Assembly (NCBI GenBank): GCA_964035575.1
Contig: OZ037836.1
Span: forward strand, 558,001-622,000
Length of the DNA stretch: 64,000 nt
Direction of reading: 5' to 3'
DNA from: Rhynchopus sp. YZ270_cl-10
Taxonomy: Eukaryota
The position numbers and the translations under genes are program-made. Under the pieces are notes generated by a model. The model had not been told where the DNA came from, did not search any database, and saw only the letters and a list, made by a program, of their open reading frames with translations. This document shows positions 1 to 64,000 of this stretch, piece by piece (positions within the stretch are counted from its first letter, which is position 1; each line of letters opens with the position of its first letter).

Positions 1-360
1 AACAAACACCGGTGGGGTAAAAACTAAAGTGCGTTTCTGGGACTTCAAAATTCGAAGGAGGGCTTTAGTCCCACCGATGTGTGTCTTACTGTATTTCATT
101 TGACGTGCACAGAGAACAATAACATATTTTTTACACCAAATACAAAGGAGAAGAAAACAGTTTACAATAAAAGCTCCTGCGTCAGTTTTCTTGTTCAAAC
201 GTTAGTGTTTTTGTTGCAAAAATGTGAAGAAAAAACAAAGAAAAGAGAACATTCTCGACGTACACACTCTGTTGATTCTGAAAACGGGAGTACAAAAATC
301 GCGCATGGAAAACATGTGGTGCTTCCTAAGGTATGTCACAACTGTCATGTCCCGGGTGCT

Positions 361-1521
361 TCACATGCACACACATTTGCACTTGGTATCGTCCACGAGG
401 CTATAGCCATAGCCATCCACACATTCTGAAACAACACTGCACGATCCGGTGATGTTGATGCTCCTTGTGGGTATTGTGCATGCATACAGGAAGCCTAGCC
501 CAATGTGCTGCACGTTGCTCCATCCAGACAAGTCAAGGCTTCGCAATGAGGTGCAGTTAAAGAGAAAGAAGTTCCCCATCTGTGTCACATTGCTCCACCC
601 AGAGATATCCAGTGTGGTCAATGAGGTGTAGTTGTGGAGAAAGCCATTATCAACACTCGTCACATTGCTCCGCCCAGACAAGTCAAGGCTTCGCAATGAG
701 GTGCAGTTGTAGAGAAAGCCGTTCCCTATTTCCGTCACATTGTGCCACCCAGAAATATCAAGTGCGGGCAATGAGGTGCAGCCGGAGAGAAAGTGCTTAT
801 CAACCCGCGTCACATTGTTCCACCCAGACAAGTCAAGGTTTTGCAATGAGGTGCAGGAGGAGAGAAAGTTGCGCCCTACGTGCGTCAAATTGCTCCACCC
901 AGAAATATCCAGTGTGGTCAATGAGGTGTAGTTGGAGAGAAAGTAATTCTCAATCCGCGTCACATTACTCCACCCAGACAAGTCAAGTATTCGCAAGGCG
1001 CTCACCTCAGCGAGGAAGAAGGGCTCAATCCGCGTGACATTGCTCCACCCAGATAAGTCAACAGTGTGCAGTGAGGCGCAGTGTTTGAGAAAGAAGCAAC
1101 CTACTGCAGTCACACCTGGCACACCACTGAGATCAAGTTCTGATAACGTGGCACCTCGTAAGAAGTAACGGGGGATCTCAGTAACAACCTCTGCCTGCAG
1201 AAACAAATGAACCAGCTTGGGATCCGCCAGACCTTCGAACCTCTCTGATGTCAGCTCTCTCTCACCCAAGTCACGAAGAGCTGCAATGGCGTCGTCCTTC
1301 TGCGACTTCGTCTTCTTCATCAGCACAACTGTGTCCCCAGCACTCAGCTGCGTGATGTAGTCTCCTTCGGCCAGCAGCTTCCCTCCGAAGCTCATGTCAA
1401 AGCCGTCTTCGCGCAACTCTGCTGCAGACGCCACCTTCCGCCGTATGTCCGCAGTTGTATCATCCACACCCACCTCGACTGTGTACTTCTCTCCGTCAAA
1501 GCTCTCCACACATATTTCCAT
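361..1521 (-). CDS. Ubiquitin-like N-terminal domain + 25-aa LRR (BspA/TpLRR-like) protein with C-terminal CaaX (CKCVCM)
   Basis: ORF 361..1548; probable start MEICVES at 1521 by comparison with the paralogue. The N-terminus MEICVESFDGEKYTVEVGVDDTTADIRRKV...SFGGKLL resembles the ubiquitin fold. Tandem FLxxCTSLxxLDLSGWxNVTxIxxx repeats follow. Confidence 0.85.
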   Translation of the reverse strand: MEICVESFDGEKYTVEVGVDDTTADIRRKVASAAELREDGFDMSFGGKLLAEGDYITQLSAGDTVVLMKKTKSQKDDAIAALRDLGERELTSERFEGLADPKLVHLFLQAEVVTEIPRYFLRGATLSELDLSGVPGVTAVGCFFLKHCASLHTVDLSGWSNVTRIEPFFLAEVSALRILDLSGWSNVTRIENYFLSNYTSLTTLDISGWSNLTHVGRNFLSSCTSLQNLDLSGWNNVTRVDKHFLSGCTSLPALDISGWHNVTEIGNGFLYNCTSLRSLDLSGRSNVTSVDNGFLHNYTSLTTLDISGWSNVTQMGNFFLFNCTSLRSLDLSGWSNVQHIGLGFLYACTIPTRSINITGSCSVVSECVDGYGYSLVDDTKCKCVCM

Positions 1522-2233
1522 GGTTTTGTGTCTCTCTGTTTTATGCAAGGTGTTTTCAATTGGGGGTAAGAGTACGCAAGAGACAACAAACAGTTAGGGA
1601 GAGGTCTTTTGCTAATAAAAATGATCATCCAGATGTGGTGAAACGCCATAAACTCCACAACCCCTACAAAGATACTCCGCAAGCCATGCATAGTGGGGCA
1701 AGACAAAGCAACCAAAAAAGGAAGAGGACAACTTGCAAGTGTGCAGAAGAGTATTTGGAAGCTAATGGTACAAAGGCACTGCGTGAATTGCACCCACGTA
1801 GGGGCGAACAACCTTCGTGACCACACAAGACCCACAGTGAGAGGTCTTGAAACAAGTTACAAAGGGGAGAGAGGTCTTTTGTTTTGTTTTGACTTTTTTT
1901 TAAAGCTTCGTTGTATTAGTGTTGTTGCATGACATTTCAGTTTCTCTATCCTCTGCGATATGACGCGCAAACACGCCGTTTTCAATTTGATTCGCAGACC
2001 GATACTGACTCACGAAGTTGCTGTGTCAAAAAAACACCTTCCTCTGCGAGGCGGGATACCACAGCGACAACGTCGATCACTCATGCGCCTATGAGTCGCT
2101 CAATGGCGTCATGGCTTTTATCATGACTACAGGGGTCCAACCCTGCACATTGCTCTCACAACACAAAATACAAATATGCACACTAATGAAGAGGAATGAT
2201 GTGTCCTTTCATTTGACGTGAACAGACAAACAA

Positions 2234-4485
2234 GAGAAAAGTTCGATTTCGGCCTCGAAAATTACCGTGACACCGATTTGTCACGGTACTTTGTCACGGA
2301 ATTTTTTTGAAAGATTCGATTTCGTGACAAAAAAAAAAATCGATTTCGTGACAAACCGATTTTTTCATTGACACACAAAATTCGATTTCGTGACAAATCC
2401 AAAAACTCAGTGACAAAAAAATGTCAATGAAAAAATGGATTTTGTCAAGGAAACCGAACTTTTTGTCAAGGAAAAAGTCGTGACAGGGCACTGGGTACTG
2501 GGTACACTGGATACAAGGATAAAAGTCGTGAAAGAGCAACCACAGCTCCACATGACAAACACAAAAGTGTCCAGTCACGTGGGGCATTCATGCACTGAGG
2601 AGATAATGATCCAACAATTTACAAGAAAGATTACTTAACCTACTGCTGGAAATTGGCAGGTCGTAGTAACACACAAAGTGTGCCTCCGTTCGGGAAGAAC
2701 GGATATTCTAGAGACCAAAAAGGCCTCAAGAATATCTTCCGGTAGTCAAGGTATAACCGAATGAACGGCCCAAGACCCCCGTGGAGAAGTTAAATGTGTA
2801 ATGCTATCAGGTAGAAACTGCGACCACTGTCTTACCCTCCTCAATGCATGGTGGAAGATGTCTTTACAACAAATATCCTGTACCCAGGTACCAGGTTCCC
2901 AGACCCACGTAGTACCACGTCGCAGTACTACGCAAAATTTACCACCAGACCCTGTCTTCGTGCACCTTAAGTACAACGCCGCAGACAGGCCAAACATGCG
3001 TTGGACTCAGAGGAATTCCTGCTGTGCAGTGTATCAAACATGAGAACCAACTCCCAGCAACAAGGGGCGCCTTTTGGCGGGCGTTGTTGAGGGTGTTTGG
3101 GGTGCAAAGTTTTCCACAATTTTGATGCGCGGGTACAGAAGTGTTGTCTTGTTCTTTCATCTCTAGGAATGTAAATGTCAATCGCGTTTAACTACCACTA
3201 GGGCTTGTTCAGTGAACCCACGAAGGGTCGAAGGGGGTTGGTTATCCCATATCTATCAAAGGTTGTGTCGACCAGGCGAAACCACTATGTTACGCTGTAC
3301 GTTGTTAAATCCGAAGAAATAACGCTTTAGCAGCCGCAGGAAGTTTGTTAAAAAGAGTGCCTCACGCTACACAAACCACCACCCGCGATTGACTTAGATG
3401 TTATAACAAAGAGAATTCAGAACAAAACAACACCACACTAAATTGTCATGCTTCCAGAGCATGCCTGGGCCAAAATTACTGTTGACAAAAAAGGCAACAA
3501 GACCACCCACAAGGAGTGTGAAATGTGCACTGGTTTTCTGGGGGAACGCAATATTTTCTTGTGTCTAGTCCTCCGTAAGCAGAGGACAGACTTTCCGGAA
3601 GGTTTCCAAAGTCGAATTTCTTGCACTAGCTATGCTCCCAGGGTTAATGGCTATAGCAGTGACTGACAAAGTGTTTCCACCCCCAGGTCTTCGTCCACAA
3701 ACAAACCTAGAATAGATTGATTTGGGTGAAGCCTTGGATTTTGAGTTGTTGAATGTCGGAGAGCGGCGCTCATCGCAATCACGGATGCAGTTCAGATTTC
3801 ACGATCCTGTGATGAGTGTAAATGTGGGGTGTAATTAAGTTATGGTGTACAAACGCAGTAGTCGTGAGGTTAATGAAAAAAGTGGTAATAACTATGTATT
3901 TCCGCGAAATAAGGTAGCCTTTTTTCACGCTCCAGCGAGTTTCCTGCTGCACTAATGGTTCCCAAGCGAAGCATGTATAAGTATTTACCCCCACTAAAAG
4001 TAACTGTGTGTGGGGTAGAGGGGTGAAAATCATACCATGCTGCTTCAATACTGTCTCTGCTGTCGCATTCCCTCATGGTGGGTCACTCACCCACTGGGCA
4101 AAAAAATCAAAGGGGGTACCCCAAATAAGTTCAGATATACCCGAAAATAAGTTCAAATACCCGAAAATAAGTTCAGATATAGTCAGTTATGCCCTATTTC
4201 TGGTTTTCGGGTATATCTGAACTTATTTTCGGGGATATCTGACCATTTCAAAAAAAGGGTAGGGCATAACTGACTATTCCCCAAAAAAAAAACATTGACA
4301 AAATCCATTTTTTCATTGACATTTTTTTGTCACTGAATTTTTGGATTTGTCACGAAATCGAATTTTTTTTGTCAATGAAAAAATCGGTTTGTCACGAAAT
4401 CGAATCTTTCAAAAAAATTCCGTGACAAAGTACCGTGACAAATCGGTGTCACGGGTATTTTCGAGGCCGAAATCGAACTTTTCTC
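2234..4485. mobile_element. Non-autonomous Mutator-like (MULE) element with about 200-bp TIRs
   Basis: TIRs gagaaaagttcgatttcggcctcgaaaa... / ...ttttcgaggccgaaatcgaacttttctc. 9-bp TSD gacaaacaa (2225-2233) / gataaacaa (4486-4494). An empty-site-like sequence occurs at about 97-127. Confidence 0.85.
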
Positions 4486-4989
4486 GATAAACAATAACAT
4501 TTTGCACCCCAAACCGCCCAGAAATGGGTAAAAAATACAAACTGCTCTGCTTGAAGTACAGAAATGAGGTGAGTGCACAATAAAGGTGGAGGGTGGTAAA
4601 TTTGTTTCAATAACTTTCAGATCAAAGAAGAGAAAGCTCAAGGACGTCAATAGATGCATTCAAACTTGCCTAGCAAAAATAGCTTGAAGTACAGAAATGA
4701 GGTGAGTGCACAATAATGGAGGATACATGACAGCGCAGGGTCTCTTAGTAGGATTCTAGTGAGACGCTTAGTACGCGTGTCCTTGCTCGCATCGCAGGGA
4801 CGGTCAGAAAGAAGCAAATAAATATTTGTGATAAAAATTAGCGAACACAAAAAACTCGCGCGAGTGGAAGAAAAAAAGGAGAGGAAAATATTTTATTCTA
4901 ATTCAAAGTGGTGTGTATACTAGAGGTGTCAATAACTATCTTCGCTCACACAGGAAAAACGGGAAACGAAAGTGTCATGTCCCGGGTCC

Positions 4990-6144
4990 TCACATGCACA
5001 CACATGTGGTATCGTCCACGAGGCTATGGCCGCTATCGCCATGCACATATTCTGACACAACACTGCTCGATCCTGTGACGTTGATGCTGCTTTTACGCAT
5101 TGTGGATGCAGAAAGTGATCCTGCTCCAATCTCCTTCACATTGGTCAACCCAGATAAGTCTAGGGTTTGCAATGCAATGCAGAAGGAGAGAAAGTTGTTC
5201 CCTATTTGCGTCACATTATTCCACCTAGAAATGTCAAGTGCGGTCAATGACCTGCAATTGGAGAGAAAGGACTCATCAACCCGCGTCACATTGTTCCACC
5301 CAGATAAGTCAAGGCTTTGCAATGCGGTGCAGGAGGAGAGGAAGTAGTTCTCAATTTGCGTCACATTGCTCCACCCAGAAATATCCAGTGTGGTCAATGA
5401 GGTGCAGTTCGAGAGGAAGAACTCATCAACCCGCGTCACATTGTTCCACCCTGACAAGTCAAGGCTTTGCAATGAGGTGCAGGAGGAGAGAAAGTTGTTC
5501 CCTATGTGCGTCACATTGTGCCACCCAGAAAAATCCAGTGTGGTCAATGAGGTGCAGTTGGAGAGAAAGTACCTCTCAACCCGCGTCACATTGTTCCACC
5601 CAGACAAGTCAAGGGTTCGCAATGCGGTGCAGGAAGAAAGAAAGTCGGACCTAATATGCGAGACATTGCTCCACCCAGATAAGTCAGCAGTGTGCAATGC
5701 GTTGCAGAGTTTGAGAAAGCAAAAACCTACTGCAGTCACACCTGGCACACCACTGAGATCAAGTTCTGAGAACGTGACACCTTGTAAGAAGAAATGGGGG
5801 ATCTCAGTAACAACCTCCGCCTGCAGAAACAAATGAACCAGCTTGGGATCTGTCAGACCTTCGAACCTCTCTTCCGTCAGCTCTCTCTCACCCAAGTCAC
5901 GAAGAGCTGCAATGGCGTCGTCCTTCTGCGACGTCGTCTTCGTCAGCACAACTGTGTCCCCAGAACTCAGCTGCGTGATGTAGTCTCCTTCGGCCAGCAG
6001 CTTCCCTCCGAAGCTCATGTCAAAGCCGTCTTCGCGCAACTCTGCTGCAGACGCCACCTTCCGCCGTATGTCCGCAGTTGTATCATCCACACCCACCCCG
6101 ACTGTGTACTTCTCTCCGTCAAAGCTCTTCACACATATTTCCAT
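4990..6144 (-). CDS. Ubiquitin-like + LRR protein with CaaX (TCVCM); tandem paralogue of 361..1521
   Basis: ORF 4990..6198; start MEICVKS at 6144. The N-terminus is near-identical to the first copy, followed by 25-aa LRRs. Confidence 0.85.
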   Translation of the reverse strand: MEICVKSFDGEKYTVGVGVDDTTADIRRKVASAAELREDGFDMSFGGKLLAEGDYITQLSSGDTVVLTKTTSQKDDAIAALRDLGERELTEERFEGLTDPKLVHLFLQAEVVTEIPHFFLQGVTFSELDLSGVPGVTAVGFCFLKLCNALHTADLSGWSNVSHIRSDFLSSCTALRTLDLSGWNNVTRVERYFLSNCTSLTTLDFSGWHNVTHIGNNFLSSCTSLQSLDLSGWNNVTRVDEFFLSNCTSLTTLDISGWSNVTQIENYFLSSCTALQSLDLSGWNNVTRVDESFLSNCRSLTALDISRWNNVTQIGNNFLSFCIALQTLDLSGLTNVKEIGAGSLSASTMRKSSINVTGSSSVVSEYVHGDSGHSLVDDTTCVCM

Positions 6145-6873
6145 GGTTTTGTGTCTCTCTGTTTGAGGTGTTTTGGGTGGGGCAGGAAGAAACAACAAAG
6201 TCGATGCGTTCCACGAAAGAGTTGCAGCTGGTGCAACGTCGATGAAGCATGTAATTATATATTGTCATATCACCAAAAACCTTAGTAACATCATCACCGC
6301 TCAAGACTGTCGGTGTTGTGCGAGACACCTGAAACAAACAGAGGAATGCTTGACGTCTGCTACCCCCACAGCACGGTGGGGCTGAAATCTCAGAAAATAT
6401 GTTATTTTTTTACGTCAGGCCTCTCGTGCCAACTCAACAAGAAGAACTGTACAGAAAAAAAAAAAAAGGAAAAGTTTATAAGATGGCCCTAAGCCTCTCG
6501 TGCGTAGTCACCTTGATCACATTCGTTATCGCACAGCATCAGCTGCGCTGGCTTCTACAAGTTTGTTGTCAGGGATGATGTCATTTCCCCAACCGGAGTT
6601 CGCAATTTTGGCACGTACGATGACGTGTTCGAGCATGTGCATAGTGTAGCAAAGATGCGTGCAATTGAATGAGCTTTTTTGCATAGGGTGAGTAGGAGGA
6701 GGGAAGCCACCAGAACGCTCCGCAAGGAGCACAGCAAGGTCTCCATTCTATGAATGTGGCATCATTGTCACACTCTTCCAACGGTTTTGAAAGGTGCCTA
6801 TAGATAGGACTCGGGTTTTAACCATTCAATCATTCTTTCGCCCCTATACCCAGGGTACAAATAAGATACCCCG

Positions 6874-7214
6874 AGCTCACGCCCATTTAAAGTTTGAGAA
6901 TAGGTCGAGGAAGCGATTTCCCCAATTCCTCCAATCATTCGCTTTACCTGGCGTAACTCCTTTTTTGGTTCCAGCTATCCTGAGGGAAACTTCGGAGTGA
7001 ACCAGCTACTAGATGGTTCGATGGGTCTTTCGCCCCTATACCCAGCTTGGACGAGCGATTTGCACGTCAACACCGCAACGGTCCTCCACCAGAGTTTCCC
7101 CCCGGCTTCGACCTATCCAGGCATAGTTCACCATCTTTCGAGGGTCCCACAACAGCTGTACTATACCTCAAACCCCTTTTCAGTAAATCAGGATCGGGCC
7201 TTTGTGCTGCGTCC
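6874..7214 (-). pseudogene. Isolated 28S (LSU) rRNA fragment
   Basis: The plus strand carries reverse-complement LSU signatures: cccatttaaagtttgagaatagg, gctatcctgagggaaacttcgg, accagctactagatggttcga, gcatagttcaccatctttcg. There are indels in the conserved GTTGGGACCCGAAAG stretch and no flanking rDNA. Confidence 0.9.
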
Positions 7215-7887
7215 TCAAGGAGCAGTGGGCACGACGTAGAGCATAGGTTGGAAAGATCATATCGGCAAAAGGGAGGGGGGTATCTGAGTGACTCAGAAGC
7301 AGAAAAATGATTGTGTGGGAAGGAACTTTTTTATTTTTTTTGTTTCGTAGATGATGAGTGTTGGTGTTAAGACATAGGTCGTGTGTGTGTGTGTGTTATT
7401 GTTCTTTCGATCCATTGTTATATTCATGTAGCTGCCACAGTTTTTTTTTATTTTGTGCAAATCCACCCTGAAATACGTTACAGGGCGACTCTTACGTATC
7501 GCCCATTGTTCGTGTTGTGTATATTCCCCAGGTACATGCGTTTTTTTTTGTTCCGCTGCCCACCCCCCCAAGGTAAATGACTTTTTTAAGTAACCCAACT
7601 AAGAAGAAACCAAAAAAAAATAGAAAACGACTTCAGGATATGTGAAATAAAGAAAACACTTTTTTCGTTTTATCGCACCCGCAAAAGGTTTGTGTTTTTC
7701 ACATGATGAATGTGAGTGAGGTGTATGTTGGTGGGAAAACCAATACGCTAAAGCGGGCACGCACCATTCGTCGTTTTCCATTTTCTATTTCGTCAATGCT
7801 TGATAACACACACACACAAAGAGAAGTTGAAAGTGTAAACGCTTCACCGTTCATCGGCGGGCGCAGGAACTAGAAAAAAAAAGATGT

Positions 7888-8374
7888 TTGGTGCTTCCCG
7901 GGGGGTATGCATTTCACAAATTTTCAATTCAATTCACAACTTTTCACAACTATTCACAACTTTTCACTACCCTTTTTTCTCTCGTTGGTGAAGCTTTTAA
8001 ACGCCGGCATTTGCATTTCCGGAATCCGTACGGCCAGTGGTGGGGTCAATTTGCCAAAATGGACAAGTTCTCGTCATTTCCGCACATCACACAGTACACA
8101 GGTACACAGGTACACCACATCACGTTCTATCTTGTGAATCCCAGCGTACCCCTCAATCGGTGGGTCACCACCCCGCCCAAAAAAAAAGCACACAAAAAAA
8201 AAATCAATTCACAACTTTTCACAACTATTCACAACTTTTCACATTTTTTCACAATTTTTCACCACTTTTCACCAGCCTTCACAATTTTGTAGCGGTTTTC
8301 GTGTTGTGAAATTTGTGAAAACTTGTCACATTTTGTGAAAATTTGTGAAATGCACACCCCCCGGGAAGCACCAA
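7888..8374. mobile_element. MITE with about 35-bp TIRs
   Basis: ttggtgcttcccggggggtatgcatttcacaaattt / aaatttgtgaaatgcacaccccccgggaagcaccaa, with internal (ttcacaac) repeats. TSD is unclear. Confidence 0.7.
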
Positions 8375-8503
8375 TGTTCGGGTAAAAGAAAAGAATGTGT
8401 AGAACACCCCATAGAGTGCATGGGGGGAGCAACTGACTGAGGGGATTGAAAGCAACTGAGAAAAATATGATTTGAAAAGATAAGCACAAAGCCTCTCGTG
8501 TCA

Positions 8504-9162
8504 CAGTGCGGCGCTATATTACGGGGTGCCGGCTAATTATGGGTAAATCCAACTGTTACTGGTGTGTCTGACACCCCCCAAAAAAATAGCAGAGAATACA
8601 GTGGTTAAAGAAAGTTCCGCCTAAGAAAAGTTCCGCCTAAAGTAATTTCCGCCATCGATTTCAATTCCGCCATTAGTTTAGGCGGGGATTTATTTTATGC
8701 CCAATTTTTTTTTGGGGGGGATTTTTTCCTAAGGATTCTGGGGGGAGTTCTGCGTGAAATTGTGCCAAAACCAGAGCAAAACAGAGAGATCCAACCATTT
8801 TGAGCTTTGTGTGTGATTTTATTTATATGGAATGTTATCTTTTCTTTTTCATTTTTATTTTCTGGTCGAAAAAATATCCTAAGGTGGGGGAAAAAATCAG
8901 TTACCCCCTTGCAAAAGTGCCCGCCTAAGAAAAGTTCCGCCTAAAGTAATTTCCGCCATCGATTTCAATTCCGCCATTAGTTTAGGCGTAAACTTTCTTT
9001 AACCACTGTAGCTCAAAAAAAAAAATAGCACCCCCCCGCTTCAGCAACACCATTTACTACTAGAGGAAATATCCTCCCCTACGTGGAGGATCTTGAGAGC
9101 ACTGCGCTTCAGCCACACCATTTACCCATAATTAAGTTTACCCTTTAATATTGTACCCACTG
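8504..9162. mobile_element. Degenerate Tc1/mariner-like MITE hosting 8599..9008
   Basis: Imperfect TIRs cagtg...taattatgggtaaa / tttacccataatta...cactg; the right end is followed by TA. Confidence 0.55.
8599..9008. mobile_element. Tc1/mariner-type MITE
   Basis: TIR cagtggttaaagaaagtt / aactttctttaaccactg with TA on both sides. Internal direct repeat of about 68 bp at 8617-8684 and 8921-8988. Confidence 0.85.
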
Positions 9163-9354
9163 TAGGACCACTTAAGACTGCTGAAGAGAAAACCTCAAGA
9201 ATGTTGTCTCTCGTACACGTGCCACAAAAGAAAGCAGAGCACCTCAAATCCACGAAAGGGAGACAAGAGGGGAGGGAGGTGTATGTGAAAAAGTAGAAAG
9301 TTGAATATGTTGTCAATCAGCCACCATGTCACCCAAAAAAAAAAAAAACGCTGG

Positions 9355-9895
9355 AAAAGTATATTCCCGCGCGCTTCGCGCGCGGGAATATACTTTTTCC
9401 GCTCGCTTCGCTCGCGGAACAACCACCCGTAAAAATTTTTCCCCGCTCGCTTCGCTCGCGGAAAAACTACTCGTAAAAATATACTTTTTCCGCTCGCTTC
9501 GCTCGTAGAAAAACTACCCCTAAAAATTTTTCCCGCGCGCTTCGCGCGCGGGAATTTACTTTACCGCTCGCTTCGCTCGCGGAAAAACTACCCCTAATTT
9601 TTTCCCCCGCTCGCTTCGCTCGCGGAACAACTACTCGTAAAAATTTTTCCCCGCACGCTTCGCTCGCGGAAAAACTACTCGAAAAAATTTTTCCCGCGCG
9701 CTTTGCGCGCGGGAATTTACCTTTTCCTCTCTCCGAAAAACTACCCGTAAAAATTCTTTCCCGCGCGCTTCGCGCGCGGGAATATTGTGTAATTGTTTTG
9801 TATTGTGTTCGCGAGCGAACACAATACAAAAACAATTACACAATACCAAGCATTAGTAAAAAATTACATCCGCGAGCGAAGCGAGCGGAAAATTT
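9355..9895. repeat. Array of about 10 degenerate 35-45 bp units, each containing ccgc(t/g)cgcttcgc(t/g)cgcgg
   Basis: Repeated cgctcgcttcgctcgcggaaaaact and palindromic cgcgcgcttcgcgcgcg; one inverted copy at about 9870. Confidence 0.85.
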
Positions 9896-10589
9896 TTCAA
9901 GGTTTTCTTCAAGTCCACCTTACAAAAAAGTCAGATCTCGGTCAAAAATCCCCAAAATCCCCCCATCGACAATTTGTTTCTGAGTTCGAAAAATTGTCTC
10001 CAAAGTCGTCAAAATTTCAGGCATTCACTTCATTTGCACCAGATCGTTCAAATACAAAACCCGAAAAAAATCCTCCACCCATAACTTCACTGTCGTATTA
10101 TTTTTCCATTTCCGACAAAAGTGCAAAATTCCCAAAAAAAATCCCAAAAAATCCACTTTTGCTAGAAAAAATATGCGCTACCCACAGATGGTCAAAAACA
10201 CTCAAAAATTTCTGCATTGGCTTTATTTCACACAAAAGCTCGACATAGTAATTTTTCACATTTTTTTTTGACAAAAATTTTCACATCAAAATCACGTGCT
10301 CCGTGGGACCCCTACAAAATACACCCAAAAATGGGGTCCATTTTTGCATTTAAGCATCTCACAAAGGCACTATTGTGCTGATTTCTGCATTTTCCCCGCC
10401 GGGACTGACCTCCGCTGAGTCCACCATATTTTTACTCGATTAGATTAGTGGAGTGGAAGTTGATTTACTGCCAAAAAAACACAAAATTTCTAAAATCGGT
10501 GTAAAAAAATGTTGACATCAAATGGCACTGTCGTTGGTCATTATCGTCAGTTCCCGTAAATGTTACTTCCATATTTTGCTGAACGAAAG

Positions 10590-10822
10590 TTTTGGCGAAG
10601 CCACGGTACGCAACATTTCAAAATATTGTGCTTAAAATTGCACATTTTACAGCCAAACTATGTCATGGGTGGCTTGCAATCTTGCACCGCACGGTACGCT
10701 ACTTTTTTCCTTTCGCCATGCTGCATGCTTCCTTTTCCTTCGGCGTTTGACCAATTGGGTCGCGTTCTGGCTGTGACGGGGTCACTTTGTTCATGAGGCC
10801 AGTTCTGGTCACTCTTAGAGGC
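10590..10822 (+). repeat. Dispersed repeat module; further copies at about 24050-24308 (+), 39565-39850 (-), 43515-44095 (-), 44315-44515 (-)
   Basis: Shared tggcgaagccacggtacgcaacatttc...tacagccaaactatgtcatggg...gcacggtacgctact...ggccagttctggtcactc. Confidence 0.85.
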
Positions 10823-11310
10823 CCGCCCCCCACCCCCACCCCCCCCCCCACCTCCCATGTGGCAAAAGTCCAGAAAAAATATTTTGCCTGTGGCATTTGT
10901 ACAGAAAAAATATTTTTTTTTACGTGTGGCATTTGTACAGAAAAAAAGTGTGTTTTCGGAGGGGTGCCATGGGCCCATGGACTTAGAAAAGGCCCTGCCT
11001 AACACTCCAAAAAATAAAAAAAAGTCATCGAAAAGGAGACATGGGGTGACGACTGCATGCAAGACGGTGAGACAAATGCCCTGACTTGTGGTTTTACTTA
11101 TCGTTTTCACCCGTTGTACCCAGTGAAAAGCAAAAAGTAAAACCACGAGTCAGGGTATTTACGTCAGCATCATGTGTGTACACACCAATTTGCATGGTGT
11201 CACGACACATCAGGTCAAAACCGGACTTTCACGGTTGCCACCATCTTGAATTCGAGTAGGAAAGAGGGGAGATTGTGTTCGTTAAACCCAGGGGGAGGGG
11301 GGAGGGAAAT

Positions 11311-11429
11311 GGTGGCAGTATTGTGATGTGATCCCATTGGAATACGAAAAATACATCAAAAATGCATGTATTGTGATGTATTTTGATGTATTTTGCGTTC
11401 CAATGGGCTCCCATCACAATACTGCCACC
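11311..11429. mobile_element. Small foldback MITE
   Basis: ggtggcagtattgtgatg...catcacaatactgccacc is near-palindromic throughout and is flanked by AT on both sides. Confidence 0.7.
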
Positions 11430-12935
11430 ATTGGGGTCCTGAGGGAAGAAAATTGTCGACTGGTTATCAGGCGATCAAAAACGTTGGAAAAATTATTTCG
11501 GTTTTTCTAATAAGACTGTGTAAGGAAAAAGAAATGAGGAAAGTAAAAGAATGTACATAGAACAAAACAAGGTGTTGGTGTGGGAGGGGGGGAAATAAAA
11601 GAAAAAAGTTTATAAGATGATCCTAAGCCTCTCGTGCTTAGTCACCTTGAAATAAAATGCTCGAGAAAATTCATTACTCTTTGCTTTGTTGCTCAAAAGA
11701 CTATAAAACGGGGGGGAAAAAATGGGGTTGTTGTTCGCTTCCACACTTATTTTTTCCAGTTTAAAATTTGACTTGATTGTAGTAAATAATTCACAAATTT
11801 ACTGTGTATTTGACTGAAGTACAGAAGTGATGCGGAGCGCAAGGGGAACGAGGCGGGGGAAACAAGCAGGGGGAGGAATGCAACGTTTCACAAGGGTTTT
11901 CTCGAGCATTTTTTTGTCAAAATACAGCAGGTTTACTTTAAAAAAAAACATACCGTATTCGTACAAACCATCGACTGTACTAATGTTCGACCTTTTTCAG
12001 GATTTTTCTGGAAGTTCGACCTTTTTTTACGATAATTTGTACGGCATATACGGCGGGTGAATGTGCCTTTCGTGCACATGCACATTTAAAAAACTTTTAA
12101 ATTATGTAGTTGCGTCGACAACCCGCCTAAAGTACCCACCATTGCATTGGGAGTACTAGGGGTCATTTATGCTCGCTTAGGTTTTCAGTACGGAGGACGA
12201 ATATTGCCACTCATGCATACGTCCCAATAAGCCTGAACTGAACTGAACTGAAAAAGCAAAACAAAACTAAACAAAAACAAAAAAGAGAACGTCAAAAAGC
12301 GCGCATCCTCATCGGCGGACGCATGCATAAAAAAAAAGTTGACTTGAAATACAAAGCCCTCTGGTGAACAGTGTACCTTGGTATATGACCGGGTACCGGG
12401 GGTGGACACCCTACCATGCAGTTGTCGTGCAATCCATTTCGTGGATTGCATCTGCTCAAAAAATGGTGGTTATTGAATGGCGACATGGCCTCTGACTGAC
12501 CCCACTACATGCGGACATTTAGGTTCATGAGAAATTCAGGGGAAATCACAAATTATTTCGCATCCACTTTGCCGTTTGGATAAAGAAAACAAAGACGAAA
12601 AGGGGTTTGGGGGGAAGAGTTTAATTCTTGAACGCATCCCCACACTCAGTCACACGTTTAAAAATTGCCCTGTTTGGCCAAATAACAAAAAATGTGGAAA
12701 AAAATCAAAACAAAAGGGGGGTGAAGATGAACTCGGCCACTTGAACCAAGATACAAAGCTGTCCTTAACGACAAAAAAAAGGGGGTGTTCTTTATTCATT
12801 GTTTTTTTTTGTGAAAACTTGGTTGTATTAGTGTACACCCGAGGGATGAACCCCACTAGTTTTTTTTTTTATTTTTGATATACGGGATGCGTCCAATGAA
12901 AATCACGTCGGGTAGAAGAGATCAAGACTGTAGGT

Positions 12936-13172
12936 TTTATTTCAATTAGTTGCTGTTGTCTTTTGTTCTTATCTGCTCAGAACAACCACCCATAGTACTA
13001 TACCCTGTGGAATCTCTGTTGGTCACTGCGAGGGGTGGCTTTTTCGCGAGGTTGAAGGAGTAGAACTGTGGCTCCCAGGGCTGGTGTAGGAGTCCTGCGG
13101 CCCAACCCCCCGCCTGCAGAAGCATAACACGCCACCCCCTCAGGATCATCCCGCCTCCTTCAACCGCTCTGT
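12936..13172 (-). pseudogene. Chimeric duplication: 3' end of the 13187..15541 gene joined to about 60 bp of the 19166..20506 LRR gene
   Basis: About 12940-13082 matches 13180-13322 (PWEPQFYSFNLAKK...KDNSN*). 13110-13171 matches 20185-20241 (ccgcctgcagaagc...ccttcaaccgctctg). Confidence 0.75.
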
Positions 13173-13186
13173 GTTTCTATTTTCAA

Positions 13187-15541
13187 TTAGTTGCTGTTGT
13201 CTTTTGTTCTTATCTGCTCAGTGTAACCACCCATAGTACTATACCCTGTGGACTCTCTGTTGGTCACTGCGAGGGGTGGCTTTTTCGCAAGGTTGAATGA
13301 GTAAAACTGTGGCTCCCAGGGGGCTGTGTAGGGGTCCTGCGGCTGGCAATGCCCGCTGGCACCTGCTCCACGGCTAAGAATCGCTTTCAAAGCCGCCACG
13401 ACGCCTTGCAGAACCTTCGGCAGATTCCGCTCAAGCAGCGACGTCAGCACCTCAACGGCTTGATTCTGCTCATCCAACTCAAGATGCACCAGGCTGCGCC
13501 TATACGCATCAACCTCTGTGCTTCCTTGCGTATCTACGTCGTACATCCACTCCTTGTTCACCCCAGCAGGCGTCTGGTACGGAGTGTACGCCCTCCCTCC
13601 CGTCACGGTAGGGAAGAACGGTGCCAATTCCAACAGCTTCCACCTCGATGCAACCCTTTTCGCATCGTTTGTGCACAGTGTATTGCATCCCAGGCCAGAG
13701 CAGAGGCTCAGCTGATACGCATCGTTCACAGCCGATCCGTACACCGTAAAGGTTTTTGTGACAGAGGTGCCCGCTATACCATAGTGTACTGGACCGGTTG
13801 CGAAGCCGGTTGCAATTACATTGGGGTTGGTCAACGCTATGACACGATTTTCAATTTCTGCTGCAAAAGCTACAATATAGGCGGAATGCTCTTTACAGGC
13901 ATAGGTCGTGTTGAAGGACACCGTTATGCTGTCAGCATTCATCGTGAACACACAGCGTAGGGTTTGCGAGCACTGCTCGACCACTTCTATCATGAGCGTA
14001 TAAGCTTCGGACATCTTCATATCTGTAATAGCGCCTGGGTTCAACCGCGAGACAAGAACAGAAGCGTTTCGAGCAGATACTCCGACCTCGATTCTGGTGG
14101 GCACCTGGTATTTTCTGCTCACAGCGTTCAGGGAGAGATTGTGTGATGGTTGGGGTTGGTCATGAGGCCGATCGGTGTCGCTTTCAGCAAAAACAGTCGT
14201 AGGAATGAAGGATTTGAATTCATAAAGGCTTTTCTCCATAATGCGAAAGGAAATCTCGAGCTGCGCGATTTCACGTAAAAAAGATGGTTTTGGTTGTTTT
14301 TCGTCTTTGTCGATATCCATTTCGGCGCATTTTTCTAACCTACCTACAAATCGTACTAAAGGCTGTGTCAACCAAAACGACAGAAGAAAGGCGGATACAA
14401 TAGAAATAATGACAACCGTAACAGACGCGGTGATGCTTGCTTCAAACCCTCTTTCGACCTCTCCGAATACGAAATCTCTCGGCATCGCGATGCACGCTGT
14501 GAAATGCAACCCATATTCATCTCGAATTGCAAATTTTGCGAACATAAATTCTGTTCCTTCCACCGAGAATTCGTCATCATCAGACAGAGACTCTGTAGAA
14601 CTGCATGAAGCTCGGACTACAGAATCGAGAGATTGACTGCATCGTAGGTCAGGGCGGGCCGCTACGAAGGCTTCTTTTGGTGCACCTACCCCGCCATGCG
14701 TTGCTCCTACCAAAAAAGAGTTTTCGTCAAGCAAAAAAATTCTGGTTTGTTCCATTAGTTCACCGTTTTTTTCGGTTTCGGGACGCACCTTATGTAACAA
14801 TGAATTTAACTGTAGCAGATCTACACCTTTATAGTCTAATCCAATAAATTCTCCGTTTTCCCCTCGAATCCATGTTGCAAAAATTCTGACGAGAGGTGCA
14901 GGCACTGCGACTCCCCAGGTGATGGCACCCCACATGGCTTCTTTTCCTGGAGGTGGGTCGAATGTCGGGAGGTAGTTGTTGTTCCGCCAAAGACGGATCA
15001 TGTTGATCGGAAGCGCGAAGACGCGATTTGAGGCAGGTTCTAACGCGAGCGAGGTGTTTGTGATGATCCATTGTTCCGAGAGGCAGCCTTCGCAGTTTTG
15101 GAAGAAGATTTTATATTCGCCGTTGGGAGAGCGGAATACCAGATGCCAGACGCCTTCGTTCTGTGCGGTGAAGGTGCCAGCATTGGTAATCTGCTTAAAA
15201 GAGTTGATCGACTGCAAATTAAACCATGCAGTCTCATTCAGGGTGCTGAAATTCATGGGCGCGCCGCCACTCTCTTTAGCATTTTGCCTTGCAAGACCTG
15301 CCCCGATAGCTGAAAGTTCGACAACATCTTTTAGCGCTCCAAGGACACTGTCATGTACCTGGACCTGGACCTGCCGCATTACCATAGAGCCTAATTGGTC
15401 AGCGGAAGTGACGCTGCAGCGCCACAGAACGCCCCCAGTCGTCATGCTTGCGGCGATCACAAAAAAGACGGAAATGAAAATCGCCAAAAATCGGACCGAA
15501 AACAACCACCGAAACGCCGCTGTGCAGACCATGGGGACCAT
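13187..15541 (-). CDS. Receptor-type adenylate/guanylate cyclase-like protein (TM, extracellular sensor, TM, HAMP, degenerate class III cyclase)
   Basis: 784-aa ORF with two hydrophobic segments. HAMP-like LTQPLVRF...REIAQLEISF. Cyclase-like GFATGPVHYGIAGT...TVYGSAVNDAYQL. Confidence 0.8.
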   Translation of the reverse strand: MVPMVCTAAFRWLFSVRFLAIFISVFFVIAASMTTGGVLWRCSVTSADQLGSMVMRQVQVQVHDSVLGALKDVVELSAIGAGLARQNAKESGGAPMNFSTLNETAWFNLQSINSFKQITNAGTFTAQNEGVWHLVFRSPNGEYKIFFQNCEGCLSEQWIITNTSLALEPASNRVFALPINMIRLWRNNNYLPTFDPPPGKEAMWGAITWGVAVPAPLVRIFATWIRGENGEFIGLDYKGVDLLQLNSLLHKVRPETEKNGELMEQTRIFLLDENSFLVGATHGGVGAPKEAFVAARPDLRCSQSLDSVVRASCSSTESLSDDDEFSVEGTEFMFAKFAIRDEYGLHFTACIAMPRDFVFGEVERGFEASITASVTVVIISIVSAFLLSFWLTQPLVRFVGRLEKCAEMDIDKDEKQPKPSFLREIAQLEISFRIMEKSLYEFKSFIPTTVFAESDTDRPHDQPQPSHNLSLNAVSRKYQVPTRIEVGVSARNASVLVSRLNPGAITDMKMSEAYTLMIEVVEQCSQTLRCVFTMNADSITVSFNTTYACKEHSAYIVAFAAEIENRVIALTNPNVIATGFATGPVHYGIAGTSVTKTFTVYGSAVNDAYQLSLCSGLGCNTLCTNDAKRVASRWKLLELAPFFPTVTGGRAYTPYQTPAGVNKEWMYDVDTQGSTEVDAYRRSLVHLELDEQNQAVEVLTSLLERNLPKVLQGVVAALKAILSRGAGASGHCQPQDPYTAPWEPQFYSFNLAKKPPLAVTNRESTGYSTMGGYTEQIRTKDNSN

Positions 15542-16494
15542 TTTGTTTTATCCTAGCCTGTTTTCCCCTTCCCTGTTGGGGGTGGTGTTTTTTGAGGTAA
15601 TTTTGAAAAGGTGAAGAGTTGAAGGAGTTGGGGGTTGCTGATACAGGCCCCTAGGAAGGGGGGGTACTGTCAGGCACATCTACCTTTTGCCTTCTGGGCA
15701 ACCCGGCGCTGGTATTCTCCCCTATCTCACAATCGCTGTGCTTGCTTGGGTTTCCTGGTGAAGAGCTTGCGGTGCCTGATCATACATGGCAGGGCGACAG
15801 GAAGCCGATGTGCAACAACAGTCCGCGCATTGGTTTGGGTTAGGACTGCATGTACGATTCCAGACATATGGAATTAAAGAATATTAAAGAAGGGTTCGTT
15901 GTTTGTGTTTGGGCGCCAAAAATGGCTCAAATAGAGGGGGGTAAAAAAATGGCGAATGACAAATTGGAGGTTTGAAAAGTTGGAACACTTCCTCACCCCC
16001 AGATCACACTCCTCTCGAAATAGTTCGAAATTGAACTGAGAAGAAGGAGTCAACCATATGTCCGTGAAAAAATCTTAATGTGCACACTCTGTTGATTCTA
16101 AAAGGGGGGTGGGGAAAAAATCGCGAATAGAAAAATGGGGGAGATATTGAAAAGTTGGAACGTTTCCTCACCCAGATCACACAAAAAAAGAACAAATCAA
16201 AGAAGATGTAGTTTAGCACTTTTTCCGCACCTATTCGCACTTTTTCTGCACTTTTTCAGCACTTTCCCGCACTTTATGCTCCCCCCCGTTCAGCCACACC
16301 AACAAATCAAAGAAGATCAAATTGTAGTTGTTGATTCAGACACCTCCGACTGACCCACGATGTCAGCCATCCGGATGAAAACACACCCGACAAGGCAAAG
16401 AAGACAAACATTTTACACAGCCCAAATCTTCATCTTTGTGATCAAGATCCCACAAAAACGTGGACCACATTACAAACCGATGCTACCCTCATCA

Positions 16495-16900
16495 ACATTA
16501 AACAAACATTTGCTAACTGATGTGTCCTTGGAGAAGGTGTGGGGAAAGAAACAACACAGCACATCTGCTCTCTTTTTCTACGGTGATCCAACATCAGAGG
16601 GGTAAAGCCCTCCTTACTGCCTTAGGGTTCAAAGGCACAAAAACGCTTCGAATGAAGAACAAGAAAGCATCAAATCTTAAAAAGTGCTGATCACGCTAAC
16701 GACACGTCCGTAACACTCTCCAGGGAGGGGGGTGACTACGGCACGCGCGACGTGCGTGTAAGGAAAATGATATGGGGTGTTGTGTGGGGATTCTTTTGTG
16801 GCGTAAAACGACATATTCTGTTTGTTTGTGTGGAGGGAAAGCAAGCACAACACGCAGCAGTTCTCTTTATCAGGTTCTGCTCAATACTTTTCTTGACAAA
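16495..16900 (-). repeat. Empty paralogous locus: 3' and 5' flanks of the 19166..20506 gene joined without the CDS
   Basis: 16500-16528 matches 19082-19110 and 16529-16812 matches about 20571-20852. A further partial 5'-flank copy lies at about 21566-21820. Confidence 0.8.
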
Positions 16901-17411
16901 AAATAAAGTTACCATATTTTCAGATGAACCAAAAGAAAGACAAAAGCTATGCACCAGCAGTATAGAAGAGGCAGAGTTGCTGGATAACAAAAAGACCCTG
17001 AAGGCACAAAAACGCCCCGCATACCCCTCCTCGCCTCCTGTTTGGTATACACATTTCCCATATCCCACCTGGCGTGAACAGTTCTGATATTTCTTAAAAC
17101 CTAGGTTAAAAAATCGCGAATGGGAAAGATGTCGGAGATGGTGATATGCTCACAGCTTGCTCACCCCCAGATCACACAGAACTATATCAACGTGCACTCT
17201 CTGTTGATGCTAAAGACGGGGGCAAAAATAGCGAATGGTAAATCGATGAAGAGGTTCAAAAGTTGGAACACTTCCTCACCCCCAGATCATACTCCTCTCG
17301 AAATTGTTCAAGATTGAACTGAGAGAAAGAAGAAACCCCAAACCCTCCCAGACCAAACGGTCTAACATGTTGCAACAATATGCCACAAGTGTCATGTCCC
17401 CGAAAACATTA

Positions 17412-19080
17412 CAGGGGGGGGGGCCGAATATAAGGGGCAGGCCAAATACAAAGGGCATGCCAAATACAAGGGGCACCCAGGGTTCGGGAAATTTTCGCGG
17501 GGTGCCCGCTAAATATAAGGGGCACCCCCTTTTGCTGTTCTGGGAACCCATTTTTGACTCTGCCCGCCAGTGTCAATCGTCAGTTGGGAAGAAAATAGGT
17601 GCAAAATTTGATGGGTAGTATCTGGATCCAGATTCCAGGTAATTCCAGAAAAATTCCAGGTATTCCAGATCTGGATTTTTTCTGGAATTAGGCTTTTTGC
17701 ACTGTTGGTGACTGTGTGTATTTACGTATGTACCACGAATTTGTCCATTTTGGCAAAGTGACCCCACTACTGGACGGACGGATTCCAAAAATGCAAATGC
17801 TGGTGTTTTTGGACCATGTATAATATTATTTCCCGGCCAAAAAACCCACACAAATTATAAAGTGGGACCCCCCCACTGTCAAGGACCTGTCAAGGGCCTG
17901 TCAAGGACATGTCAATCTTGCCCCCCTCCGGAACACCATGTGATGGAAATTCTAAAAAACCTTGTGTTTTTTAGTGTTTGCCATTGTCGCTGAAGCACTC
18001 ACTCCCTCTATCCCCGAGTTCTCTTCCTATTCAGTACACTGTGTAGAGAGAGCAACAAAAACCATGGGGAGGAAACCAAACGCAACGACCACGCAAGTGA
18101 AAAAGATTGCGGTGAAACAGGGGACAGAAAAGGAAGAGGGTAGACAGCAGCAGCAGTTCCAGCGGCAGCAGTGTCAGTGGCAGCGACAGCACCACCGAGT
18201 GTTTTGTCATCGTCCACACTTCCAGATCGGAATGTGCGTTTGTGTTGCGTGCAGATTTCTGCTTAAACCCACCTGGAATACACCTGGAATTACCTGGAAT
18301 TGACCTGGAATTACCTGGAATTAACCTGGAATTACCTGGAATTGACCTGGAATCACCTGGAATACCTGGAAAAAACCTGGAATTTCACGAAAAATCTGAG
18401 AAACCTGGAATCACCTGGAACTGGATCCAGATACTACCCATGTGTGTTACTTCAAAAAAACCCGCCTGCGGCGGGCAATTTCCTTACCCACTCGCTGCAC
18501 TTGCTATTTTCGTTTCATACGATACGAAGAGGGGAGTTCAAGAGAATAGACCTATCTGCTTTAGTGAGGAGATGTAGTGGCCTGGGGCTGGGGCTTTTGG
18601 TAAATTCACAGATAGTGGCAGATCCTTGTCTTTTACCAGTAGGTGTACAAAGACACACTCTTTCGGTTGCAAATGTAATGTGCGTACTGAGCAGCTTCAC
18701 TTCCTACACGTAGTTCGCGGATGCGCTTCGCGCGGGACCGCTCACTAACACCCGTACAACTGTCTGGTGCCCGTATGAACTGGCTTTTCAGGTCAAACAT
18801 GGCCTGAAAATGTGTACAAACCGAGTGAAAACGGGTAAAGCTGTGTGTTAGGGCCAAAAATGGGGGAAAATTTAAACACCTAAAAATTGGTCCATTTTTT
18901 CGAAATGACCCCACCACTTGCCGGACGGATTTCGGAAACGCCGAAAAATGAGGGTTCCGGCCTCGAGTCCTTACCCGCCTCCTGAAAAATCCACCCCGAG
19001 GGAGAGGGGATTTTGGCCCATTTTTACCGATTTGGCACGCCAAATATAAGGGGCGCCCCTTGTATTCGGCCCGCCCCCTG
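17412..19080. mobile_element. Tc1/mariner-type non-autonomous element
   Basis: TIR caggggg..ggccgaata(t/c)aagggg / ccccttgtattcggcccgccccctg with TA TSD. Empty site acattaaacaaacatttgc at about 16495. Confidence 0.85.
17613..18439. mobile_element. Nested MITE with (acctggaatt)n subterminal repeats
   Basis: TIR gggtagtatctggatccag / ctggatccagatactaccc, flanked by AT on both sides. Confidence 0.8.
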
Positions 19081-19165
19081 TAAACAAACATTTGCCAGCT
19101 GATGTGTCCTCACTAAACTGCCACCATGTCTGCTTTCGTTGACCGCAGCACAGCACATCTCATCG

Positions 19166-20506
19166 TCATTGTGCGGTTCTCTGCCGTTTGTGTGCTTGCT
19201 GGGGGGACTCGTCTCTGCTGCGTTTCGGACGTGCTTCAACCACAAGCTTGCTCAGATCGGACTCCACCACTGCGTCGGACACAGCACTGCTGCAGCCGGT
19301 AAGGTAGATACTCTTCAACGAAGTGCAGTTGTCCACAAATCCCGAACCAACAACCTTAACCCTGCTGAGTGGCGAGAGATCCAGAGTGGTTAAACCTGAG
19401 CAGCCGACGAGAAAGCATTCATCAATTTCTGTCAAGTTGCTGAGTGGTGAAAGCTCCAGAGTGGTTAAGCCTTTGCAGCCGGAGAGCAACTTGTAGGGAA
19501 TCATTGTCAAATTGCTGAGTGGTGAGAGGTCCAGAGTAGTCAAGCATTCGCATCCGCTGAGAAAGCTTTCACCCATTTCTGTCAAGTTGCTGACTGGTGA
19601 GACATCCAGGGTGGTTAAACCTTTGCAGCCGGCAAGAAATTTTGAACCCATTGCTGTCAGGTTGCTGAGTGGCGAGAGATCGAGAGTGGTTAGACCTGAG
19701 AAGATGAGAAAATGTTCGCCAATGTCCGTCACGTAGCTGAGTGGCGACAAATCTAGGGTGGTTAAACCTGAACAGTAGCCGAGAAAGTTGTCACCGATTT
19801 CTGTCAAATGGCTGAGTGGCGAGAGATCCAGAGTGGTTAAACCTGAGCAGCCGAAGACAAATTCGCTACCGATTGCTGTCAAATTGCAGAGTGGTGAAAG
19901 ATGTAGAGTGGCTAAGCCTGAGCAGCTGCAGAGAAAGTAGGCGCCAAGTTCCGTCAAGTTGCTGAGTGGCGACAAATCTAGGGTGGTTAAACCTGAACAG
20001 CCGTCGAGAAAGCTGCGACCAATGACCCTCACATTGCTCAACCCAGAGAGGTTGATGCTTGTCAACGACGTGCACTCGAACAGAAAGTCGTCTCCAATGT
20101 GTGTCACAATGGACACAGCACTGAGATCAAGTATCGTTACGGTGGCATCTGACAAGAAGTCATCAGGAATGGCAGTCGCAACCTCCGCCTGCAGAAGCAA
20201 ACACGCCACCTCAGGATCATCCGCCTCCTTCAACCGCTCTGCCGTGATGTCCGTCTCACCCAACGCATGAAGTGCTGCTATGGCTTCGTACTTCTGTGTT
20301 TTTGTGAGGATGATCGTGTCACCAGCACTCAGCTGCGTCATGTCGTATCCTTCTCCCATCGCTTCGCCATCGAAACTCATGCAAAAGCCGTCTTCAGGCA
20401 ACCCCACTGCAGACGCAACCTTCCGACGCATCACTGCAGCTGTGTCATCCTCACCCAGCTCCACCGTATCCTTCACTCCGTTCCACCCCTCGATAGTCAA
20501 ATCCAT
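19166..20506 (-). CDS. Ubiquitin-like + 25-aa LRR protein with a basic, NLS-like C-terminus
   Basis: Start MDLTIEG at 20506; the N-terminal domain is homologous to the other two UBL-LRR genes. Repeats FLxGCSGLTTLDLSPLSNLTxIG; ends RPKRSRDESPQQAHKRQRTAQ. Confidence 0.85.
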   Translation of the reverse strand: MDLTIEGWNGVKDTVELGEDDTAAVMRRKVASAVGLPEDGFCMSFDGEAMGEGYDMTQLSAGDTIILTKTQKYEAIAALHALGETDITAERLKEADDPEVACLLLQAEVATAIPDDFLSDATVTILDLSAVSIVTHIGDDFLFECTSLTSINLSGLSNVRVIGRSFLDGCSGLTTLDLSPLSNLTELGAYFLCSCSGLATLHLSPLCNLTAIGSEFVFGCSGLTTLDLSPLSHLTEIGDNFLGYCSGLTTLDLSPLSYVTDIGEHFLIFSGLTTLDLSPLSNLTAMGSKFLAGCKGLTTLDVSPVSNLTEMGESFLSGCECLTTLDLSPLSNLTMIPYKLLSGCKGLTTLELSPLSNLTEIDECFLVGCSGLTTLDLSPLSRVKVVGSGFVDNCTSLKSIYLTGCSSAVSDAVVESDLSKLVVEARPKRSRDESPQQAHKRQRTAQ

Positions 20507-23087
20507 TTTGTTTGCTTTTGTGTTTTCCCGCGGTTTTTCCCTTTGTTGTTGCACTACAGTAATGTTGATGTGGAGAAGGTGTGGGGAAAGAAACAACACA
20601 GCACATCTGCTCTCTTTTTCTACGGTGATCCAACATCAGAGGGGTAAAGCCCTCCTTACTGCCTTAGGGTTCAAAGGCACAAAAACGCTTCGAATGAAGA
20701 ACAAGAAATCATCAAATCTTAAAAAGTGCTGATCACGCTAGCGACACGTCCATAACACTCTCCAGGGAGGGGGGTGACTAAGGCACGCACGACTTGTGTG
20801 TAAGGAAAATGATATGGGGTGTTGTGTGGGGATTCTTTTGTGGCGTAAAACGATTAAATAAGATAAAAACGATTGAATAAGTTGAGAGGTAGGTGCGCTT
20901 CTTTGTTAAGATAGCGACTAAAAGAGAGGGGGAAACAAGCGGGGAGGGGGATACGCAGGACACGCGACTTTTCACGAGGGTCTCGAGCATGTTGTCAAAT
21001 ACTATGTGGTCACTGAAAGATAAAATACGTTTGTAGCAATACTAAAGTGAAGCTGCCTGGTCCAGATTCCAAATGACCTCATGCCACACGAATAAATTCT
21101 GCGCATATTTGCTAAGCTCGACGCTCAAAGTGAGTTGGTCTCTCCACAAGGTGAAAAAGCTATGAGTTATTACGGTCTTCTTCCAATTCTTGCAGCTTAG
21201 CCATGACCCGACTGACTCGCTGATGTTGTTCCCGCTGGGATTCGGCAATGCGGCTGGCAGCAAGCACAACCTGCACCCCTTCACCAAACGCAGTGTCCTG
21301 CAGACCGGCACGTCCCTCCAGCGCCTGCGTGCCGATGCGCATCTCGACAGACGCAAGCAAGACAGCAAACGCCGTTGCACGCAACCTCCTTTGCCGCCGC
21401 AACGTTCGCCTCGCACGGCACCTCCACTGTCGCAGTCACGCCTGACTCTTCCAGTACAAAGGTCGCATCATATTGTTAAGAGGTCTGTTGTGTTTGATGT
21501 GATGGTTGGTGGCGTCACTTCACAATGACAAATAATAACAGTATCCCCAAAAAAAACAAAAGACTAAACGCTTCGAATGAAGAACAAGAAAGCATCAAAT
21601 CTTAAAAAGTGCTGATCACGCTAACGACACGTCCGTAACACTCTCCAGGGAGGGGGCTGACTAAGGCACGCACGACGTGCGTGTAAGGAAAATGATATGG
21701 GGTTTTGTGTGGGATTTTTTTGGCGTAAAACGACCTATTCTGTTTTGTGTGGAGGGAAAGCAAGCACAACACGCAGCAGCAGTTTTCTTTAGGTTCTGCC
21801 CAACACCTTTCTTGACAAAACATAGAGCTGTTATGTGTAGATGCTTGGGAACAGTCGCGCCCCAGGATATAAGTCGCCATTGCTTCTGGAGGATGCAATG
21901 CTGAAGGAAGGATTGTAATTAGATTCTGTGACGCGTAAACCCGCAAACCGCGTAGCAGATTCGGTAAACCCGGAAACCCGTAAACCCTAACTTATTATTT
22001 CATATACAAAATGTACCATGTTTTATAAACGAAAAGTAGGCAAAGAGGGGGCGAAAAATGTACCCTTGCTTTTTTTTGAATGTTTTGCAAAACGTAGAAA
22101 AAGAAACGTAAATGCTTCATGCACAAATTGAAACTTCAGTAACCCTAAATTATTCCGAGACGTAGATTCGGTTGAGCGCAGCCCCGTGGAAGCAGCTCAA
22201 GAAGACGAGAGGTGGAGGTGATGGTGCAGGCAGAAGGGGGTTTTTGATAAATAAATATTTTTTTGTATACAACAGACGAAGCGGAACGCGTACGGTTGTA
22301 AGGAAATAATACAAGCCGAAATGTTTGGGTGTCTTCGGCTCGAATGATTGAAATTGTGTGTGTAGTTCAGACATAAATACTGGCTCTTCTATCTTGTTCT
22401 TTTACTCATTGTTTTCCTTTCATTGCGGGGATGCGTCCAATGAAAATCACTTCGTATAGAAGAGCTCAAGAATGTAGGTTTTATTATTTTTTGAATAGAT
22501 AAAAGCAATAAATTACTTTTTATTTAAAACAGGCAGAATGGGGGCGAAACTGGAGAAGGACCACACACGAGGCGGACCTCGACGTGGTGCGGAAGCCGAC
22601 CATGAAGGAGTCGAAGGGATTCGTCGCAGTGTGCGGATGGCGGCGAAGACACTGCTGCCACCTGGGGAGACGACGTTGCAGGCTGCATGCATTGTGCATT
22701 GCGGAGGGTTCGAAGGGGTGCAGTGGAAAGGGAAGTACACTTCTCGCTGCCGAAGGCGGAGCGGGAGGATCTGGGTGGAGGTGAATGTGCGGTGGTGTTC
22801 GGGGGTTGCGGACAGTAGTTTGGTGTCGTTACTGCAGTATTTTTTGCAGGATTGTGGCGCGTTTCCTTTTGAAACAAAAGGATATTTGAGGACATCTGTG
22901 AATTTTGAAGTAGTCAAAGCAAAAAGTAAAAATTATCTTTTTTTTTTTTTTTTTTGTTATTTTTTTGTTTTTGAAAACTTCGAGAAAAAAAAAATCACGT
23001 GTAACAACTAAATAGCAACCTCCACGCCAACCCTCCTCGAAAAAGAAAAGAACAAGCGGCCCATCCCTTTTTTTTTGCAAAAGGTAG

Positions 23088-24460
23088 CAGGGTTTTATCT
23101 TGAAAAAGCATTTAAAATTCTACCCGGTCTACCCGGTCTGGCAAAAAAGTGGTCAAAAAAAAAATTTCGCCTCCGGCGAAAATGTCCCGGTAAACCGTTA
23201 AAACTGCTGCATTCACTCGTATATTGCATATCATCTCACGTTCCCCACCTTTGCGAGCAGGGTCCTCAAGGGGGTGCAAAAAAATTTTTTTGCACCCAAA
23301 AAAAAAAAAAAAAGAAAAGTCGGGGGGTGCAAAAAATATTTTTGCACCCCCCCAAAAAAAAAAAAAAGTTTTTTTGGGGCGAAAAAAAATTTTTGAGGGG
23401 GGATTTCAGGCTTCAGCAGGGATTCTCTGGCTTTTCGTCAGCACCACAACAGACACAGCCAAGCACCACTAGGTGGCTGTCACACTCACAATGTGTGAAA
23501 GTGGTGCCAGGGATGCTCCCTGCGATTGTCGCCACCTTTAGCAGTCCAGGAAAGCAAGCGAAGTGATTATGTGGAAGTGGATTTCGTTTTATGCATGGGT
23601 ACTGAGTGTAATTTTCCGCTCGCTGCGCTCGCGGAGGTACACCTTAAATTTTTTTTCCGCTCGCTTCGCTCGCGGAAAGACACCCAATGTGAAATAAAAA
23701 AACGGGCGCAGGAAAATTTTTTTGAGCCTCCCACGATTTCACAAAAACCCAAAAAAATAGCGTCAGGCCCTGGTTTCCCCATTTTCCCGTGAATTTTCAC
23801 ACCTCTTCCAACTTTGTCAGGGAGGAGCGCGCGCGAAGCGCGCGCGACGACCGCTTGTGTGGGGAGAAAGCTCGGAATGGACTTTTCTGAAGGGTTTTGT
23901 ACAGAAAAATTTTTGCACCCCCAAAATTCCCAGAGAGGGGTGCAGGCTGAGGACCCTGTTTGCGAGTTGGAATAAGCAAAAAAATCATGTCAGGTCGGTA
24001 GCGTGCGGACGTTTCCTCGTGTAGACATCTACAAAAAGAAACGGCAGTCATGGCACCCAAAGGTTCCTGGCGAAGCCACGGTACGCAACATTTCTAAAAA
24101 TTGCGCATAAAATTGCATATTTTTACAGCCAAACTATGTCATGGGTAGGGTGGCTTGCAATCTTGCGCCGCAGGCGCACGGTACGCTACTTTTATTATTT
24201 CGCCATGCTGCATGCTTCCTTTTCCTTCGGCGTTTGACCAATTGGGTCGCGTTCTGGCTGTGACGGGGTCACTTTGTTCATGAGGCCAGTTCTGGTCACT
24301 CTTAGAGGTTTGTGTGAGGTACCCCCAAGATATATCATTTTGGTTTTTTTTTTGGCCTGGCCGGGTGGTTATTTTTTTTTTTCCCCCAGACCGGGTAAAT
24401 ATTTTTTTTTTTATTTTACCCGGTCTAGGGACCACTAACATATAAGGAGATAAAACCCTG
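23088..24460. mobile_element. Non-autonomous TIR element (CAGGG ends, 7-bp TSD; P- or hAT-like)
   Basis: TIR cagggttttatct / agataaaaccctg; TSD aaggtag at 23081-23087 and 24461-24467. Confidence 0.85.
23258..23958. mobile_element. Nested hAT-type MITE
   Basis: TIR cagggtcctca / tgaggaccctg; 8-bp TSD tttgcgag on both sides. Confidence 0.9.
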
Positions 24461-26247
24461 AAGGTAGTCAGGCCAGGGAGCCACCCAACCAGGCTCAACT
24501 GCCACATAGGGGGGGGAGATGTGTGCTGTCTGTGTAGTCCCCTCAAAACAAGAACAGGGAAACTGTCCCCCACTGCCTTGAGCGGTGTGGAACCCCGCCA
24601 CGTAGAACAACAAGTAAGCGTGGTATGAGGCAGTATCAGGGTCATGTGCCAGCACCCGCGGCAGCACTAAACCCGCCTACAATGTAGGTAATCGTAAAAA
24701 AAAAAAAAAAAGGTACTGCGTGCTTATTCAGGGTAATTCTTCTGGTTCTCCCTTCTTCGTTTTGTTTTAACTTAGAGATCTGTGTGTCAGACATTATGCA
24801 TTAGTTTGTTTTGCTTTCTTCTTTTTTTCCGTTTTTTTTTTTTTTCATTTTGTATTTTTTTTTTTTTTTGAAAAAGTGACAACGTGTAGACACCACTAAC
24901 TCCACAACAGCCAACCATCTCTCCCCATCTCTTGTTTCCTGGACACCGCTACCCCTCCCGCCTCCACTCGGTCAGGTACCGAATGAGGCTCCGTGGATGC
25001 CCGGATGAGATAGGTCTGGCTTCTTCAGGCTTCATCCCCATGTCACAGAGTGTGCCATGGGGAGCCAAGGCTATAGGTGAAGAGCACAGAAGAACATTCT
25101 TGCAAAGCAGCGTTACTTTCAAAAGGAAAGCCAAAACTACTATCAATGCGGGAAGTACGCCACGTACCCTTTTTCCGTATTATTTTTTCCACATCAAGTT
25201 CGTGACCCCCCCCAAAAAAAAGGGAGGAAAAAAACGTACGTACCATGATTTCCATGATTTACATGGTTGACGTAAAACTTCATTTTTTGGTTTGGTTTTG
25301 TTATACTATTCTGCGTACAACCGTGTATGGGGAGGGGTGTGTGTGGAAAGTGATGGGTAACTTACCAAAGGGTAACATAAAAGGGATGGGTAACAACTGT
25401 GAAGCACAGCACATGACACCTACACTGTAAAAGAGATAAACTGAAACGGATTTTTTTTTATTTATTTTTTTGATAAATTTAGGCTGATTGACGTCGGGCT
25501 GGTTTGCCCATTTTGTCACTTTTTACCACCGATTTAAACGGATCACCACCGATCGCGATCGATCAGCACCGATCACCACCGACCACCACCGCTCACCCAC
25601 CGATTGCACCGACCACATCGATTTACGCACCGATCACCACCGATCACCGGCGATCACCATCGACCACCACCGATCAGTACCGATCACCATCGATCACCAC
25701 CGATCACCATCGATCACCGTCGATCACCACCGATCACCACCGATCACCACCGATCACCACCGATCACCGTCGATCACCACCGAACACTGGGAAAGTTTCT
25801 TCGTCAGTTTTTGGGTATAACCGTGTATATGACGTAATTTTAGGTGGTCAGAAGTGGAGACTGACCCCCATGTCCAGGTCATAGAAATGCCCTTTGAGGC
25901 CATTGCCGAAGGAATATGGTACTTTTGATCACCGCAGATTATGTACTGACCAAAAAATCCATACAAAACCCAAAAAAACACCAAAATCATGTAAAAACTG
26001 ACTCATGCATTTTAGGTCAAAAATACTCATTTCTCAGCGCAAATTGACCCCATCAGAGCACCCACAGATTCCTGAGAGCCAAAATCAATTTCCCCCCTAC
26101 CCGATTTTTTGCGGGCAAAAATTGGCGGAAAAATATTTTGGGACAAACTCCTGGTTCAACCGATTCACAACTGGTGCACAAATCTGACCTGTACCTCGAG
26201 GTCATTTTGACTTCGATTTTTTTCTCAGGGTCTTCTAACATATGGGG

Positions 26248-26671
26248 TACTGTACTGTACTGTACTGTACTGTACTGTACTGTACTGTACTGTACTGTAC
26301 TGTACTGTACTGTACTGTACTGTACTGTACTGTACTGTACTGTACTGTACTGTACTGTACTGTACTGTACTGTACTGTACTGTACTGTACTGTACTGTAC
26401 TGTACTGTACTGTACTGTACTGTACTGTACTGTACTGTACTGTACTGTACTGTACTGTACTGTACTGTACTGTACTGTACTGTACTGTACTGTACTGTAC
26501 TGTACTGTACTGTACTGTACTGTACTGTACTGTACTGTACTGTACTGTACTGTACTGTACTGTACTGTACTGTACTGTACTGTACTGTACTGTACTGTAC
26601 TGTACTGTACTGTACTGTACTGTACTGTACTGTACTGTACTGTACTGTACTGTACTGTACTGTACTGTACT
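26248..26671. repeat. Perfect (TACTG)n microsatellite, about 85 units
   Basis: Seen directly in the sequence. Confidence 0.98.
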
Positions 26672-26688
26672 CCCAATCCCCTGTGGAG

Positions 26689-26818
26689 ACTGTGTATACT
26701 GTGTATACTGTGTATACTGTGTATACTGTGTATACTGTGTATACTGTGTATACTGTGTATACTGTGTATACTGTGTATACTGTGTATACTGTGTATACTG
26801 TGTATACTGTGTATACTG
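26689..26818. repeat. (ACTGTGTAT)n 9-bp tandem repeat, about 14 units
   Basis: Seen directly in the sequence. Confidence 0.97.
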
Positions 26819-28522
26819 AGGAAATTGACCAAAAACGAGAACTTGTCCATTTCGGCAAATTGGCCCCACCACTGGCCGGACGGATTCTGGAAATGCAAAT
26901 GCCGGCATTTAAAAGCTCGCCAAGGAAAAAAAACAATTTTTTCCCAACACCTCTTCCCCCCCCGTATCGGCATGACAACTGGTAGAAACACGGGGAATCG
27001 GTTAAGGCGCTACACCAAAAAATCACGAAATATTTTTTCAACGGAGATTCACGTACATAACTAAATTTGGCCCAAAGTGTCAAAAGTGGGCCTCCAATGT
27101 CGCATTGGACTCATTTCATGGCGATACTGGCCATGTGTGATGGTTATCTCACTTTTTGAAATTTTCATCACATACAAACCTAACACCTGAGAGACAAGCT
27201 CGTGGGTGCTCTATACGGTAATAGCTACCCATTTCTAGCGATTACCACCGATCACGCACCGATCACCACCGATCAGCACCGCTCACACACCGATCACCAT
27301 CGATTACCATCGATCACCATCGATTACCATCGATCACCACCGATCACCACCGATCACCACCGATCACCATCGATCACCGTCAATCACCGTCGACCACCAT
27401 CGATCACCACCGACCACCGTCGACCACCACCGACCACTCACCGATCACCACCGATCACCATCGATCACCATCGATCACCATCGATCACCGGCGATCACCG
27501 GCGATCACCACCGATCAGCACCGACCACGCACCGATCACCATCGATCACCACCGATCACCACCGATCAGCACCGGCCAAGCCCGGCGTCAATCAGCCTAA
27601 AATTGTTGGAGTAGTGCAGTTGCCTCGGTTGTGTTGCCACAGTTGTGCAATCTCCACTGTTTTTTGAGGATTTGGACGAGGGAAAAAAAAAAAACGTAAA
27701 CGACGGTTCGTTGGGATGAATGCGGAGTGTAACCACATCAAAGCATCAAAGGGGAAACATTAAGAAACATGAGTTATGCCAATGAACGACAAGAACTGAT
27801 ACATAACGCAGTTTGTGGAGAGGGAGAGAGGGGCGTCTTAGGACGAGGGAAGGAGAGGAGGAAAATAATAAAACTTGAAAATACCGCAAAACTGGGATGG
27901 TGGTCCTGACAAAAAAAAAAACCCCCCTGTTTTGCGAGATTCGTGAAGGGTTTGCGCAAAAGGTTTCATGCGGGTTCGTGCCGCTTGTAGAATTTTTGTT
28001 TTAAAATACATTTTTCACTTTTGTGACCAAAAATTTTTCCTAAGCAATTTTTGCCTACAAAAGATCAGCTTTTTAATTTCGGAGCCTGTTGTGAATGGGT
28101 CACTTTACGCTGAGAAATGAGTATTTTTTAAAAAAATCCCGAATCCATTTTGAGGGTTGTTTTGCGGAAATCGTGGAATAAACGCAAAAAGCTGAAGATA
28201 CATCTTTCGATAAGAAACGTTGTAAATTATTTCGCATCCACTTTGCCGTTTGGATAAAGAACAACCAGAGACGAAAGGGGGTTTGGGGGGGAAGAGTTTA
28301 ATTCTCGAACGCATCCCCACACTCAGTCACACATAGAAAAGGTGCAGAAACGTCACAAAGAATAATATAAAAATACAACCAACGACCATGCATCTCAAAA
28401 CACCAAGACAATAATAAAACATACGCTGACTTGAAATAACAGAACCAGACGAGGTGTGCCCTTTCCACATGACTGTAGAACGGCGGTTTTTTTACTTTCT
28501 TTTTTTCTTTCTAGTGTCAGGG

Positions 28523-29436
28523 CAGGGGAGTTTAAAAGTTTGGATTTTTTTCAAAAAAATCGGTTTGAGGTAAAAAATCGGTTTGGGCAAAAAAAAGCGA
28601 ATTCCGAGCTTTCTCGCCCCCCCACGGGCCCCACCCCCCACCCTTCATCCCTTAACAACTTTTTTCGATTATGTTCCTTTTTAAAAAATTTTCTTACAAA
28701 AAGTGAATTTTTGAGGCGGGTTGTAAATAGCAAGAATTTAGTTTTGCTGATCATTAACGCTCCGTCTTGATGGTGGTTGATGTAAGCAAAGATCTGAACA
28801 GAAACGAACAGGCGCCCACGAACGCATCCAACACAACGCAACCGATCCGAATGCATCGAACGGAACCCAAGCAACGCAACGAGTGGTTACAAACCGCAGC
28901 CCACCTTCGGTACCCCGCAAGTGCGTTTCCGGCGTCACGTACACGGGTCTGGTGGTTTTCGGTGAATAACGCCCGTTTTGCCTTAAGGAACGCACGTTTC
29001 TAAAGCGTTTCCCACGTAAACTCGCGACACGAAAATAGGAATTAAAAACAAATCTCTCAGAGAACTGTTTTCTAAATACCTCATTTTTTGGCCCAATCTT
29101 TCCAAGTACGTACGTATGGGGGGGGTGTAGCAAAAGCAACCTTAAAAACCTTACACAGAGTGTTAAGGAATTTTTGAGGGATGGGGTTATCCCAGGGCCT
29201 CACTTCCCCCTTCCTCTCTCACTCATGTTTGGCTTCTCCGAACTCCGTCCGTCAAATGGTGGGGTCACATTTTCTGCAAAAACAGGATTTTTCTGGCCAG
29301 GAACCCTGTTACGAGGAAAAATTTTTTTTTTCAAAAATCCAGATTTTCCATAGCTTTTTTTTTTTTTTTTTTCAAAATCCTCAAACCGAATTTTTCGGTT
29401 TTTGAAACCGGTAAACCGATATTTTAAACTCCCCTG
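28523..29436. mobile_element. hAT-type MITE inserted into the left TIR of the outer element
   Basis: TIR caggggagtttaaaa / ttttaaactcccctg; 8-bp TSD tgtcaggg at 28515-28522 and 29437-29444. Confidence 0.9.
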
Positions 29437-31009
29437 TGTCAGGGTTTCCGCCAGGATTTTGGGTTTCAGGAATTGGGGGGGACCATCAAAAAGACCCCCC
29501 CAAAAAATTTTTTCTCCCCGCAAAAGCGGTCGTCGCGCGCTTCGCGCGCGCCTCCCTGCAGGCCACAGAGTGGAGAGGCGAAGGGTGCACCAGGTTAGAT
29601 AGCAGCCATGTCAAGCTTTACAGCTGTGTTGTCTGGTAGAGGTGGTTCGTTTGGAGGTCGGGGGTGGAAGTTAACAAGGTAAGGGGTCTTGTGAGAGTGG
29701 AGGGTGATGGTGTTTGCTTTTTCTATTGTATGGCGCTACAGTCATTACAGTGCTGCAGTGGGAACATGTAATAACTACCCGTCGCTTGCACCGAAGCCTC
29801 CTTAGAAAAAGGGGCAATGCACGGAAGTATCGATGGAAGTATATCAATATCACATAGCTAGCAACACAGCGCCGCAGGCGCACGGTACGCTACTTTTACC
29901 TTTTTAAAAAAGATTGCACCACCCCCTTTTTTCTTCCACTTCTTCTGGCACAGCGAGCCAAATGCTCTGCACGGTGGGGTCGCATGACCACGGGGGGTCA
30001 TCTACAACCTCCAAAACCCCATTTTTCTTGGGGGGGACCATGGTCCCCCAGTGTTCCTAATTTTGCGTTTAAAACGTTTAAAACGTTTTAAACGTTTTAA
30101 ATTATTTAAAACGCGTTTTAAACGTTTTAAACGTTTAAAACTCGAATAAAAAACGGGTGACAGTTCTGCACAAAAAAACGTAAAAAAAGTGGGGGGAATT
30201 TTTCGAATTTTTTTTTTCTGTATCAAAAATCATAGTTTTGGTGCATCTGGGGTCAATTTAGCCTGGTTTTTCTTGGTTTCTCCTGCTAACTTGTTTCCTG
30301 TACGGTACCCTAATGAGTGCGCTAAAACCTGGCTGATCAAGCGCTTGGTGCCAGCATTTGATGTGTCAAAAATTCCCAGCGGGTTCCAGATGGGTAACAG
30401 GGTACTTAAGGCTGAGTATGACAGGGTCATGGTTCCTGTGAGAGCAGCCCTAGCAAAGAGCCTGCACATCTCGGTATACGTTGATGGCTGGAAGGCGCAC
30501 AACGACGAGAAGGTGTTCACCCTTGTCGCGAGGGTGCGGATGCCCGCCCTGTAAGCACAAAAGTTTTGGAGGAGGACTTGCACAATGCGGAGGAGATCTG
30601 CACGCACCTGCATGAGAAAAAGATAAGTTGAGTGGGCTAGTGTGTGATGGGGACACCATGGGACACCACTGTGTCTTCTCTGTCCACAACAGCAGCGGCG
30701 GACGACCTGGAGAAGTTCATGCGGGTGGAGGACTCCCCTGGTAGAGCTGCTGCGATATCGACTAAGCTACCTGCAGGCGACAGCTGGCTTGCCGGAGCGA
30801 TAGAGACTGTGGAGGAGACGGGAGCCTATCGCCACAGCGTACGCGCACCCTTACTGGACCACGACCCCGTGTCACCGTGGGAGTGGGATCGTACGCTGAA
30901 TGACGTGCTGATCACCAGAAATACCGGGTGTCAGCAAGAGTGACTCTGCAAGCAGCGAAGAGAACCGGCAAAGGACGGAACTGGCTCTTGCGGCTCTGCC
31001 ACCCCACAC

Positions 31010-31215
31010 GGGACGCGTCTACACAGACAGATCCTTGCACACGGTAAACAGAACACTACGCGCTTCACTGACTACCAGATCAGCGCACCCCCAAGGAGGA
31101 GTGGGGGCCATCTTCTACCACAACGACGGCTCCACTACACCAAAGGGGGCACACCAAGCATCCAGTGGCGCAGGCACACTCTGCTCGGCCTATCAGGCAG
31201 AGCTGGTGGCACCTT
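31010..31215 (+). pseudogene. RNase H fragment, probably from a non-LTR retrotransposon
   Basis: RVYTDRS (compare YTDGS), then with a frameshift GGVGAIFY...SGAGTLCSAYQAELVA (RNase HI AEL motif). Confidence 0.6.
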
Positions 31216-31396
31216 GTAATTAGACACCATGCGGTGTCTAATTACACCGTGCCTGCTGCCACTGAAAAGTTCAGCAAAGAGGAAAATACCACATTTTTTC
31301 GCAAAGACATTTTTTTTTGCCTGTAAAAAAAAAAAAAAAAAATTTTTTTTTTTTGCCTGAAAAGCCAAAATTCACCACCGTTTTTTATTCGAGTTT

Positions 31397-32666
31397 AATA
31401 ACTATTTATTCACCTCCTTTTAGCGGGGTTTTATTTTGCGATAACTTCACGCATTTTTTTCCCAGGCGAGGGCTACTTAATTTGCCGAGCGAAGCGAGGC
31501 AAATTGAGTGCACGAGCCTGGGAAAAAAATAAGTGAAGTATCGCAAAATAATCCGCTAAAAGGAGGTGAATACGTAATTTTATTTCACGGGAAATAAAGT
31601 ATACGAAAGGATTTGGCACTTTTAGCGGGACTCATTTATTGTGCAATAACTAACGAGTATGTGTCCCTCCAGGTAGCTCTCATTACCCCCCCGCTAGCTT
31701 TTGCTCGCTGGGAACCTGCAAAAAACTGGTGAACTGGGCCCATACCCTGGTATGTGGGGTGGGATACGCATTTTCGGGGTGGCAGAACCATGTGTGAGCC
31801 ACAGGGTGGTGCACGTGTGACCCCATGCAGTACCACGCAACCCACGTTTTTACACACACAACAACGGCATTTTGCGCGTAGCGCGTACAGTATGTAGCCT
31901 AAAAAGCCCACACCACGTGTACGCATAGCGCGTAGCGTAGCGTGTGGTCGGGTTTGGAAAGCTGCCTCAACGGTACACAAAGCTACATCCCGACCTCTCG
32001 CCACCTCAGTGTCCCCTCGGGTGCGGGAGGTCGGGAAATGGCTGTCGTGCAAGAGCGAGACACATTCAGAAGATCCCCGCCCATCACAGAATATCATGCC
32101 AGCCACCACCTTCCTCACAATGAAGTAAAGGGGGTGGTGTGTCCTTCGTCTTGATAGTGAGATCGTCACGGAGATACACTATGTACGAAACGAAGTCGGC
32201 TTCTGTGGGCTTACCGTCAGTCTTGCCAATGAATTCCTTAAAAAGCGGTCCCATTCACGGACGTACGGTGTCGACAATGCTAGTCCTTACTGTAGTGCTT
32301 GTCCATCTCCTGTCGGAGGACCGTTTGCGTCTTACATCCTTCGGCATGTTGCATGTGTCAGAAAAAATGGGAAAAGGGCAAAAAAAAATTCGAAATTTTC
32401 AATTTTTAGGCGGGTGGTAGTGCAGGATGTACCAAAATTTAGCGTGAAGTTATCGCCAAATAAAACCCCTGTTTTAGCGTGAAAAAAACAAAAATAAAAT
32501 CCCGCTCTGAAGGAATTGCAGTGAAAAAAAGTGAAAAACGCGTGAAATAAAGTTCAATGAGCGGGTTTTTAATTTGCGATAAAAAAAGTGCGTGAAATTA
32601 TCATTAAAAAGAATCCCGCTAAAAGTGCCAAATCCTTCGTATACTTTATTTCCCAGGGGAATAAAA
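31397..32666 (-). mobile_element. Decayed Crypton-like tyrosine-recombinase element
   Basis: Hairpin at about 31400-31579 with a GAA loop at 31491-31493; inverted pair 31578-31630 / 32614-32666. It interrupts the hAT subterminal sequence gagtttaa|aacgttt. Confidence 0.8.
32040..32347 (-). pseudogene. Frameshifted, internally deleted tyrosine recombinase N-terminus
   Basis: Minus-strand frames give YVREWDRF, KPTEADFVSYIVYLRDD and LYFIVRKVVAGMIFCDGRGSSE. These align by eye to YKTEWNKF, QPREEHVVSYLTHLREE and YWCVRKAYVAVCFLSGMRCTE of the 42214..43230 protein. Confidence 0.75.
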
Positions 32667-33517
32667 CGTTTAAAACAGTTTAAAACGTTTAGAATTTAAA
32701 ACGTTTAAAACGTTTAGTTTAAAACTAGCGTTAGGAACACTGTGGTCCCCCCCAAACCCCTGTAAAAATCCGGATTTTTCTGGGAAAAATATTGGGGGGG
32801 TCCATGGTCCCCCCCGGTCCCCCTTGGCGGAAACCCTGAGTGTGTTGTGTTCTTGTTGGGTAGGGGTCTTAATCCCATATTAAAAATGTGAGAAAATGAC
32901 GCACGCCACTTTCTCTCATAGATAGGACTCCCCAGCCTAGGCATACCCAGAAGGCGAATTCGTATTCTGAAATATGGTCCAGGAATTTTGGGATACAAAT
33001 TCAGGGAAAATACAGATTCGTCTTCGAGGTAATGTCTAGGCTAGGGTAGGGGGAGAAAATACAGTTCACACTACAGAAAAAAATGCGGCTGGCATTTTAT
33101 GCTTTAAAAAAAAAAGCAAGAGTACAGCTGCCTGTTGTGCTGATGGGAGGGAATGTGTAATGCAGGGGAAAAAATGAAAAAAAAAAACAAAATCCAAAAA
33201 AAAAGATCGGGTCTTTTGTTTGTGCGGTCAAAGCCGGAAAACAAAAAGGTAAAAAAATTGTGTTAAACTGAAGTACGGTTGTTGTGGTTAATTGAGTACT
33301 CAAAAAGAAACAAGCGAGCTTCTGTCTTTTTCAATCCGTTTTGTTTGCCCTGCAGCGCTGCCTCCAATCTTTTTAGAATTGACAACAAGTTGTTTTATCA
33401 AAAAGAAACCCCCGAGAGTAGCAATAGGTAGAGATGAGTTCCACTTTTTTTCTTTCTTTTTAAAAAAAAACTTGGTTGTTTTAGTGTAGACACCCGAGGA
33501 TGAACTCCACTATACTA

Positions 33518-34242
33518 AAGGGGGAGTGGACCTATTATTAGGGTGGACCTATTATGCTATAATAATAGGTCCACCGTTTTTGGGTTTAAATTTAACTTTT
33601 TAAATCTCGATTTTCGGAGAAATTTTTTTTTAAAAATTGGCTGGGGAATATGGTGGGTGTAGGGGAAGGGTGGCACAGGGTACACGACGGGACTCAGTGA
33701 CAAGTGAAAATGACAAGTGAAAGACAAGTGAAAAAGGTGGCAAGTGGTGGCAAGTAAATCACTTGTCATGAACTACTTACTTGTCATGACAAGTGATTTA
33801 CTTGTCATTCACTTGTCATGTCACACCTTTTTCACTTGTCTTTCACTTGTCATTTTCACTTGTCACTGGGTCCCGTAACGAAGGTTTACTACTTTTTCAG
33901 CGGACACGTTTTGGTGCAGTGGTTTGCAGTTGGCCTGCTGATTTGCAGGCAATACACGGCACGGTCGGCAAGCTTGTGTGTCCGCTTTGCAGGAGGTTTT
34001 GAGGGGGGTGGGCGGAGCAGTGACACCTTCCTCTCAGATGTCGCATCAGGTGGCGCAGCAGATGGCGCAGCTGCATCACCAGGAGAAGGAACTGGTGTTG
34101 AGGGTGCTTTTGATGGCACCTGGTCTTCTCTCTTGATGTGCACACTGCCCATCCTGAACAGACGTAACTGACCTTTGTATGTCGGCTCTTCCTAGCCTAG
34201 ACAAGCAGAATTGTCTAAGGGTTGGATTGTTCACCCACTAAC

Positions 34243-34273
<31 letters not shown>

Positions 34274-34620
34274 GGGGTTTTCTTTTGGAGCCACATTTAC
34301 GACTATGGCATCTACATCATCCCACTCACACGTGCCTGCTCGCGCGTCCTCCAGCACTTGCTGCACTCTGCGCAGGTGATTCGCACAACAGCACGACAAC
34401 AGGCTCGGCAGCATTAGAAAATTGGTTTTGGGGTTTTTGGCTGTTGTTTTGGGTTTGATTTTACAGTGTTTTGTGGGTAAAGGGCGGTTGGGTAAGGACG
34501 AAAAGTACCTAAATAGTGCCTAAATAGTGCCTAAATAATAGCACTTTTTTAGTAAAAATAAGAAAAAAAATTTTAAAAATCGGCCAAAATTCAGCTATAA
34601 TAATAGGTCCACTCCCCCTT
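33518..34620. mobile_element. TA-flanked MITE
   Basis: TIR aagggggagtggacctattat / ataataggtccactccccctt with TA on both sides. Confidence 0.8.
33683..33876. mobile_element. Short foldback element of the (tgacaag) family, related to 41002..44923
   Basis: cacgacgggactcagtgacaagtg...cacttgtcactgggtcccgt is palindromic. Confidence 0.8.
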
Positions 34621-34713
34621 TACACGCATCTGAGTGCTTTTTGTATTTTTTTTTTTTGAAAAATTGATGACGTGTAGACACCTCGCTTTTTTCTCACAAT
34701 TTTTTTTAATTCT

Positions 34714-37089
34714 TCAGACCTTCCCTTTTTCTCCAAACTCCATCTCATGATTTGACGCAGTACTGCGACCGGACGACATCGCGAATCCGATATTCGAGAG
34801 CGAAACGAACGATGTGGCTGCAGCTGGCTTGTCTGATATACACCAGGAGTGGTACTGCGGGTGCCCTGTGGGCCGTATGGGGACTCCACTGGCAATGAGG
34901 TCCAGCCGCGCCAGCACGACATTCGCAAGCGAAATGGCAACGTCTTGCGCTTCGCGCGACTCCGCAAACTTCCTCATCAACTGCGTGCCGCCCGCTTCGT
35001 CTCCTCTCTCCAAACAGCCCAACGCTTCTGCATAGTCGCTGTAGACGTCCTCCTTGGGGCCTGCCTCGACTTCGTACATCCAACCTGATTTGTTATCTAT
35101 GGGCATCCTAAACGGGGTGTACGCCCGCCCTCCGGTCACCGTCGGAAAGAACGGCGCTAATTCCAATAAAGTCCACGTTGCAGAATGATGATAGGTGCAC
35201 AGTGTATTGCATCCCAGGCCAGAGCAAAGACTAAGCTGATACGCATCGTTCACAGCCGATCCGTACACTGCAAAGGTTTTTGTATGCGAGGTGCCAGCGA
35301 TGCCGTATTGTACCGGGCCGGTTGCAAAGCCGACGGAGAGATCGATGGTGCGTTCGCTCTGTGCCAGGGTTTGCAGCTCGTTTGCAAATATTATGACATG
35401 AGCCGCATGGTGCTTCGCAGGGATCGTTGTGTTGAATGAAACCAGAATGCAGTCCGCGTTTATGGTAAAAACGCATTTTATGGTGTTGCTGACCGTTTCG
35501 ATGCTGGAGGTCATGCGGGTGTGCGCTTCGGACAATTCCTTCGGTGTTAACCCTACGCGGCTTTCTCTCGCAACCAATACCGATGCAGATCGATTTAGCA
35601 TATCCACCCTACTGCGAACCTCAATGGGAGCAGGAGCTGATAAAGGGTGGGACATCGGGTTAGGTGCGGGATGTGTTACGATGCGGGCTTCTTCCATTTT
35701 GTCGTCGTCGACGGAAACGTCTTCAGGATGGTCGATAAACAGGGTATTCGGTATAAAAGTTTTGAACTCGTAGAGGCTTTTCTCCATCATACGAAAGGAA
35801 ACCTCGAGTTGTGCGATTTCTCGAAGAACTGATGGTTTAGTATAGTCTCTGTCTCTCTTGTGTACATCCATTTCTGCGCATTTTTCTAACCTACCTACAA
35901 ATCGTACTAAAGGCTGTGTCAACCAAAACGACAAAAAAATCGTGCAAAAAATCGACACCGCGATTACCGTAACAGACGCGGTGATGCTTGCTTCAAACCC
36001 TCTTTCAACCTCTCCAAAGACGAAATCTCTCGGCATCGCAATGCACGCTGTAAAATGCAATCCATATTCATCGTTGATAAAAAATTTTTCGAACATAAAT
36101 TCTGTTCCCTCCACTGAGAAAGAATTGGACATTGAGGCGCTTTCTAGAGATGGGCAGGACGCACGCACGACCGCATCCTCTGAGTCTTTACACAGCAAAT
36201 TTGGATCGCCACTTGCATAATCTTGCACCGGCGCGCCCACCCCACCATGCGTTGCTCCAACCACAAAACCGTTTTCATCCTGAAGGTAAATTCGTGTATG
36301 GCTCAAGGTGTCACCCCCCATAATGTCCCCTTCGGGTCGAACCTTATGCAATAACGTATTTAATTGAAGCAAATCGACACCCTTATAATCCATTCCCAAA
36401 AACTCTCCATTTTCCCCTCGAATCCATGTTACAAAGACGCGAACGAGAGGTGCAGGCACTGCGACTCCCCAGGTGATGCCACCCCACATCGCCTCTTTTC
36501 CTGGAGCTGGGTCGAATGTCGGGAGGTACTTTTTCTCCCGCCATTCGCCGATGACGTTAAGAGGGAGTGTGAAGAGGTGCTGTTCCGGGAGTAACGCGAG
36601 CGAGGTTTCTGAGATGAGCCATTGCTGGGAGAGGCAGGTGGTGCAGTTTTGGAAGAAGGATTTTTGCTCGCCGTTTGGGGTTCTGAAGACAATGTACCAA
36701 ATGCTTCCAGCATCCGGCAAGAAGGTACCGGCATTGGTAATCTGCGTAAATGAGTTGATCGTTTTCAGATTAAACCATGCAGTCTTATTCAGTGTTATAA
36801 AGTCGTTTAATGTCCCATCCGCCTGCATTGCATGCTGCCTTGCAAGCCCGGCACCAATCTTCGATACCTCCACCACATTATGCAACGACGTCAACACAGC
36901 ATCCTGGACCTGAACCTGCACCTGCCGCATCACCATAGCGCCCAATTGGTCTGCTGAAGTGACGCTATAGGACCATAGCACCCCTCCGGTAGTTACACTC
37001 GCCGCAATCACAAAAAAAACTGCAATAAAAATGGTCAAAAACCTCACAGAAAGAAGCCATGTCCAGCAAGCGGGGGAGGGGAGGGGCAT
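34714..37089 (-). CDS. Receptor-type cyclase-like protein, paralogue of 13187..15541
   Basis: ORF 34714..37128; likely start MPLPSP at 37089. Same TM, sensor, TM, HAMP, degenerate cyclase layout. Confidence 0.8.
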   Translation of the reverse strand: MPLPSPACWTWLLSVRFLTIFIAVFFVIAASVTTGGVLWSYSVTSADQLGAMVMRQVQVQVQDAVLTSLHNVVEVSKIGAGLARQHAMQADGTLNDFITLNKTAWFNLKTINSFTQITNAGTFLPDAGSIWYIVFRTPNGEQKSFFQNCTTCLSQQWLISETSLALLPEQHLFTLPLNVIGEWREKKYLPTFDPAPGKEAMWGGITWGVAVPAPLVRVFVTWIRGENGEFLGMDYKGVDLLQLNTLLHKVRPEGDIMGGDTLSHTRIYLQDENGFVVGATHGGVGAPVQDYASGDPNLLCKDSEDAVVRASCPSLESASMSNSFSVEGTEFMFEKFFINDEYGLHFTACIAMPRDFVFGEVERGFEASITASVTVIAVSIFCTIFLSFWLTQPLVRFVGRLEKCAEMDVHKRDRDYTKPSVLREIAQLEVSFRMMEKSLYEFKTFIPNTLFIDHPEDVSVDDDKMEEARIVTHPAPNPMSHPLSAPAPIEVRSRVDMLNRSASVLVARESRVGLTPKELSEAHTRMTSSIETVSNTIKCVFTINADCILVSFNTTIPAKHHAAHVIIFANELQTLAQSERTIDLSVGFATGPVQYGIAGTSHTKTFAVYGSAVNDAYQLSLCSGLGCNTLCTYHHSATWTLLELAPFFPTVTGGRAYTPFRMPIDNKSGWMYEVEAGPKEDVYSDYAEALGCLERGDEAGGTQLMRKFAESREAQDVAISLANVVLARLDLIASGVPIRPTGHPQYHSWCISDKPAAATSFVSLSNIGFAMSSGRSTASNHEMEFGEKGKV

Positions 37090-37382
37090 TGGAAAAAAAA
37101 AGAGAGAGCAAAATGGGGAGTTATTCAAAAAGGGGAGGAGGGGGGGAAAGGGGGAAGGAAAGAAGAAAAAAGAAAAAAGAAAAGTCTGTGGGGTTGTGTG
37201 TGGGGGCTGGGGGGGGGGTGTTTTGATAACTAGTAGGTAGGGAAATTATTGCACAGAATATGGCGCAAGAGTTTAGAGAGTGGGTGTGCGCGTTGATAAC
37301 CTAAAGGAGTGATGCTTGCACAGAAATATGGACCCAAAAAGGGGGAGGATTTTTTTTTTTTTTGAGTGAATAAAGTGGGGGG

Positions 37383-38164
37383 CAGGCCTTTTGCTAACCA
37401 TCATGCCATCATGCCACGTTTTTGGGCGTTTTTTATTTTTATTTTCCATCATGCCACCATCATGCCACGGGGGGTGGTGGGGCAAGGCTTTCGCTCTGCA
37501 TCACCTGGGGATTTCCCGCCCAGATGGCATGATGGCATGATGGCATGATGGCATGATGGCATGATGGCATGATGGCATGATGGCATGATGGCATGATGGC
37601 ATGATGGCATGATGGCATGATGGCATGATGGCATGATGGCATGATGGCATGATGGCATGATGGCATGATGGCATGATGGCACCTTAAAATTTTTCTGCTC
37701 GCTGCGCTCGCGGAGGTATACCTAAAAAAAAAATTCCCGCTATTTTCTTCCTGCCTACGGTGCCATTTTATAATGTCTAAGGGGATTCCCTTGCATTTTG
37801 CAGCCAGAAATGAAACTTGACCCAAGCTGCAAAAATTTGACCATTGTTATTTCAAAGTGACCCAACCGTTGCAACAGCCCCTGCTTCTGGAAGACGTATT
37901 GATTTTGTACGGTTGGTGTACTTAAGGCGCAAGACCAAGCACCGTTAATAAAGGATTAGATTCCGTTTTTTTTTTTTTTTTGTTATCTCGCAAAGCTGAC
38001 CCTTCGCCTCTCACCCTGGGCTGGCAGGGAGGCGCGCGCGAAGCGCGCGACGACCGCTTTCACCAAGTGGGAAAGCTCGGAATGTACTTTTTTTCCAGGA
38101 AATTATTTTTTTTTTGACCATCATGCCATTCAGGGGGAAAATCCCAAAGTTAGCAAAAGGCCTG
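37383..38164. mobile_element. hAT-type MITE containing a (GATGGCAT)n satellite
   Basis: TIR caggccttttgctaac / gttagcaaaaggcctg; 8-bp TSD gtgggggg; 8-bp array at about 37523-37681. Confidence 0.9.
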
Positions 38165-39277
38165 GTGGGGGGTTTATCTATCTTTGTTTCTCTTCAAAAT
38201 CTCATCACAAAAACACAAAAATAAAAAACACAAAAAAAAACACACACACTGGGTAATGTTCTACCCTTAGGAACTACCCATTTTTATTTTAATTTTAATT
38301 TTTCTCAAAATTTTGCAACTATCCTTGAGGTCAATGTGCCCCTGCTCGAGGCAGGATCACTGCTCATATCTTGTTCGGCTCAAGGGTCTTAGAACCAGGT
38401 CCCAGTTGGTGCCGTTTTCCCCTGGAATTTTTTTAGGATGGAGGGGGACAATGACACAAGGGCATTTTTTGGCATTTTTTTTCCTTCAAAAAAAAAAATA
38501 ACCCAAAGCCGAATGAGCCTCGCTGCGCACAACAACAAAAAAATATATAAATCGCACAACGCACACATGCCACGCCATTGGTCTTCAAGGGGAGAGAGAA
38601 GACACAGCCCCAGGCTAGGTGAGGGGACAAATATGGACATTGTTGTGCGCCGACCAACCAAGCACTTTACTTACGCAAAAAAAAAAAGGGAGAGAAAAAA
38701 AAGTTGAAAACAACAAATATGTGTCGCATGCACACAACGTGCCAATGCAATACATAAGGTCGGACCCTTACCTTTTTTTGTTTTTTGAAAGCTTAGTTAG
38801 TGTAATAGTGTTGACCACCCCCAGAGGAATGCGTTCCAACTATTAATATTATTTTTTTGCTGCATCTATAATTATCCGAAGTAATGCCTTGCACTCATTA
38901 GGTTCGGCCCGAGGGCTGCACTGAAAATATCTTTTTTTTTTCTTTTGTTGTTGAAAAATTGTTGGAATAGTGTAGTTGCCACGCATGCAAGCTTCACTGT
39001 TTATTGTCAGTTTTCTTCTTTTTTTGCTAGTATTGGGTTTTTCTTTTTTTTTTATCATTTTTGTTATCACCCCCCCATCCCCCCAACCTAGCACCTTCCC
39101 CCCGGGTGTTTTTCCTCCTGATGAGCTACACCAATTTCTCAGGTTTGGAAAATCCCATAAAAAAAAAACTCACGCTTTGCTTATGGTGTAGCTGAACCCT
39201 AAAAAAAGGGGCATTATTTAGCAGTTTGCTATCATTTTTTGAATACTTCGTTGTATTAGTGTAGCCACCCCTAGAGT

Positions 39278-40081
39278 CAGGGGTCCTAAGAGTGGTAACT
39301 TTTGCCACTTCTGAAGTGACCTTTTTTATTTTTTTGAAATCCGAAGGTCACTTCGAAGTGACCTTCGAAAAGTGCCCTAAAAAGTGACCTTCTCCTTTTT
39401 TATTTTTGAAATCCAGTGTCACGAAGTGACCTCGGATGATTAACATACACCGGGAACACGTTGGATCTTGTTCTTTGCGAATCTTATTTGAGCATGCTTC
39501 GGGTCCGGGATTTTTTTTCCTTTTTTGCCAACATCAGTGGTCTGCAGGGCTTACCACAATGTATAATTTTCGCGCAATTTTTTGAAATGTTGCATACCGT
39601 GGCTTCGCCAGAAACTTTCGTTTTAGCAAAATACGTAAGGAAAATTCGCGGAACTGACGATAATTACCAACGACAGTGCCATTTTATGGCAACATTTTTT
39701 AGAAATGTTGCGTACCGTGGCTTCGCCAGGAACCTTTGGGTGCTGTGACCGCAGTTTCTTTTATAAATGCACTGAGGTTACTGATACGAAGGCTGACACC
39801 CACTACGGCTTGTGGATCACCTGTGGCTACCAAGCTATCAAGGCTGCAGAGGAGGGGAGGCCTGGGGGAGACCAGGCTTTCCGCAGGTTGGTCTGATGAT
39901 ACGGCGATAACCAACGTCTTCCCAGTGTGTATGTCCGAGGATTTGCACCTTTGCAACGACACTTTTTTTGTTGTTACCATACCGCCTCTGAGGGGGAAGT
40001 TTTTTTTTCCCCCTCAAAAAACGAGAAGTGACCTTGAAGTTACCATTTTTATTTTTTTTGAGAACAGCGTTAGGACCTCTG
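39278..40081. mobile_element. hAT-type MITE
   Basis: TIR caggggtcctaa / ttaggacctctg; 8-bp TSD cctagagt at 39270-39277 and 40082-40089. Confidence 0.9.
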
Positions 40082-40414
40082 CCTAGAGTGTGCTCCACTA
40101 TATTTTTTTTTATCGGAATTCGGTGGTTTCAGCCACACCATTTTATGGATCACTACAATTCAAGCGCGACCCCTCCCCCCCTTCCCCCTTGGACATTCAA
40201 CTTCATTCAATGCCAGAAGCCACATTTTTCCCCCCCCTCCCCCTCCCCCTCCCCCCCACAACAACACTTAAACCATGCAATAACAAAGCACACCTTGGCA
40301 ATCCGTTACTAGTCAACGCTGTGCTTTTGTTACTTGCGCTTGAAACATTTTTTTTTGTCATTTCATGACAATTCGTTTGAACCCCAACCCCCCCATCCCT
40401 CCTCTCCCCTCCCC

Positions 40415-40948
40415 TTAGATGTAGTTCCCCTGCATCCATGCGGTAACGGTTCTCGCAAACCCACGCACGTCTTCTCTCAGCATCTTTGCCGCCTTTTTGT
40501 TGAGCGGGTCGTCTGGGTTGGGCTCGCTGAATAGAAGCTCCATCCCGAAGATCACCGACTTCAGGGTCAACACCGGACGCCACTCAGCACGAAGAATGTT
40601 AAGGCACACCTTACCATCCTCATCGATGTTGGGGTGGTACAAACGGTATGGGTTGTCGTTCAGGCAGTAGGTCACCTTGGGAGGCTGATGCGGGTAGTCG
40701 AACGGTACGGTCACACGGAACTTAAACGTGCCGCCAGAGTAGTAGCCTTCGCTCGGGCGGAGCGTTAACAGCAAGACGCGCGGGTTCTCCGGGTCGACCT
40801 GCTCAAACGAGGTGCGGCTCCCGGTCAGGTCGATCTCAGCAATGTCCATCGTCAGGCGAATGTCAGCAGAGGCCTTCCCTCCGCTCTTCTTGTCCTCCTT
40901 CTCCTTCTGGAGGGTTGCCATACGCTTCTCAAGACCTTTGCGCAGCAT
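40415..40948 (-). CDS. UBC12: NEDD8-conjugating E2 enzyme (Ubc12/UBE2M)
   Basis: Lysine-rich N-terminal extension, DIRLTMDIAE, YHPNIDEDGKVCLNILRAEWRPVL and EPNPDDPLN. Start MLRKG at 40948; the upstream ORF extension runs into transposon DNA. Confidence 0.85.
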   Translation of the reverse strand: MLRKGLEKRMATLQKEKEDKKSGGKASADIRLTMDIAEIDLTGSRTSFEQVDPENPRVLLLTLRPSEGYYSGGTFKFRVTVPFDYPHQPPKVTYCLNDNPYRLYHPNIDEDGKVCLNILRAEWRPVLTLKSVIFGMELLFSEPNPDDPLNKKAAKMLREDVRGFARTVTAWMQGNYI

Positions 40949-41759
40949 TGTGGTGGGTGTTTTGCCTAAGGGGGGTGTGGGTGTGGGTGTGGGTGTGGGT
41001 GCACAACGGGACCCAGTGACAAGCGACAAGTGAAAATGACAAGTGAAATGGGTGACAAGTAAATGACAAGTGAATGACAAGTGGATCACTTGTCATGACA
41101 AAAAAGTCATTTGTCATGACAAGTGACTTTTTTGTCATTTTACTTGTCATAAATATGGGTAGATGCCAAAAACCCCCCCTCCCCCTAATTTCACTACGAT
41201 TTTTTGAGGTTGTACCAGGTTTTACCAGAAATAAGCGCCGAAAACTGCCCAGAACCACCCCAAAACCATTTTCCGGCGGGTTTTGGGGGCTATTGGGGAA
41301 AAATACACTTTTTTGGGGGTATTTTTTTGTGTTTTTAGGCTATTTTTTACTCCCCATGCCTTACAACCCCAGAACAGATAGACACATAAAGAATGCCCAG
41401 GGTTGGACTCAACACTTACCTTGAAGGTATAGATAAATGCGTCCGTGGGGACTGGTCATGTCGGGGGATCGGAAAAGACGCCCTTCACCGCATGGCTAAG
41501 AGAAAGCGGGATTTTGTTACTTCAGTTTGTTCAGTTTCACAAAGAACGTGTACGAACTGTGGCAATACAGGCCACAATACACATACATGTCCAAAAAAGC
41601 GTCGCATATCATAAAAAAGACCCCAAAACACCCCCCAGACCCCAAAACGTCCCCCAGACCCCCCAAACCCCCCTTGTACATGTGCCTGGGCCTCTCATAG
41701 CCTCCCAACCAGACTTTCCGCGCTGAAGAATCCGATGAAGAATTCTTCGAAAAAAAAAA

Positions 41760-43418
41760 ATAACTAATTATTAGCGTGAAATAAAGTGCACTTTTTTTCA
41801 CGCCCACGTAATTTTGGCTCACGAGTGAGAGTTTATTGCCCGAGCCGCAGGCGAGGGCAATAATAGAGCACGAGTGAGACAAAATACGTGGAAGTGAAAA
41901 AACGCACTTTATTTCAAACTAATACGTAGTTTTGTTTTACAAGTGAAAATGATATTTTTGCTGGGATCCTTCACAAACGAGACGTAAAATAGAGTGATTT
42001 TATGAACAAAATGTGGGTACCTGTAAGTGAGAGTGTGAATGAGAGTAGGGGAACATGTGAACATCAATCAAAAGCAGGGAAGGGGTTACTTTTTTTGATA
42101 TATGCCTCCTATGACTGGTACTAATTACAAGATGTCACCACTCATCTCGCCTGTAGGGGGGGGGCAGGTGTATAGAGCATCACAGAAGGGGGGTTTTTTT
42201 TTTGCACTCATGATCATGGTTTGTTCTGTTGCACATTGATGTTAATCTTGACTTCTTGTGGCGTCTGAGTTGGGGGACTGTTGTTCTGTGTCAACAGCTG
42301 TGACATCGCAACTTGACCGGCCTGTGTGACTTCGGTGTACCTTTGTGGCATTGCCTGACTGACCCACCCATAGTGGCGTTGCATCTGTACAATAGATGCT
42401 CCTGCCTCAGCGGCTTGAGTCGCAGAAGACCTGCGGAAGCTGTGCCCAGTGTACGAACCGTCCAGCGCAAGCACCCTCGCGACTTCTGCAGGTATGCCGT
42501 ACATTTTGTTGATGCCAAGAGGTTGCACACGAAAGGTCCCAGTAGTAGTTCTGTCAGCTGTCGTCTTAGTTCCAGTGATGAAGAAGCGACCCTCCTGTGA
42601 AACTGGTGAGCGCCGGTTCAGGTACTCCTCCACCACACAAAAGTAGATGCTGTCTCTTGGTACCACAAACCTCCCACGCTCCATGTCGGCCTTTTTCACC
42701 TTAGCACAGTGCTGGTACGTGAAGAGGTATCCCACTGGTGATTCCTGATAATTTGTCATCTCAAGCATCAGTGCTTCTGTGCATCTCATTCCCGACAGAA
42801 AACACACCGCGACGTAAGCCTTGCGGACACACCAGTAGCAGTCGCTCAACTCGCTCATCTTGAGAAACATCTCCACTTCTCCCTTCGAAAACGTCTTGCT
42901 CTTCTTCGTCGATTCGTCACTTCCCCAGGTCTTCAGCAACAGCCCGATGCGGTGGTACTCCTTTAGTGAAAAGTCGAACTCCGTCTTGAACATAAAGTTG
43001 AGCTTAGAGTAGCACGACCATAATGAGCTGGCTTTGTAGCTGCGTTCTTCGCGCAGGTGTGTCAAGTAAGAGACCACATGTTCTTCTCTTGGCTGCTTCC
43101 GCCCCGTGATTTTATTGTGTTGTAAAAACTTATTCCACTCCGTTTTGTATGCAGTGCTTGACTTCAACCCTGCCAGAAGCTCGGTCTCATACAGATCCTC
43201 CATAGCCTCCTTCTTCTTGGTCCTTGGCATGATTTGTAGGGTGGAGTGTGTGGTTTTGTGACTGACAGAAAACAGTGAAACTTTTTTTCACGCCAGTGAA
43301 ACTTTTTTTCACGCCTCCAGCGAAATTACTAAGAGCAAGCGTGAAAAAAAGCTCACTTTATTTCACGCCCCGTTTGTGAAGGATCCCAGCAAAAAGTCAT
43401 TTTCACATGTGATATAAA
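41760..43418 (-). mobile_element. Apparently intact Crypton-like tyrosine-recombinase transposon
   Basis: Hairpin 41762-41931 with a GCA loop at 41847-41849; inverted pair about 41931-41997 / 43353-43418; single recombinase ORF; no reverse transcriptase. Confidence 0.85.
42214..43230 (-). CDS. Tyrosine recombinase (phage-integrase family, Crypton-like)
   Basis: 338 aa. N-terminal core-binding region, then SGMRCTE (Arg I), AKVKK (probable Lys), YTGHSFRRSSAT (HxxR), RHYGW and PQRY (Tyr). The catalytic set appears complete. Confidence 0.92.
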   Translation of the reverse strand: MPRTKKKEAMEDLYETELLAGLKSSTAYKTEWNKFLQHNKITGRKQPREEHVVSYLTHLREERSYKASSLWSCYSKLNFMFKTEFDFSLKEYHRIGLLLKTWGSDESTKKSKTFSKGEVEMFLKMSELSDCYWCVRKAYVAVCFLSGMRCTEALMLEMTNYQESPVGYLFTYQHCAKVKKADMERGRFVVPRDSIYFCVVEEYLNRRSPVSQEGRFFITGTKTTADRTTTGTFRVQPLGINKMYGIPAEVARVLALDGSYTGHSFRRSSATQAAEAGASIVQMQRHYGWVSQAMPQRYTEVTQAGQVAMSQLLTQNNSPPTQTPQEVKININVQQNKP

Positions 43419-45770
43419 TCCCAAAAAAAAAATTTTTTCCAGTGAAGAATTCTTCATTGGAAAAAAATAACAATAAAAAAAAATTCCCGAAAAAAAAAAA
43501 TTCCCCCACATAAGCCTCTGAGAGTGACCAGAACTGGCCTCATGAACAAAGTGACCCCGTCACAGCCAGAACGCGACTCAATTGATCAAACGCCGAACGA
43601 AAAGGAAACATGCAGCATCAGGGCCTTCAACGTGTCGAAGTTAAGCCTTAACTTCGACAACTTTTTTTTTTTTGGTTTTTTTTTTTGTCGAAGTTCGACA
43701 AATCTAAAAAAAAATATGGGATTTTGGCAAAATCCTTTTATTTCTGACCGAGTTGCAGGGTAGTCCACGGGAGAAACTCGGTTCAGGGTTTTAACTTTAA
43801 CATTCTCCTGTGATCCACTGTGACCATTTGGACAGAGCTCGTAGAAACCAACGAGGAGTGAGCCAGACAAAAGTAGCGTACCGTGCGCCTGCGGCGCAAG
43901 CAGGCATCCCACCCTTCCCATGACATAGTTTGGCTGTAAATAAAGCGCCATGGTATGCGCAATATTTGAAATGTTGCGTACAGTGGCTTCGCCAGGGACC
44001 TTTGTTGTTATAAATGTACTGAGCTTACTGATACGACAGGTGTGATACCCACTACGGCTTGTGGATCACCAGTGGCTACAAAGCTACCAATGCTGCTTGT
44101 GTTGAAACACACGTGTGTGGGACAGGCGGATTTTTTTGGCTGACCGAGTTTTCAAAAATGACCAAAACCTGTATAAACCCCTGAGAGCTTCTCCCTGTGT
44201 TTTGCTACACCCGCGCGCGCGAAGCGCGCGCGGGCTCGGGGAGGTCAGTTTTTTTTTTTTTTTTTTACTTCGACAAAACTGTGGACAGACTTTGTCGATG
44301 GTTGAAGGCCCTGTGCAGCATGGCGAAAGAAAAAAAGTAGCGTACCGTGCGCCTGCGGCGCAAGTTTGCAACCCACCTTCCCATGACATAGTTTGGCTGT
44401 AAAAATGTGCAATTTTAAGCGCAATTTTTTGAAATGTTGCGTACCGTGGCTTCGCCAGGAACCTTGATGCTATGACCACCGTTTCTTTTTGTACACATAC
44501 TGAGGTTACTGATAATTCGTGTGTCTGGTGCAAATATCAATGAAGTTGAACTCCTCAGTTGGATACCCGAGGAATTCTCTCATTCCGGGTCGGGCTCGAC
44601 CGCGCTTTTTTATTTTATTTTTTGGAAATCTCAGGGACTGCGCTGGGACGCGTTTTTTGGGCCAGAACTCTAGTGTCTCCGCCGGAGGCCCCGAACTTGC
44701 GTTAACTTCCGGCGCGCGTAGCGCGCCGGGCTCGGGACGTATTTACCTTTTATGTACAAAATCACGATTCTTCATCAAAAATCGTACCCAATGAAGGAGC
44801 GCGGAAACACTGCTCCCAACAGAACTAAAAAAAAATCAAGTGAAATTAGGGGGAGGGGGGGGTTTTGGCACCGACCCATATGACAAGTGATTCACTTGTC
44901 ACTTGTCATTGGGTCCCGTCGTGTGGGTGGTTAAAATTCAGGGCGGTGGATACTAAAATCCGATCTCACCTGGTAGGTGTTTTTCCAGAGCTGAAATTTC
45001 TTTTCTGGAACCAGGCTTGGAAGGAGGAGAACATCCCAGTTATGTTACGCACGCGAAAATAATAAAACCTACATCCTCGAACTTTTTATACACAAACTAT
45101 TTCATTGAACGCATCGCTTTGGGGTATTAAATACAACAAAATCCTCACGGGAGGAACTGCACTGACAGATGGAAATCTGGGTGCAGATGGAAAAAAGAGA
45201 GAAGTCGAAAGTGCAAACGCCTCACCGTTCATCGGCGGATGCAGGCACCTCCACCAAAGAAAGCTTTGTAACACGACCTTATTCGCGCCCTTACTTAGTT
45301 TAAATTTGGCTAGGTTTTTACAGGAATTGATTGACGCTTCTGCAGTTAGTGTACATCTGTGTATAATTACACAAAAAAAAAAAAAAGAGAAAAGAGTAAA
45401 ACATCACCTCTGGGCACCGTCGGATGCAGTGTCCTGCTTGTGAAGAAAGAAAATACTACGGGTGTCAATAACTATCTTCACACAGAAAAACGGGGAAACG
45501 AAATAGGGGGAGAGTTTTGCTAGTTGTACGCTGCCACCACTCAGTGTCCCTCTCATGAAGAGAGAATAAATAGCTCTTGAAGCTCAGGCTTCACCCTTGC
45601 ATTTGCCTTGGCTTTTCGCAAAACCAACATATTTCCCCGCAACTGATTTCCAACATACACGAGGAGCTCGAGGACACTGCCAGCACATCACATGAATAGA
45701 GGGGTGTGTGTGTGTTTGATAACTAATAGGGGTAATTCTTGCGCAGAATATGGCCCCATATGTGCGTGCG

Positions 45771-48700
45771 TCAGTGCATTTTTATGGCGACAGGTTCGAA
45801 GTACTTCTTCTCCCACGCGTGGCGAAAGCGTTCGTACACAGGCCCATCACCCTGTGCAAGGATTTGGTCTGCTTCGTCGGTGGAGTCCTTCTCCTGTGGT
45901 AGGCATAGGTCGTAGGTGGTAAATCTTAACATCATAACGTACACTCTCTGTTGATTCTAAAACGGGGGTGGGAAAAATCGCGGAAGGTAAATTGGGGAAG
46001 AGGTTCAAAAGTTGGAACGCTTCCTCACCCCATATCACACAAAAAAAGAACACCCCCAGATCACACACTAAATAGTGGAGCACACGGGTGGCTACACTAA
46101 TACAACCAAATTTTCAAATAAAACAAATACACACCTCAAACTGGCCGCTGATGATGAGAGCAGCCCAGTTGTTCCACTTCATGTGCGGGTCCCTCTTCTC
46201 TGCCTCCTCTAGCTGGTACATCCATTCGCCAGCGTGGGCTGGGTCCAGCGCGGACACAAGCTCGTACAGGGAGAGCTTACGGGGAAGCTTGCGGAAGGTC
46301 GCCCCCTCGACAAGGCGGAATAGAAAACACGCCACCACCTCGGACCGTACTGTCTGGTCCGTAAGCACACCAAACTCACGCTCCCTGCAGTACCTCTCCA
46401 GCGCATATGCCCACGAGATTGTAGGTGACAGGAACGAAAACCTGCGCATCACAGACGTGCCCATGTTCCCGACACGTCCCTCCCCAGTCACAACTGACGC
46501 CGTGGTGTCCAGGTTAAACTGCTGTGCAGCACGTCTGCAAAGATGTGCCGCACCGCACGCATAGACTCGGTGACTCACAACATAAGTCGCAGCGTTGAAC
46601 GAACACGCGAACCTGTCACCCATAAACGGCTCCGTCACACCTTTCTGCTTCGAGAACACAGCAACGAAGGCCTCCAGCAGGATTGAGTGCAGCTCCAACA
46701 CCTCTGTATCGGGCTTGTCCTCGCAGTGTCTGTGGAAGTCCTTGATGTTCACGACTGTATAGGAGAAGCGTTTGTGGTTGAGGACACAGACGAAGGGGTT
46801 CACAGCAGTGCGGTCCGCACGCCAGGCAGACTCGTTGAGGCGTGTGCTGGTGGTGGAGCTTGTACGCTGGAAGGAGTTCGTGAAGGAGTGGCCCAACTCA
46901 GCAGCATGTAGAGTAGCGTCAGGGTCACTGCTGCAGTCACGTATCAGCTGCACAGACTGCGGCATGTAGCTCTTGTACAGCTTCAGGTTCACAAGCATGT
47001 GCCCAATAGCACGGTTCATCATGCGCAGCTCACTGATGACCGACGTCTCGTCAGGAACGGTGCTGATCTTCAGCACCGCTGCCTTGGCCATAAGCACCGC
47101 AGTGTCCTCAAACGGACGTGTCAGCACGTTGTTGAAGAGCATGAACACCACAACAGACGCCATCACCAGCGCCACCATCACAAGGATCGTTCTGTTCGCC
47201 TTCTGCCGCAGTGCCTTGTTCGTGTTCTTCTCAAGAACGTCCAGATCCTGCAGTGTCCGCATGTTCGTCGCGTCAATCTTCCGCAGAATGTCCTCACGTG
47301 GGATCATCGTCGCAACGGTAAAGGGCTCCATCTCTCGTGTGTCGGAGTTTGTGTCAAACGTCCGTGTCTGCACAAGGAAGGACTTGCTCACGGGGTTGCG
47401 TCTCACTTCGTCAGAAGCATGCAGGAAGTGTGGCGTGTCTGGGAAGTACCTCCGCACAAAGGTCAGGCTGTCGATGCGACCCTTGAAGAACTGTCCCACG
47501 TAGTACGGGTTCGAATGCTTGCGTGTCCTACTTCCCAACACTCCCCTACCACGTGAGTCAGTACCGTGAGCATGAAGTGTGCCGTTCACGTACAAGCTGC
47601 AACGTCCACCACCCATCACAGCTGTCACCGTTGTCCACGCACCCACAGGGAAGCCACGTCTCCCAAAGGCATCCACGTAAGGTGCTGTGCTGCACCCGTA
47701 CTGCAGAACAAACAGATAGATCTGCCCGTTCCCAAACAGACGGAAGTTCGTCTCCCCCACAAGCGAGTCTGTGAACAGACGAGGTGTGGTTGCACTTGGT
47801 GATGCTTCGTCGTACAGCACATCAGGCCTGATGCGCATGCTCACCATGAACTCCGTGTAGCGTGTGAAGTCTGGGAGCAGCATGCACTTCAGCGCGGCTG
47901 TGCTGCTTATGCGCGAGGCAACACAACGACGTCCGTCTGCATGCACAAGCTCCGCATCGAACCCGTCGTACTTGCTCTTCCACGGCTCCCCTGCTGCACT
48001 CGCACGTGACCGCTCCACAACTGGTGCCTGCCGTGTCAGGTTCCTGTACACGTACTGCACTGTCGACCCGTCAAACTCAAGCACGTCCTTCCCACGCTGT
48101 GTGTCGTGCACAACACAGTTCCCACACCCACCGTCACGCACCTCCGTTTCCCAGTGGTGCATGCTCGTGTCCACAGCAGCACCGTTCTCCACACTGAACA
48201 TTGCGAGTGTTGTGTGCGGCGACTCTATCCAGTAATCAGCCTGGTCAAACTCCCCGTAGTGCTGCACCCATCTGTCCTCTGCTGGCGTTGCTGCTGCACC
48301 CGCGTCCAGGTAGTGGCCCACTGCGTTCACATCGACGGCGGGCACGTCGCAGAAGTGGTGCAGCGCATACACGTCGTGAAGGTATGGACTGAACATGACT
48401 GCCACATACTCCTGCGACTCTGTGCCTGTGTTGTATCCCCCCAGAATCACTTTGTCGTGTCTGTCCACCACAAGCACAGTCATGTTCGCCAGGCTTGAGC
48501 CCTGAAGACGTGCCGTGTCCAAGGCTCTGTCCACAAAGTACTGGAGGCGCTCCTGCACAGCAATCGTCCCGTGGTACGGCATTGTGCTGCCCTCCATGTT
48601 CGACCCGGTCAGTGCCATGTAGGCAACGATGGGAACCTGATCGTACCACGTCCGTGAGTAGAACTGCACGCGTCCGGTGCGCCAGATGATTTTCTTCTTT

Positions 48701-50850
48701 GCATACTGTGTGCCTCGTGTGACTGCGAGAGGATCGCCACCCAGGTTGCCAGCGTACTCGGTGCTAACGTTGAGCTCCTCACGTGAGTGTGCAGCGACGA
48801 AATCTGGGCCAGGTTCTATTTCCGACCCCGCCAGTTTCCCGTAGCTCAGTACGCCGTAACGCCAACCGTCCTGTGTCTCACCGACACTCCCAACCACGCC
48901 GTCTCCTCGTTCCACGTCAGGTCTGTTGTCGGTCTTAAAGCACCGCGCAGGTGAGCACCCCATGTAGAAGCCACGTGTGGTGAACACACGCACAAAAAGG
49001 TGAAAGTATGTCATAAAAGAATTCATGTACATCTCTTGAAACCGTGGTTCGAACTGTGCCCAGCTCCCGTCGTAGTGAACACCCACAAAGCCGTTGTGTG
49101 TGATCATCATTCTGTCCTCCACTGCATTGAAGCCCACAGTCAGGCCGTCAAAGATCTTGTCCATCACAATTGTGCGTGTGATGTTCGACAGCTCAATCGT
49201 GTTCTGCTTCTCGGCAGCAAGAGAACTGTCGAGTGCCTTCCGTCCGTTCGCCGTTGCTGTGTCTGTTGAGTCCTGCCCTGCAACGTAGACAAGAGAGAAG
49301 GATACGCCAGACGTGATCACCACCACCGACACACTCACAGCCATGCTTGCCACCTTCAGCGGGATCGCAAACCCAGACACAGCCATCTCCTCAGGCACCT
49401 CCACTGCATCACGGCGCTGTTTCATCACGACCCCCAACATCACCAAGGTGGGAACCAAGATAAGAGCGAGAGATGTCGCGTCGGTCAGGTCTAGTTCTGC
49501 AGACGTGTCCTCCTCCTCAGCAGCAACGACTACCTGTGGTGGTAAAGACGTCACGGGCACGGTGTCCGACCAGTTCCCGTCAGTGAACGTGAGTGCATCA
49601 AGTGAGTAGCCAACACCAGGAATGTGCCTTCCACCACCCCGTGCTATCCACGCCATGAACTGTGCCGTCACCTTGCGTCCCACTGTGTGCACAGGGATCC
49701 CGACACGCATTGAGTATGCCTTCACCTTGTAGTACTCTCGCGAACCGTATGTTGTGCGTGTCATGTACACAAAGGCTGTGACACCACTTTCATTAGCGTA
49801 CCGTGCCTGGCGCACAAGTGGACAGGAACTTTGGTACGAGGCAAAGACCATCTTCCCCTTGAGTGACGCAAAGTCCGAAGCAGCACAGCCCCCACGTGGC
49901 AGCTCTGTCGTGTACACTGCTTCGTCCTTCTGTGTCTCAAACGGAAGTGTCCGCACAAGCTGCAGAAGGGTCTCCCTCTTGCGTGGACGCAGGTCGTTCC
50001 CCATAACACACACGTGCTCTGCCTCACCAGGGATCCACATCGCAAGTGGACACTTCTCGCAGATGCGGTCCTGCTGTGCGTTGTCCACCACTTTGCATGT
50101 GTCTGCACGGTCCACTTTGTTGTTGAAGCAGCCGTCCCACGGGTAGTCCTCAAGGTTGTCCAGGGCAGTCGGCGGCAGCTCAGAGCACTCAAACTTGATG
50201 TGGCCACGGACCCTTGCCCCGCTGTTCACAGCAGCAACTATGTAGTCGGCTTCGTGTCTGTCGGCGAAGAGCGTGGGCATGATGTTCCCTTCACGCAGCA
50301 GCACACCGGACATGGAAATGCGCTGTTCGAACATGAACCAGTCGTACACAATACCCACAGCAGCACCAGTCTGCTCCACAAAATCCTGCTTCGTAACGTA
50401 CGTGCAGGTGCCCCTGTACACAAGCACAATCTTCCCGTCGTACACCTTCCCGTCACCCAAGGAGTAGTCACTTGCCTTGCACCCACGGGTACTTTTACTC
50501 GCAATACTCTCGTTCCCGACCACAACAATGTCCATCTCCTTGTTGTTCAGTGGGTGGTATGCATCAATGTGCCCGTCGGGTGCCCACGGCTCGAACTTGT
50601 TGTCCGTGAGACACAGCCACATCCCTGCCACCTCGGGCGGCTCTGTCACGACAAGCCGCACGGGACACTGGTAGTAGCAGTAGTCGTACAGCCGCCACGT
50701 GGTCCGGTTGCACATGATGTCCTTACGCCAGCCGTCGTAGATGTACGCACTCGGCATCTCAGGGATGAACTTCCGGAGGCAGTCTGCACGGCGCACCGGA
50801 CACTGCGGCTCTGCACCCCACGCAAGCAGCACCAGCACCGCTGCCAACAT
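45771..50850 (-). CDS. Large receptor: signal peptide, 2 PA domains, TMs, extracellular region with LamG/ConA, TM, HAMP, degenerate cyclase; probable exons 46135..50850 and 45771..45893
   Basis: PA: GKIVLVYRGTCTYVTK. LamG: WTTVTAVM..SLYVNG..FKGRIDSL. Cyclase-like: VVNIKDFH, FMGDRF, VTGEGRVGNMGT. A GT..AG phase-0 intron at 45894-46134 is inferred. Confidence 0.75.
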
Positions 50851-52529
50851 TACTATACTCACTTGGTGACACAACACCGATGCACTTCTCCACCTACAAC
50901 CCTGCGACGGCCCACTCTCCTTGGTACACCCTTTCCACAGGTCCTATGGAATCTGGTCAACGCAGAACTACCGGGGGCATTTTATAGCGACGGTGCAAAA
51001 GGCGGGAGTCGGGTGGTGGGCCTGGAGAAGTGAAGGGGTTGAGGGTGGGTTTGGGAACAGTTGAAATCGTGGTCGTGGTGTGGACAACCCGAGGACGCTC
51101 CAATCACCAGAATGACCAGAATAATAAGGGCCTCTCGAGCGTGTCAGTTAAGAAAAGAAAAGAAAATGTCTTGCGAAAAGAGTACGTTTTTTCTCAAAAA
51201 GCGCGAAAAAAAAATAACTTTGACCCCAAAAAAGGTCAGTAAAAGGTCAGTAAGGACAAAAAGAAAAGAAAAGTTTGGAAGATGATCCTAAGCCTCTCGT
51301 GCTTAGGATGCTTAGTCACTTTGTTTCGAAAGAAACACTCTTCTGAAAAGAAAGAGTTGAAACATGCTTGAGACACAGCTCGGAAGTGCGCATAGAAAGA
51401 AAACATCAGATTCATATACTTTCAGTTCACAGAATTGAAAGCATTTGAGAGGGTCAACACATAAAAAGGAAAAGTAGCCGCAGGTCACTTCGAAGTGCCC
51501 TTCGAAAAGTGCCCTAGAAAGTGACCTTCGCCCTCTTTTTTAAATCCGGTGTCATGAAGTTACCTCAGATGCTTAACATACACCGGGAGCGGAGCTTATT
51601 CCTTGCTCATGCACCCTTTCGTTTTTGAAAACGTATTCATTTCCAGATCTATAGTTGGTTCTAACTATGTGCAGTTTCCGATAAGACTGCGTATGCAAAA
51701 TCTTAACGTACACTCTCTGTTGATTCTAAAACGGGAGGGTAAAAAAGCGCGAAAGGTAAATTGGGGAAGAGGTTGAAAAGTTGGAACGCTTCCTCACCCC
51801 ATATCACACAAAAAAAGAAAACAAAACTCATATAATTACTTCCTTTTAGCAGCAAGCATTAAAGTGTAATGTGTAATGAGAGCAGACAAGAACAGAAGAC
51901 GAAGAATACGAACACTAATCTCACAAATATGGAAAAGTACCGGATCTAAATGAGAAATAAAAGCTGAACATGCATATCGTGACATGATTACCTTTGGTAC
52001 GCAACTAGAACACCAAGGGGCGCCATGATTTTCCCACATCCATTTTTGTTTTGTATACAACAGACGAAGCGGTACGTTTACGTTTTGTAAGGAAATAATA
52101 CAAACCAAAATGTTTGGGCTTCTTTGGATCGAATGATTGGAATAGTGTTTGTAGTTCAGACAATAAATTGGAGAAGGAGCGAAACGAAAAAGTTTTCTTC
52201 ACAACAACAAGGTGTGAGGAAGAAAAGAAACCGAATAAAAAACGAAAAAAAACGATGTTTTTTTCTGAATGTAATGTTGTTGTTGGGGAGAATAAAACAG
52301 CTCCAAGAAAAGCTCCTGCGTCGGTTTTCTTTTTGCTAAAAGTGCGTCCAATGAAAATCACGTCAGTAGAAAAGTTCGAGAAAGGTTCCCCTAACTCTCC
52401 ATGGTTGGCTAGGGCCTCTTCAGCGTGTCAGTTGCAAAATACTACAGGTGTCAATAACTATCTTCACCCACACAGGAAAAACTGGAAACGAAACAGGGGG
52501 AGAGTTTTGTTAGTTGTACGCTTCCACCG

Positions 52530-52975
52530 GAAATGAGGTGAGTGCACAATAATAGGGGAAGGGGATAAACAACAAGTCTCAGATGTTTTAATCATTTCCC
52601 ACCACAAAGTATTTGTCCTAATACAACAAAAAAATTACCATTTTCTTCTGGTTCAGCACATCCCTACCTAGAATAAGATCTGTGCAAAGTGAAGTCAACA
52701 AACGAATTGTCCTTCTTGATAGTCGTAGTTTAGAAAAGGATGTCAAAAGGGGGAAAAACCCTTAGCCTGAAGTACAGAAATGAGGTGAGTGCACAATAAT
52801 AGGGGAAGGGAACAAACAACAAGTCGCAGATGTTTTAATCATTTCCCACCACAAAGTATTTGTCCTAATACAACAAAAAAAAGTACCATTTTCTTCTGGT
52901 TCAGCACATCCCTACCTAGAATGATAAGATCTGTGCAAAGTGAAGTCAACAAACATTTTTTCCTCCTTGATCGTG
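52530..52975. repeat. Local tandem duplication of about 250 bp
   Basis: gaaatgaggtgagtgcacaataataggggaaggg...gtgaagtcaacaaac occurs twice, at about 52530 and 52777. Confidence 0.8.
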
Positions 52976-54245
52976 CGTAGGGAGGACAAACGAAACACCC
53001 TTCTGAAAAGAAAGAGTTGAAGCATGCTTGAGACACAGCTCGGAAGTGCTCATAGAAAGAAAACATATTCATTTCCAGATCTATAGTTGGTTCTAACTGT
53101 GTACAGTTTCCGAGGACACTGCGCATGCGAAAAGAAAACAAAAGTGGCCTTTGAAATACAAAACCCCTCTCGTGAACAGTGTACCTTGGTACCATAACCG
53201 GCTGTGGACCGGGGGTGGACACCTCTACAGCCCTACATCCATTTCATGGTTTACATCTGATATGTGCTACTCCCGTCTTCCACTCATCAGCCAGACGAAC
53301 GGGGATCATTGTAAACACAGGGACGCGAATCGTCGGATAATCATAGGTAATGTGAACTGTCCAAAATGCAAAACCTTGTGGTTCTGAACTGTCCAACAGT
53401 CACCCCCTGCATGGGGGTACCAGACTGTCATTGTCCCTTATTTTTGTGTCCGTTTTCAGGGATTTTTCTGGAGGGTTTTTACACCAATGTTCATTTGCGG
53501 TCTTGTAGAGTGGGTACATACAACATGCCACTGCCGCACCCTAGTGCGTGATGTGCACATGCTCAAAGCTTCTGTTGGTCCAAGCATCATGAAAGCGTTC
53601 GTACACTGGACCCTCGCCTGTTGCAAACAGCAGCTTTGCGTCCTTAATCAGTTCTTCGCACTGTGTGTGAGAGTGTGTTGCAACATGACGGTGGGATGGG
53701 GGACAAATACTTTATTGGTGTGGCTGAAAGGGTGCTATTAGGTGCGACAAAGCCCCCCTCACTGCTTACATTTAATTATTCACAAGCTACACAAACGCTG
53801 TTCAAGCCCACAATGACTACAATAAATTACTCGACATTCGTTGTCTCTCTCTTTCTGCGGAACTGAAGAATAAGCTAGCACCGCCTTTAACAGACCAGAC
53901 GACGTTCAAGACCGCGTTCACAGTCACGCAGGAGAAAGTGGACTCTAGTACGTGTGGGAGGAAGGACGGCAGGGAAGATAAGGGGGGACGCGAAAAAAGT
54001 GTGACCCGCTCTTGCAGTTCACCACTGAAGTGGGTCAAAAAACGATCCACCAGAATCAGGGAAGGAAGAGCGCTCGTTGAACACACGCCCCACAGTGTTT
54101 GCCCTGGACGCACAGGGATCTCCTTCTGAGAACGGCCCCTCCTCTTGTCCTCATGAACTTCCACCAGCTCCTGGAGGCGAAGGACGGACGTTCTGATGGC
54201 TGTGATTGACACGCAAGCCCAGGGCGAATAGGAAAATAGGATTTA

Positions 54246-55009
54246 AACCCCCCTCCCGCATAAGGTTTACATACATTATTGGTAAATACTAACGGGTTCG
54301 TAAACCTTACACGGGTTTTAGTTCCTTCGTAAACCTTAACGGGACGGAAAGTAGTTCCGCATAAGGTTTACGAGGACATCTCTTTTTATTAAAGTAAGAC
54401 CTGCCCCCTCTCATTGCACGAACACGTAACATTATTTCTTGTATGTTTCGAATAGGCAGCACCTAGCTGCACTTGTTCTTCCGTCTACGTTTTCCACACT
54501 GGCTGGAGTTATTCCTAAATGCATCCACCTCGATCTCGAGATTGCTTTGTCCATACCGGTGTCATCGTTGAAGGGGTGTTCGAGGGCTGTGTACATAGTG
54601 TCCTCGAGTTTTTCGTGGTGCATCGTAGCTCGCAAGCGAGTCTTGACTAATTTCATGAGAAAACACATTCTCCACTCCAGCTGTTCCAATAGGCAGTGTG
54701 GCCGCCAAAAATAGAATAGAGGGGTGCAAGACTCTTATCTCAAGGTCCTTCAACACGTTCGTTTGTGGGTTGACGGGTTCGTGATCGAAGTGAATTTTTG
54801 ACTTTTCGCCGGAGCCCCCGGGCTAGCGACCACGTTTTGACCAGATGCCAACGAAAATTCCATATTTTTTTCAAAAAAAATCCACTTTTGAAAATTAAAT
54901 AAGTCTTGGTAAACCTTATGCGGGACGTAAACCTTAGACGGGTTCGTGAACCTTATGCGGTTCGTAAACCTTATTGGATGTAAACCTTATGCGGGGGGGG
55001 GGGGGGGTT
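54246..55009 (-). mobile_element. TIR element with a hAT C-terminal dimerisation remnant
   Basis: TIR aacccccc.cccgcataaggtttacat / atgtaaaccttatgcggggg..gtt, flanked by TA. Minus-strand LPIGTAGVENVFS followed by frameshifted MKLVKTRLRATMHHEKLEDTM. Confidence 0.75.
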
Positions 55010-55607
55010 TACATCTTCTGGTGTTGGCCGCACGGCGGCGAGTACTGTGCTTTCATCCAGCTGTGTGCCAGAGGTTCCTTTTTTCCATATTTTAGTTGAA
55101 GGCTTGTCGCGCAGTAAAGGAGAATGTGGATAAAAGAAATTTCCCCCGTTTTTTCACCCGATTTAATTTTTATTATCCCCTACTAGTACTTAGGCGTGGG
55201 ATCTGCTGGAGCTCCGTAACAACCTCTCTGAGTGCACTTCCCCGGTACCGAAGCACCGAATTTTCTGTCCCCGGGAAAACGAGGTGATGTTGTGGCGGGA
55301 CAGCGGTAATGAGGGACCGTCTACCCCATCTTCCGACACATCGCATCATGCGAAGACTGCGGCATTTCCTCCCAGCAGCGTTCTTAAAAAAGATAGTTGA
55401 AAGTCACGCCAGGGGAGAAGACACATCTGATAAGATCAGAACTACTGACAAGATGAAGGAAGAGGTCCAGAAGAGAGCAGACGCTGCACCCCCTTCCTCC
55501 CCCACCAGGACAAAGCGACCCCAAGCGCGGTCCAGAATGTTACAAAAAATAAAAATCGTTTTTTTTCGGAGACACCCCCAGGTTACTATTACAACAATTT
55601 GAATCGA

Positions 55608-58600
55608 TCAGCAAAGACTGGAGTAACTGTGTGCACTCCTGTTGCACAAACGACGCAGCACTTCATGTGAAACTAGCGCAATAGGCTGGCTACATACCTC
55701 GAACTTGCCCTTGAAAATGAGGGTCGTGACGTTGTTCCACAGTGTCGTAGGGTCCTTGCTGGCAGCCTCCTCCAGCTGGTACATCCACTCGTCCAACTTC
55801 GACACGTCGCGAAACTGCAGCAGTTCAAACAAACACATCGGCTTCGGAAGCTTCTTAAACGTGACCCCATCAACAATGCGCAACACAAACGACGTCTCCA
55901 CCTCTGCATACACGAACTGGTCCGTAAGCACACCAAACTCACGCTCCCTGCAGTACCGCTCCAGCGCATATGCCCACGAGATTGTAGGTGACAGGAACGA
56001 AAACCTGCGCATCACAGACGTGCCCATGTTCCCGACACGTCCCTCCCCAGTCACAACTGACGCTGTTATTTCCACACATATTTTCCTCGCTGCAACACGA
56101 CACAACTGCGCAGTACTGCACGCATGCACTCGATGGTTGCCCACGTGTGTCGCAGCGTTGAACGAACACGCGAACCTGTCACCTGTGAAAGGCTCCGTCA
56201 CACCCTTCTGCTTCGAGAACACAGCAACGAAGGCCTCCAGCAAGTTCGAGTGCAGCTCCAGCACCTGTGTGTCGGGCTTGTCCTCGCAGTGTCTGTGGAA
56301 GTCCTTGATGTTCACGACTGTGTAGGAGAAGCGTTTGTGCACCACTGCACACAGGAACGGATGCACAGGATCCTTCTCTTTGCGCTGTTGGGATGACCCC
56401 CCGCACTTACGTGACAGAGAGGAGGCTTTCGAGCGGTGTGAACTGGATGAGTCGCTCATCTTGCTCTTGGTAATGTCATCGTCATCCTCACTAGTCAGTT
56501 CACCAAGCTGCACAGACTGCGGCATAAAGCTCTTGTACAGCTTCAGGTTCACAAGCATGTGCCCAATAGCACGGTTCATCGTGCGCAGCTCACTGATGAC
56601 GGACGTCTCGTCAGGAACGGTGCTGATCTTCAGCACCGCTGCCTTGGCCATAAGCACCGCAGTGTCCTCAAACGGACGTGTCAGCACGTTGTTGAAGAGC
56701 ATGAACACCACAACAGACGCCATCACCAGCGCCACCATCACAAGGATCGTTCTGTTCGCCTTCTGCCGCAGTGCCTTGTTCGTGTTCTTCTCAAGAACGT
56801 CCAGATCCTGCAGTGTCCGCATGTTCGTCGCGTCAATCTTCCGCAGAATGTCCTCACGTGGGATCATCGTCGCAACGGTAAAGGGCTCCATCTCTCGTGT
56901 GTCGGAGTTTGTGTCAAACGTCCGTGTCTGCACAAGGAAGGACTTGCTCACGGGGTTGCGTCTCACTTCGTCAGAAGCATGCAGGAAGTGTGGCGTGTCT
57001 GGGAAGTACCTCCGCACAAAGGTCAGGCTGTCGATGCGACCCTTGAAGAACTGTCCCACGTAGTACGGGTTCGAATGCTTGCGTGTCCTACTTCCCAACA
57101 CTCCCCTACCACGTGAGTCAGTACCGTGAGCATGAAGTGTGCCGTTCACGTACAAGCTGCAACGTCCACCGCCCATCACAGCTGTCACCGTTGTCCACGC
57201 ACCCACAGGGAAGCCACGTCTCCCAAAGGCATCCACGTAAGGTGCTGTGCTGCACCCGTACTGCAGAACAAACAGATAGATCTGCCCGTTCCCAAACAGA
57301 CGGAAGTTCGTCTCCCCCACAAGCGAGTCTGTGAACAGACGAGGTGTGGTTGCACTTGGTGATGCTTCGTCGTACAGCACATCAGGCCTGATGCGCATGC
57401 TCACCATGAACTCCGTGTAGCGTGTGAAGTCTGGATGCAACATGCACTTCAGCGCGGAGACTGTGCTGGTTGAGTTCACAACAGGCGAGGCAACACAACG
57501 ACGTCCGTCTGCATGCACAAGCTCTGCATCTAACTCATAGTACTTGCTCTTCCACGGATTCCCTGCTGCACTCGCACGTGACCGCTCCACAACTGGTGCC
57601 TGCCGTGTCAGGTTCCTGTACACGTACTGCACCGTCGACCCGTCAAACTCAAGCACGTCCTTCCCACGCTGTGTGTCGTGCACAACACAGTTCCCACACC
57701 CACCGTCACGCACCTCCGTTTCCCAGTGGTGCATGCTCGTGTCCACAGCAGCACCGTTCTTCACACTGAACTGTGCGGCGGTTGTATACGGCGACTCTGT
57801 CCAGTGCGCAGCCTGGTCGAACTCCCCGTAGTGCTGCACCCATCTGTCCTCTGCTGGTGTTGCTGCTGCACCCGCGTCCAGGTAGCGTGCAAGGCCACTC
57901 ACATGCATCGCAGGCGACTCGTCTACGGCAACAAGCGCGTATACAGCCTGCAACTGTGGCACCCACTGCATTGCCACAATTTCTCTGTCTTTTTCTGTCC
58001 CCGTGTTGAAGCCACCCAGAATCGCCCTGTCGTGTCTGTCCACCACAAGCACAGTCATGTTTGTCAGGCTTGAGCCCCCAAGCCGTGCTGTGTCAATGGC
58101 CGAGCGAATGAAGTCCTCAAGACTCTCCTGCACAGCAATCGTCCCGTGGTACGGCATTGTGCTGCCCTCCATGTTCGACCCGGTCAGTGCCATGTAGGCA
58201 ACAATCGGTGGTGAGAATCGCCAGAGCACGGAGTAGAACTGCACACGTCCTGTCTTCCAGATCACTTTCTTGATCCCGAACTGTGTGCCTCGTGTGACTG
58301 CGAGAGGATCGCCATTAATGTTGCCGATGTACTCAGTGCTTGCGTTGATGAGGGACACCGGGTGTATGTATTTGTGCGTTGTACTGGGCTCTGATTGGGA
58401 ACCTGCAACATTGACGTATCCCAGCAGACCATACAGCCAACCAGCCTGTGTCTGCTCAACAGTCCCAACCACACCGTCTGCTCGTTCCACGTCAGGTCTG
58501 TTGTCCGTCTTCAAACATTGTTCTTCACGGCACCCCATGTAGAAGCCACGTGTGGTGAACACACGCACAAAAAGGCGAAAGTTTGTCATAAACGAGTTTG

Positions 58601-60437
58601 TGAACATCTCAAAGAACTGTGCCTCGAACTGTGCCCAGCTCCCGTCGTAGTGAACACCCACAAAGCCGTTGTGTGTGATCATGACTCTGTCCTCCACTGC
58701 ATTGAAGCCCACAGTAAGGCCGTCGAAGATCTTGTCCATCACAATTGTGCGTGTGATGTTCGACAGCTCAATAGTGTTCTCCATCTCACTCATAACCAGT
58801 TTGCCTGCAACCTTCCGCCCGTTCGCCGTTGCTGTGTCTGTTGAGTCCTGCCCTGCAACGTAGACAAGAGAGAACGTCACAAGCGACGTGATCAGCAGCA
58901 GCGACACACTCACAGCCATGCTTGCCACCTTCAGCGGGATCGCAAACCCAGACACAGCCATCTCCTCAGGCATCTCCACTGCATCACGGCGCTGCTTCAC
59001 CACGATCCCCAACATCACCACTGCAGTCATCACAACCACCACAAGACACACAACCGTCACAGTGTCGGTCAGGTCCAGATCGTCAGACGTGTCCTCCTCC
59101 TCAGCAACAGCCGCTACCTGCAGTGGTGGCGCCGTCATGGGCACAGTGTCCGACCAGTTCCCGTCAGTGAACGTGAGTGCATCAAGTGAGTAGCCAACAC
59201 CAGGAATGTGCCTTCCACCACCCCGTGCTATCCACGCCATGAACTGTGCCGTCACCTTGCGTCCCACTGTGTGCACAGGGATCCCGACACGCATTGAGAA
59301 TGCCCTCACCTTGTAGTACTCTCTCGAGCCGTAATTCGTACGTGTCATTGAAACAAAGGCTGTGACACCACTTTGTTCAGCGTTCCGCACCTGGTGGACA
59401 GGCGGACAGGCACTTTGGTACGACGCAAAGACCATCTTCCCCTTGAGTGACGCAAAGTCCGAAGCAGCACAGCCCCCACGTGGCAGCTCTGTCGTGTACA
59501 CTGCTTCGTCCTTCTGTGTCTCAAACGGAAGTGTCCGCACAAGCTGCAGAAGGGTCTCCCTCTTGCGTGGACGCAGGTCGTTCCCCATGACACACACGTG
59601 CTCTGCCTCACCAGGGATCCACATCGCAAGTGGACACTTCTCGCAGATGCGGTCCTGCAGTGGGTCGTCTAAGGATTGGCACGTGCCTGCAAAGTCCAGT
59701 TTGTTGTTGAAGCAGCCGTCCCACGGGTAGTCCTCAAGGTTGTCCAGGGCAGTCGGCGGCAGCTCAGAGCACTCAAACTTGATGTGGCCACGGACCCTTG
59801 CCCCGCTGTTCACAGCTGCTGCAATGTAGTCGGTTTCGTGTCTGTCTGCGTGCAGGAATGGGAAGTTCGTTGCTGTCGTGGCAGACGGGCCACCCATAAT
59901 TGAACGTTGTTCACCGGTGCTGTAGTCGTGCAGAATACCTACAGCAGCACCAGACTGCTGCGCCAGATACTGCTTCACAACGTACTTGCATATACCCCTG
60001 TACACAAGCACAATCTTCCCGTCGTACACCTTCCCGTCACCCAAGGAGTAGTCACTTGCCCTGCACCCAAGGTTGCTTTTTGACTTGATGCTGTTGTTCC
60101 CCACCACAACAATGTCCATCTCCTTGTTGTTCAGTGGGTGGTATGCATCAATGTGCCCGTCGGGTGCCCACGGCTCGAACTTGTTGTCCGTGAGACACAG
60201 CCACATCCCCGCCACCTCGGGCGGCTCTGTCACGACAAGCCGCACGGGACACTGGTAGTAGCAGTAGTCGTACAGCCGCCACGTGGTCTGGTTGCATATG
60301 ATGTCCTTGCGCCAGCCGTCGTACCTGTACGTACCCGCCATCTCGGGGATGAACTGCCGTAGACAGTCTTGTCTCCATACTGGACACTGAGGCTCTGCAC
60401 CCCACGCAAGCAGCACCAGCACCGCAGCAACCGACAT
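55608..60437 (-). CDS. Paralogous large PA/LamG/HAMP/degenerate-cyclase receptor; probable 59-nt intron at 55639-55697, so the true 3' end is uncertain
   Basis: Start MSVAAVLVLL at 60437; long stretches are identical to the 46135..50850 gene. Inferred splice GAG|GTATGT...CAACAG|GAGTGC. Confidence 0.78.
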   Translation of the reverse strand: MSVAAVLVLLAWGAEPQCPVWRQDCLRQFIPEMAGTYRYDGWRKDIICNQTTWRLYDYCYYQCPVRLVVTEPPEVAGMWLCLTDNKFEPWAPDGHIDAYHPLNNKEMDIVVVGNNSIKSKSNLGCRASDYSLGDGKVYDGKIVLVYRGICKYVVKQYLAQQSGAAVGILHDYSTGEQRSIMGGPSATTATNFPFLHADRHETDYIAAAVNSGARVRGHIKFECSELPPTALDNLEDYPWDGCFNNKLDFAGTCQSLDDPLQDRICEKCPLAMWIPGEAEHVCVMGNDLRPRKRETLLQLVRTLPFETQKDEAVYTTELPRGGCAASDFASLKGKMVFASYQSACPPVHQVRNAEQSGVTAFVSMTRTNYGSREYYKVRAFSMRVGIPVHTVGRKVTAQFMAWIARGGGRHIPGVGYSLDALTFTDGNWSDTVPMTAPPLQVAAVAEEEDTSDDLDLTDTVTVVCLVVVVMTAVVMLGIVVKQRRDAVEMPEEMAVSGFAIPLKVASMAVSVSLLLITSLVTFSLVYVAGQDSTDTATANGRKVAGKLVMSEMENTIELSNITRTIVMDKIFDGLTVGFNAVEDRVMITHNGFVGVHYDGSWAQFEAQFFEMFTNSFMTNFRLFVRVFTTRGFYMGCREEQCLKTDNRPDVERADGVVGTVEQTQAGWLYGLLGYVNVAGSQSEPSTTHKYIHPVSLINASTEYIGNINGDPLAVTRGTQFGIKKVIWKTGRVQFYSVLWRFSPPIVAYMALTGSNMEGSTMPYHGTIAVQESLEDFIRSAIDTARLGGSSLTNMTVLVVDRHDRAILGGFNTGTEKDREIVAMQWVPQLQAVYALVAVDESPAMHVSGLARYLDAGAAATPAEDRWVQHYGEFDQAAHWTESPYTTAAQFSVKNGAAVDTSMHHWETEVRDGGCGNCVVHDTQRGKDVLEFDGSTVQYVYRNLTRQAPVVERSRASAAGNPWKSKYYELDAELVHADGRRCVASPVVNSTSTVSALKCMLHPDFTRYTEFMVSMRIRPDVLYDEASPSATTPRLFTDSLVGETNFRLFGNGQIYLFVLQYGCSTAPYVDAFGRRGFPVGAWTTVTAVMGGGRCSLYVNGTLHAHGTDSRGRGVLGSRTRKHSNPYYVGQFFKGRIDSLTFVRRYFPDTPHFLHASDEVRRNPVSKSFLVQTRTFDTNSDTREMEPFTVATMIPREDILRKIDATNMRTLQDLDVLEKNTNKALRQKANRTILVMVALVMASVVVFMLFNNVLTRPFEDTAVLMAKAAVLKISTVPDETSVISELRTMNRAIGHMLVNLKLYKSFMPQSVQLGELTSEDDDDITKSKMSDSSSSHRSKASSLSRKCGGSSQQRKEKDPVHPFLCAVVHKRFSYTVVNIKDFHRHCEDKPDTQVLELHSNLLEAFVAVFSKQKGVTEPFTGDRFACSFNAATHVGNHRVHACSTAQLCRVAARKICVEITASVVTGEGRVGNMGTSVMRRFSFLSPTISWAYALERYCREREFGVLTDQFVYAEVETSFVLRIVDGVTFKKLPKPMCLFELLQFRDVSKLDEWMYQLEEAASKDPTTLWNNVTTLIFKGKFEVCSQPIALVSHEVLRRLCNRSAHSYSSLC

Positions 60438-61614
60438 TGTGTTACAACAGACCTGCCCGTGGTGGTGTGGGAGTGTACAGGGTGGAGACAAACGACACAG
60501 CACCCCTTCACTTCCGGCTACGATGGTACGTAGACAAGAAAGAACACTAGCAATAATGTACCTCTCACAGCACACACACACACACATCCAGAAAACAAAT
60601 GTTTTTTTTTTCCTCTTCGTTTGTCGCTCTGCAGAACTGCAGAAAGCACGTCCTCACGGCTCTGTCACTCCAGTCAGACCAGGAGAGAGAATAAGACATT
60701 TTCGACAACAAACAAGACACAGACGAAGAGCGAAGCGCACAAAAGGCTGCTCATTGGCCCGATGTAGGTCTCCTTTGGGGATACCTGGTCATGCCTCTCG
60801 TGTGGTGTATGCGAGGTTCTCGCCGGTGGTCCTCTTCCCACCTTGCTGTGTTGGGAGAGTCAATAGTGGAGCCAATCCCCCAGCACTGATAGCTTTCGGA
60901 GATGAGCAAGAGAACAGTAGACAAACAACGTGCGGTGCCTCTCCTGGGGGACACTGGGTCAACGTGAAGGGAGGCAAATAGCGGTTCATGAGTCGCAGTG
61001 ACCAGGGTCATGAGGTTTGGAGGTGCTACAGCATCACAGAATAAGTGAAGGAAAGAAAGGGAGGGTGAGCAGGGAGAGGGGAGAGTGGGGGGTATGTGAC
61101 TTCTGTCTTTTTGAGCCAAGTGCATTGTTTCTGGCATGTCGCCGGAAGCAACAGTGTTGCATCAAAACAAAAAAGAACAAAACAAAACACAAAGATGGCA
61201 AGCCTCCCAAACCGCTTGAAACCAAAACTGAAAAAAGGGAAAAAAGGAAAAAGGAAAAAGGTAAGGGGCGGGTAAAAACAGACACGCACAGCACCTGAAC
61301 ATATGATAAAAACAAGTAAGTGATAACAGTGATTATCTTTCTTTTGTTTTCTTTTTTTTATGAAAACTTAGTTGTCTCAGTGTAGACACCCGAGGATGTG
61401 CTCCACTGGACAAAACGCTTTTCCGTAACTGTTGATTATCTTCTTTTTTTGTTTTTCTGTTTCTTTCCGCTCGTTTTCGTAATATCTACACGTTGATTTT
61501 TGAATTCCAATAAAATCAAAAGTAAAAACCAAACCACCAACAACCACAATAACCAGATAAAGAAGAAAAAGAAAATAGAAAACAAAACAAAACAAAACAA
61601 AACACACTACGGTT

Positions 61615-62920
61615 CTATGCAGCCTGGTCGTACATCTTCCTCATGACCGGGTGGCAGGTCCTCTCCAGCTTCCTCTGGGAGGACTGGAACTCCTCCTTGG
61701 TGGCCTCAGTGCCGCAGAGCTCGAGGGCACCGTTGCAGGCGTCCATGACCTTCTTCTTGTCGTCGTCGCCGACAAGCCCGCCGGTTCTGTCGTCCATGAG
61801 GGTGGTGACCATCTGGTAGGCGTAGGTCTCGAGCTCGTGTCTGGCGTCGACACGCTCGCGTGCCTGCTTGTCGGCCTCAGCGAACTTCTCTGCGTCGTTG
61901 CACATGTCGTCAATCTCCTTCTGGGACAGACGGCCCTTGTCGTTGGTGATGGTGACCTGCGACTTCTTCCCGGTCGACTTGTCCTCGGCAGACACGTCCA
62001 TGATCCCGTTCGCGTCGACGTCAAAGGTCACCTCAATCTGGGGCACGCCACGCGGGGCCGGCGGGATCCCGGTCAGGTCGAAGGTGCCGAGCTGGTGGCA
62101 GTCCTTCGTCATCGCCCGCTCCCCCTCGAACACACAGATGTTCACCACAGGCTGGTTGTCCGCACACGTCGAGAACTCCTGGCTCTTCTTCGTCGGGATC
62201 GTCGTGTTCCTCTTGATCAGCGGTGTCATCACACCCCCGTCCGTCTCAATCCCCACAGTCAGCGGCGTCACGTCCAGCAGCAGGATCTGCTCCGTCTGCG
62301 TGCTCTTTCCCCCCGTCAGCACAAAGGCCTGCACCGCAGCACCAAAGGCAACAGCCTCGTCGGGGTTGATCGACTTGTTCAGGTCCTTTCCGCCGAAGAA
62401 GTCCGACACCATCGCCTGGATCTTCGGGATACGGGTCGATCCTCCGACCAGCACAACCTCCGTGATGGCCCGCTTCTCAATCTTCGAGTCGTTCAGCACA
62501 GACTCCACAGGGCGCAGGCACGACTTGAACAGGTCCGCGCACAGCTCCTCGAACTTCGCACGTGTGATCGACGAGTAGAAGTCCGTCCCCTCAAACAGCG
62601 AGTCGATCTCAATGCTGGTCTGTGCCGCCGACGACAGCGCACGCTTGGCACGCTCACAGGCAGTGCGCAGACGGCGCAGCGCACGCTGGTTCGTCGTCAG
62701 GTCCTTCTTGTGCTTCTTCTTGAACTCCTCCACGAAGTGGTTCACCATCCGGTTGTCGAAGTCCTCGCCTCCCAAGTGGGTGTCTCCCGCAGTCGCCTTC
62801 ACCTCGAAGATCCCCCCGTCAATTGCCAGAAGCGTCACATCGAAGGTACCGCCACCCAGGTCGAAGATCAGGATGTTCTTCTGCCCCGCGCTCGCGTTGT
62901 CGAGTCCGTAGGCAATCGCC

Positions 62921-62952
<32 letters not shown>

Positions 62953-63459
62953 GTCCATCCCCGAGATCGCCCCTGCGTCCTTCGTCGCCTGACGCTGCGA
63001 GTCGTTGAAGTACGCAGGCACAGTCACAACGCTCTTCTTCACCTCCTTCCCAAGGAACTGCTCCGCCGTCTCCTTCATCTTCACAAGGATCATCGCAGAG
63101 ATCTCCTCAGGCCTGAACGTCTTCGTCGTCCCCATGAACGACACCTCAATCAGCGGCTTCCCGTCCTCCTTCGCCACAACCTTGAACGGCCAGTGCTTCA
63201 TGTCGCTCTGCACAGACGAGTCCTCCAGCTTGCGCCCGATCAGACGCTTCGCGTCGAACACCGTGTTCGTCGGGTTCATCGCCACCTGGTTCTTCGCCGC
63301 ATCTCCGATCAGACGCTCGCTGTCTGCGAACGCCACGTACGACGGGGTCGTCCTGTTCCCCTGGTTATTCGCAATGATCTCCACACGCTCGTTCTGCCAC
63401 ACTCCCACACACGAGTAGGTCGTTCCCAAGTCAATACCGATGGCTCCGTCGTAGGACAT
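61615..63459 (-). CDS. HSP70: Cytosolic-type HSP70 lacking the C-terminal EEVD
   Basis: [30 protein letters not shown] and [14 protein letters not shown] signatures; ends KMYDQAA*. Confidence 0.95.
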
Positions 63460-64000
63460 TGTAGTGTTGTTTTGTGGTCTTTGGTTTTTGATAGAAAAAA
63501 TAAGGTAAAAAGTGATGAGCTGTTTGTTGTGTGTGTTGTGTGTTGTGTGTGGGTGTTGGAGTGGGTAAGTGGTTGTGGGTATTGGGTGGTCAGAGGGTGG
63601 ACACTTGGTTGGTGGACGGGAGGGTGTCAGTGTGGATGGTGTTGTGGGACGTGTCTTTGGTGTTGTGCGTTGTGGGGGGAGATCTGCACAGATCGAGAAT
63701 ACGTGAAGAACGCACGGGCAGAAGGAGACAAGAAGAAGGCAGACATGTTGCCACTGAGACGATAGAGGTGTAAGACAAAGGGGACACCTCTGTGTGCAGA
63801 ACTGTATGCTGCAAGGCTGTGATGGGACGGGAGGGATGTCTCTCTCTGTGGGGGTGGACAAGTGTCAAAAGGGAAGTACTCAAACTGGCAAAATATCTAT
63901 TTTGATTCAGCCTTTCTGTTCATTTTTGGGGGAAGTACAGCGCAAAGTCAAATGGTTGTTGTTTATAAAGTAACGAGCAGCTAGCCTCTCAAAAGATGCA

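Follow-up and report, generated by a model that had tools for sequence, protein, structure and literature searches.

Is a hairpin-bearing stretch inside a hAT-like repeat part of its host, or is it a transposon in its own right, and what would its ends then say about how it moves? The stretch, E2, lies in a window of 64,000 nt, by which we mean the whole of the DNA analysed, together with an intact element, E1. The original prediction described E2 as a second, divergent recombinase element with an A-A'-B...B' layout: a hairpin formed by arms A and A', followed by a segment B whose inverted copy, B', lies at the right end. The window otherwise carries three paralogous genes combining ubiquitin-like and BspA-type LRR parts (361-1548, 4990-6198, 19166-20599) and two pairs of genes resembling receptors, their C-termini degenerate and cyclase-like (13187-15541, 34714-37128, 46114-50877, 55608-60587), with PA and laminin-G domains in the long pair.

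We fixed the ends of E2 by comparing window positions 31345-32730 with public contigs. An empty site, joining 31395 to 32662 and skipping 1266 nt, was found in three of four runs (X1, X4 and X5), and the reciprocal head-to-tail joint, 32661 to 31396, in two of four (X1 and X7). Both joints share three ambiguous letters, the TAA overlap. TAA flanks E2 as a direct repeat (31396-31398 and 32662-32664) and is single in the empty site, so it is a recombination overlap and not a target site duplication (TSD) of the DDE type; the prediction of no conventional TSD was right about the latter and overlooked the former. E2 thus spans 31399-32664 (1266 bp). The left TAA, on the plus strand, lies on the host side of the crossover as a target half-site in which AA is preferred. 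The terminal ATAA had been predicted as ataaa, of which the last A belongs to the host. The empty site may derive from another host copy and is no proof of excision. The head-to-tail contig of X1 has a depth of 7.2, against 219 for a unique flank contig, which fits rare circles; in X7 the depth of 9.3 resembles that of the run's own element contigs and fits a tandem. The junction could equally be a circle, a genomic tandem or a chimera, between which contigs cannot distinguish. X1 may be the run from which the window itself derives. X1 also contains a second head-to-tail form of the E2 family (32665 to 31397) with one extra letter, another register and a depth of 187, probably two adjacent insertions at one locus. 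Parts of the E2 stretch occur in 12 runs among the matches listed, none of them RNA, and in many variant contigs.

The host is itself delimited. A 2.7-kb element at 30049-32742 has both the short terminal inverted repeats (TIRs, 12 bp) and the 8-bp TSD (30041-30048 and 32743-32750) of a hAT, and E2 sits in its right arm. Its own empty site, joining 30040 to 32743, is present in three of four runs, and blastn recovers an uninterrupted arm at 30028-30156, the left arm of the element being 30049-30156. The predicted hAT repeat is borne out by these features; a hAT transposase is not, as frames are degenerate and Pfam gave only a weak HTH match in the one interior frame scanned. The suggested comparison with uninterrupted host copies yielded an exact empty site with the TAA overlap, and E2 is separate from the hAT arm.

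Within these ends the predicted layout holds up well. On the plus strand, arm A occupies 31399-31490 and holds most of the bulged bases, its first seven (31399-31405) forming a core-site spacer found at the left end only; arm A' follows at 31494-31579. The apex (31482-31502) consists of tandem GA.GA mismatches (31487-31488 with 31496-31497), a 2-bp stem and a GAA triloop (31491-31493) closed by C-G. Folding the top strand of 31390-31640 gives -76.5 kcal/mol (z -17.5), a value matched by none of 200 shuffles. B (31580-31637) is an inverted copy of the right terminus B' (32607-32664), which ends in ATAA; blastn aligns 31578-31637 with 32607-32666 at 90% over 61 columns. E2 and E1 both start aa-TAACTA(A/T)TTATT, and AATACGTRRTTTT occurs exactly twice in the window, at 31569 and 41921 (0.27 expected allowing one mismatch; 2 of 100 shuffles reach two). 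This second motif, aatacgta.tttt, had been taken to mark the crossover, which does not hold as worded: strands cross over at the element's two ends, behind ...AA and just ahead of arm A's first T. What the motif covers is the A'|B boundary (after 31579), the minus strand of which (31566-31593) mimics the joined ends with one base fewer, and the motif would face the crossover only if a single strand were folded.

E2 also contains remnants of a tyrosine recombinase (YR) gene, on the same strand as in E1. The clearest runs from 32347 to 32150 on the minus strand, matches residues 1-66 and contains two frameshifts; in a frameshift-aware alignment with the 338-aa E1 protein it scores 71, against at most 35 in 25 shuffles. 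With a 49-sequence profile, 32254-32087 ranks second in the window behind the intact gene (E=0.002; 2311 six-frame pieces). A further piece at 32127-32053, also minus, matches residues 132-156 (box I) weakly (score 39 against at most 33 in 20 shuffles). The frameshifted N-terminus of the original prediction is therefore real and oriented as in E1, and consists of two separate pieces. About 65 codons between them are deleted and the catalytic C-terminal half is gone, so E2 is non-autonomous. The proposed check, plain tblastn of the 338-aa protein, missed E2 when run against the whole window, and the remnant emerged from frameshift-aware alignment and the profile. tblastn with P0008 and P0010 gave no match in the E2 interior, and a weak search among five candidates gave no full-length partner for the remnant. 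We had considered the frameshifts private to this copy and dropped the idea, as other E2 copies carry a 10-nt insertion at 32288.

E1 supplies what E2 has lost. It spans 41761-43417 (1657 bp) with the same layout, its ends placed by analogy, and its hairpin folds with a z of -9.5. Its only gene (42214-43230, minus strand) encodes an intact YR of 338 aa that belongs to Pfam PF00589 and carries the R-H-R-Y catalytic set in conserved form, with R149, K176, H263, R266, W289 and Y298. The protein has a Cre fold (TM 0.72) and is nearer Cre than IntI. The E1 enzyme is intact and recently amplified, the identical protein occurring on 37 contigs. It has 1770 relatives at E<=0.001, and its look-alikes in the Atlas fall mostly in eukaryotic integrase clusters. 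A word-indexed search with the protein returned only the protein itself, and viral contigs contained no YR relative; two motif matches there have neither hairpin nor YR and are chance. Reverse transcriptase (RT), RNase H and gag are absent from the 1657 bp of E1; in 49 family members we found integrase and SAM-like families only, and no GCR1_C, DUF3504, peptidase or RT domain. E1 itself lies inside an array of A-rich repeats, with the word TGAAGAATTCTTC on both sides (41721-41760 and 43418-43504). Inverted-repeat elements built of tgacaagtga units lie at 33687-33876 and at 41008-41205 and 44829-44920, one arm pair enclosing E1.

We retrieved 48 related metagenome loci with a 15-sequence alignment. 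A long hairpin (score >=45) is present in 23 of them and in none of 50 shuffles; the threshold is also reached by 7 of 29 other 2-kb tiles of the window, so hairpins alone are common in its repeat-rich DNA. The 23 loci represent 18 distinct elements once two multicopy groups are merged, and many of the 25 loci with no hairpin are short or partial contigs. The arms covary, with two-sided changes in 15 of 15 tested pairs, a level reached by 0-1 of 500 shuffles and above all slid controls, in a sequence-only alignment of 15 selected hairpins from which the structure was also derived. The layout is common to many related loci with canonical CryptonI motifs and recurs in unrelated contigs. Together, the related loci, the covariation and the internal mimic support the prediction that A-A'-B...B' is a family-wide property well outside the window. 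Three observations stand beside this survey. A copy of the L028 group with no hairpin (L035:2277) begins at precisely the A'|B boundary, where it abuts a flank of unrelated sequence, so cutting at the internal mimic may occasionally occur. Two copies that are 97% identical (L045:140-170 and L046:2035-2065) have about 25 nt of the apex in opposite orientation, either a flip-flop or an assembly effect. GCGAAGC-type mini-hairpin words recur in other repeat arms of the window (9395-9712, 29530-29552, 44205-44235).

What do the ends say about recombination? We examined 11 hand-picked elements with both ends visible: E1, E2 and nine of the 48 loci. Independent evidence for the ends comes from five copies of a distant family, ~99% identical with different flanks, and from two copies that are 97% identical. 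One of the five follows a head-to-tail junction; the junction in L028 is a circle or a tandem. The joined ends are most symmetric around a 7-nt spacer (40 of 66 matches, against 18-28 for spacers of 3-12 nt), which in E2 is 31399-31405, flanked by GAATAA and TTATTC. On the top strand the crossover coincides with the spacer's 5' edge, the position cleaved by Cre-type enzymes. Every right end closes with AA; next to the left end the host supplies AA in most cases and otherwise TA, TT or AT; and the termini share 0-3 nt (TAA in E2; elsewhere AA or nothing). All 11 elements carry the spacer on the left, as do all seven two-ended copies of two multicopy groups, and host bases past the right terminus fail to reproduce it (0-5 of 7). 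By the logic of Tn916, if both strands were exchanged across a spacer that does not match, the spacer should turn up at either end; its confinement to the left, unmatched by the host, disfavours two-strand exchange.

The same elements carry the internal mimic. In all 11, the other strand of the A'|B boundary copies the joined ends, giving the family an internal region complementary to both termini, imperfect by one base. The mimic is 1 nt shorter than the joined ends in 10 of 11, a count that may arise from placement since 7-8 of the 11 have a right end that falls within an A-run and had to be positioned manually; the ends of E2, L029 and L046 are the ones anchored independently. The exception, L016, conforms if its end is shifted by one A.

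The hairpins further distinguish the two strands. With 20 of them (18 loci, E1 and E2) oriented hairpin-first, mismatches on the top strand are more often G.A than C.T (90 versus 31) and more often G.T than A.C (64 versus 39), tandem GA.GA outnumbers TC.TC by 20 to 1, and bulged bases concentrate in A over A' (81 versus 17), all counts that are not independent because the loci share descent. Most loops read c(GNA)g or c(GNNA)g. According to two studies, c(GNA)g and c(GNNA)g loops and CGAG blocks are extra-stable DNA motifs, and the mini-hairpin tested was less stable as RNA (PMC13037366, PMC10085684). The apex motif is absent from 4 of 18 distinct hairpin loci (L014, L017, L018, L044); in the L029 and L046 groups the loop is GCA and tandem GA is missing, and the L045 apex is flipped. 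Nearest-neighbour energies differ little and do not separate the strands, so the argument rests on mismatch identity. In some elements the gene is directed at the hairpin and in others it faces the opposite way, and a tree of 16 rows, from which seven labelled rows were left out as near-copies or short, forces at least three changes. Strand polarity therefore tracks the hairpin rather than transcription, which is evidence against an RNA intermediate.

The features shown here that bear on the mechanism are the ends, the empty site, the head-to-tail junction, the family-wide hairpin with its covariation, the internal mimic and the strand bias of mismatches. On balance we favour, with a modest lean, the reading that E2 is a broken, multicopy, CryptonI-type YR transposon with a 2-3-base overlap, whose family likely moves as one folded strand by one-strand exchange. 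The top strand, with the hairpin at its 5' end, would be freed during replication or as a cruciform arm. A would fold on A' and B' on B, so that the A'B template places the two termini next to each other, and YR supplied in trans would cut the top strand after ...AA at both. The cut strand would be sealed into a single-stranded circle, and the donor copy would stay on the other strand. In the circle, the core would present inverted half-sites around the 7-nt spacer, together with an unpaired base and a mismatch expected to prevent further cleavage. It would then attack a target behind a W-rich dinucleotide, usually AA, with exchange of a single strand, and host replication would resolve the junction, as at integron attC. 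One-strand exchange is better supported than the folded substrate because it could also occur on a double-stranded circle. Extended to CryptonI-type elements across eukaryotes, the reading would make them single-strand copy-out transposons, in which a Cre-fold YR acts on a self-splinted folded strand by one-strand exchange; we put this forward tentatively, a little short of even chances. Equally tentative is its corollary, that such copying-out would parallel, in eukaryotes, the attC recombination of integrons and amount to the DIRS internal complementary region (ICR) in DNA-only form.

Classical Crypton movement, in which a double-stranded circle is excised and integrated, is the best-surviving alternative, and we consider it unlikely, though worth keeping in view. 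The hairpin and B/B' would then be accessory sites or a cruciform aiding synapsis, and the mimic would be kept imperfect and unused. A double-stranded circle is the model in the Crypton literature (PMC3212892, PMC13565253), the joined ends resemble a normal YR core, the protein has the Cre fold, and the low-depth junction fits any circle; bacterial SEs combine strand-biased recombination with double-stranded circles (PMC10214605). Such a circle alone, however, leaves unexplained the covarying arms of 65-90 bp, the strand-specific GA.GA and GNA loops and the one-arm bulges, and the shared overlap is only 0-3 nt, against 4-6 bp in CryptonF/S.

More improbable still is a DIRS-like splint, in which a linear single strand, displaced after a nick or made by RT in trans, is ligated on A'B, filled in and then integrated by YR. 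The A'B geometry matches the DIRS-1 ICR, which is described as complementary to both extremities and essential for retrotransposition (PMC7192593), and DIRS integrates through trinucleotides, as TAA suggests here. Yet E1 has no RT, RNase H or gag, and gene orientation flips against the hairpin. Moreover, the DIRS-1 ICR is an exact complement, whereas the E2-type mimic has a conserved missing base and mismatch at the joint, which would make it poor for ligation. That E2 is hAT arm, a fold-back or an assembly artefact can be dismissed with near-certainty: tblastn found nothing in a region that is AT-rich and repetitive, but the empty site in three of four runs refutes it, and the uninterrupted arm at 30028-30156, the profile and frameshift matches and the layout in unrelated contigs all speak against it. 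E2 is a real element, ordinary as a broken copy and notable for what its ends say about its family.

Our favoured reading has practical consequences. The defined ends give an exact candidate core site, cut position and active strand, which with an intact enzyme can be tested with oligonucleotides. If true, it extends folded single-strand YR recombination to eukaryotic nuclei, links Cryptons to DIRS elements and supplies rules for finding the ends of a transposon group whose ends usually stay undefined. New here are the empty site of E2 and its reciprocal junction, the tie to CryptonI motifs over many loci, a 7-nt core whose spacer occurs only on the left, the asymmetry of mismatches and bulges, and genes that flipped repeatedly.

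How does the family compare with known systems? By protein it would be CryptonI-type. It resembles CryptonI in having a single YR with no C-terminal domain, a length of 1.5-2 kb and non-autonomous derivatives, and the motifs QPxGIN..IP..A..L..YTGHSFRRSSA..G..RHxGW match CryptonI rows in supplement 4 of PMC3212892, a match made by eye. The 2011 paper reports CryptonI in insects only and no terminal repeats, direct or inverted (PMC3212892), whereas our elements come from a eukaryote whose gene content does not look like that of an insect and have a long hairpin, an offset inverted repeat, an internal mimic and a 2-3-nt overlap. The hairpin, B/B' and TAA overlap run against the absence of terminal repeats as a CryptonI character, itself a negative observation of 2011; as many loci with canonical CryptonI motifs carry the layout, it may have been overlooked rather than absent. 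Nor do the ends show the 4-6-bp terminal direct repeats of Cryptons in general, and they depart from the published descriptions in PMC3212892, PMC13465315, PMC8969392, PMC13565253, PMC5753468 and PMC3627910. CryptonF and CryptonS are likewise YR-only DNA transposons with a circle model, but have 5-6-bp terminal direct repeats and extra C-terminal domains, neither found in E1/E2. Among animal non-autonomous Cryptons, some (Eulor5/6, for example) have a long palindrome at their start, and the layout may already be noted for them. We did not find A-A'-B...B' in the freely readable article text that our literature searches covered. A 2026 review states that Crypton transposition lacks experimental demonstration and assumes a double-stranded circle (PMC13565253).

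Helitron2 shares asymmetric terminal inverted repeats and a 5' hairpin with a switchable pairing partner, but has an HUH Rep-helicase, 8-15-bp repeats and no YR (PMC3627910). DIRS1-like elements have an internal region complementary to both termini, a single-stranded intermediate (which we propose here too), a trinucleotide junction and YR integration (PMC7192593); our family differs in its lack of RT, RNase H, gag and long inverted LTRs, its imperfect mimic and its one terminal hairpin. CTXphi attP is a case of a YR acting on a folded single strand. Integron attC x attI recombination offers a working parallel to what we propose, with a YR on a folded strand, unpaired bases that set the strand, one exchange and replicative resolution (PMC8946536). 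Integrons differ in being bacterial and in using IntI, a more distant fold match than Cre, while here the site would be assembled from both ends on an internal template. By analogy, the E1/E2 family would combine attC-like working with the geometry of the DIRS ICR and be a member of neither.

Follow-up and report, generated by a model that had tools for sequence, protein, structure and literature searches.

A mobile element of about 1657 bp, whose sole gene encodes a tyrosine recombinase, occupies positions 41761 to 43417 of the window (the whole 64-kb stretch of DNA that was analyzed) and carries next to its left end an internal segment that is the imperfect complement of its own joined right and left ends. 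In this segment, here called the junction mirror, one arm of a terminal hairpin (A') is followed directly by an arm (B) that pairs with the far end of the element (B'). We consider it likely, with a probability of roughly 0.7, that the element transposes as a single DNA strand which is folded to make its own recombination site.

Extent, gene and terminal layout

The element is mobile and its ends are fixed. It is seated in a poly-A tract (41750-41760 on the plus strand, resuming at 43418) without a clear target duplication, and because the target is such a tract the ends are uncertain by one base; they were set at 41761 and 43417 by analogy with the register scan of two other families (F2 and F3) and of a sister element in the window. 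A-tracts flank other copies too. In sequencing runs X6, X7, and X8 the element was recovered as a single unbroken contig from 41750/3/4 (41750-41754) to 43418 in different flanks, and further A-rich flanks surround it in runs X1 and X9. Run X7 also contained an empty site, with a joint (41759>43416) that skips 1656 nt, and an identical recombinase protein was found on 37 contigs. The preliminary description of this DNA had left the ends to be fixed from copies and empty sites; the copies in the sequencing runs share their boundaries, and the ends are now refined to 41761-43417 (±1 nt). The copy in the window is intact and recently mobile. The same description had proposed looking for circles that join B' to A. 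No right-left joint of this element was among the joints listed for runs X1, X5, X7, and X9, nor among the 15 of 40 given in another listing, all from contigs of duplex libraries, which a small single-stranded circle could escape; one natural right-left junction was found in a relative (L033, see below).

The recombinase gene (42214-43230, minus strand) encodes a protein of 338 aa with a Cre-like fold. The open reading frame, running from 43230 to 42214, matches the Pfam domain Phage_integrase (E 3e-9), and its structure model (pLDDT 90) is closest to Cre (TM 0.72), with a TM of 0.54 to integron integrase; no ssDNA-specific part was identified in the model. R149, H263, R266, W289, and Y298 are present, as described earlier. 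The lysine that had been listed among the conserved residues fared differently: the conserved Lys column is occupied by A176, and the adjoining K177 is, judging from the sequence, the likely catalytic lysine. The element is indeed free of reverse transcriptase (RT), its only enzyme being a tyrosine recombinase with an intact R-H-R-Y tetrad, as in Cryptons, with no RT or DDE transposase. Likewise, scans of 38 aligned and of 23 long relatives found no RT domain.

Reading from the left on the plus strand, the first three bases (TAA, 41761-41763) are unpaired in the fold and likely form the crossover side of the left end, a three-base position common to the sister element and to families F2 and F3. 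They are followed by arm A of the hairpin (41764-41846), an apex loop GCA with a C-G closing pair, of the DNA mini-hairpin type (41847-41849), arm A' (41850-41929), which pairs with A and is the first half of the mirror, the mirror centre TT (41930-41931), and arm B (41932-41997), which is the second half of the mirror and the complement of the right end. Arm B' (43353-43417, plus strand) forms the right end, as given by its complementarity to B and by the run contigs. The A/A' hairpin is self-complementary from 41755 to 41938 (75% over 187 columns) and folds as DNA with -50.9 kcal/mol (z -10.3), an energy equaled by none of 200 shuffles, while B and B' (41931-41997 against 43353-43418) match at 85% with an E of 4e-14 within the 64-kb window. 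The reverse complement of A'B spans the joined ends gapless or with a bulge of 1 nt, according to the position chosen for the ends within the A-tract. The layout outlined in the preliminary description is real and its repeats lie where they had been placed: A' abuts B, and A'B is the reverse complement of the joined ends, imperfect at 75-85%, in an alignment that crosses the joined termini. Since 10 other hairpins of similar score occur in the window, the hairpin alone proves little; it is the A'-B adjacency and its conservation that lie beyond chance. The two termini show no complementarity between themselves but are each complementary to the internal mirror, so that a comparison of end versus end could overlook it.

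A 13-nt motif (GCGTGAAAWAAAG or its complement) occurs in four copies between 43281 and 43368, which are candidate recombinase-binding sites, and recurs in both hairpin arms (A and A') as well as in the sister element. Palindromes of the form 12-6-12 are found at both ends of the element, and a 30-nt palindrome is shared near both. Outside the element, GAAGAATTCTTC palindromes lie at 41736-41749 and 43433-43466, on either side of the target A-tract, the flank being a host repeat. The element is also enclosed, over 3.9 kb, by the outer inverted arms (41002-41205 and 44829-44923, 86-91%) of a ATGACAAGTG-rich host repeat, of which a compact palindromic relative is located at 33687-33876; run contigs join across the two outer arms.

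The sister element (31399-32664, 1266 bp) is decayed and has the same layout. Its hairpin spans ~31402-31577 with a GCGAAGC apex at 31489-31495, the mirror centre is at 31578-31579, B reaches to ~31637, and B' covers 32607-32664, with a faint recombinase remnant at ~32047-32242 on the minus strand. It has its first bases and the 13-nt motif in common with the main element, and a paralogous empty site was found at ~30028-30156 on the minus strand.

Conservation of the layout among relatives

A HMMER scan returned 1770 relatives of the recombinase at E 0.001, and a word-based protein search returned nothing beyond the element's own cluster. A profile scan yielded 64 metagenome loci at ~24-40% identity, 24 of which have a long, imperfect hairpin next to the gene; none was found in the remaining 40, many of which are short contigs. 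A set of 22 non-redundant hairpin families, including the main element and its sister, was subjected to a layout test in which the segment adjoining the hairpin was scored against the far end of every family. Near-identical copies (L033, L039, L042, L044, and L056) were dropped before the counts, L054 was kept out of the mismatch counts, L024 was added manually, and the upstream hairpin of L047 was picked manually. The score against the own far end reached at least 28 in 13 of the 22 families and 9 had no far-end match; the families are related, hence these counts are not independent. In the cross-family null (462 pairs) the 99th percentile was 27 and the maximum 30. For 12 of the 13 matching families, the distance between arm and hairpin is at most 10 nt, and the outer-side control scored at least 28 in only two families, one of them via a host repeat. 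The A-loop-A'-B...B' layout is therefore a family trait. According to the preliminary description, the proposal depended on other copies having the same A'-B adjacency and the same boundaries, and both recur: the boundaries are common to the copies in other runs, and the adjacency is kept in the 13 families.

A quick tree, which serves only to show the spread of the layout, placed it in three deep clades (insect proteins, the window protein, and gut-metagenome elements). Specifically, the insect NCBI proteins and six architecture-bearing loci formed one clade and the window protein fell in a separate one. One architecture-bearing locus, L015, has 63% identity to a protein of Tribolium castaneum; an Atlas search with the Tribolium homologue returned integrase clusters, the arthropod one first, and no new lead. 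Viral contigs gave 37 pattern matches, none of which was confirmed, a narrow pattern in GTDB genomes gave one weak and partial case among 9 matches, on a 1.9-kb contig, and no Rfam match came near the gathering score. Two recombinase relatives, P0095 and P0103, carry a BTB/POZ domain (under the Pfam cut-off in P0103), which resembles either a KCTD1-type domestication or a gene-model fusion. Faint tblastn matches (E ~0.01) to three family proteins at 17956-18141 of the window are possibly due to chance.

Among the relatives, family F2 (1540 bp) has five full copies and one without hairpin, 99% alike, and F3 has two copies; the ends of both are fixed by differing flanks. The copy without hairpin (L041, position 2777) has its start exactly at the mirror centre, with all of A-loop-A' missing, and may represent a precise deletion made by the recombinase or by replication. 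At the start of the L033 contig, 55 nt of the right end are directly joined to the left end with zero host bases between them, a junction which, seen on one contig, may derive from a circle or from a tandem pair. Further variants of the hairpin were observed. In L055 and L056, which are 97% identical, the central ~30 nt of the hairpin are exactly inverted (flip-flop). The mirror centre of L021 (296-409, 2784-2831) is itself a perfect 28-nt palindrome, and L047 has a second hairpin at 2156-2260 that is 90% perfect. L022 (1702-2203) has a hairpin and an inverted arm pair on one side of the gene with the opposite mismatch bias, and is possibly a separate small element.

Strand asymmetry, junction register and the proposed reaction

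Stem mismatches were counted on the strand that reads the hairpin first in 20 families, and these amounted to 73 A·G versus 11 C·T. The bias runs one way in 17 families, is opposite in 1, and is tied in 2 (p 1.4e-4, the families being related). The A/A' stem of the main element follows it, with 12 A·G versus 2 C·T mismatches and two tandem GA/AG pairs. Of the 2x2 loops, 16/35 are tandem GA/AG and 0/35 the complementary TC/CT. Tandem sheared G·A pairs stabilize DNA stems. The bias is kept in both gene orientations, in 6 of 8 families with the gene directed at the hairpin and in 11 of 12 with the gene directed away from it, and thus it does not follow the mRNA. For G·T versus A·C the overall difference was not significant (31 versus 21, p 0.21). 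Exceptions are L026, with the opposite bias, L022, with 6 A·C versus 1 G·T, and L055, with an inverted apex. GNA triloop caps are present in 8 of the 20 families (4 recognized by script and 4 by eye) and belong to a mini-hairpin class that, in the available text of PMC13037366, is extraordinarily stable in DNA and much weaker in its RNA tetraloop version. Double-sided compensatory changes numbered 5, 4, and 2 in three family pairs, in which one-sided breaking changes (6, 6, and 6) were at least as common. Standard energies give no choice of strand, since the hairpin z is nearly equal on the plus (-10.3) and minus (-10.8) strands, and CGAG could be a motif that is bound in the duplex. The one-strand A·G bias in any gene orientation, together with the frequent mini-hairpin caps, points to a folded single DNA strand and backs the earlier suggestion that one strand of the element folds.

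The register at the joined ends is equally specific. Three bases of the joined form stand opposite two T's of the mirror in F2, F3, and the sister element, for each of which the best centre length was 2 when lengths from 0 to 6 were scanned. The main element fits this register within its ±1 nt; the registers of eight single-copy loci are fitted and not independent, and were excluded from the register count. In the main element the mirror centre lies opposite the three-base left end when the ends are joined, or opposite the two A's with which the target flank begins. The mirror centre therefore complements the A-rich beginning of the target flank, and not the bases with which the element itself starts.

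These features can be assembled into the following scheme for the single-strand reaction that we infer. The hairpin-first strand would be exposed by replication or by hairpin extrusion, A would pair with A' and B' with B, and both host flanks would thereby be brought together over the continuous mirror strand. The recombinase would then exchange only the folded strand, linking the right and left ends into a single-stranded circle and the flanks to each other. The other strand would still carry the element, so that the donor could be either kept or cleanly lost. The circle would refold into a duplex site, made of its junction and the mirror and containing a 3x2 loop. A single exchange of strands between this site and a duplex target rich in A would produce a Holliday junction, to be resolved by replication as in CTX phage and integron cassettes, with the two T's of the mirror centre pairing with the incoming target A's. 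Such a scheme would explain why clean excision and copy gain have both been seen in an active CryptonF, as the available portion of PMC9977147 reports. An A follows the right end in 6 of 8 F2/F3 copies. The left flanks of F2 end in TAA, TAA, GTA, and CTT, with at most AA microhomology, and the folded-strand model leaves unexplained that the left end of F2 and F3 is joined to its flanks with little or no homology.

Other explanations account for parts of these observations. In a classical duplex Crypton the mobile form would be a double-stranded circle, and the mirror would be another duplex site in inverted orientation, serving either as an accessory binding array or for a Flp-like inversion by which the circle is amplified. 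The published model is of this kind as far as the available parts of PMC3212892 and PMC13565253 go, and the Cre-like fold of the recombinase, the repeated 13-nt motif, and the 12-6-12 palindromes at both ends would suit it, while the inverted hairpin tip of L055 versus L056 indicates that inversions do occur. We nevertheless hold it to be unlikely. It offers no obvious reason for A·G to prevail over C·T on one strand and in register, for the mini-hairpin caps, or for compensatory pairing over ~80 bp; moreover, the inverted copies remain 75-85% alike without homogenization, and the L033 junction has no host bases.

A non-autonomous DIRS-like retroelement, copied from RNA by an RT acting in trans, with the mirror as a splint that brings the cDNA ends together to form a circle, as happens in DIRS-1, would share the logic of the layout with the ICR (internal complementary region) found in DIRS, which is essential in DIRS-1. 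According to the same source, in its available part (PMC7192593), DIRS-1 cDNA is single-stranded and DIRS-1 proteins act in trans. However, neither the element nor its 23 long relatives have an RT, and long inverted terminal repeats are absent. The ICR of DIRS-1 is an exact complement, whereas here there is a mismatch at the junction itself, and the orientation of the gene relative to the mirror varies while the folded strand is constant. An RT-bearing partner with these ends was not seen in the 64 loci, judged by element length and by the ORF lists of 19 loci, and we give this origin only a slender chance. That the hairpin and arms are a by-product without a role, arising as binding motifs were locally duplicated in a genome rich in palindromes, would agree with the 10 other hairpins in the window, the 13-nt motif at both ends, and the absence of the whole hairpin from L041. 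It would leave unaccounted for that layout and base-level register are kept across families at 25-32% protein identity, with DNA mostly unalignable, and that the outer-side control rarely reaches 28. The cross-family far-end test largely refutes this reading, which we regard as very improbable.

Relation to known systems and genomic context

The family probably belongs to CryptonI, an assignment made from the published description. As portrayed in the available text of PMC3212892 (Kojima and Jurka 2011), in which a Tribolium Crypton is placed in this group, CryptonI elements have a recombinase only, no C-terminal domain, a length of 1528-1980 bp, and non-autonomous derivatives. The present element also lacks a C-terminal domain and falls within 1.5-2.0 kb. 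As expected of Cryptons, it is interspersed and multi-copy with empty sites, as are the F2/F3 copies at differing flanks. It differs from CryptonI as described in that text, which is restricted to insects and has no direct or inverted terminal repeats, in having a terminal hairpin and a junction mirror and in that the hosts include a diplonemid-like protist. The other Crypton groups fit less well. DUF3504, characteristic of CryptonA, was matched by 0 of 38 members at E 0.01. CryptonF and CryptonS have a C-terminal GCR1_C domain or a conserved extension and measure 2-6 kb; the element has 338 aa and 1.66 kb, and it lacks the 4-6 bp terminal direct repeat of the CryptonF/S type.

Among retroelements, DIRS-1 resembles the element in having a tyrosine recombinase and an internal segment that is complementary to both termini, its halves adjacent (PMC7192593 and PMC8969392, available parts). 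The complementarity of this segment is 75-85% in our case. DIRS-1 differs in possessing Gag, RT, RNase H, and long inverted terminal repeats, all absent here, and the mirror of the element is imperfect at the junction, with only a 3-nt loop between the mirror and the left-end arm. A single-stranded DNA stage is reported for DIRS-1 in the accessible text of PMC7192593; for the element we infer one. The attP(+) site of CTX phage and the attC site of integrons resemble the proposed site of the element in being made of one folded strand with an asymmetric centre. In CTX this centre has 12 against 7 nt and a single exchange is resolved by replication (bioRxiv 2021.09.09.459576, available part), and integron integrases are similarly described as using a folded site with resolution by replication (PMC4792948, available part). 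These systems are bacterial, and CTX borrows the host XerC while integron cassettes carry no enzyme gene, whereas the element is eukaryotic, has its own enzyme, and would complete its site by joining its two ends. In Vibrio, the strand-biased circularizing integrative elements also use a tyrosine recombinase, and one specific strand is made circular, but they are bacterial, 7 kb long, and have four genes, and the available text of PMC9345347 mentions no junction mirror.

The accessible text of PMC13465315, PMC4157794, PMC6681497, PMC8969392, and PMC13565253 either assigns an ICR to DIRS only or gives no such feature for Cryptons. A literature search, with most subscription papers and Repbase Reports outside its scope, found no recombinase-only element with this layout. 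Thus, the combination of hairpin and mirror is apparently undescribed in print, and the mechanism is probably new. A 2026 review, in its available part (PMC13565253), states that Crypton transposition still lacks an experimental demonstration and that the double-stranded circle is an assumption, and curation guides give a short direct repeat as the sole feature of Cryptons (PMC8969392, available part). The mirror gives the ends at base level and predicts a substrate, which oligonucleotides would suffice to prepare, along with a strand and a crossover point; it also supplies an annotation rule for such elements and their gene-less derivatives. The element, being intact and having moved recently, offers a ready test case, with which the question of how Cryptons move becomes directly testable; its recombinase is also a possible small ssDNA-donor integrase. 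We lean slightly toward a still broader reading, namely a widespread class of eukaryotic transposons in insects, diplonemid-like protists, and gut eukaryotes that would move as self-folded single-stranded circles with their own Cre-like enzyme, the mirror building the site and pairing with the first target bases. If true, this would be the first mechanism of the integron/CTX type in eukaryotes and the likely ancestor of the ICR of DIRS. The layout suggests how DIRS retroelements could have obtained this region from a DNA element.

The host, a marine protist, is euglenozoan-like, as the preliminary description had supposed: the Hsp70 of the window (61615-63459, minus strand) has its best named match, at 76%, in Diplonema papillatum (full-length hits of normal size). 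An element of this type in such a host is thus borne out, but it is not peculiar to it, the family being wide and including insect elements. Elsewhere in the window, a ubiquitin-conjugating enzyme gene was found at 40415-40948 (minus strand). Several features were labeled by eye, namely an 8- to 9-nt tandem array (26053-26985), several ubiquitin-plus-LRR-like genes (361-6144 and 19166-20506), and two large paralogous genes that are membrane-receptor-like (46114-50850 and 55608-60587).

Follow-up and report, generated by a model that had tools for sequence, protein, structure and literature searches.

Two imperfect hairpins in the genome of a eukaryote, probably a protist, share a GNA triloop and tandem GA/GA mismatches, and they raise the question of whether such a fold is kept as single-stranded DNA and tells a recombinase which strand to use. 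The window analysed here is a stretch of 64,000 nucleotides from Rhynchopus sp. YZ270_cl-10 (contig OZ037836.1), and all coordinates refer to it. A sequence-only reading had proposed that selection acts on the plus-strand fold as DNA and that its non-canonical pairs may determine the recombined strand, in the manner of the extrahelical bases of attC.

Element 1 and its recombinase

The hairpin forms one end of a Crypton-like transposon of the DNA type, which has a Cre-like tyrosine recombinase (YR). The first such transposon, element 1, consists of the following parts.

41760..43415, no strand assigned: element 1, an autonomous YR DNA transposon of ~1656 bp in an A-run, ends +/-1 nt
41760..41933, + strand: terminal fold-back; its 5′ arm begins with the element end, and a T-run, facing the first four bases, ends the 3′ arm
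41789..41790, + strand: 2-nt bulge of the 5′ arm at 29 nt from the end; its exact register in the run is ambiguous
41823..41873, + strand: second tandem GA/GA, 41823-24 facing 41872-73 (arm-to-arm alignment)
41833..41863, + strand: tip, with a 9-bp stem, GA/GA (41842-43 and 41853-54), a 3-bp stem and a GCA triloop
41921..41997, + strand: internal splint, ICR-like; complement of the left end, then directly complement of the right end
42214..43230, − strand: tyrosine recombinase, 338 aa, with R149, K177, H263, R266, W289 and Y298 present
43286..43368, no strand assigned: four copies of the GCGTGAAA repeat, lying upstream of the YR gene
43353..43415, + strand: far end, complementary to the splint, with AAA next in the flank

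Contigs from public runs X1 and X3 span 41753/4-43418, and X2 covers the element in two pieces; these contigs begin and end in A-runs at 41753/4 and 43418. Empty-site joints were observed at 41759->43416 (X2) and 41760->43416 (X3), in one contig each, and the register of the element junctions is uncertain by 1-2 nt. Neither the empty-site joints nor related insertions revealed 4-6-bp terminal repeats at the ends of either window element; a 1-nt duplication is possible. The empty sites of elements 1 and 2 may represent pre-insertion or paralogous alleles and are not proof of excision. A joint between far end and hairpin end was not seen for either element in the public-run contigs, whose assembly drops rare forms. 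The same contigs contain no variant of the element 1 hairpin at >=5%, so the hairpin gives no within-family covariation signal.

The sole long ORF of element 1 is the YR, which matches PF00589 (E 3e-9). It lies far closer to Cre than to IntI, both by sequence (E 1e-10 versus 4e-4) and by fold, its model (pLDDT 89) having Cre/Tre as best Foldseek match (TM ~0.71, versus 0.54 for IntI), which speaks against an IntI-type integrase. An identical copy of the protein is encoded on 37 contigs, among which there may be repeated assemblies. A word search with the single element 1 protein returned only the self-match, and a profile search returned 1770 relatives at E<=0.001; two named insect relatives were found. 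Viral contigs contained no relative, whether queried by single protein or by alignment. The GCGTGAAA repeats are possible duplex binding sites, and 11 of the 14 window matches to GCGTGAAR fall in elements 1 and 2 (5.3 expected).

Element 2, an internally deleted relative

The second hairpin belongs to a shorter element with the same arrangement.

31398..32662, no strand assigned: element 2, an internally deleted relative of ~1265-1266 bp, with a YR remnant and an empty-site joint
31398..31581, + strand: terminal fold-back, with a 3-nt bulge of the 5′ arm near 31427-31429
31569..31637, + strand: internal splint; 31578-31637 is an inverted match to 32666-32607 (90% over 61 nt)
32100..32350 (approximate), − strand: broken remnant resembling a YR N-terminal domain (six-frame translation compared by eye with the family alignment)
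32607..32662, + strand: far end, with AAAA next in the flank

The empty-site joint of element 2 runs 31395->32662, skips 1266 and possibly lies <=3 nt further on; it is supported by two contigs of run X8 and by one of X3 that has 8 letters between. The splint match required a gapped search, and tblastn with the element 1 protein as query gave no match in the remnant region. Minor variants in public runs have the tip shortened or replaced (31458-31515).

The host site of element 2 is a subterminal repeat of a TIR element. This element (30028-32755) has TTTAAAACG-type subterminal arrays, the right one of which contains element 2, and a decayed transposase-like stretch that appears hAT-like by eye.

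Hairpin tips and tandem mismatches

Motif search placed exact matches to the tips at 41838-41858 in element 1 and at 31484-31500 in element 2 (0/100 shuffles matched in each case). Arm-to-arm alignment resolved two tandem GA/GA mismatches per hairpin on the + strand of both elements, those of element 2 lying at 31487-88/31496-97 and 31468-69/31514-15 around a GAA triloop. The tips, triloops and mismatches are thus as first described from the sequence, and the hairpins are present but larger than the 41790..41900 then given, extending over 41760-41933 and 31398-31581. Folded as DNA, positions 41785-41915 reach a z-score against shuffles of -9.3 on the + strand and -8.4 on the - strand; the element 1 hairpin therefore folds on both strands.

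GA/GA mini-hairpins are enriched in the window, with 9 occurrences against 0-2 in five shuffles and 0-3 for five other dinucleotides. Seven of the nine are located outside elements 1 and 2, in other repeats, which rules out GA/GA as a YR-specific signature.

An internal splint complementary to both ends

Read along the strand that starts with the hairpin end, the order of parts is left end, hairpin, left-end complement ending in a T-run, right-end complement, gene, right end and flanking A's. The two complements join as one continuous splint, whose far-end portion in element 1 (41931-41997) is an inverted match to 43418-43353 (85% over 67 nt). Because the 3′ arm of the hairpin runs on into the far-end complement, one folded strand would rebuild the joined ends, like the ICR of DIRS elements. 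When the ends were joined in silico, fold prediction gave a single long stem, interrupted at the junction by a small mismatched loop. The sequence-only reading correctly described strand-specific mismatches; it overlooked this internal far-end copy as well as the A-run as target.

Strand asymmetry among related loci

A metagenome scan provided 60 related loci whose YRs are 24-53% identical. Hairpins were scored without regard to strand at a cut-off of 56 (in the null, n=230, the 95th percentile was 53 and the highest score 58.5), and 31 hairpins in 28 of the 60 loci passed it; many remaining contigs are too short for an end. Orientation was assigned solely from the side of the gene. Removal of six near-copies and both window elements left 25 non-redundant hairpins. 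This count retains the hairpins of L014, L017, L021 and L053, together with the second hairpin in each of L030 and L046, all of which are probably unrelated AT-rich or assembly palindromes and add zeros.

The 25 hairpins contain 47 2x2 loops. Read from the hairpin end, 17 are GA/GA and none is TC/TC or AG/AG; counted per hairpin, GA is favoured in 12, TC in 0 and neither in 13. Without the hairpin cut-off, GA/GA tips occur in 13 of all 60 loci and TC/TC in 1 (p 0.002), the tip of this lone locus lying outside its element. Among 26 hairpins examined, 15 have a GA tip, none a TC tip and 11 no GA tip. Most tips are GNA triloops, and loops of 4 nt occur in L015, L049 and L030. For sheared GA pairs, the preferred neighbours are a preceding pyrimidine and a following purine; at the GA tips, C precedes in 27/30 cases and G follows in 27/30. 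Single mismatches are scarcely biased (A.G 15 versus C.T 14; G.T 39 versus A.C 23, p 0.056).

The 9-bp stem below the tip could be compared in 14 of the 15 hairpins with a GA tip. All 126 of 126 cells are paired, a figure inflated by the choice of rows for a GA tip with stem, and 7 of the 9 pairs vary on both sides. The covariation that had been suggested as a check on the original claim is therefore present. Since the mismatches are conserved and strand-specific across families unrelated in sequence, their positions are not random among family members. The mismatched hairpin design is thus real, conserved and strand-specific. One subfamily (L033/L055) lacks GA/GA, and L054, a sister element of L055, has its hairpin tip flipped (loop TGC versus GCA), so inversion of the tip does occur.

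The hairpin lies upstream of the gene for 8 of the 15 GA tips and downstream for 7. On a tree of 20 YRs (L049 excluded), gene orientation switches 6 times, of which at least 3 are forced, no fewer than in shuffles. The favoured strand thus tracks the hairpin end, and the gene is ruled out as its setter.

Further features of the layout recur. Arms measure ~70-79 nt, a length fixed in most families, and the distance between tip and terminus is 63-89 nt. A terminus could be placed by motif or eye in 19 hairpins; with the two window elements and a near-copy set aside, 16 are left, and in 16/16 of them the bulged bases favour the 5′ arm. In each window element the bulge lies at 29 nt from the end. 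The end-first strand is predicted to be more stable in 17/18 hairpins, by 3.8 kcal/mol on average and 1.0 in element 1, and for the modelled junction of element 1 the complement folds better (-99.9 versus -97.3).

The splint also recurs. Of 24 hairpins, 12 from nine families have a splint that matches the far end at p<=0.02, with A's directly after each matched far end, and four further hairpins have a weak match at the homologous place. Some of the splint matches at 15-16/20 are barely at, or not above, the level of control windows. A match is absent in 7 of the 24, six of which have only 179-384 nt on the far side and one of which (L031) has 1080. One family is represented by five insertions, which differ in their flanks. 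L033 provides a natural head-to-tail junction of far end and hairpin end (L033:1-60, 1541-1595), which may belong to a tandem or to a circle and, compared with the splint, has 1-2 additional bases.

The hairpin tip and the choice of strand

A Cre-sized footprint covers ~13 bp per half-site, and a tip 63-89 nt from the end lies outside it. Given this distance, the subfamily without GA/GA and the seven mini-hairpins in other repeats, it is doubtful that the GA pairs choose the strand. The idea that GA/GA and the GNA loop act like the extrahelical bases of attC was not supported: by position they correspond to the terminal structure of attC, which plays no part in selecting the strand (PMC2727003, in part). 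The 5′-arm bulges, extrahelical bases on one arm as in attC, and the mismatched junction are by analogy better counterparts and likelier strand marks than the tip; the bulge at 41789-41790 is the candidate strand determinant of element 1. The tip is read as a folding aid.

Relation to known systems

The elements display the attributes of a Crypton, namely a YR with intact catalytic residues, mobility in the form of several copies and empty sites, and neither RT nor DDE transposase, the YR being the only long ORF of element 1 and RT domains occurring in 0/41 scanned relatives. Helitrons and Helentrons are defined by an HUH Rep-helicase, and the presence of a YR alone rules them out. CryptonA is ruled out as well, as DUF3504 matched 0/32 members at E<=0.05 and PF00589 matched 32/32, and so are CryptonF and CryptonS, since there are no 5-6-bp terminal direct repeats and no further domain.

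The elements work like a Crypton, and their size and gene content agree with CryptonI as described, which makes them candidate members. CryptonI elements, at 1528-1980 bp against ~1.5-2.3 kb here, likewise have the YR as sole gene, no C-terminal domain, non-autonomous derivatives and insect relatives (PMC3212892, in part); what sets the window elements apart is a terminal fold-back with a splint. Animal Cryptons have been reported, in the part of the literature available, without terminal repeats. Here, too, an end-to-end TIR or direct repeat is absent, yet an internal complement of both ends is present, which an end-to-end comparison could miss. We found no description of a hairpin or ICR in Cryptons in the literature searched; Repbase entries and subscription reviews may mention such structures. 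The accessible Crypton literature likewise yielded no demonstration of the route of movement.

A DIRS1-like retrotransposon is ruled out by the lack of RT/RNaseH, Gag ORFs and ITRs, while an ICR complementary to both termini is present. DIRS-1 shares with our elements the internal tandem complement of both termini, integration by a YR and a single-stranded intermediate; it differs in having RT, Gag and ITRs, and the splint here is imperfect and at the same time forms the 3′ arm of the hairpin at the terminus. For DIRS elements, the modelled substrate of integration is a double-stranded circle (PMC7192593, in part). With attC/IntI the elements share an imperfect palindrome, low sequence conservation, one-arm bulges, a mismatched spacer and a YR. 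They differ in using one splint for two ends, their own Cre-like YR and an A-run target instead of attI, and in carrying GA/GA in the terminal part, which does not select the strand in attC (PMC2727003, in part). CTXphi attP(+)/XerC resembles them in a site predicted on one folded strand only, one exchange and little homology, but relies on host XerCD, a dif site and rolling-circle ssDNA, whereas the elements here have no Rep gene (PMC3442271, in part). Vibrio SE elements also circularise one specific strand by YR, with four genes and two YRs against one YR plus fold-back here (PMC9345347, in part). Lastly, the tip of element 2 contains GCGAAGC, an instance of the mini-hairpin GCGNAGC, and GNA loops dominate the family; GCGNAGC is a generic motif and not a transposon signature (PMC13037366, in part).

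Proposed movement as a folded single strand

We propose, with a probability of about 0.6, that the elements transpose through a folded single-stranded circle, by analogy with attC and CTXphi attP(+), in which one folded strand is recombined (PMC2727003, PMC3442271, each in part). The proposal builds on the observed ends, intact YR, fold-back, splint, far-end A-run and family-wide strand asymmetry; the recurrence of this one-strand design in many distant relatives suggests that a folded-strand route, of a kind familiar from bacteria, is likely. Once single, probably at a host replication fork, the end-first strand would pair both element ends side by side on the internal splint, forming a duplex-like site. 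The GNA/GA-GA tip would nucleate and stabilise the fold, and the 5′-arm bulges and mismatched junction may mark the strand for the YR. Together with the unbroken strand of the target, the folded ends would have the geometry of a Holliday junction, so that a single strand exchange by the YR would join both ends and free a single-stranded circle. The circle would then insert into an A-run, where target A's would pair with the splint T-run, and replication would resolve the junction. Speaking against the single-strand model are the small stability gap and its reversal at the modelled junction of element 1, the scarcely biased single mismatches, the weak splint matches, the 13/25 hairpins without stem GA/GA, 11/26 without a GA tip and 7/24 without a splint match, a YR nearer Cre than IntI, and the same tip seven times in other repeats.

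Alternatively, the fold could serve replication or end repair: the splint would template end-joining, the mini-hairpin would prime synthesis or exclude SSB, and the YR would integrate a double-stranded circle. The model and essential role of the DIRS ICR (PMC7192593, in part), the occurrence of GNA mini-hairpins at phage ssDNA priming sites with poor SSB binding (PMC13037366, in part) and the distance of the tip from the junction favour this reading. We consider it unlikely, as the conserved 5′-arm bulges, the arms of ~70-79 nt and the imperfect splint look more like features of a protein substrate with a defined shape than of an exact repair template, and the far-end A's match the splint T-run.

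Somewhat less probable still is classical duplex excision of a Crypton, with the palindrome acting as a cruciform or as accessory YR sites and GA/GA merely aiding extrusion. Circular excision is the standard Crypton model (PMC3212892, in part), and the Cre-like enzyme, the repeated GCGTGAAR motifs near the ends and the folding of both strands agree with it. However, it leaves the one-arm bulges, the one-strand GA/GA and the splint adjoining the hairpin unexplained, and the 4-6-bp terminal direct repeats are absent.

Tandem GA pairs are stable in RNA too, and selection could act on a transcript from the hairpin end, possibly reverse-transcribed in trans; the few tips with 4-nt loops point the same way. 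This is very improbable, since families differ in whether the marked strand is sense or antisense, RT domains are lacking in the 41 relatives scanned, and most tips are GNA triloops, whose RNA mini-hairpin melts far below its DNA counterpart (PMC13037366, in part). The triloop tips point to DNA over RNA and support the original suggestion that the fold is selected as DNA. Neutral decay of a palindrome without function, which similar mini-hairpins elsewhere in the window might suggest, is largely refuted by the 17-to-0 bias, the compensatory changes and a layout common to YRs ~30% identical.

Because the fold-back and splint fix the ends exactly, set a rule for the target and name a substrate, the mode of movement can be tested with no more than one 338-aa protein and some oligonucleotides. 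Should the model be true, a eukaryotic recombinase reads DNA shape on one strand, Cryptons are linked to DIRS retrotransposons, and a compact single-strand integrase is on offer. We see an even chance that the elements represent a widespread eukaryotic class of one-gene transposons whose folded single-stranded circle enters A-runs through one YR strand exchange, a counterpart of attC and CTXphi, with the DIRS ICR being the same folded site. DIRS elements would then be such transposons that acquired a reverse transcriptase.

Other features of the window

Both element ends (41760-41763, 31398-31401) begin ATAAC-TA, and CryptonF terminal repeats include ATAACT and TAACTA (PMC3212892, in part); this is possibly a Crypton-wide end motif, or chance. 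Arrays of ~44-nt units at 9360-9890 and 23610-23680 carry seven exact copies of the GA/GA mini-hairpin, its loop being GAA or GCA, and are repeats with no YR nearby. They seem to be a different element type that shares the ssDNA motif. Perfect GC hairpins similar to these mini-hairpins occur at 23820-23850, 29520-29560 and 38019-38060, and inverted, MITE-like arrays of TGACAAGTG-type units at 33687-33876 and 41030-41150. Host genes recognised by eye lie at 13187-15541, 34714-37089, 46114-50850, 55608-60587, 40415-40948 and 61615-63459; by kind they include receptor-cyclase-like paralogues, a ubiquitin-conjugating enzyme, HSP70 and LRR proteins.
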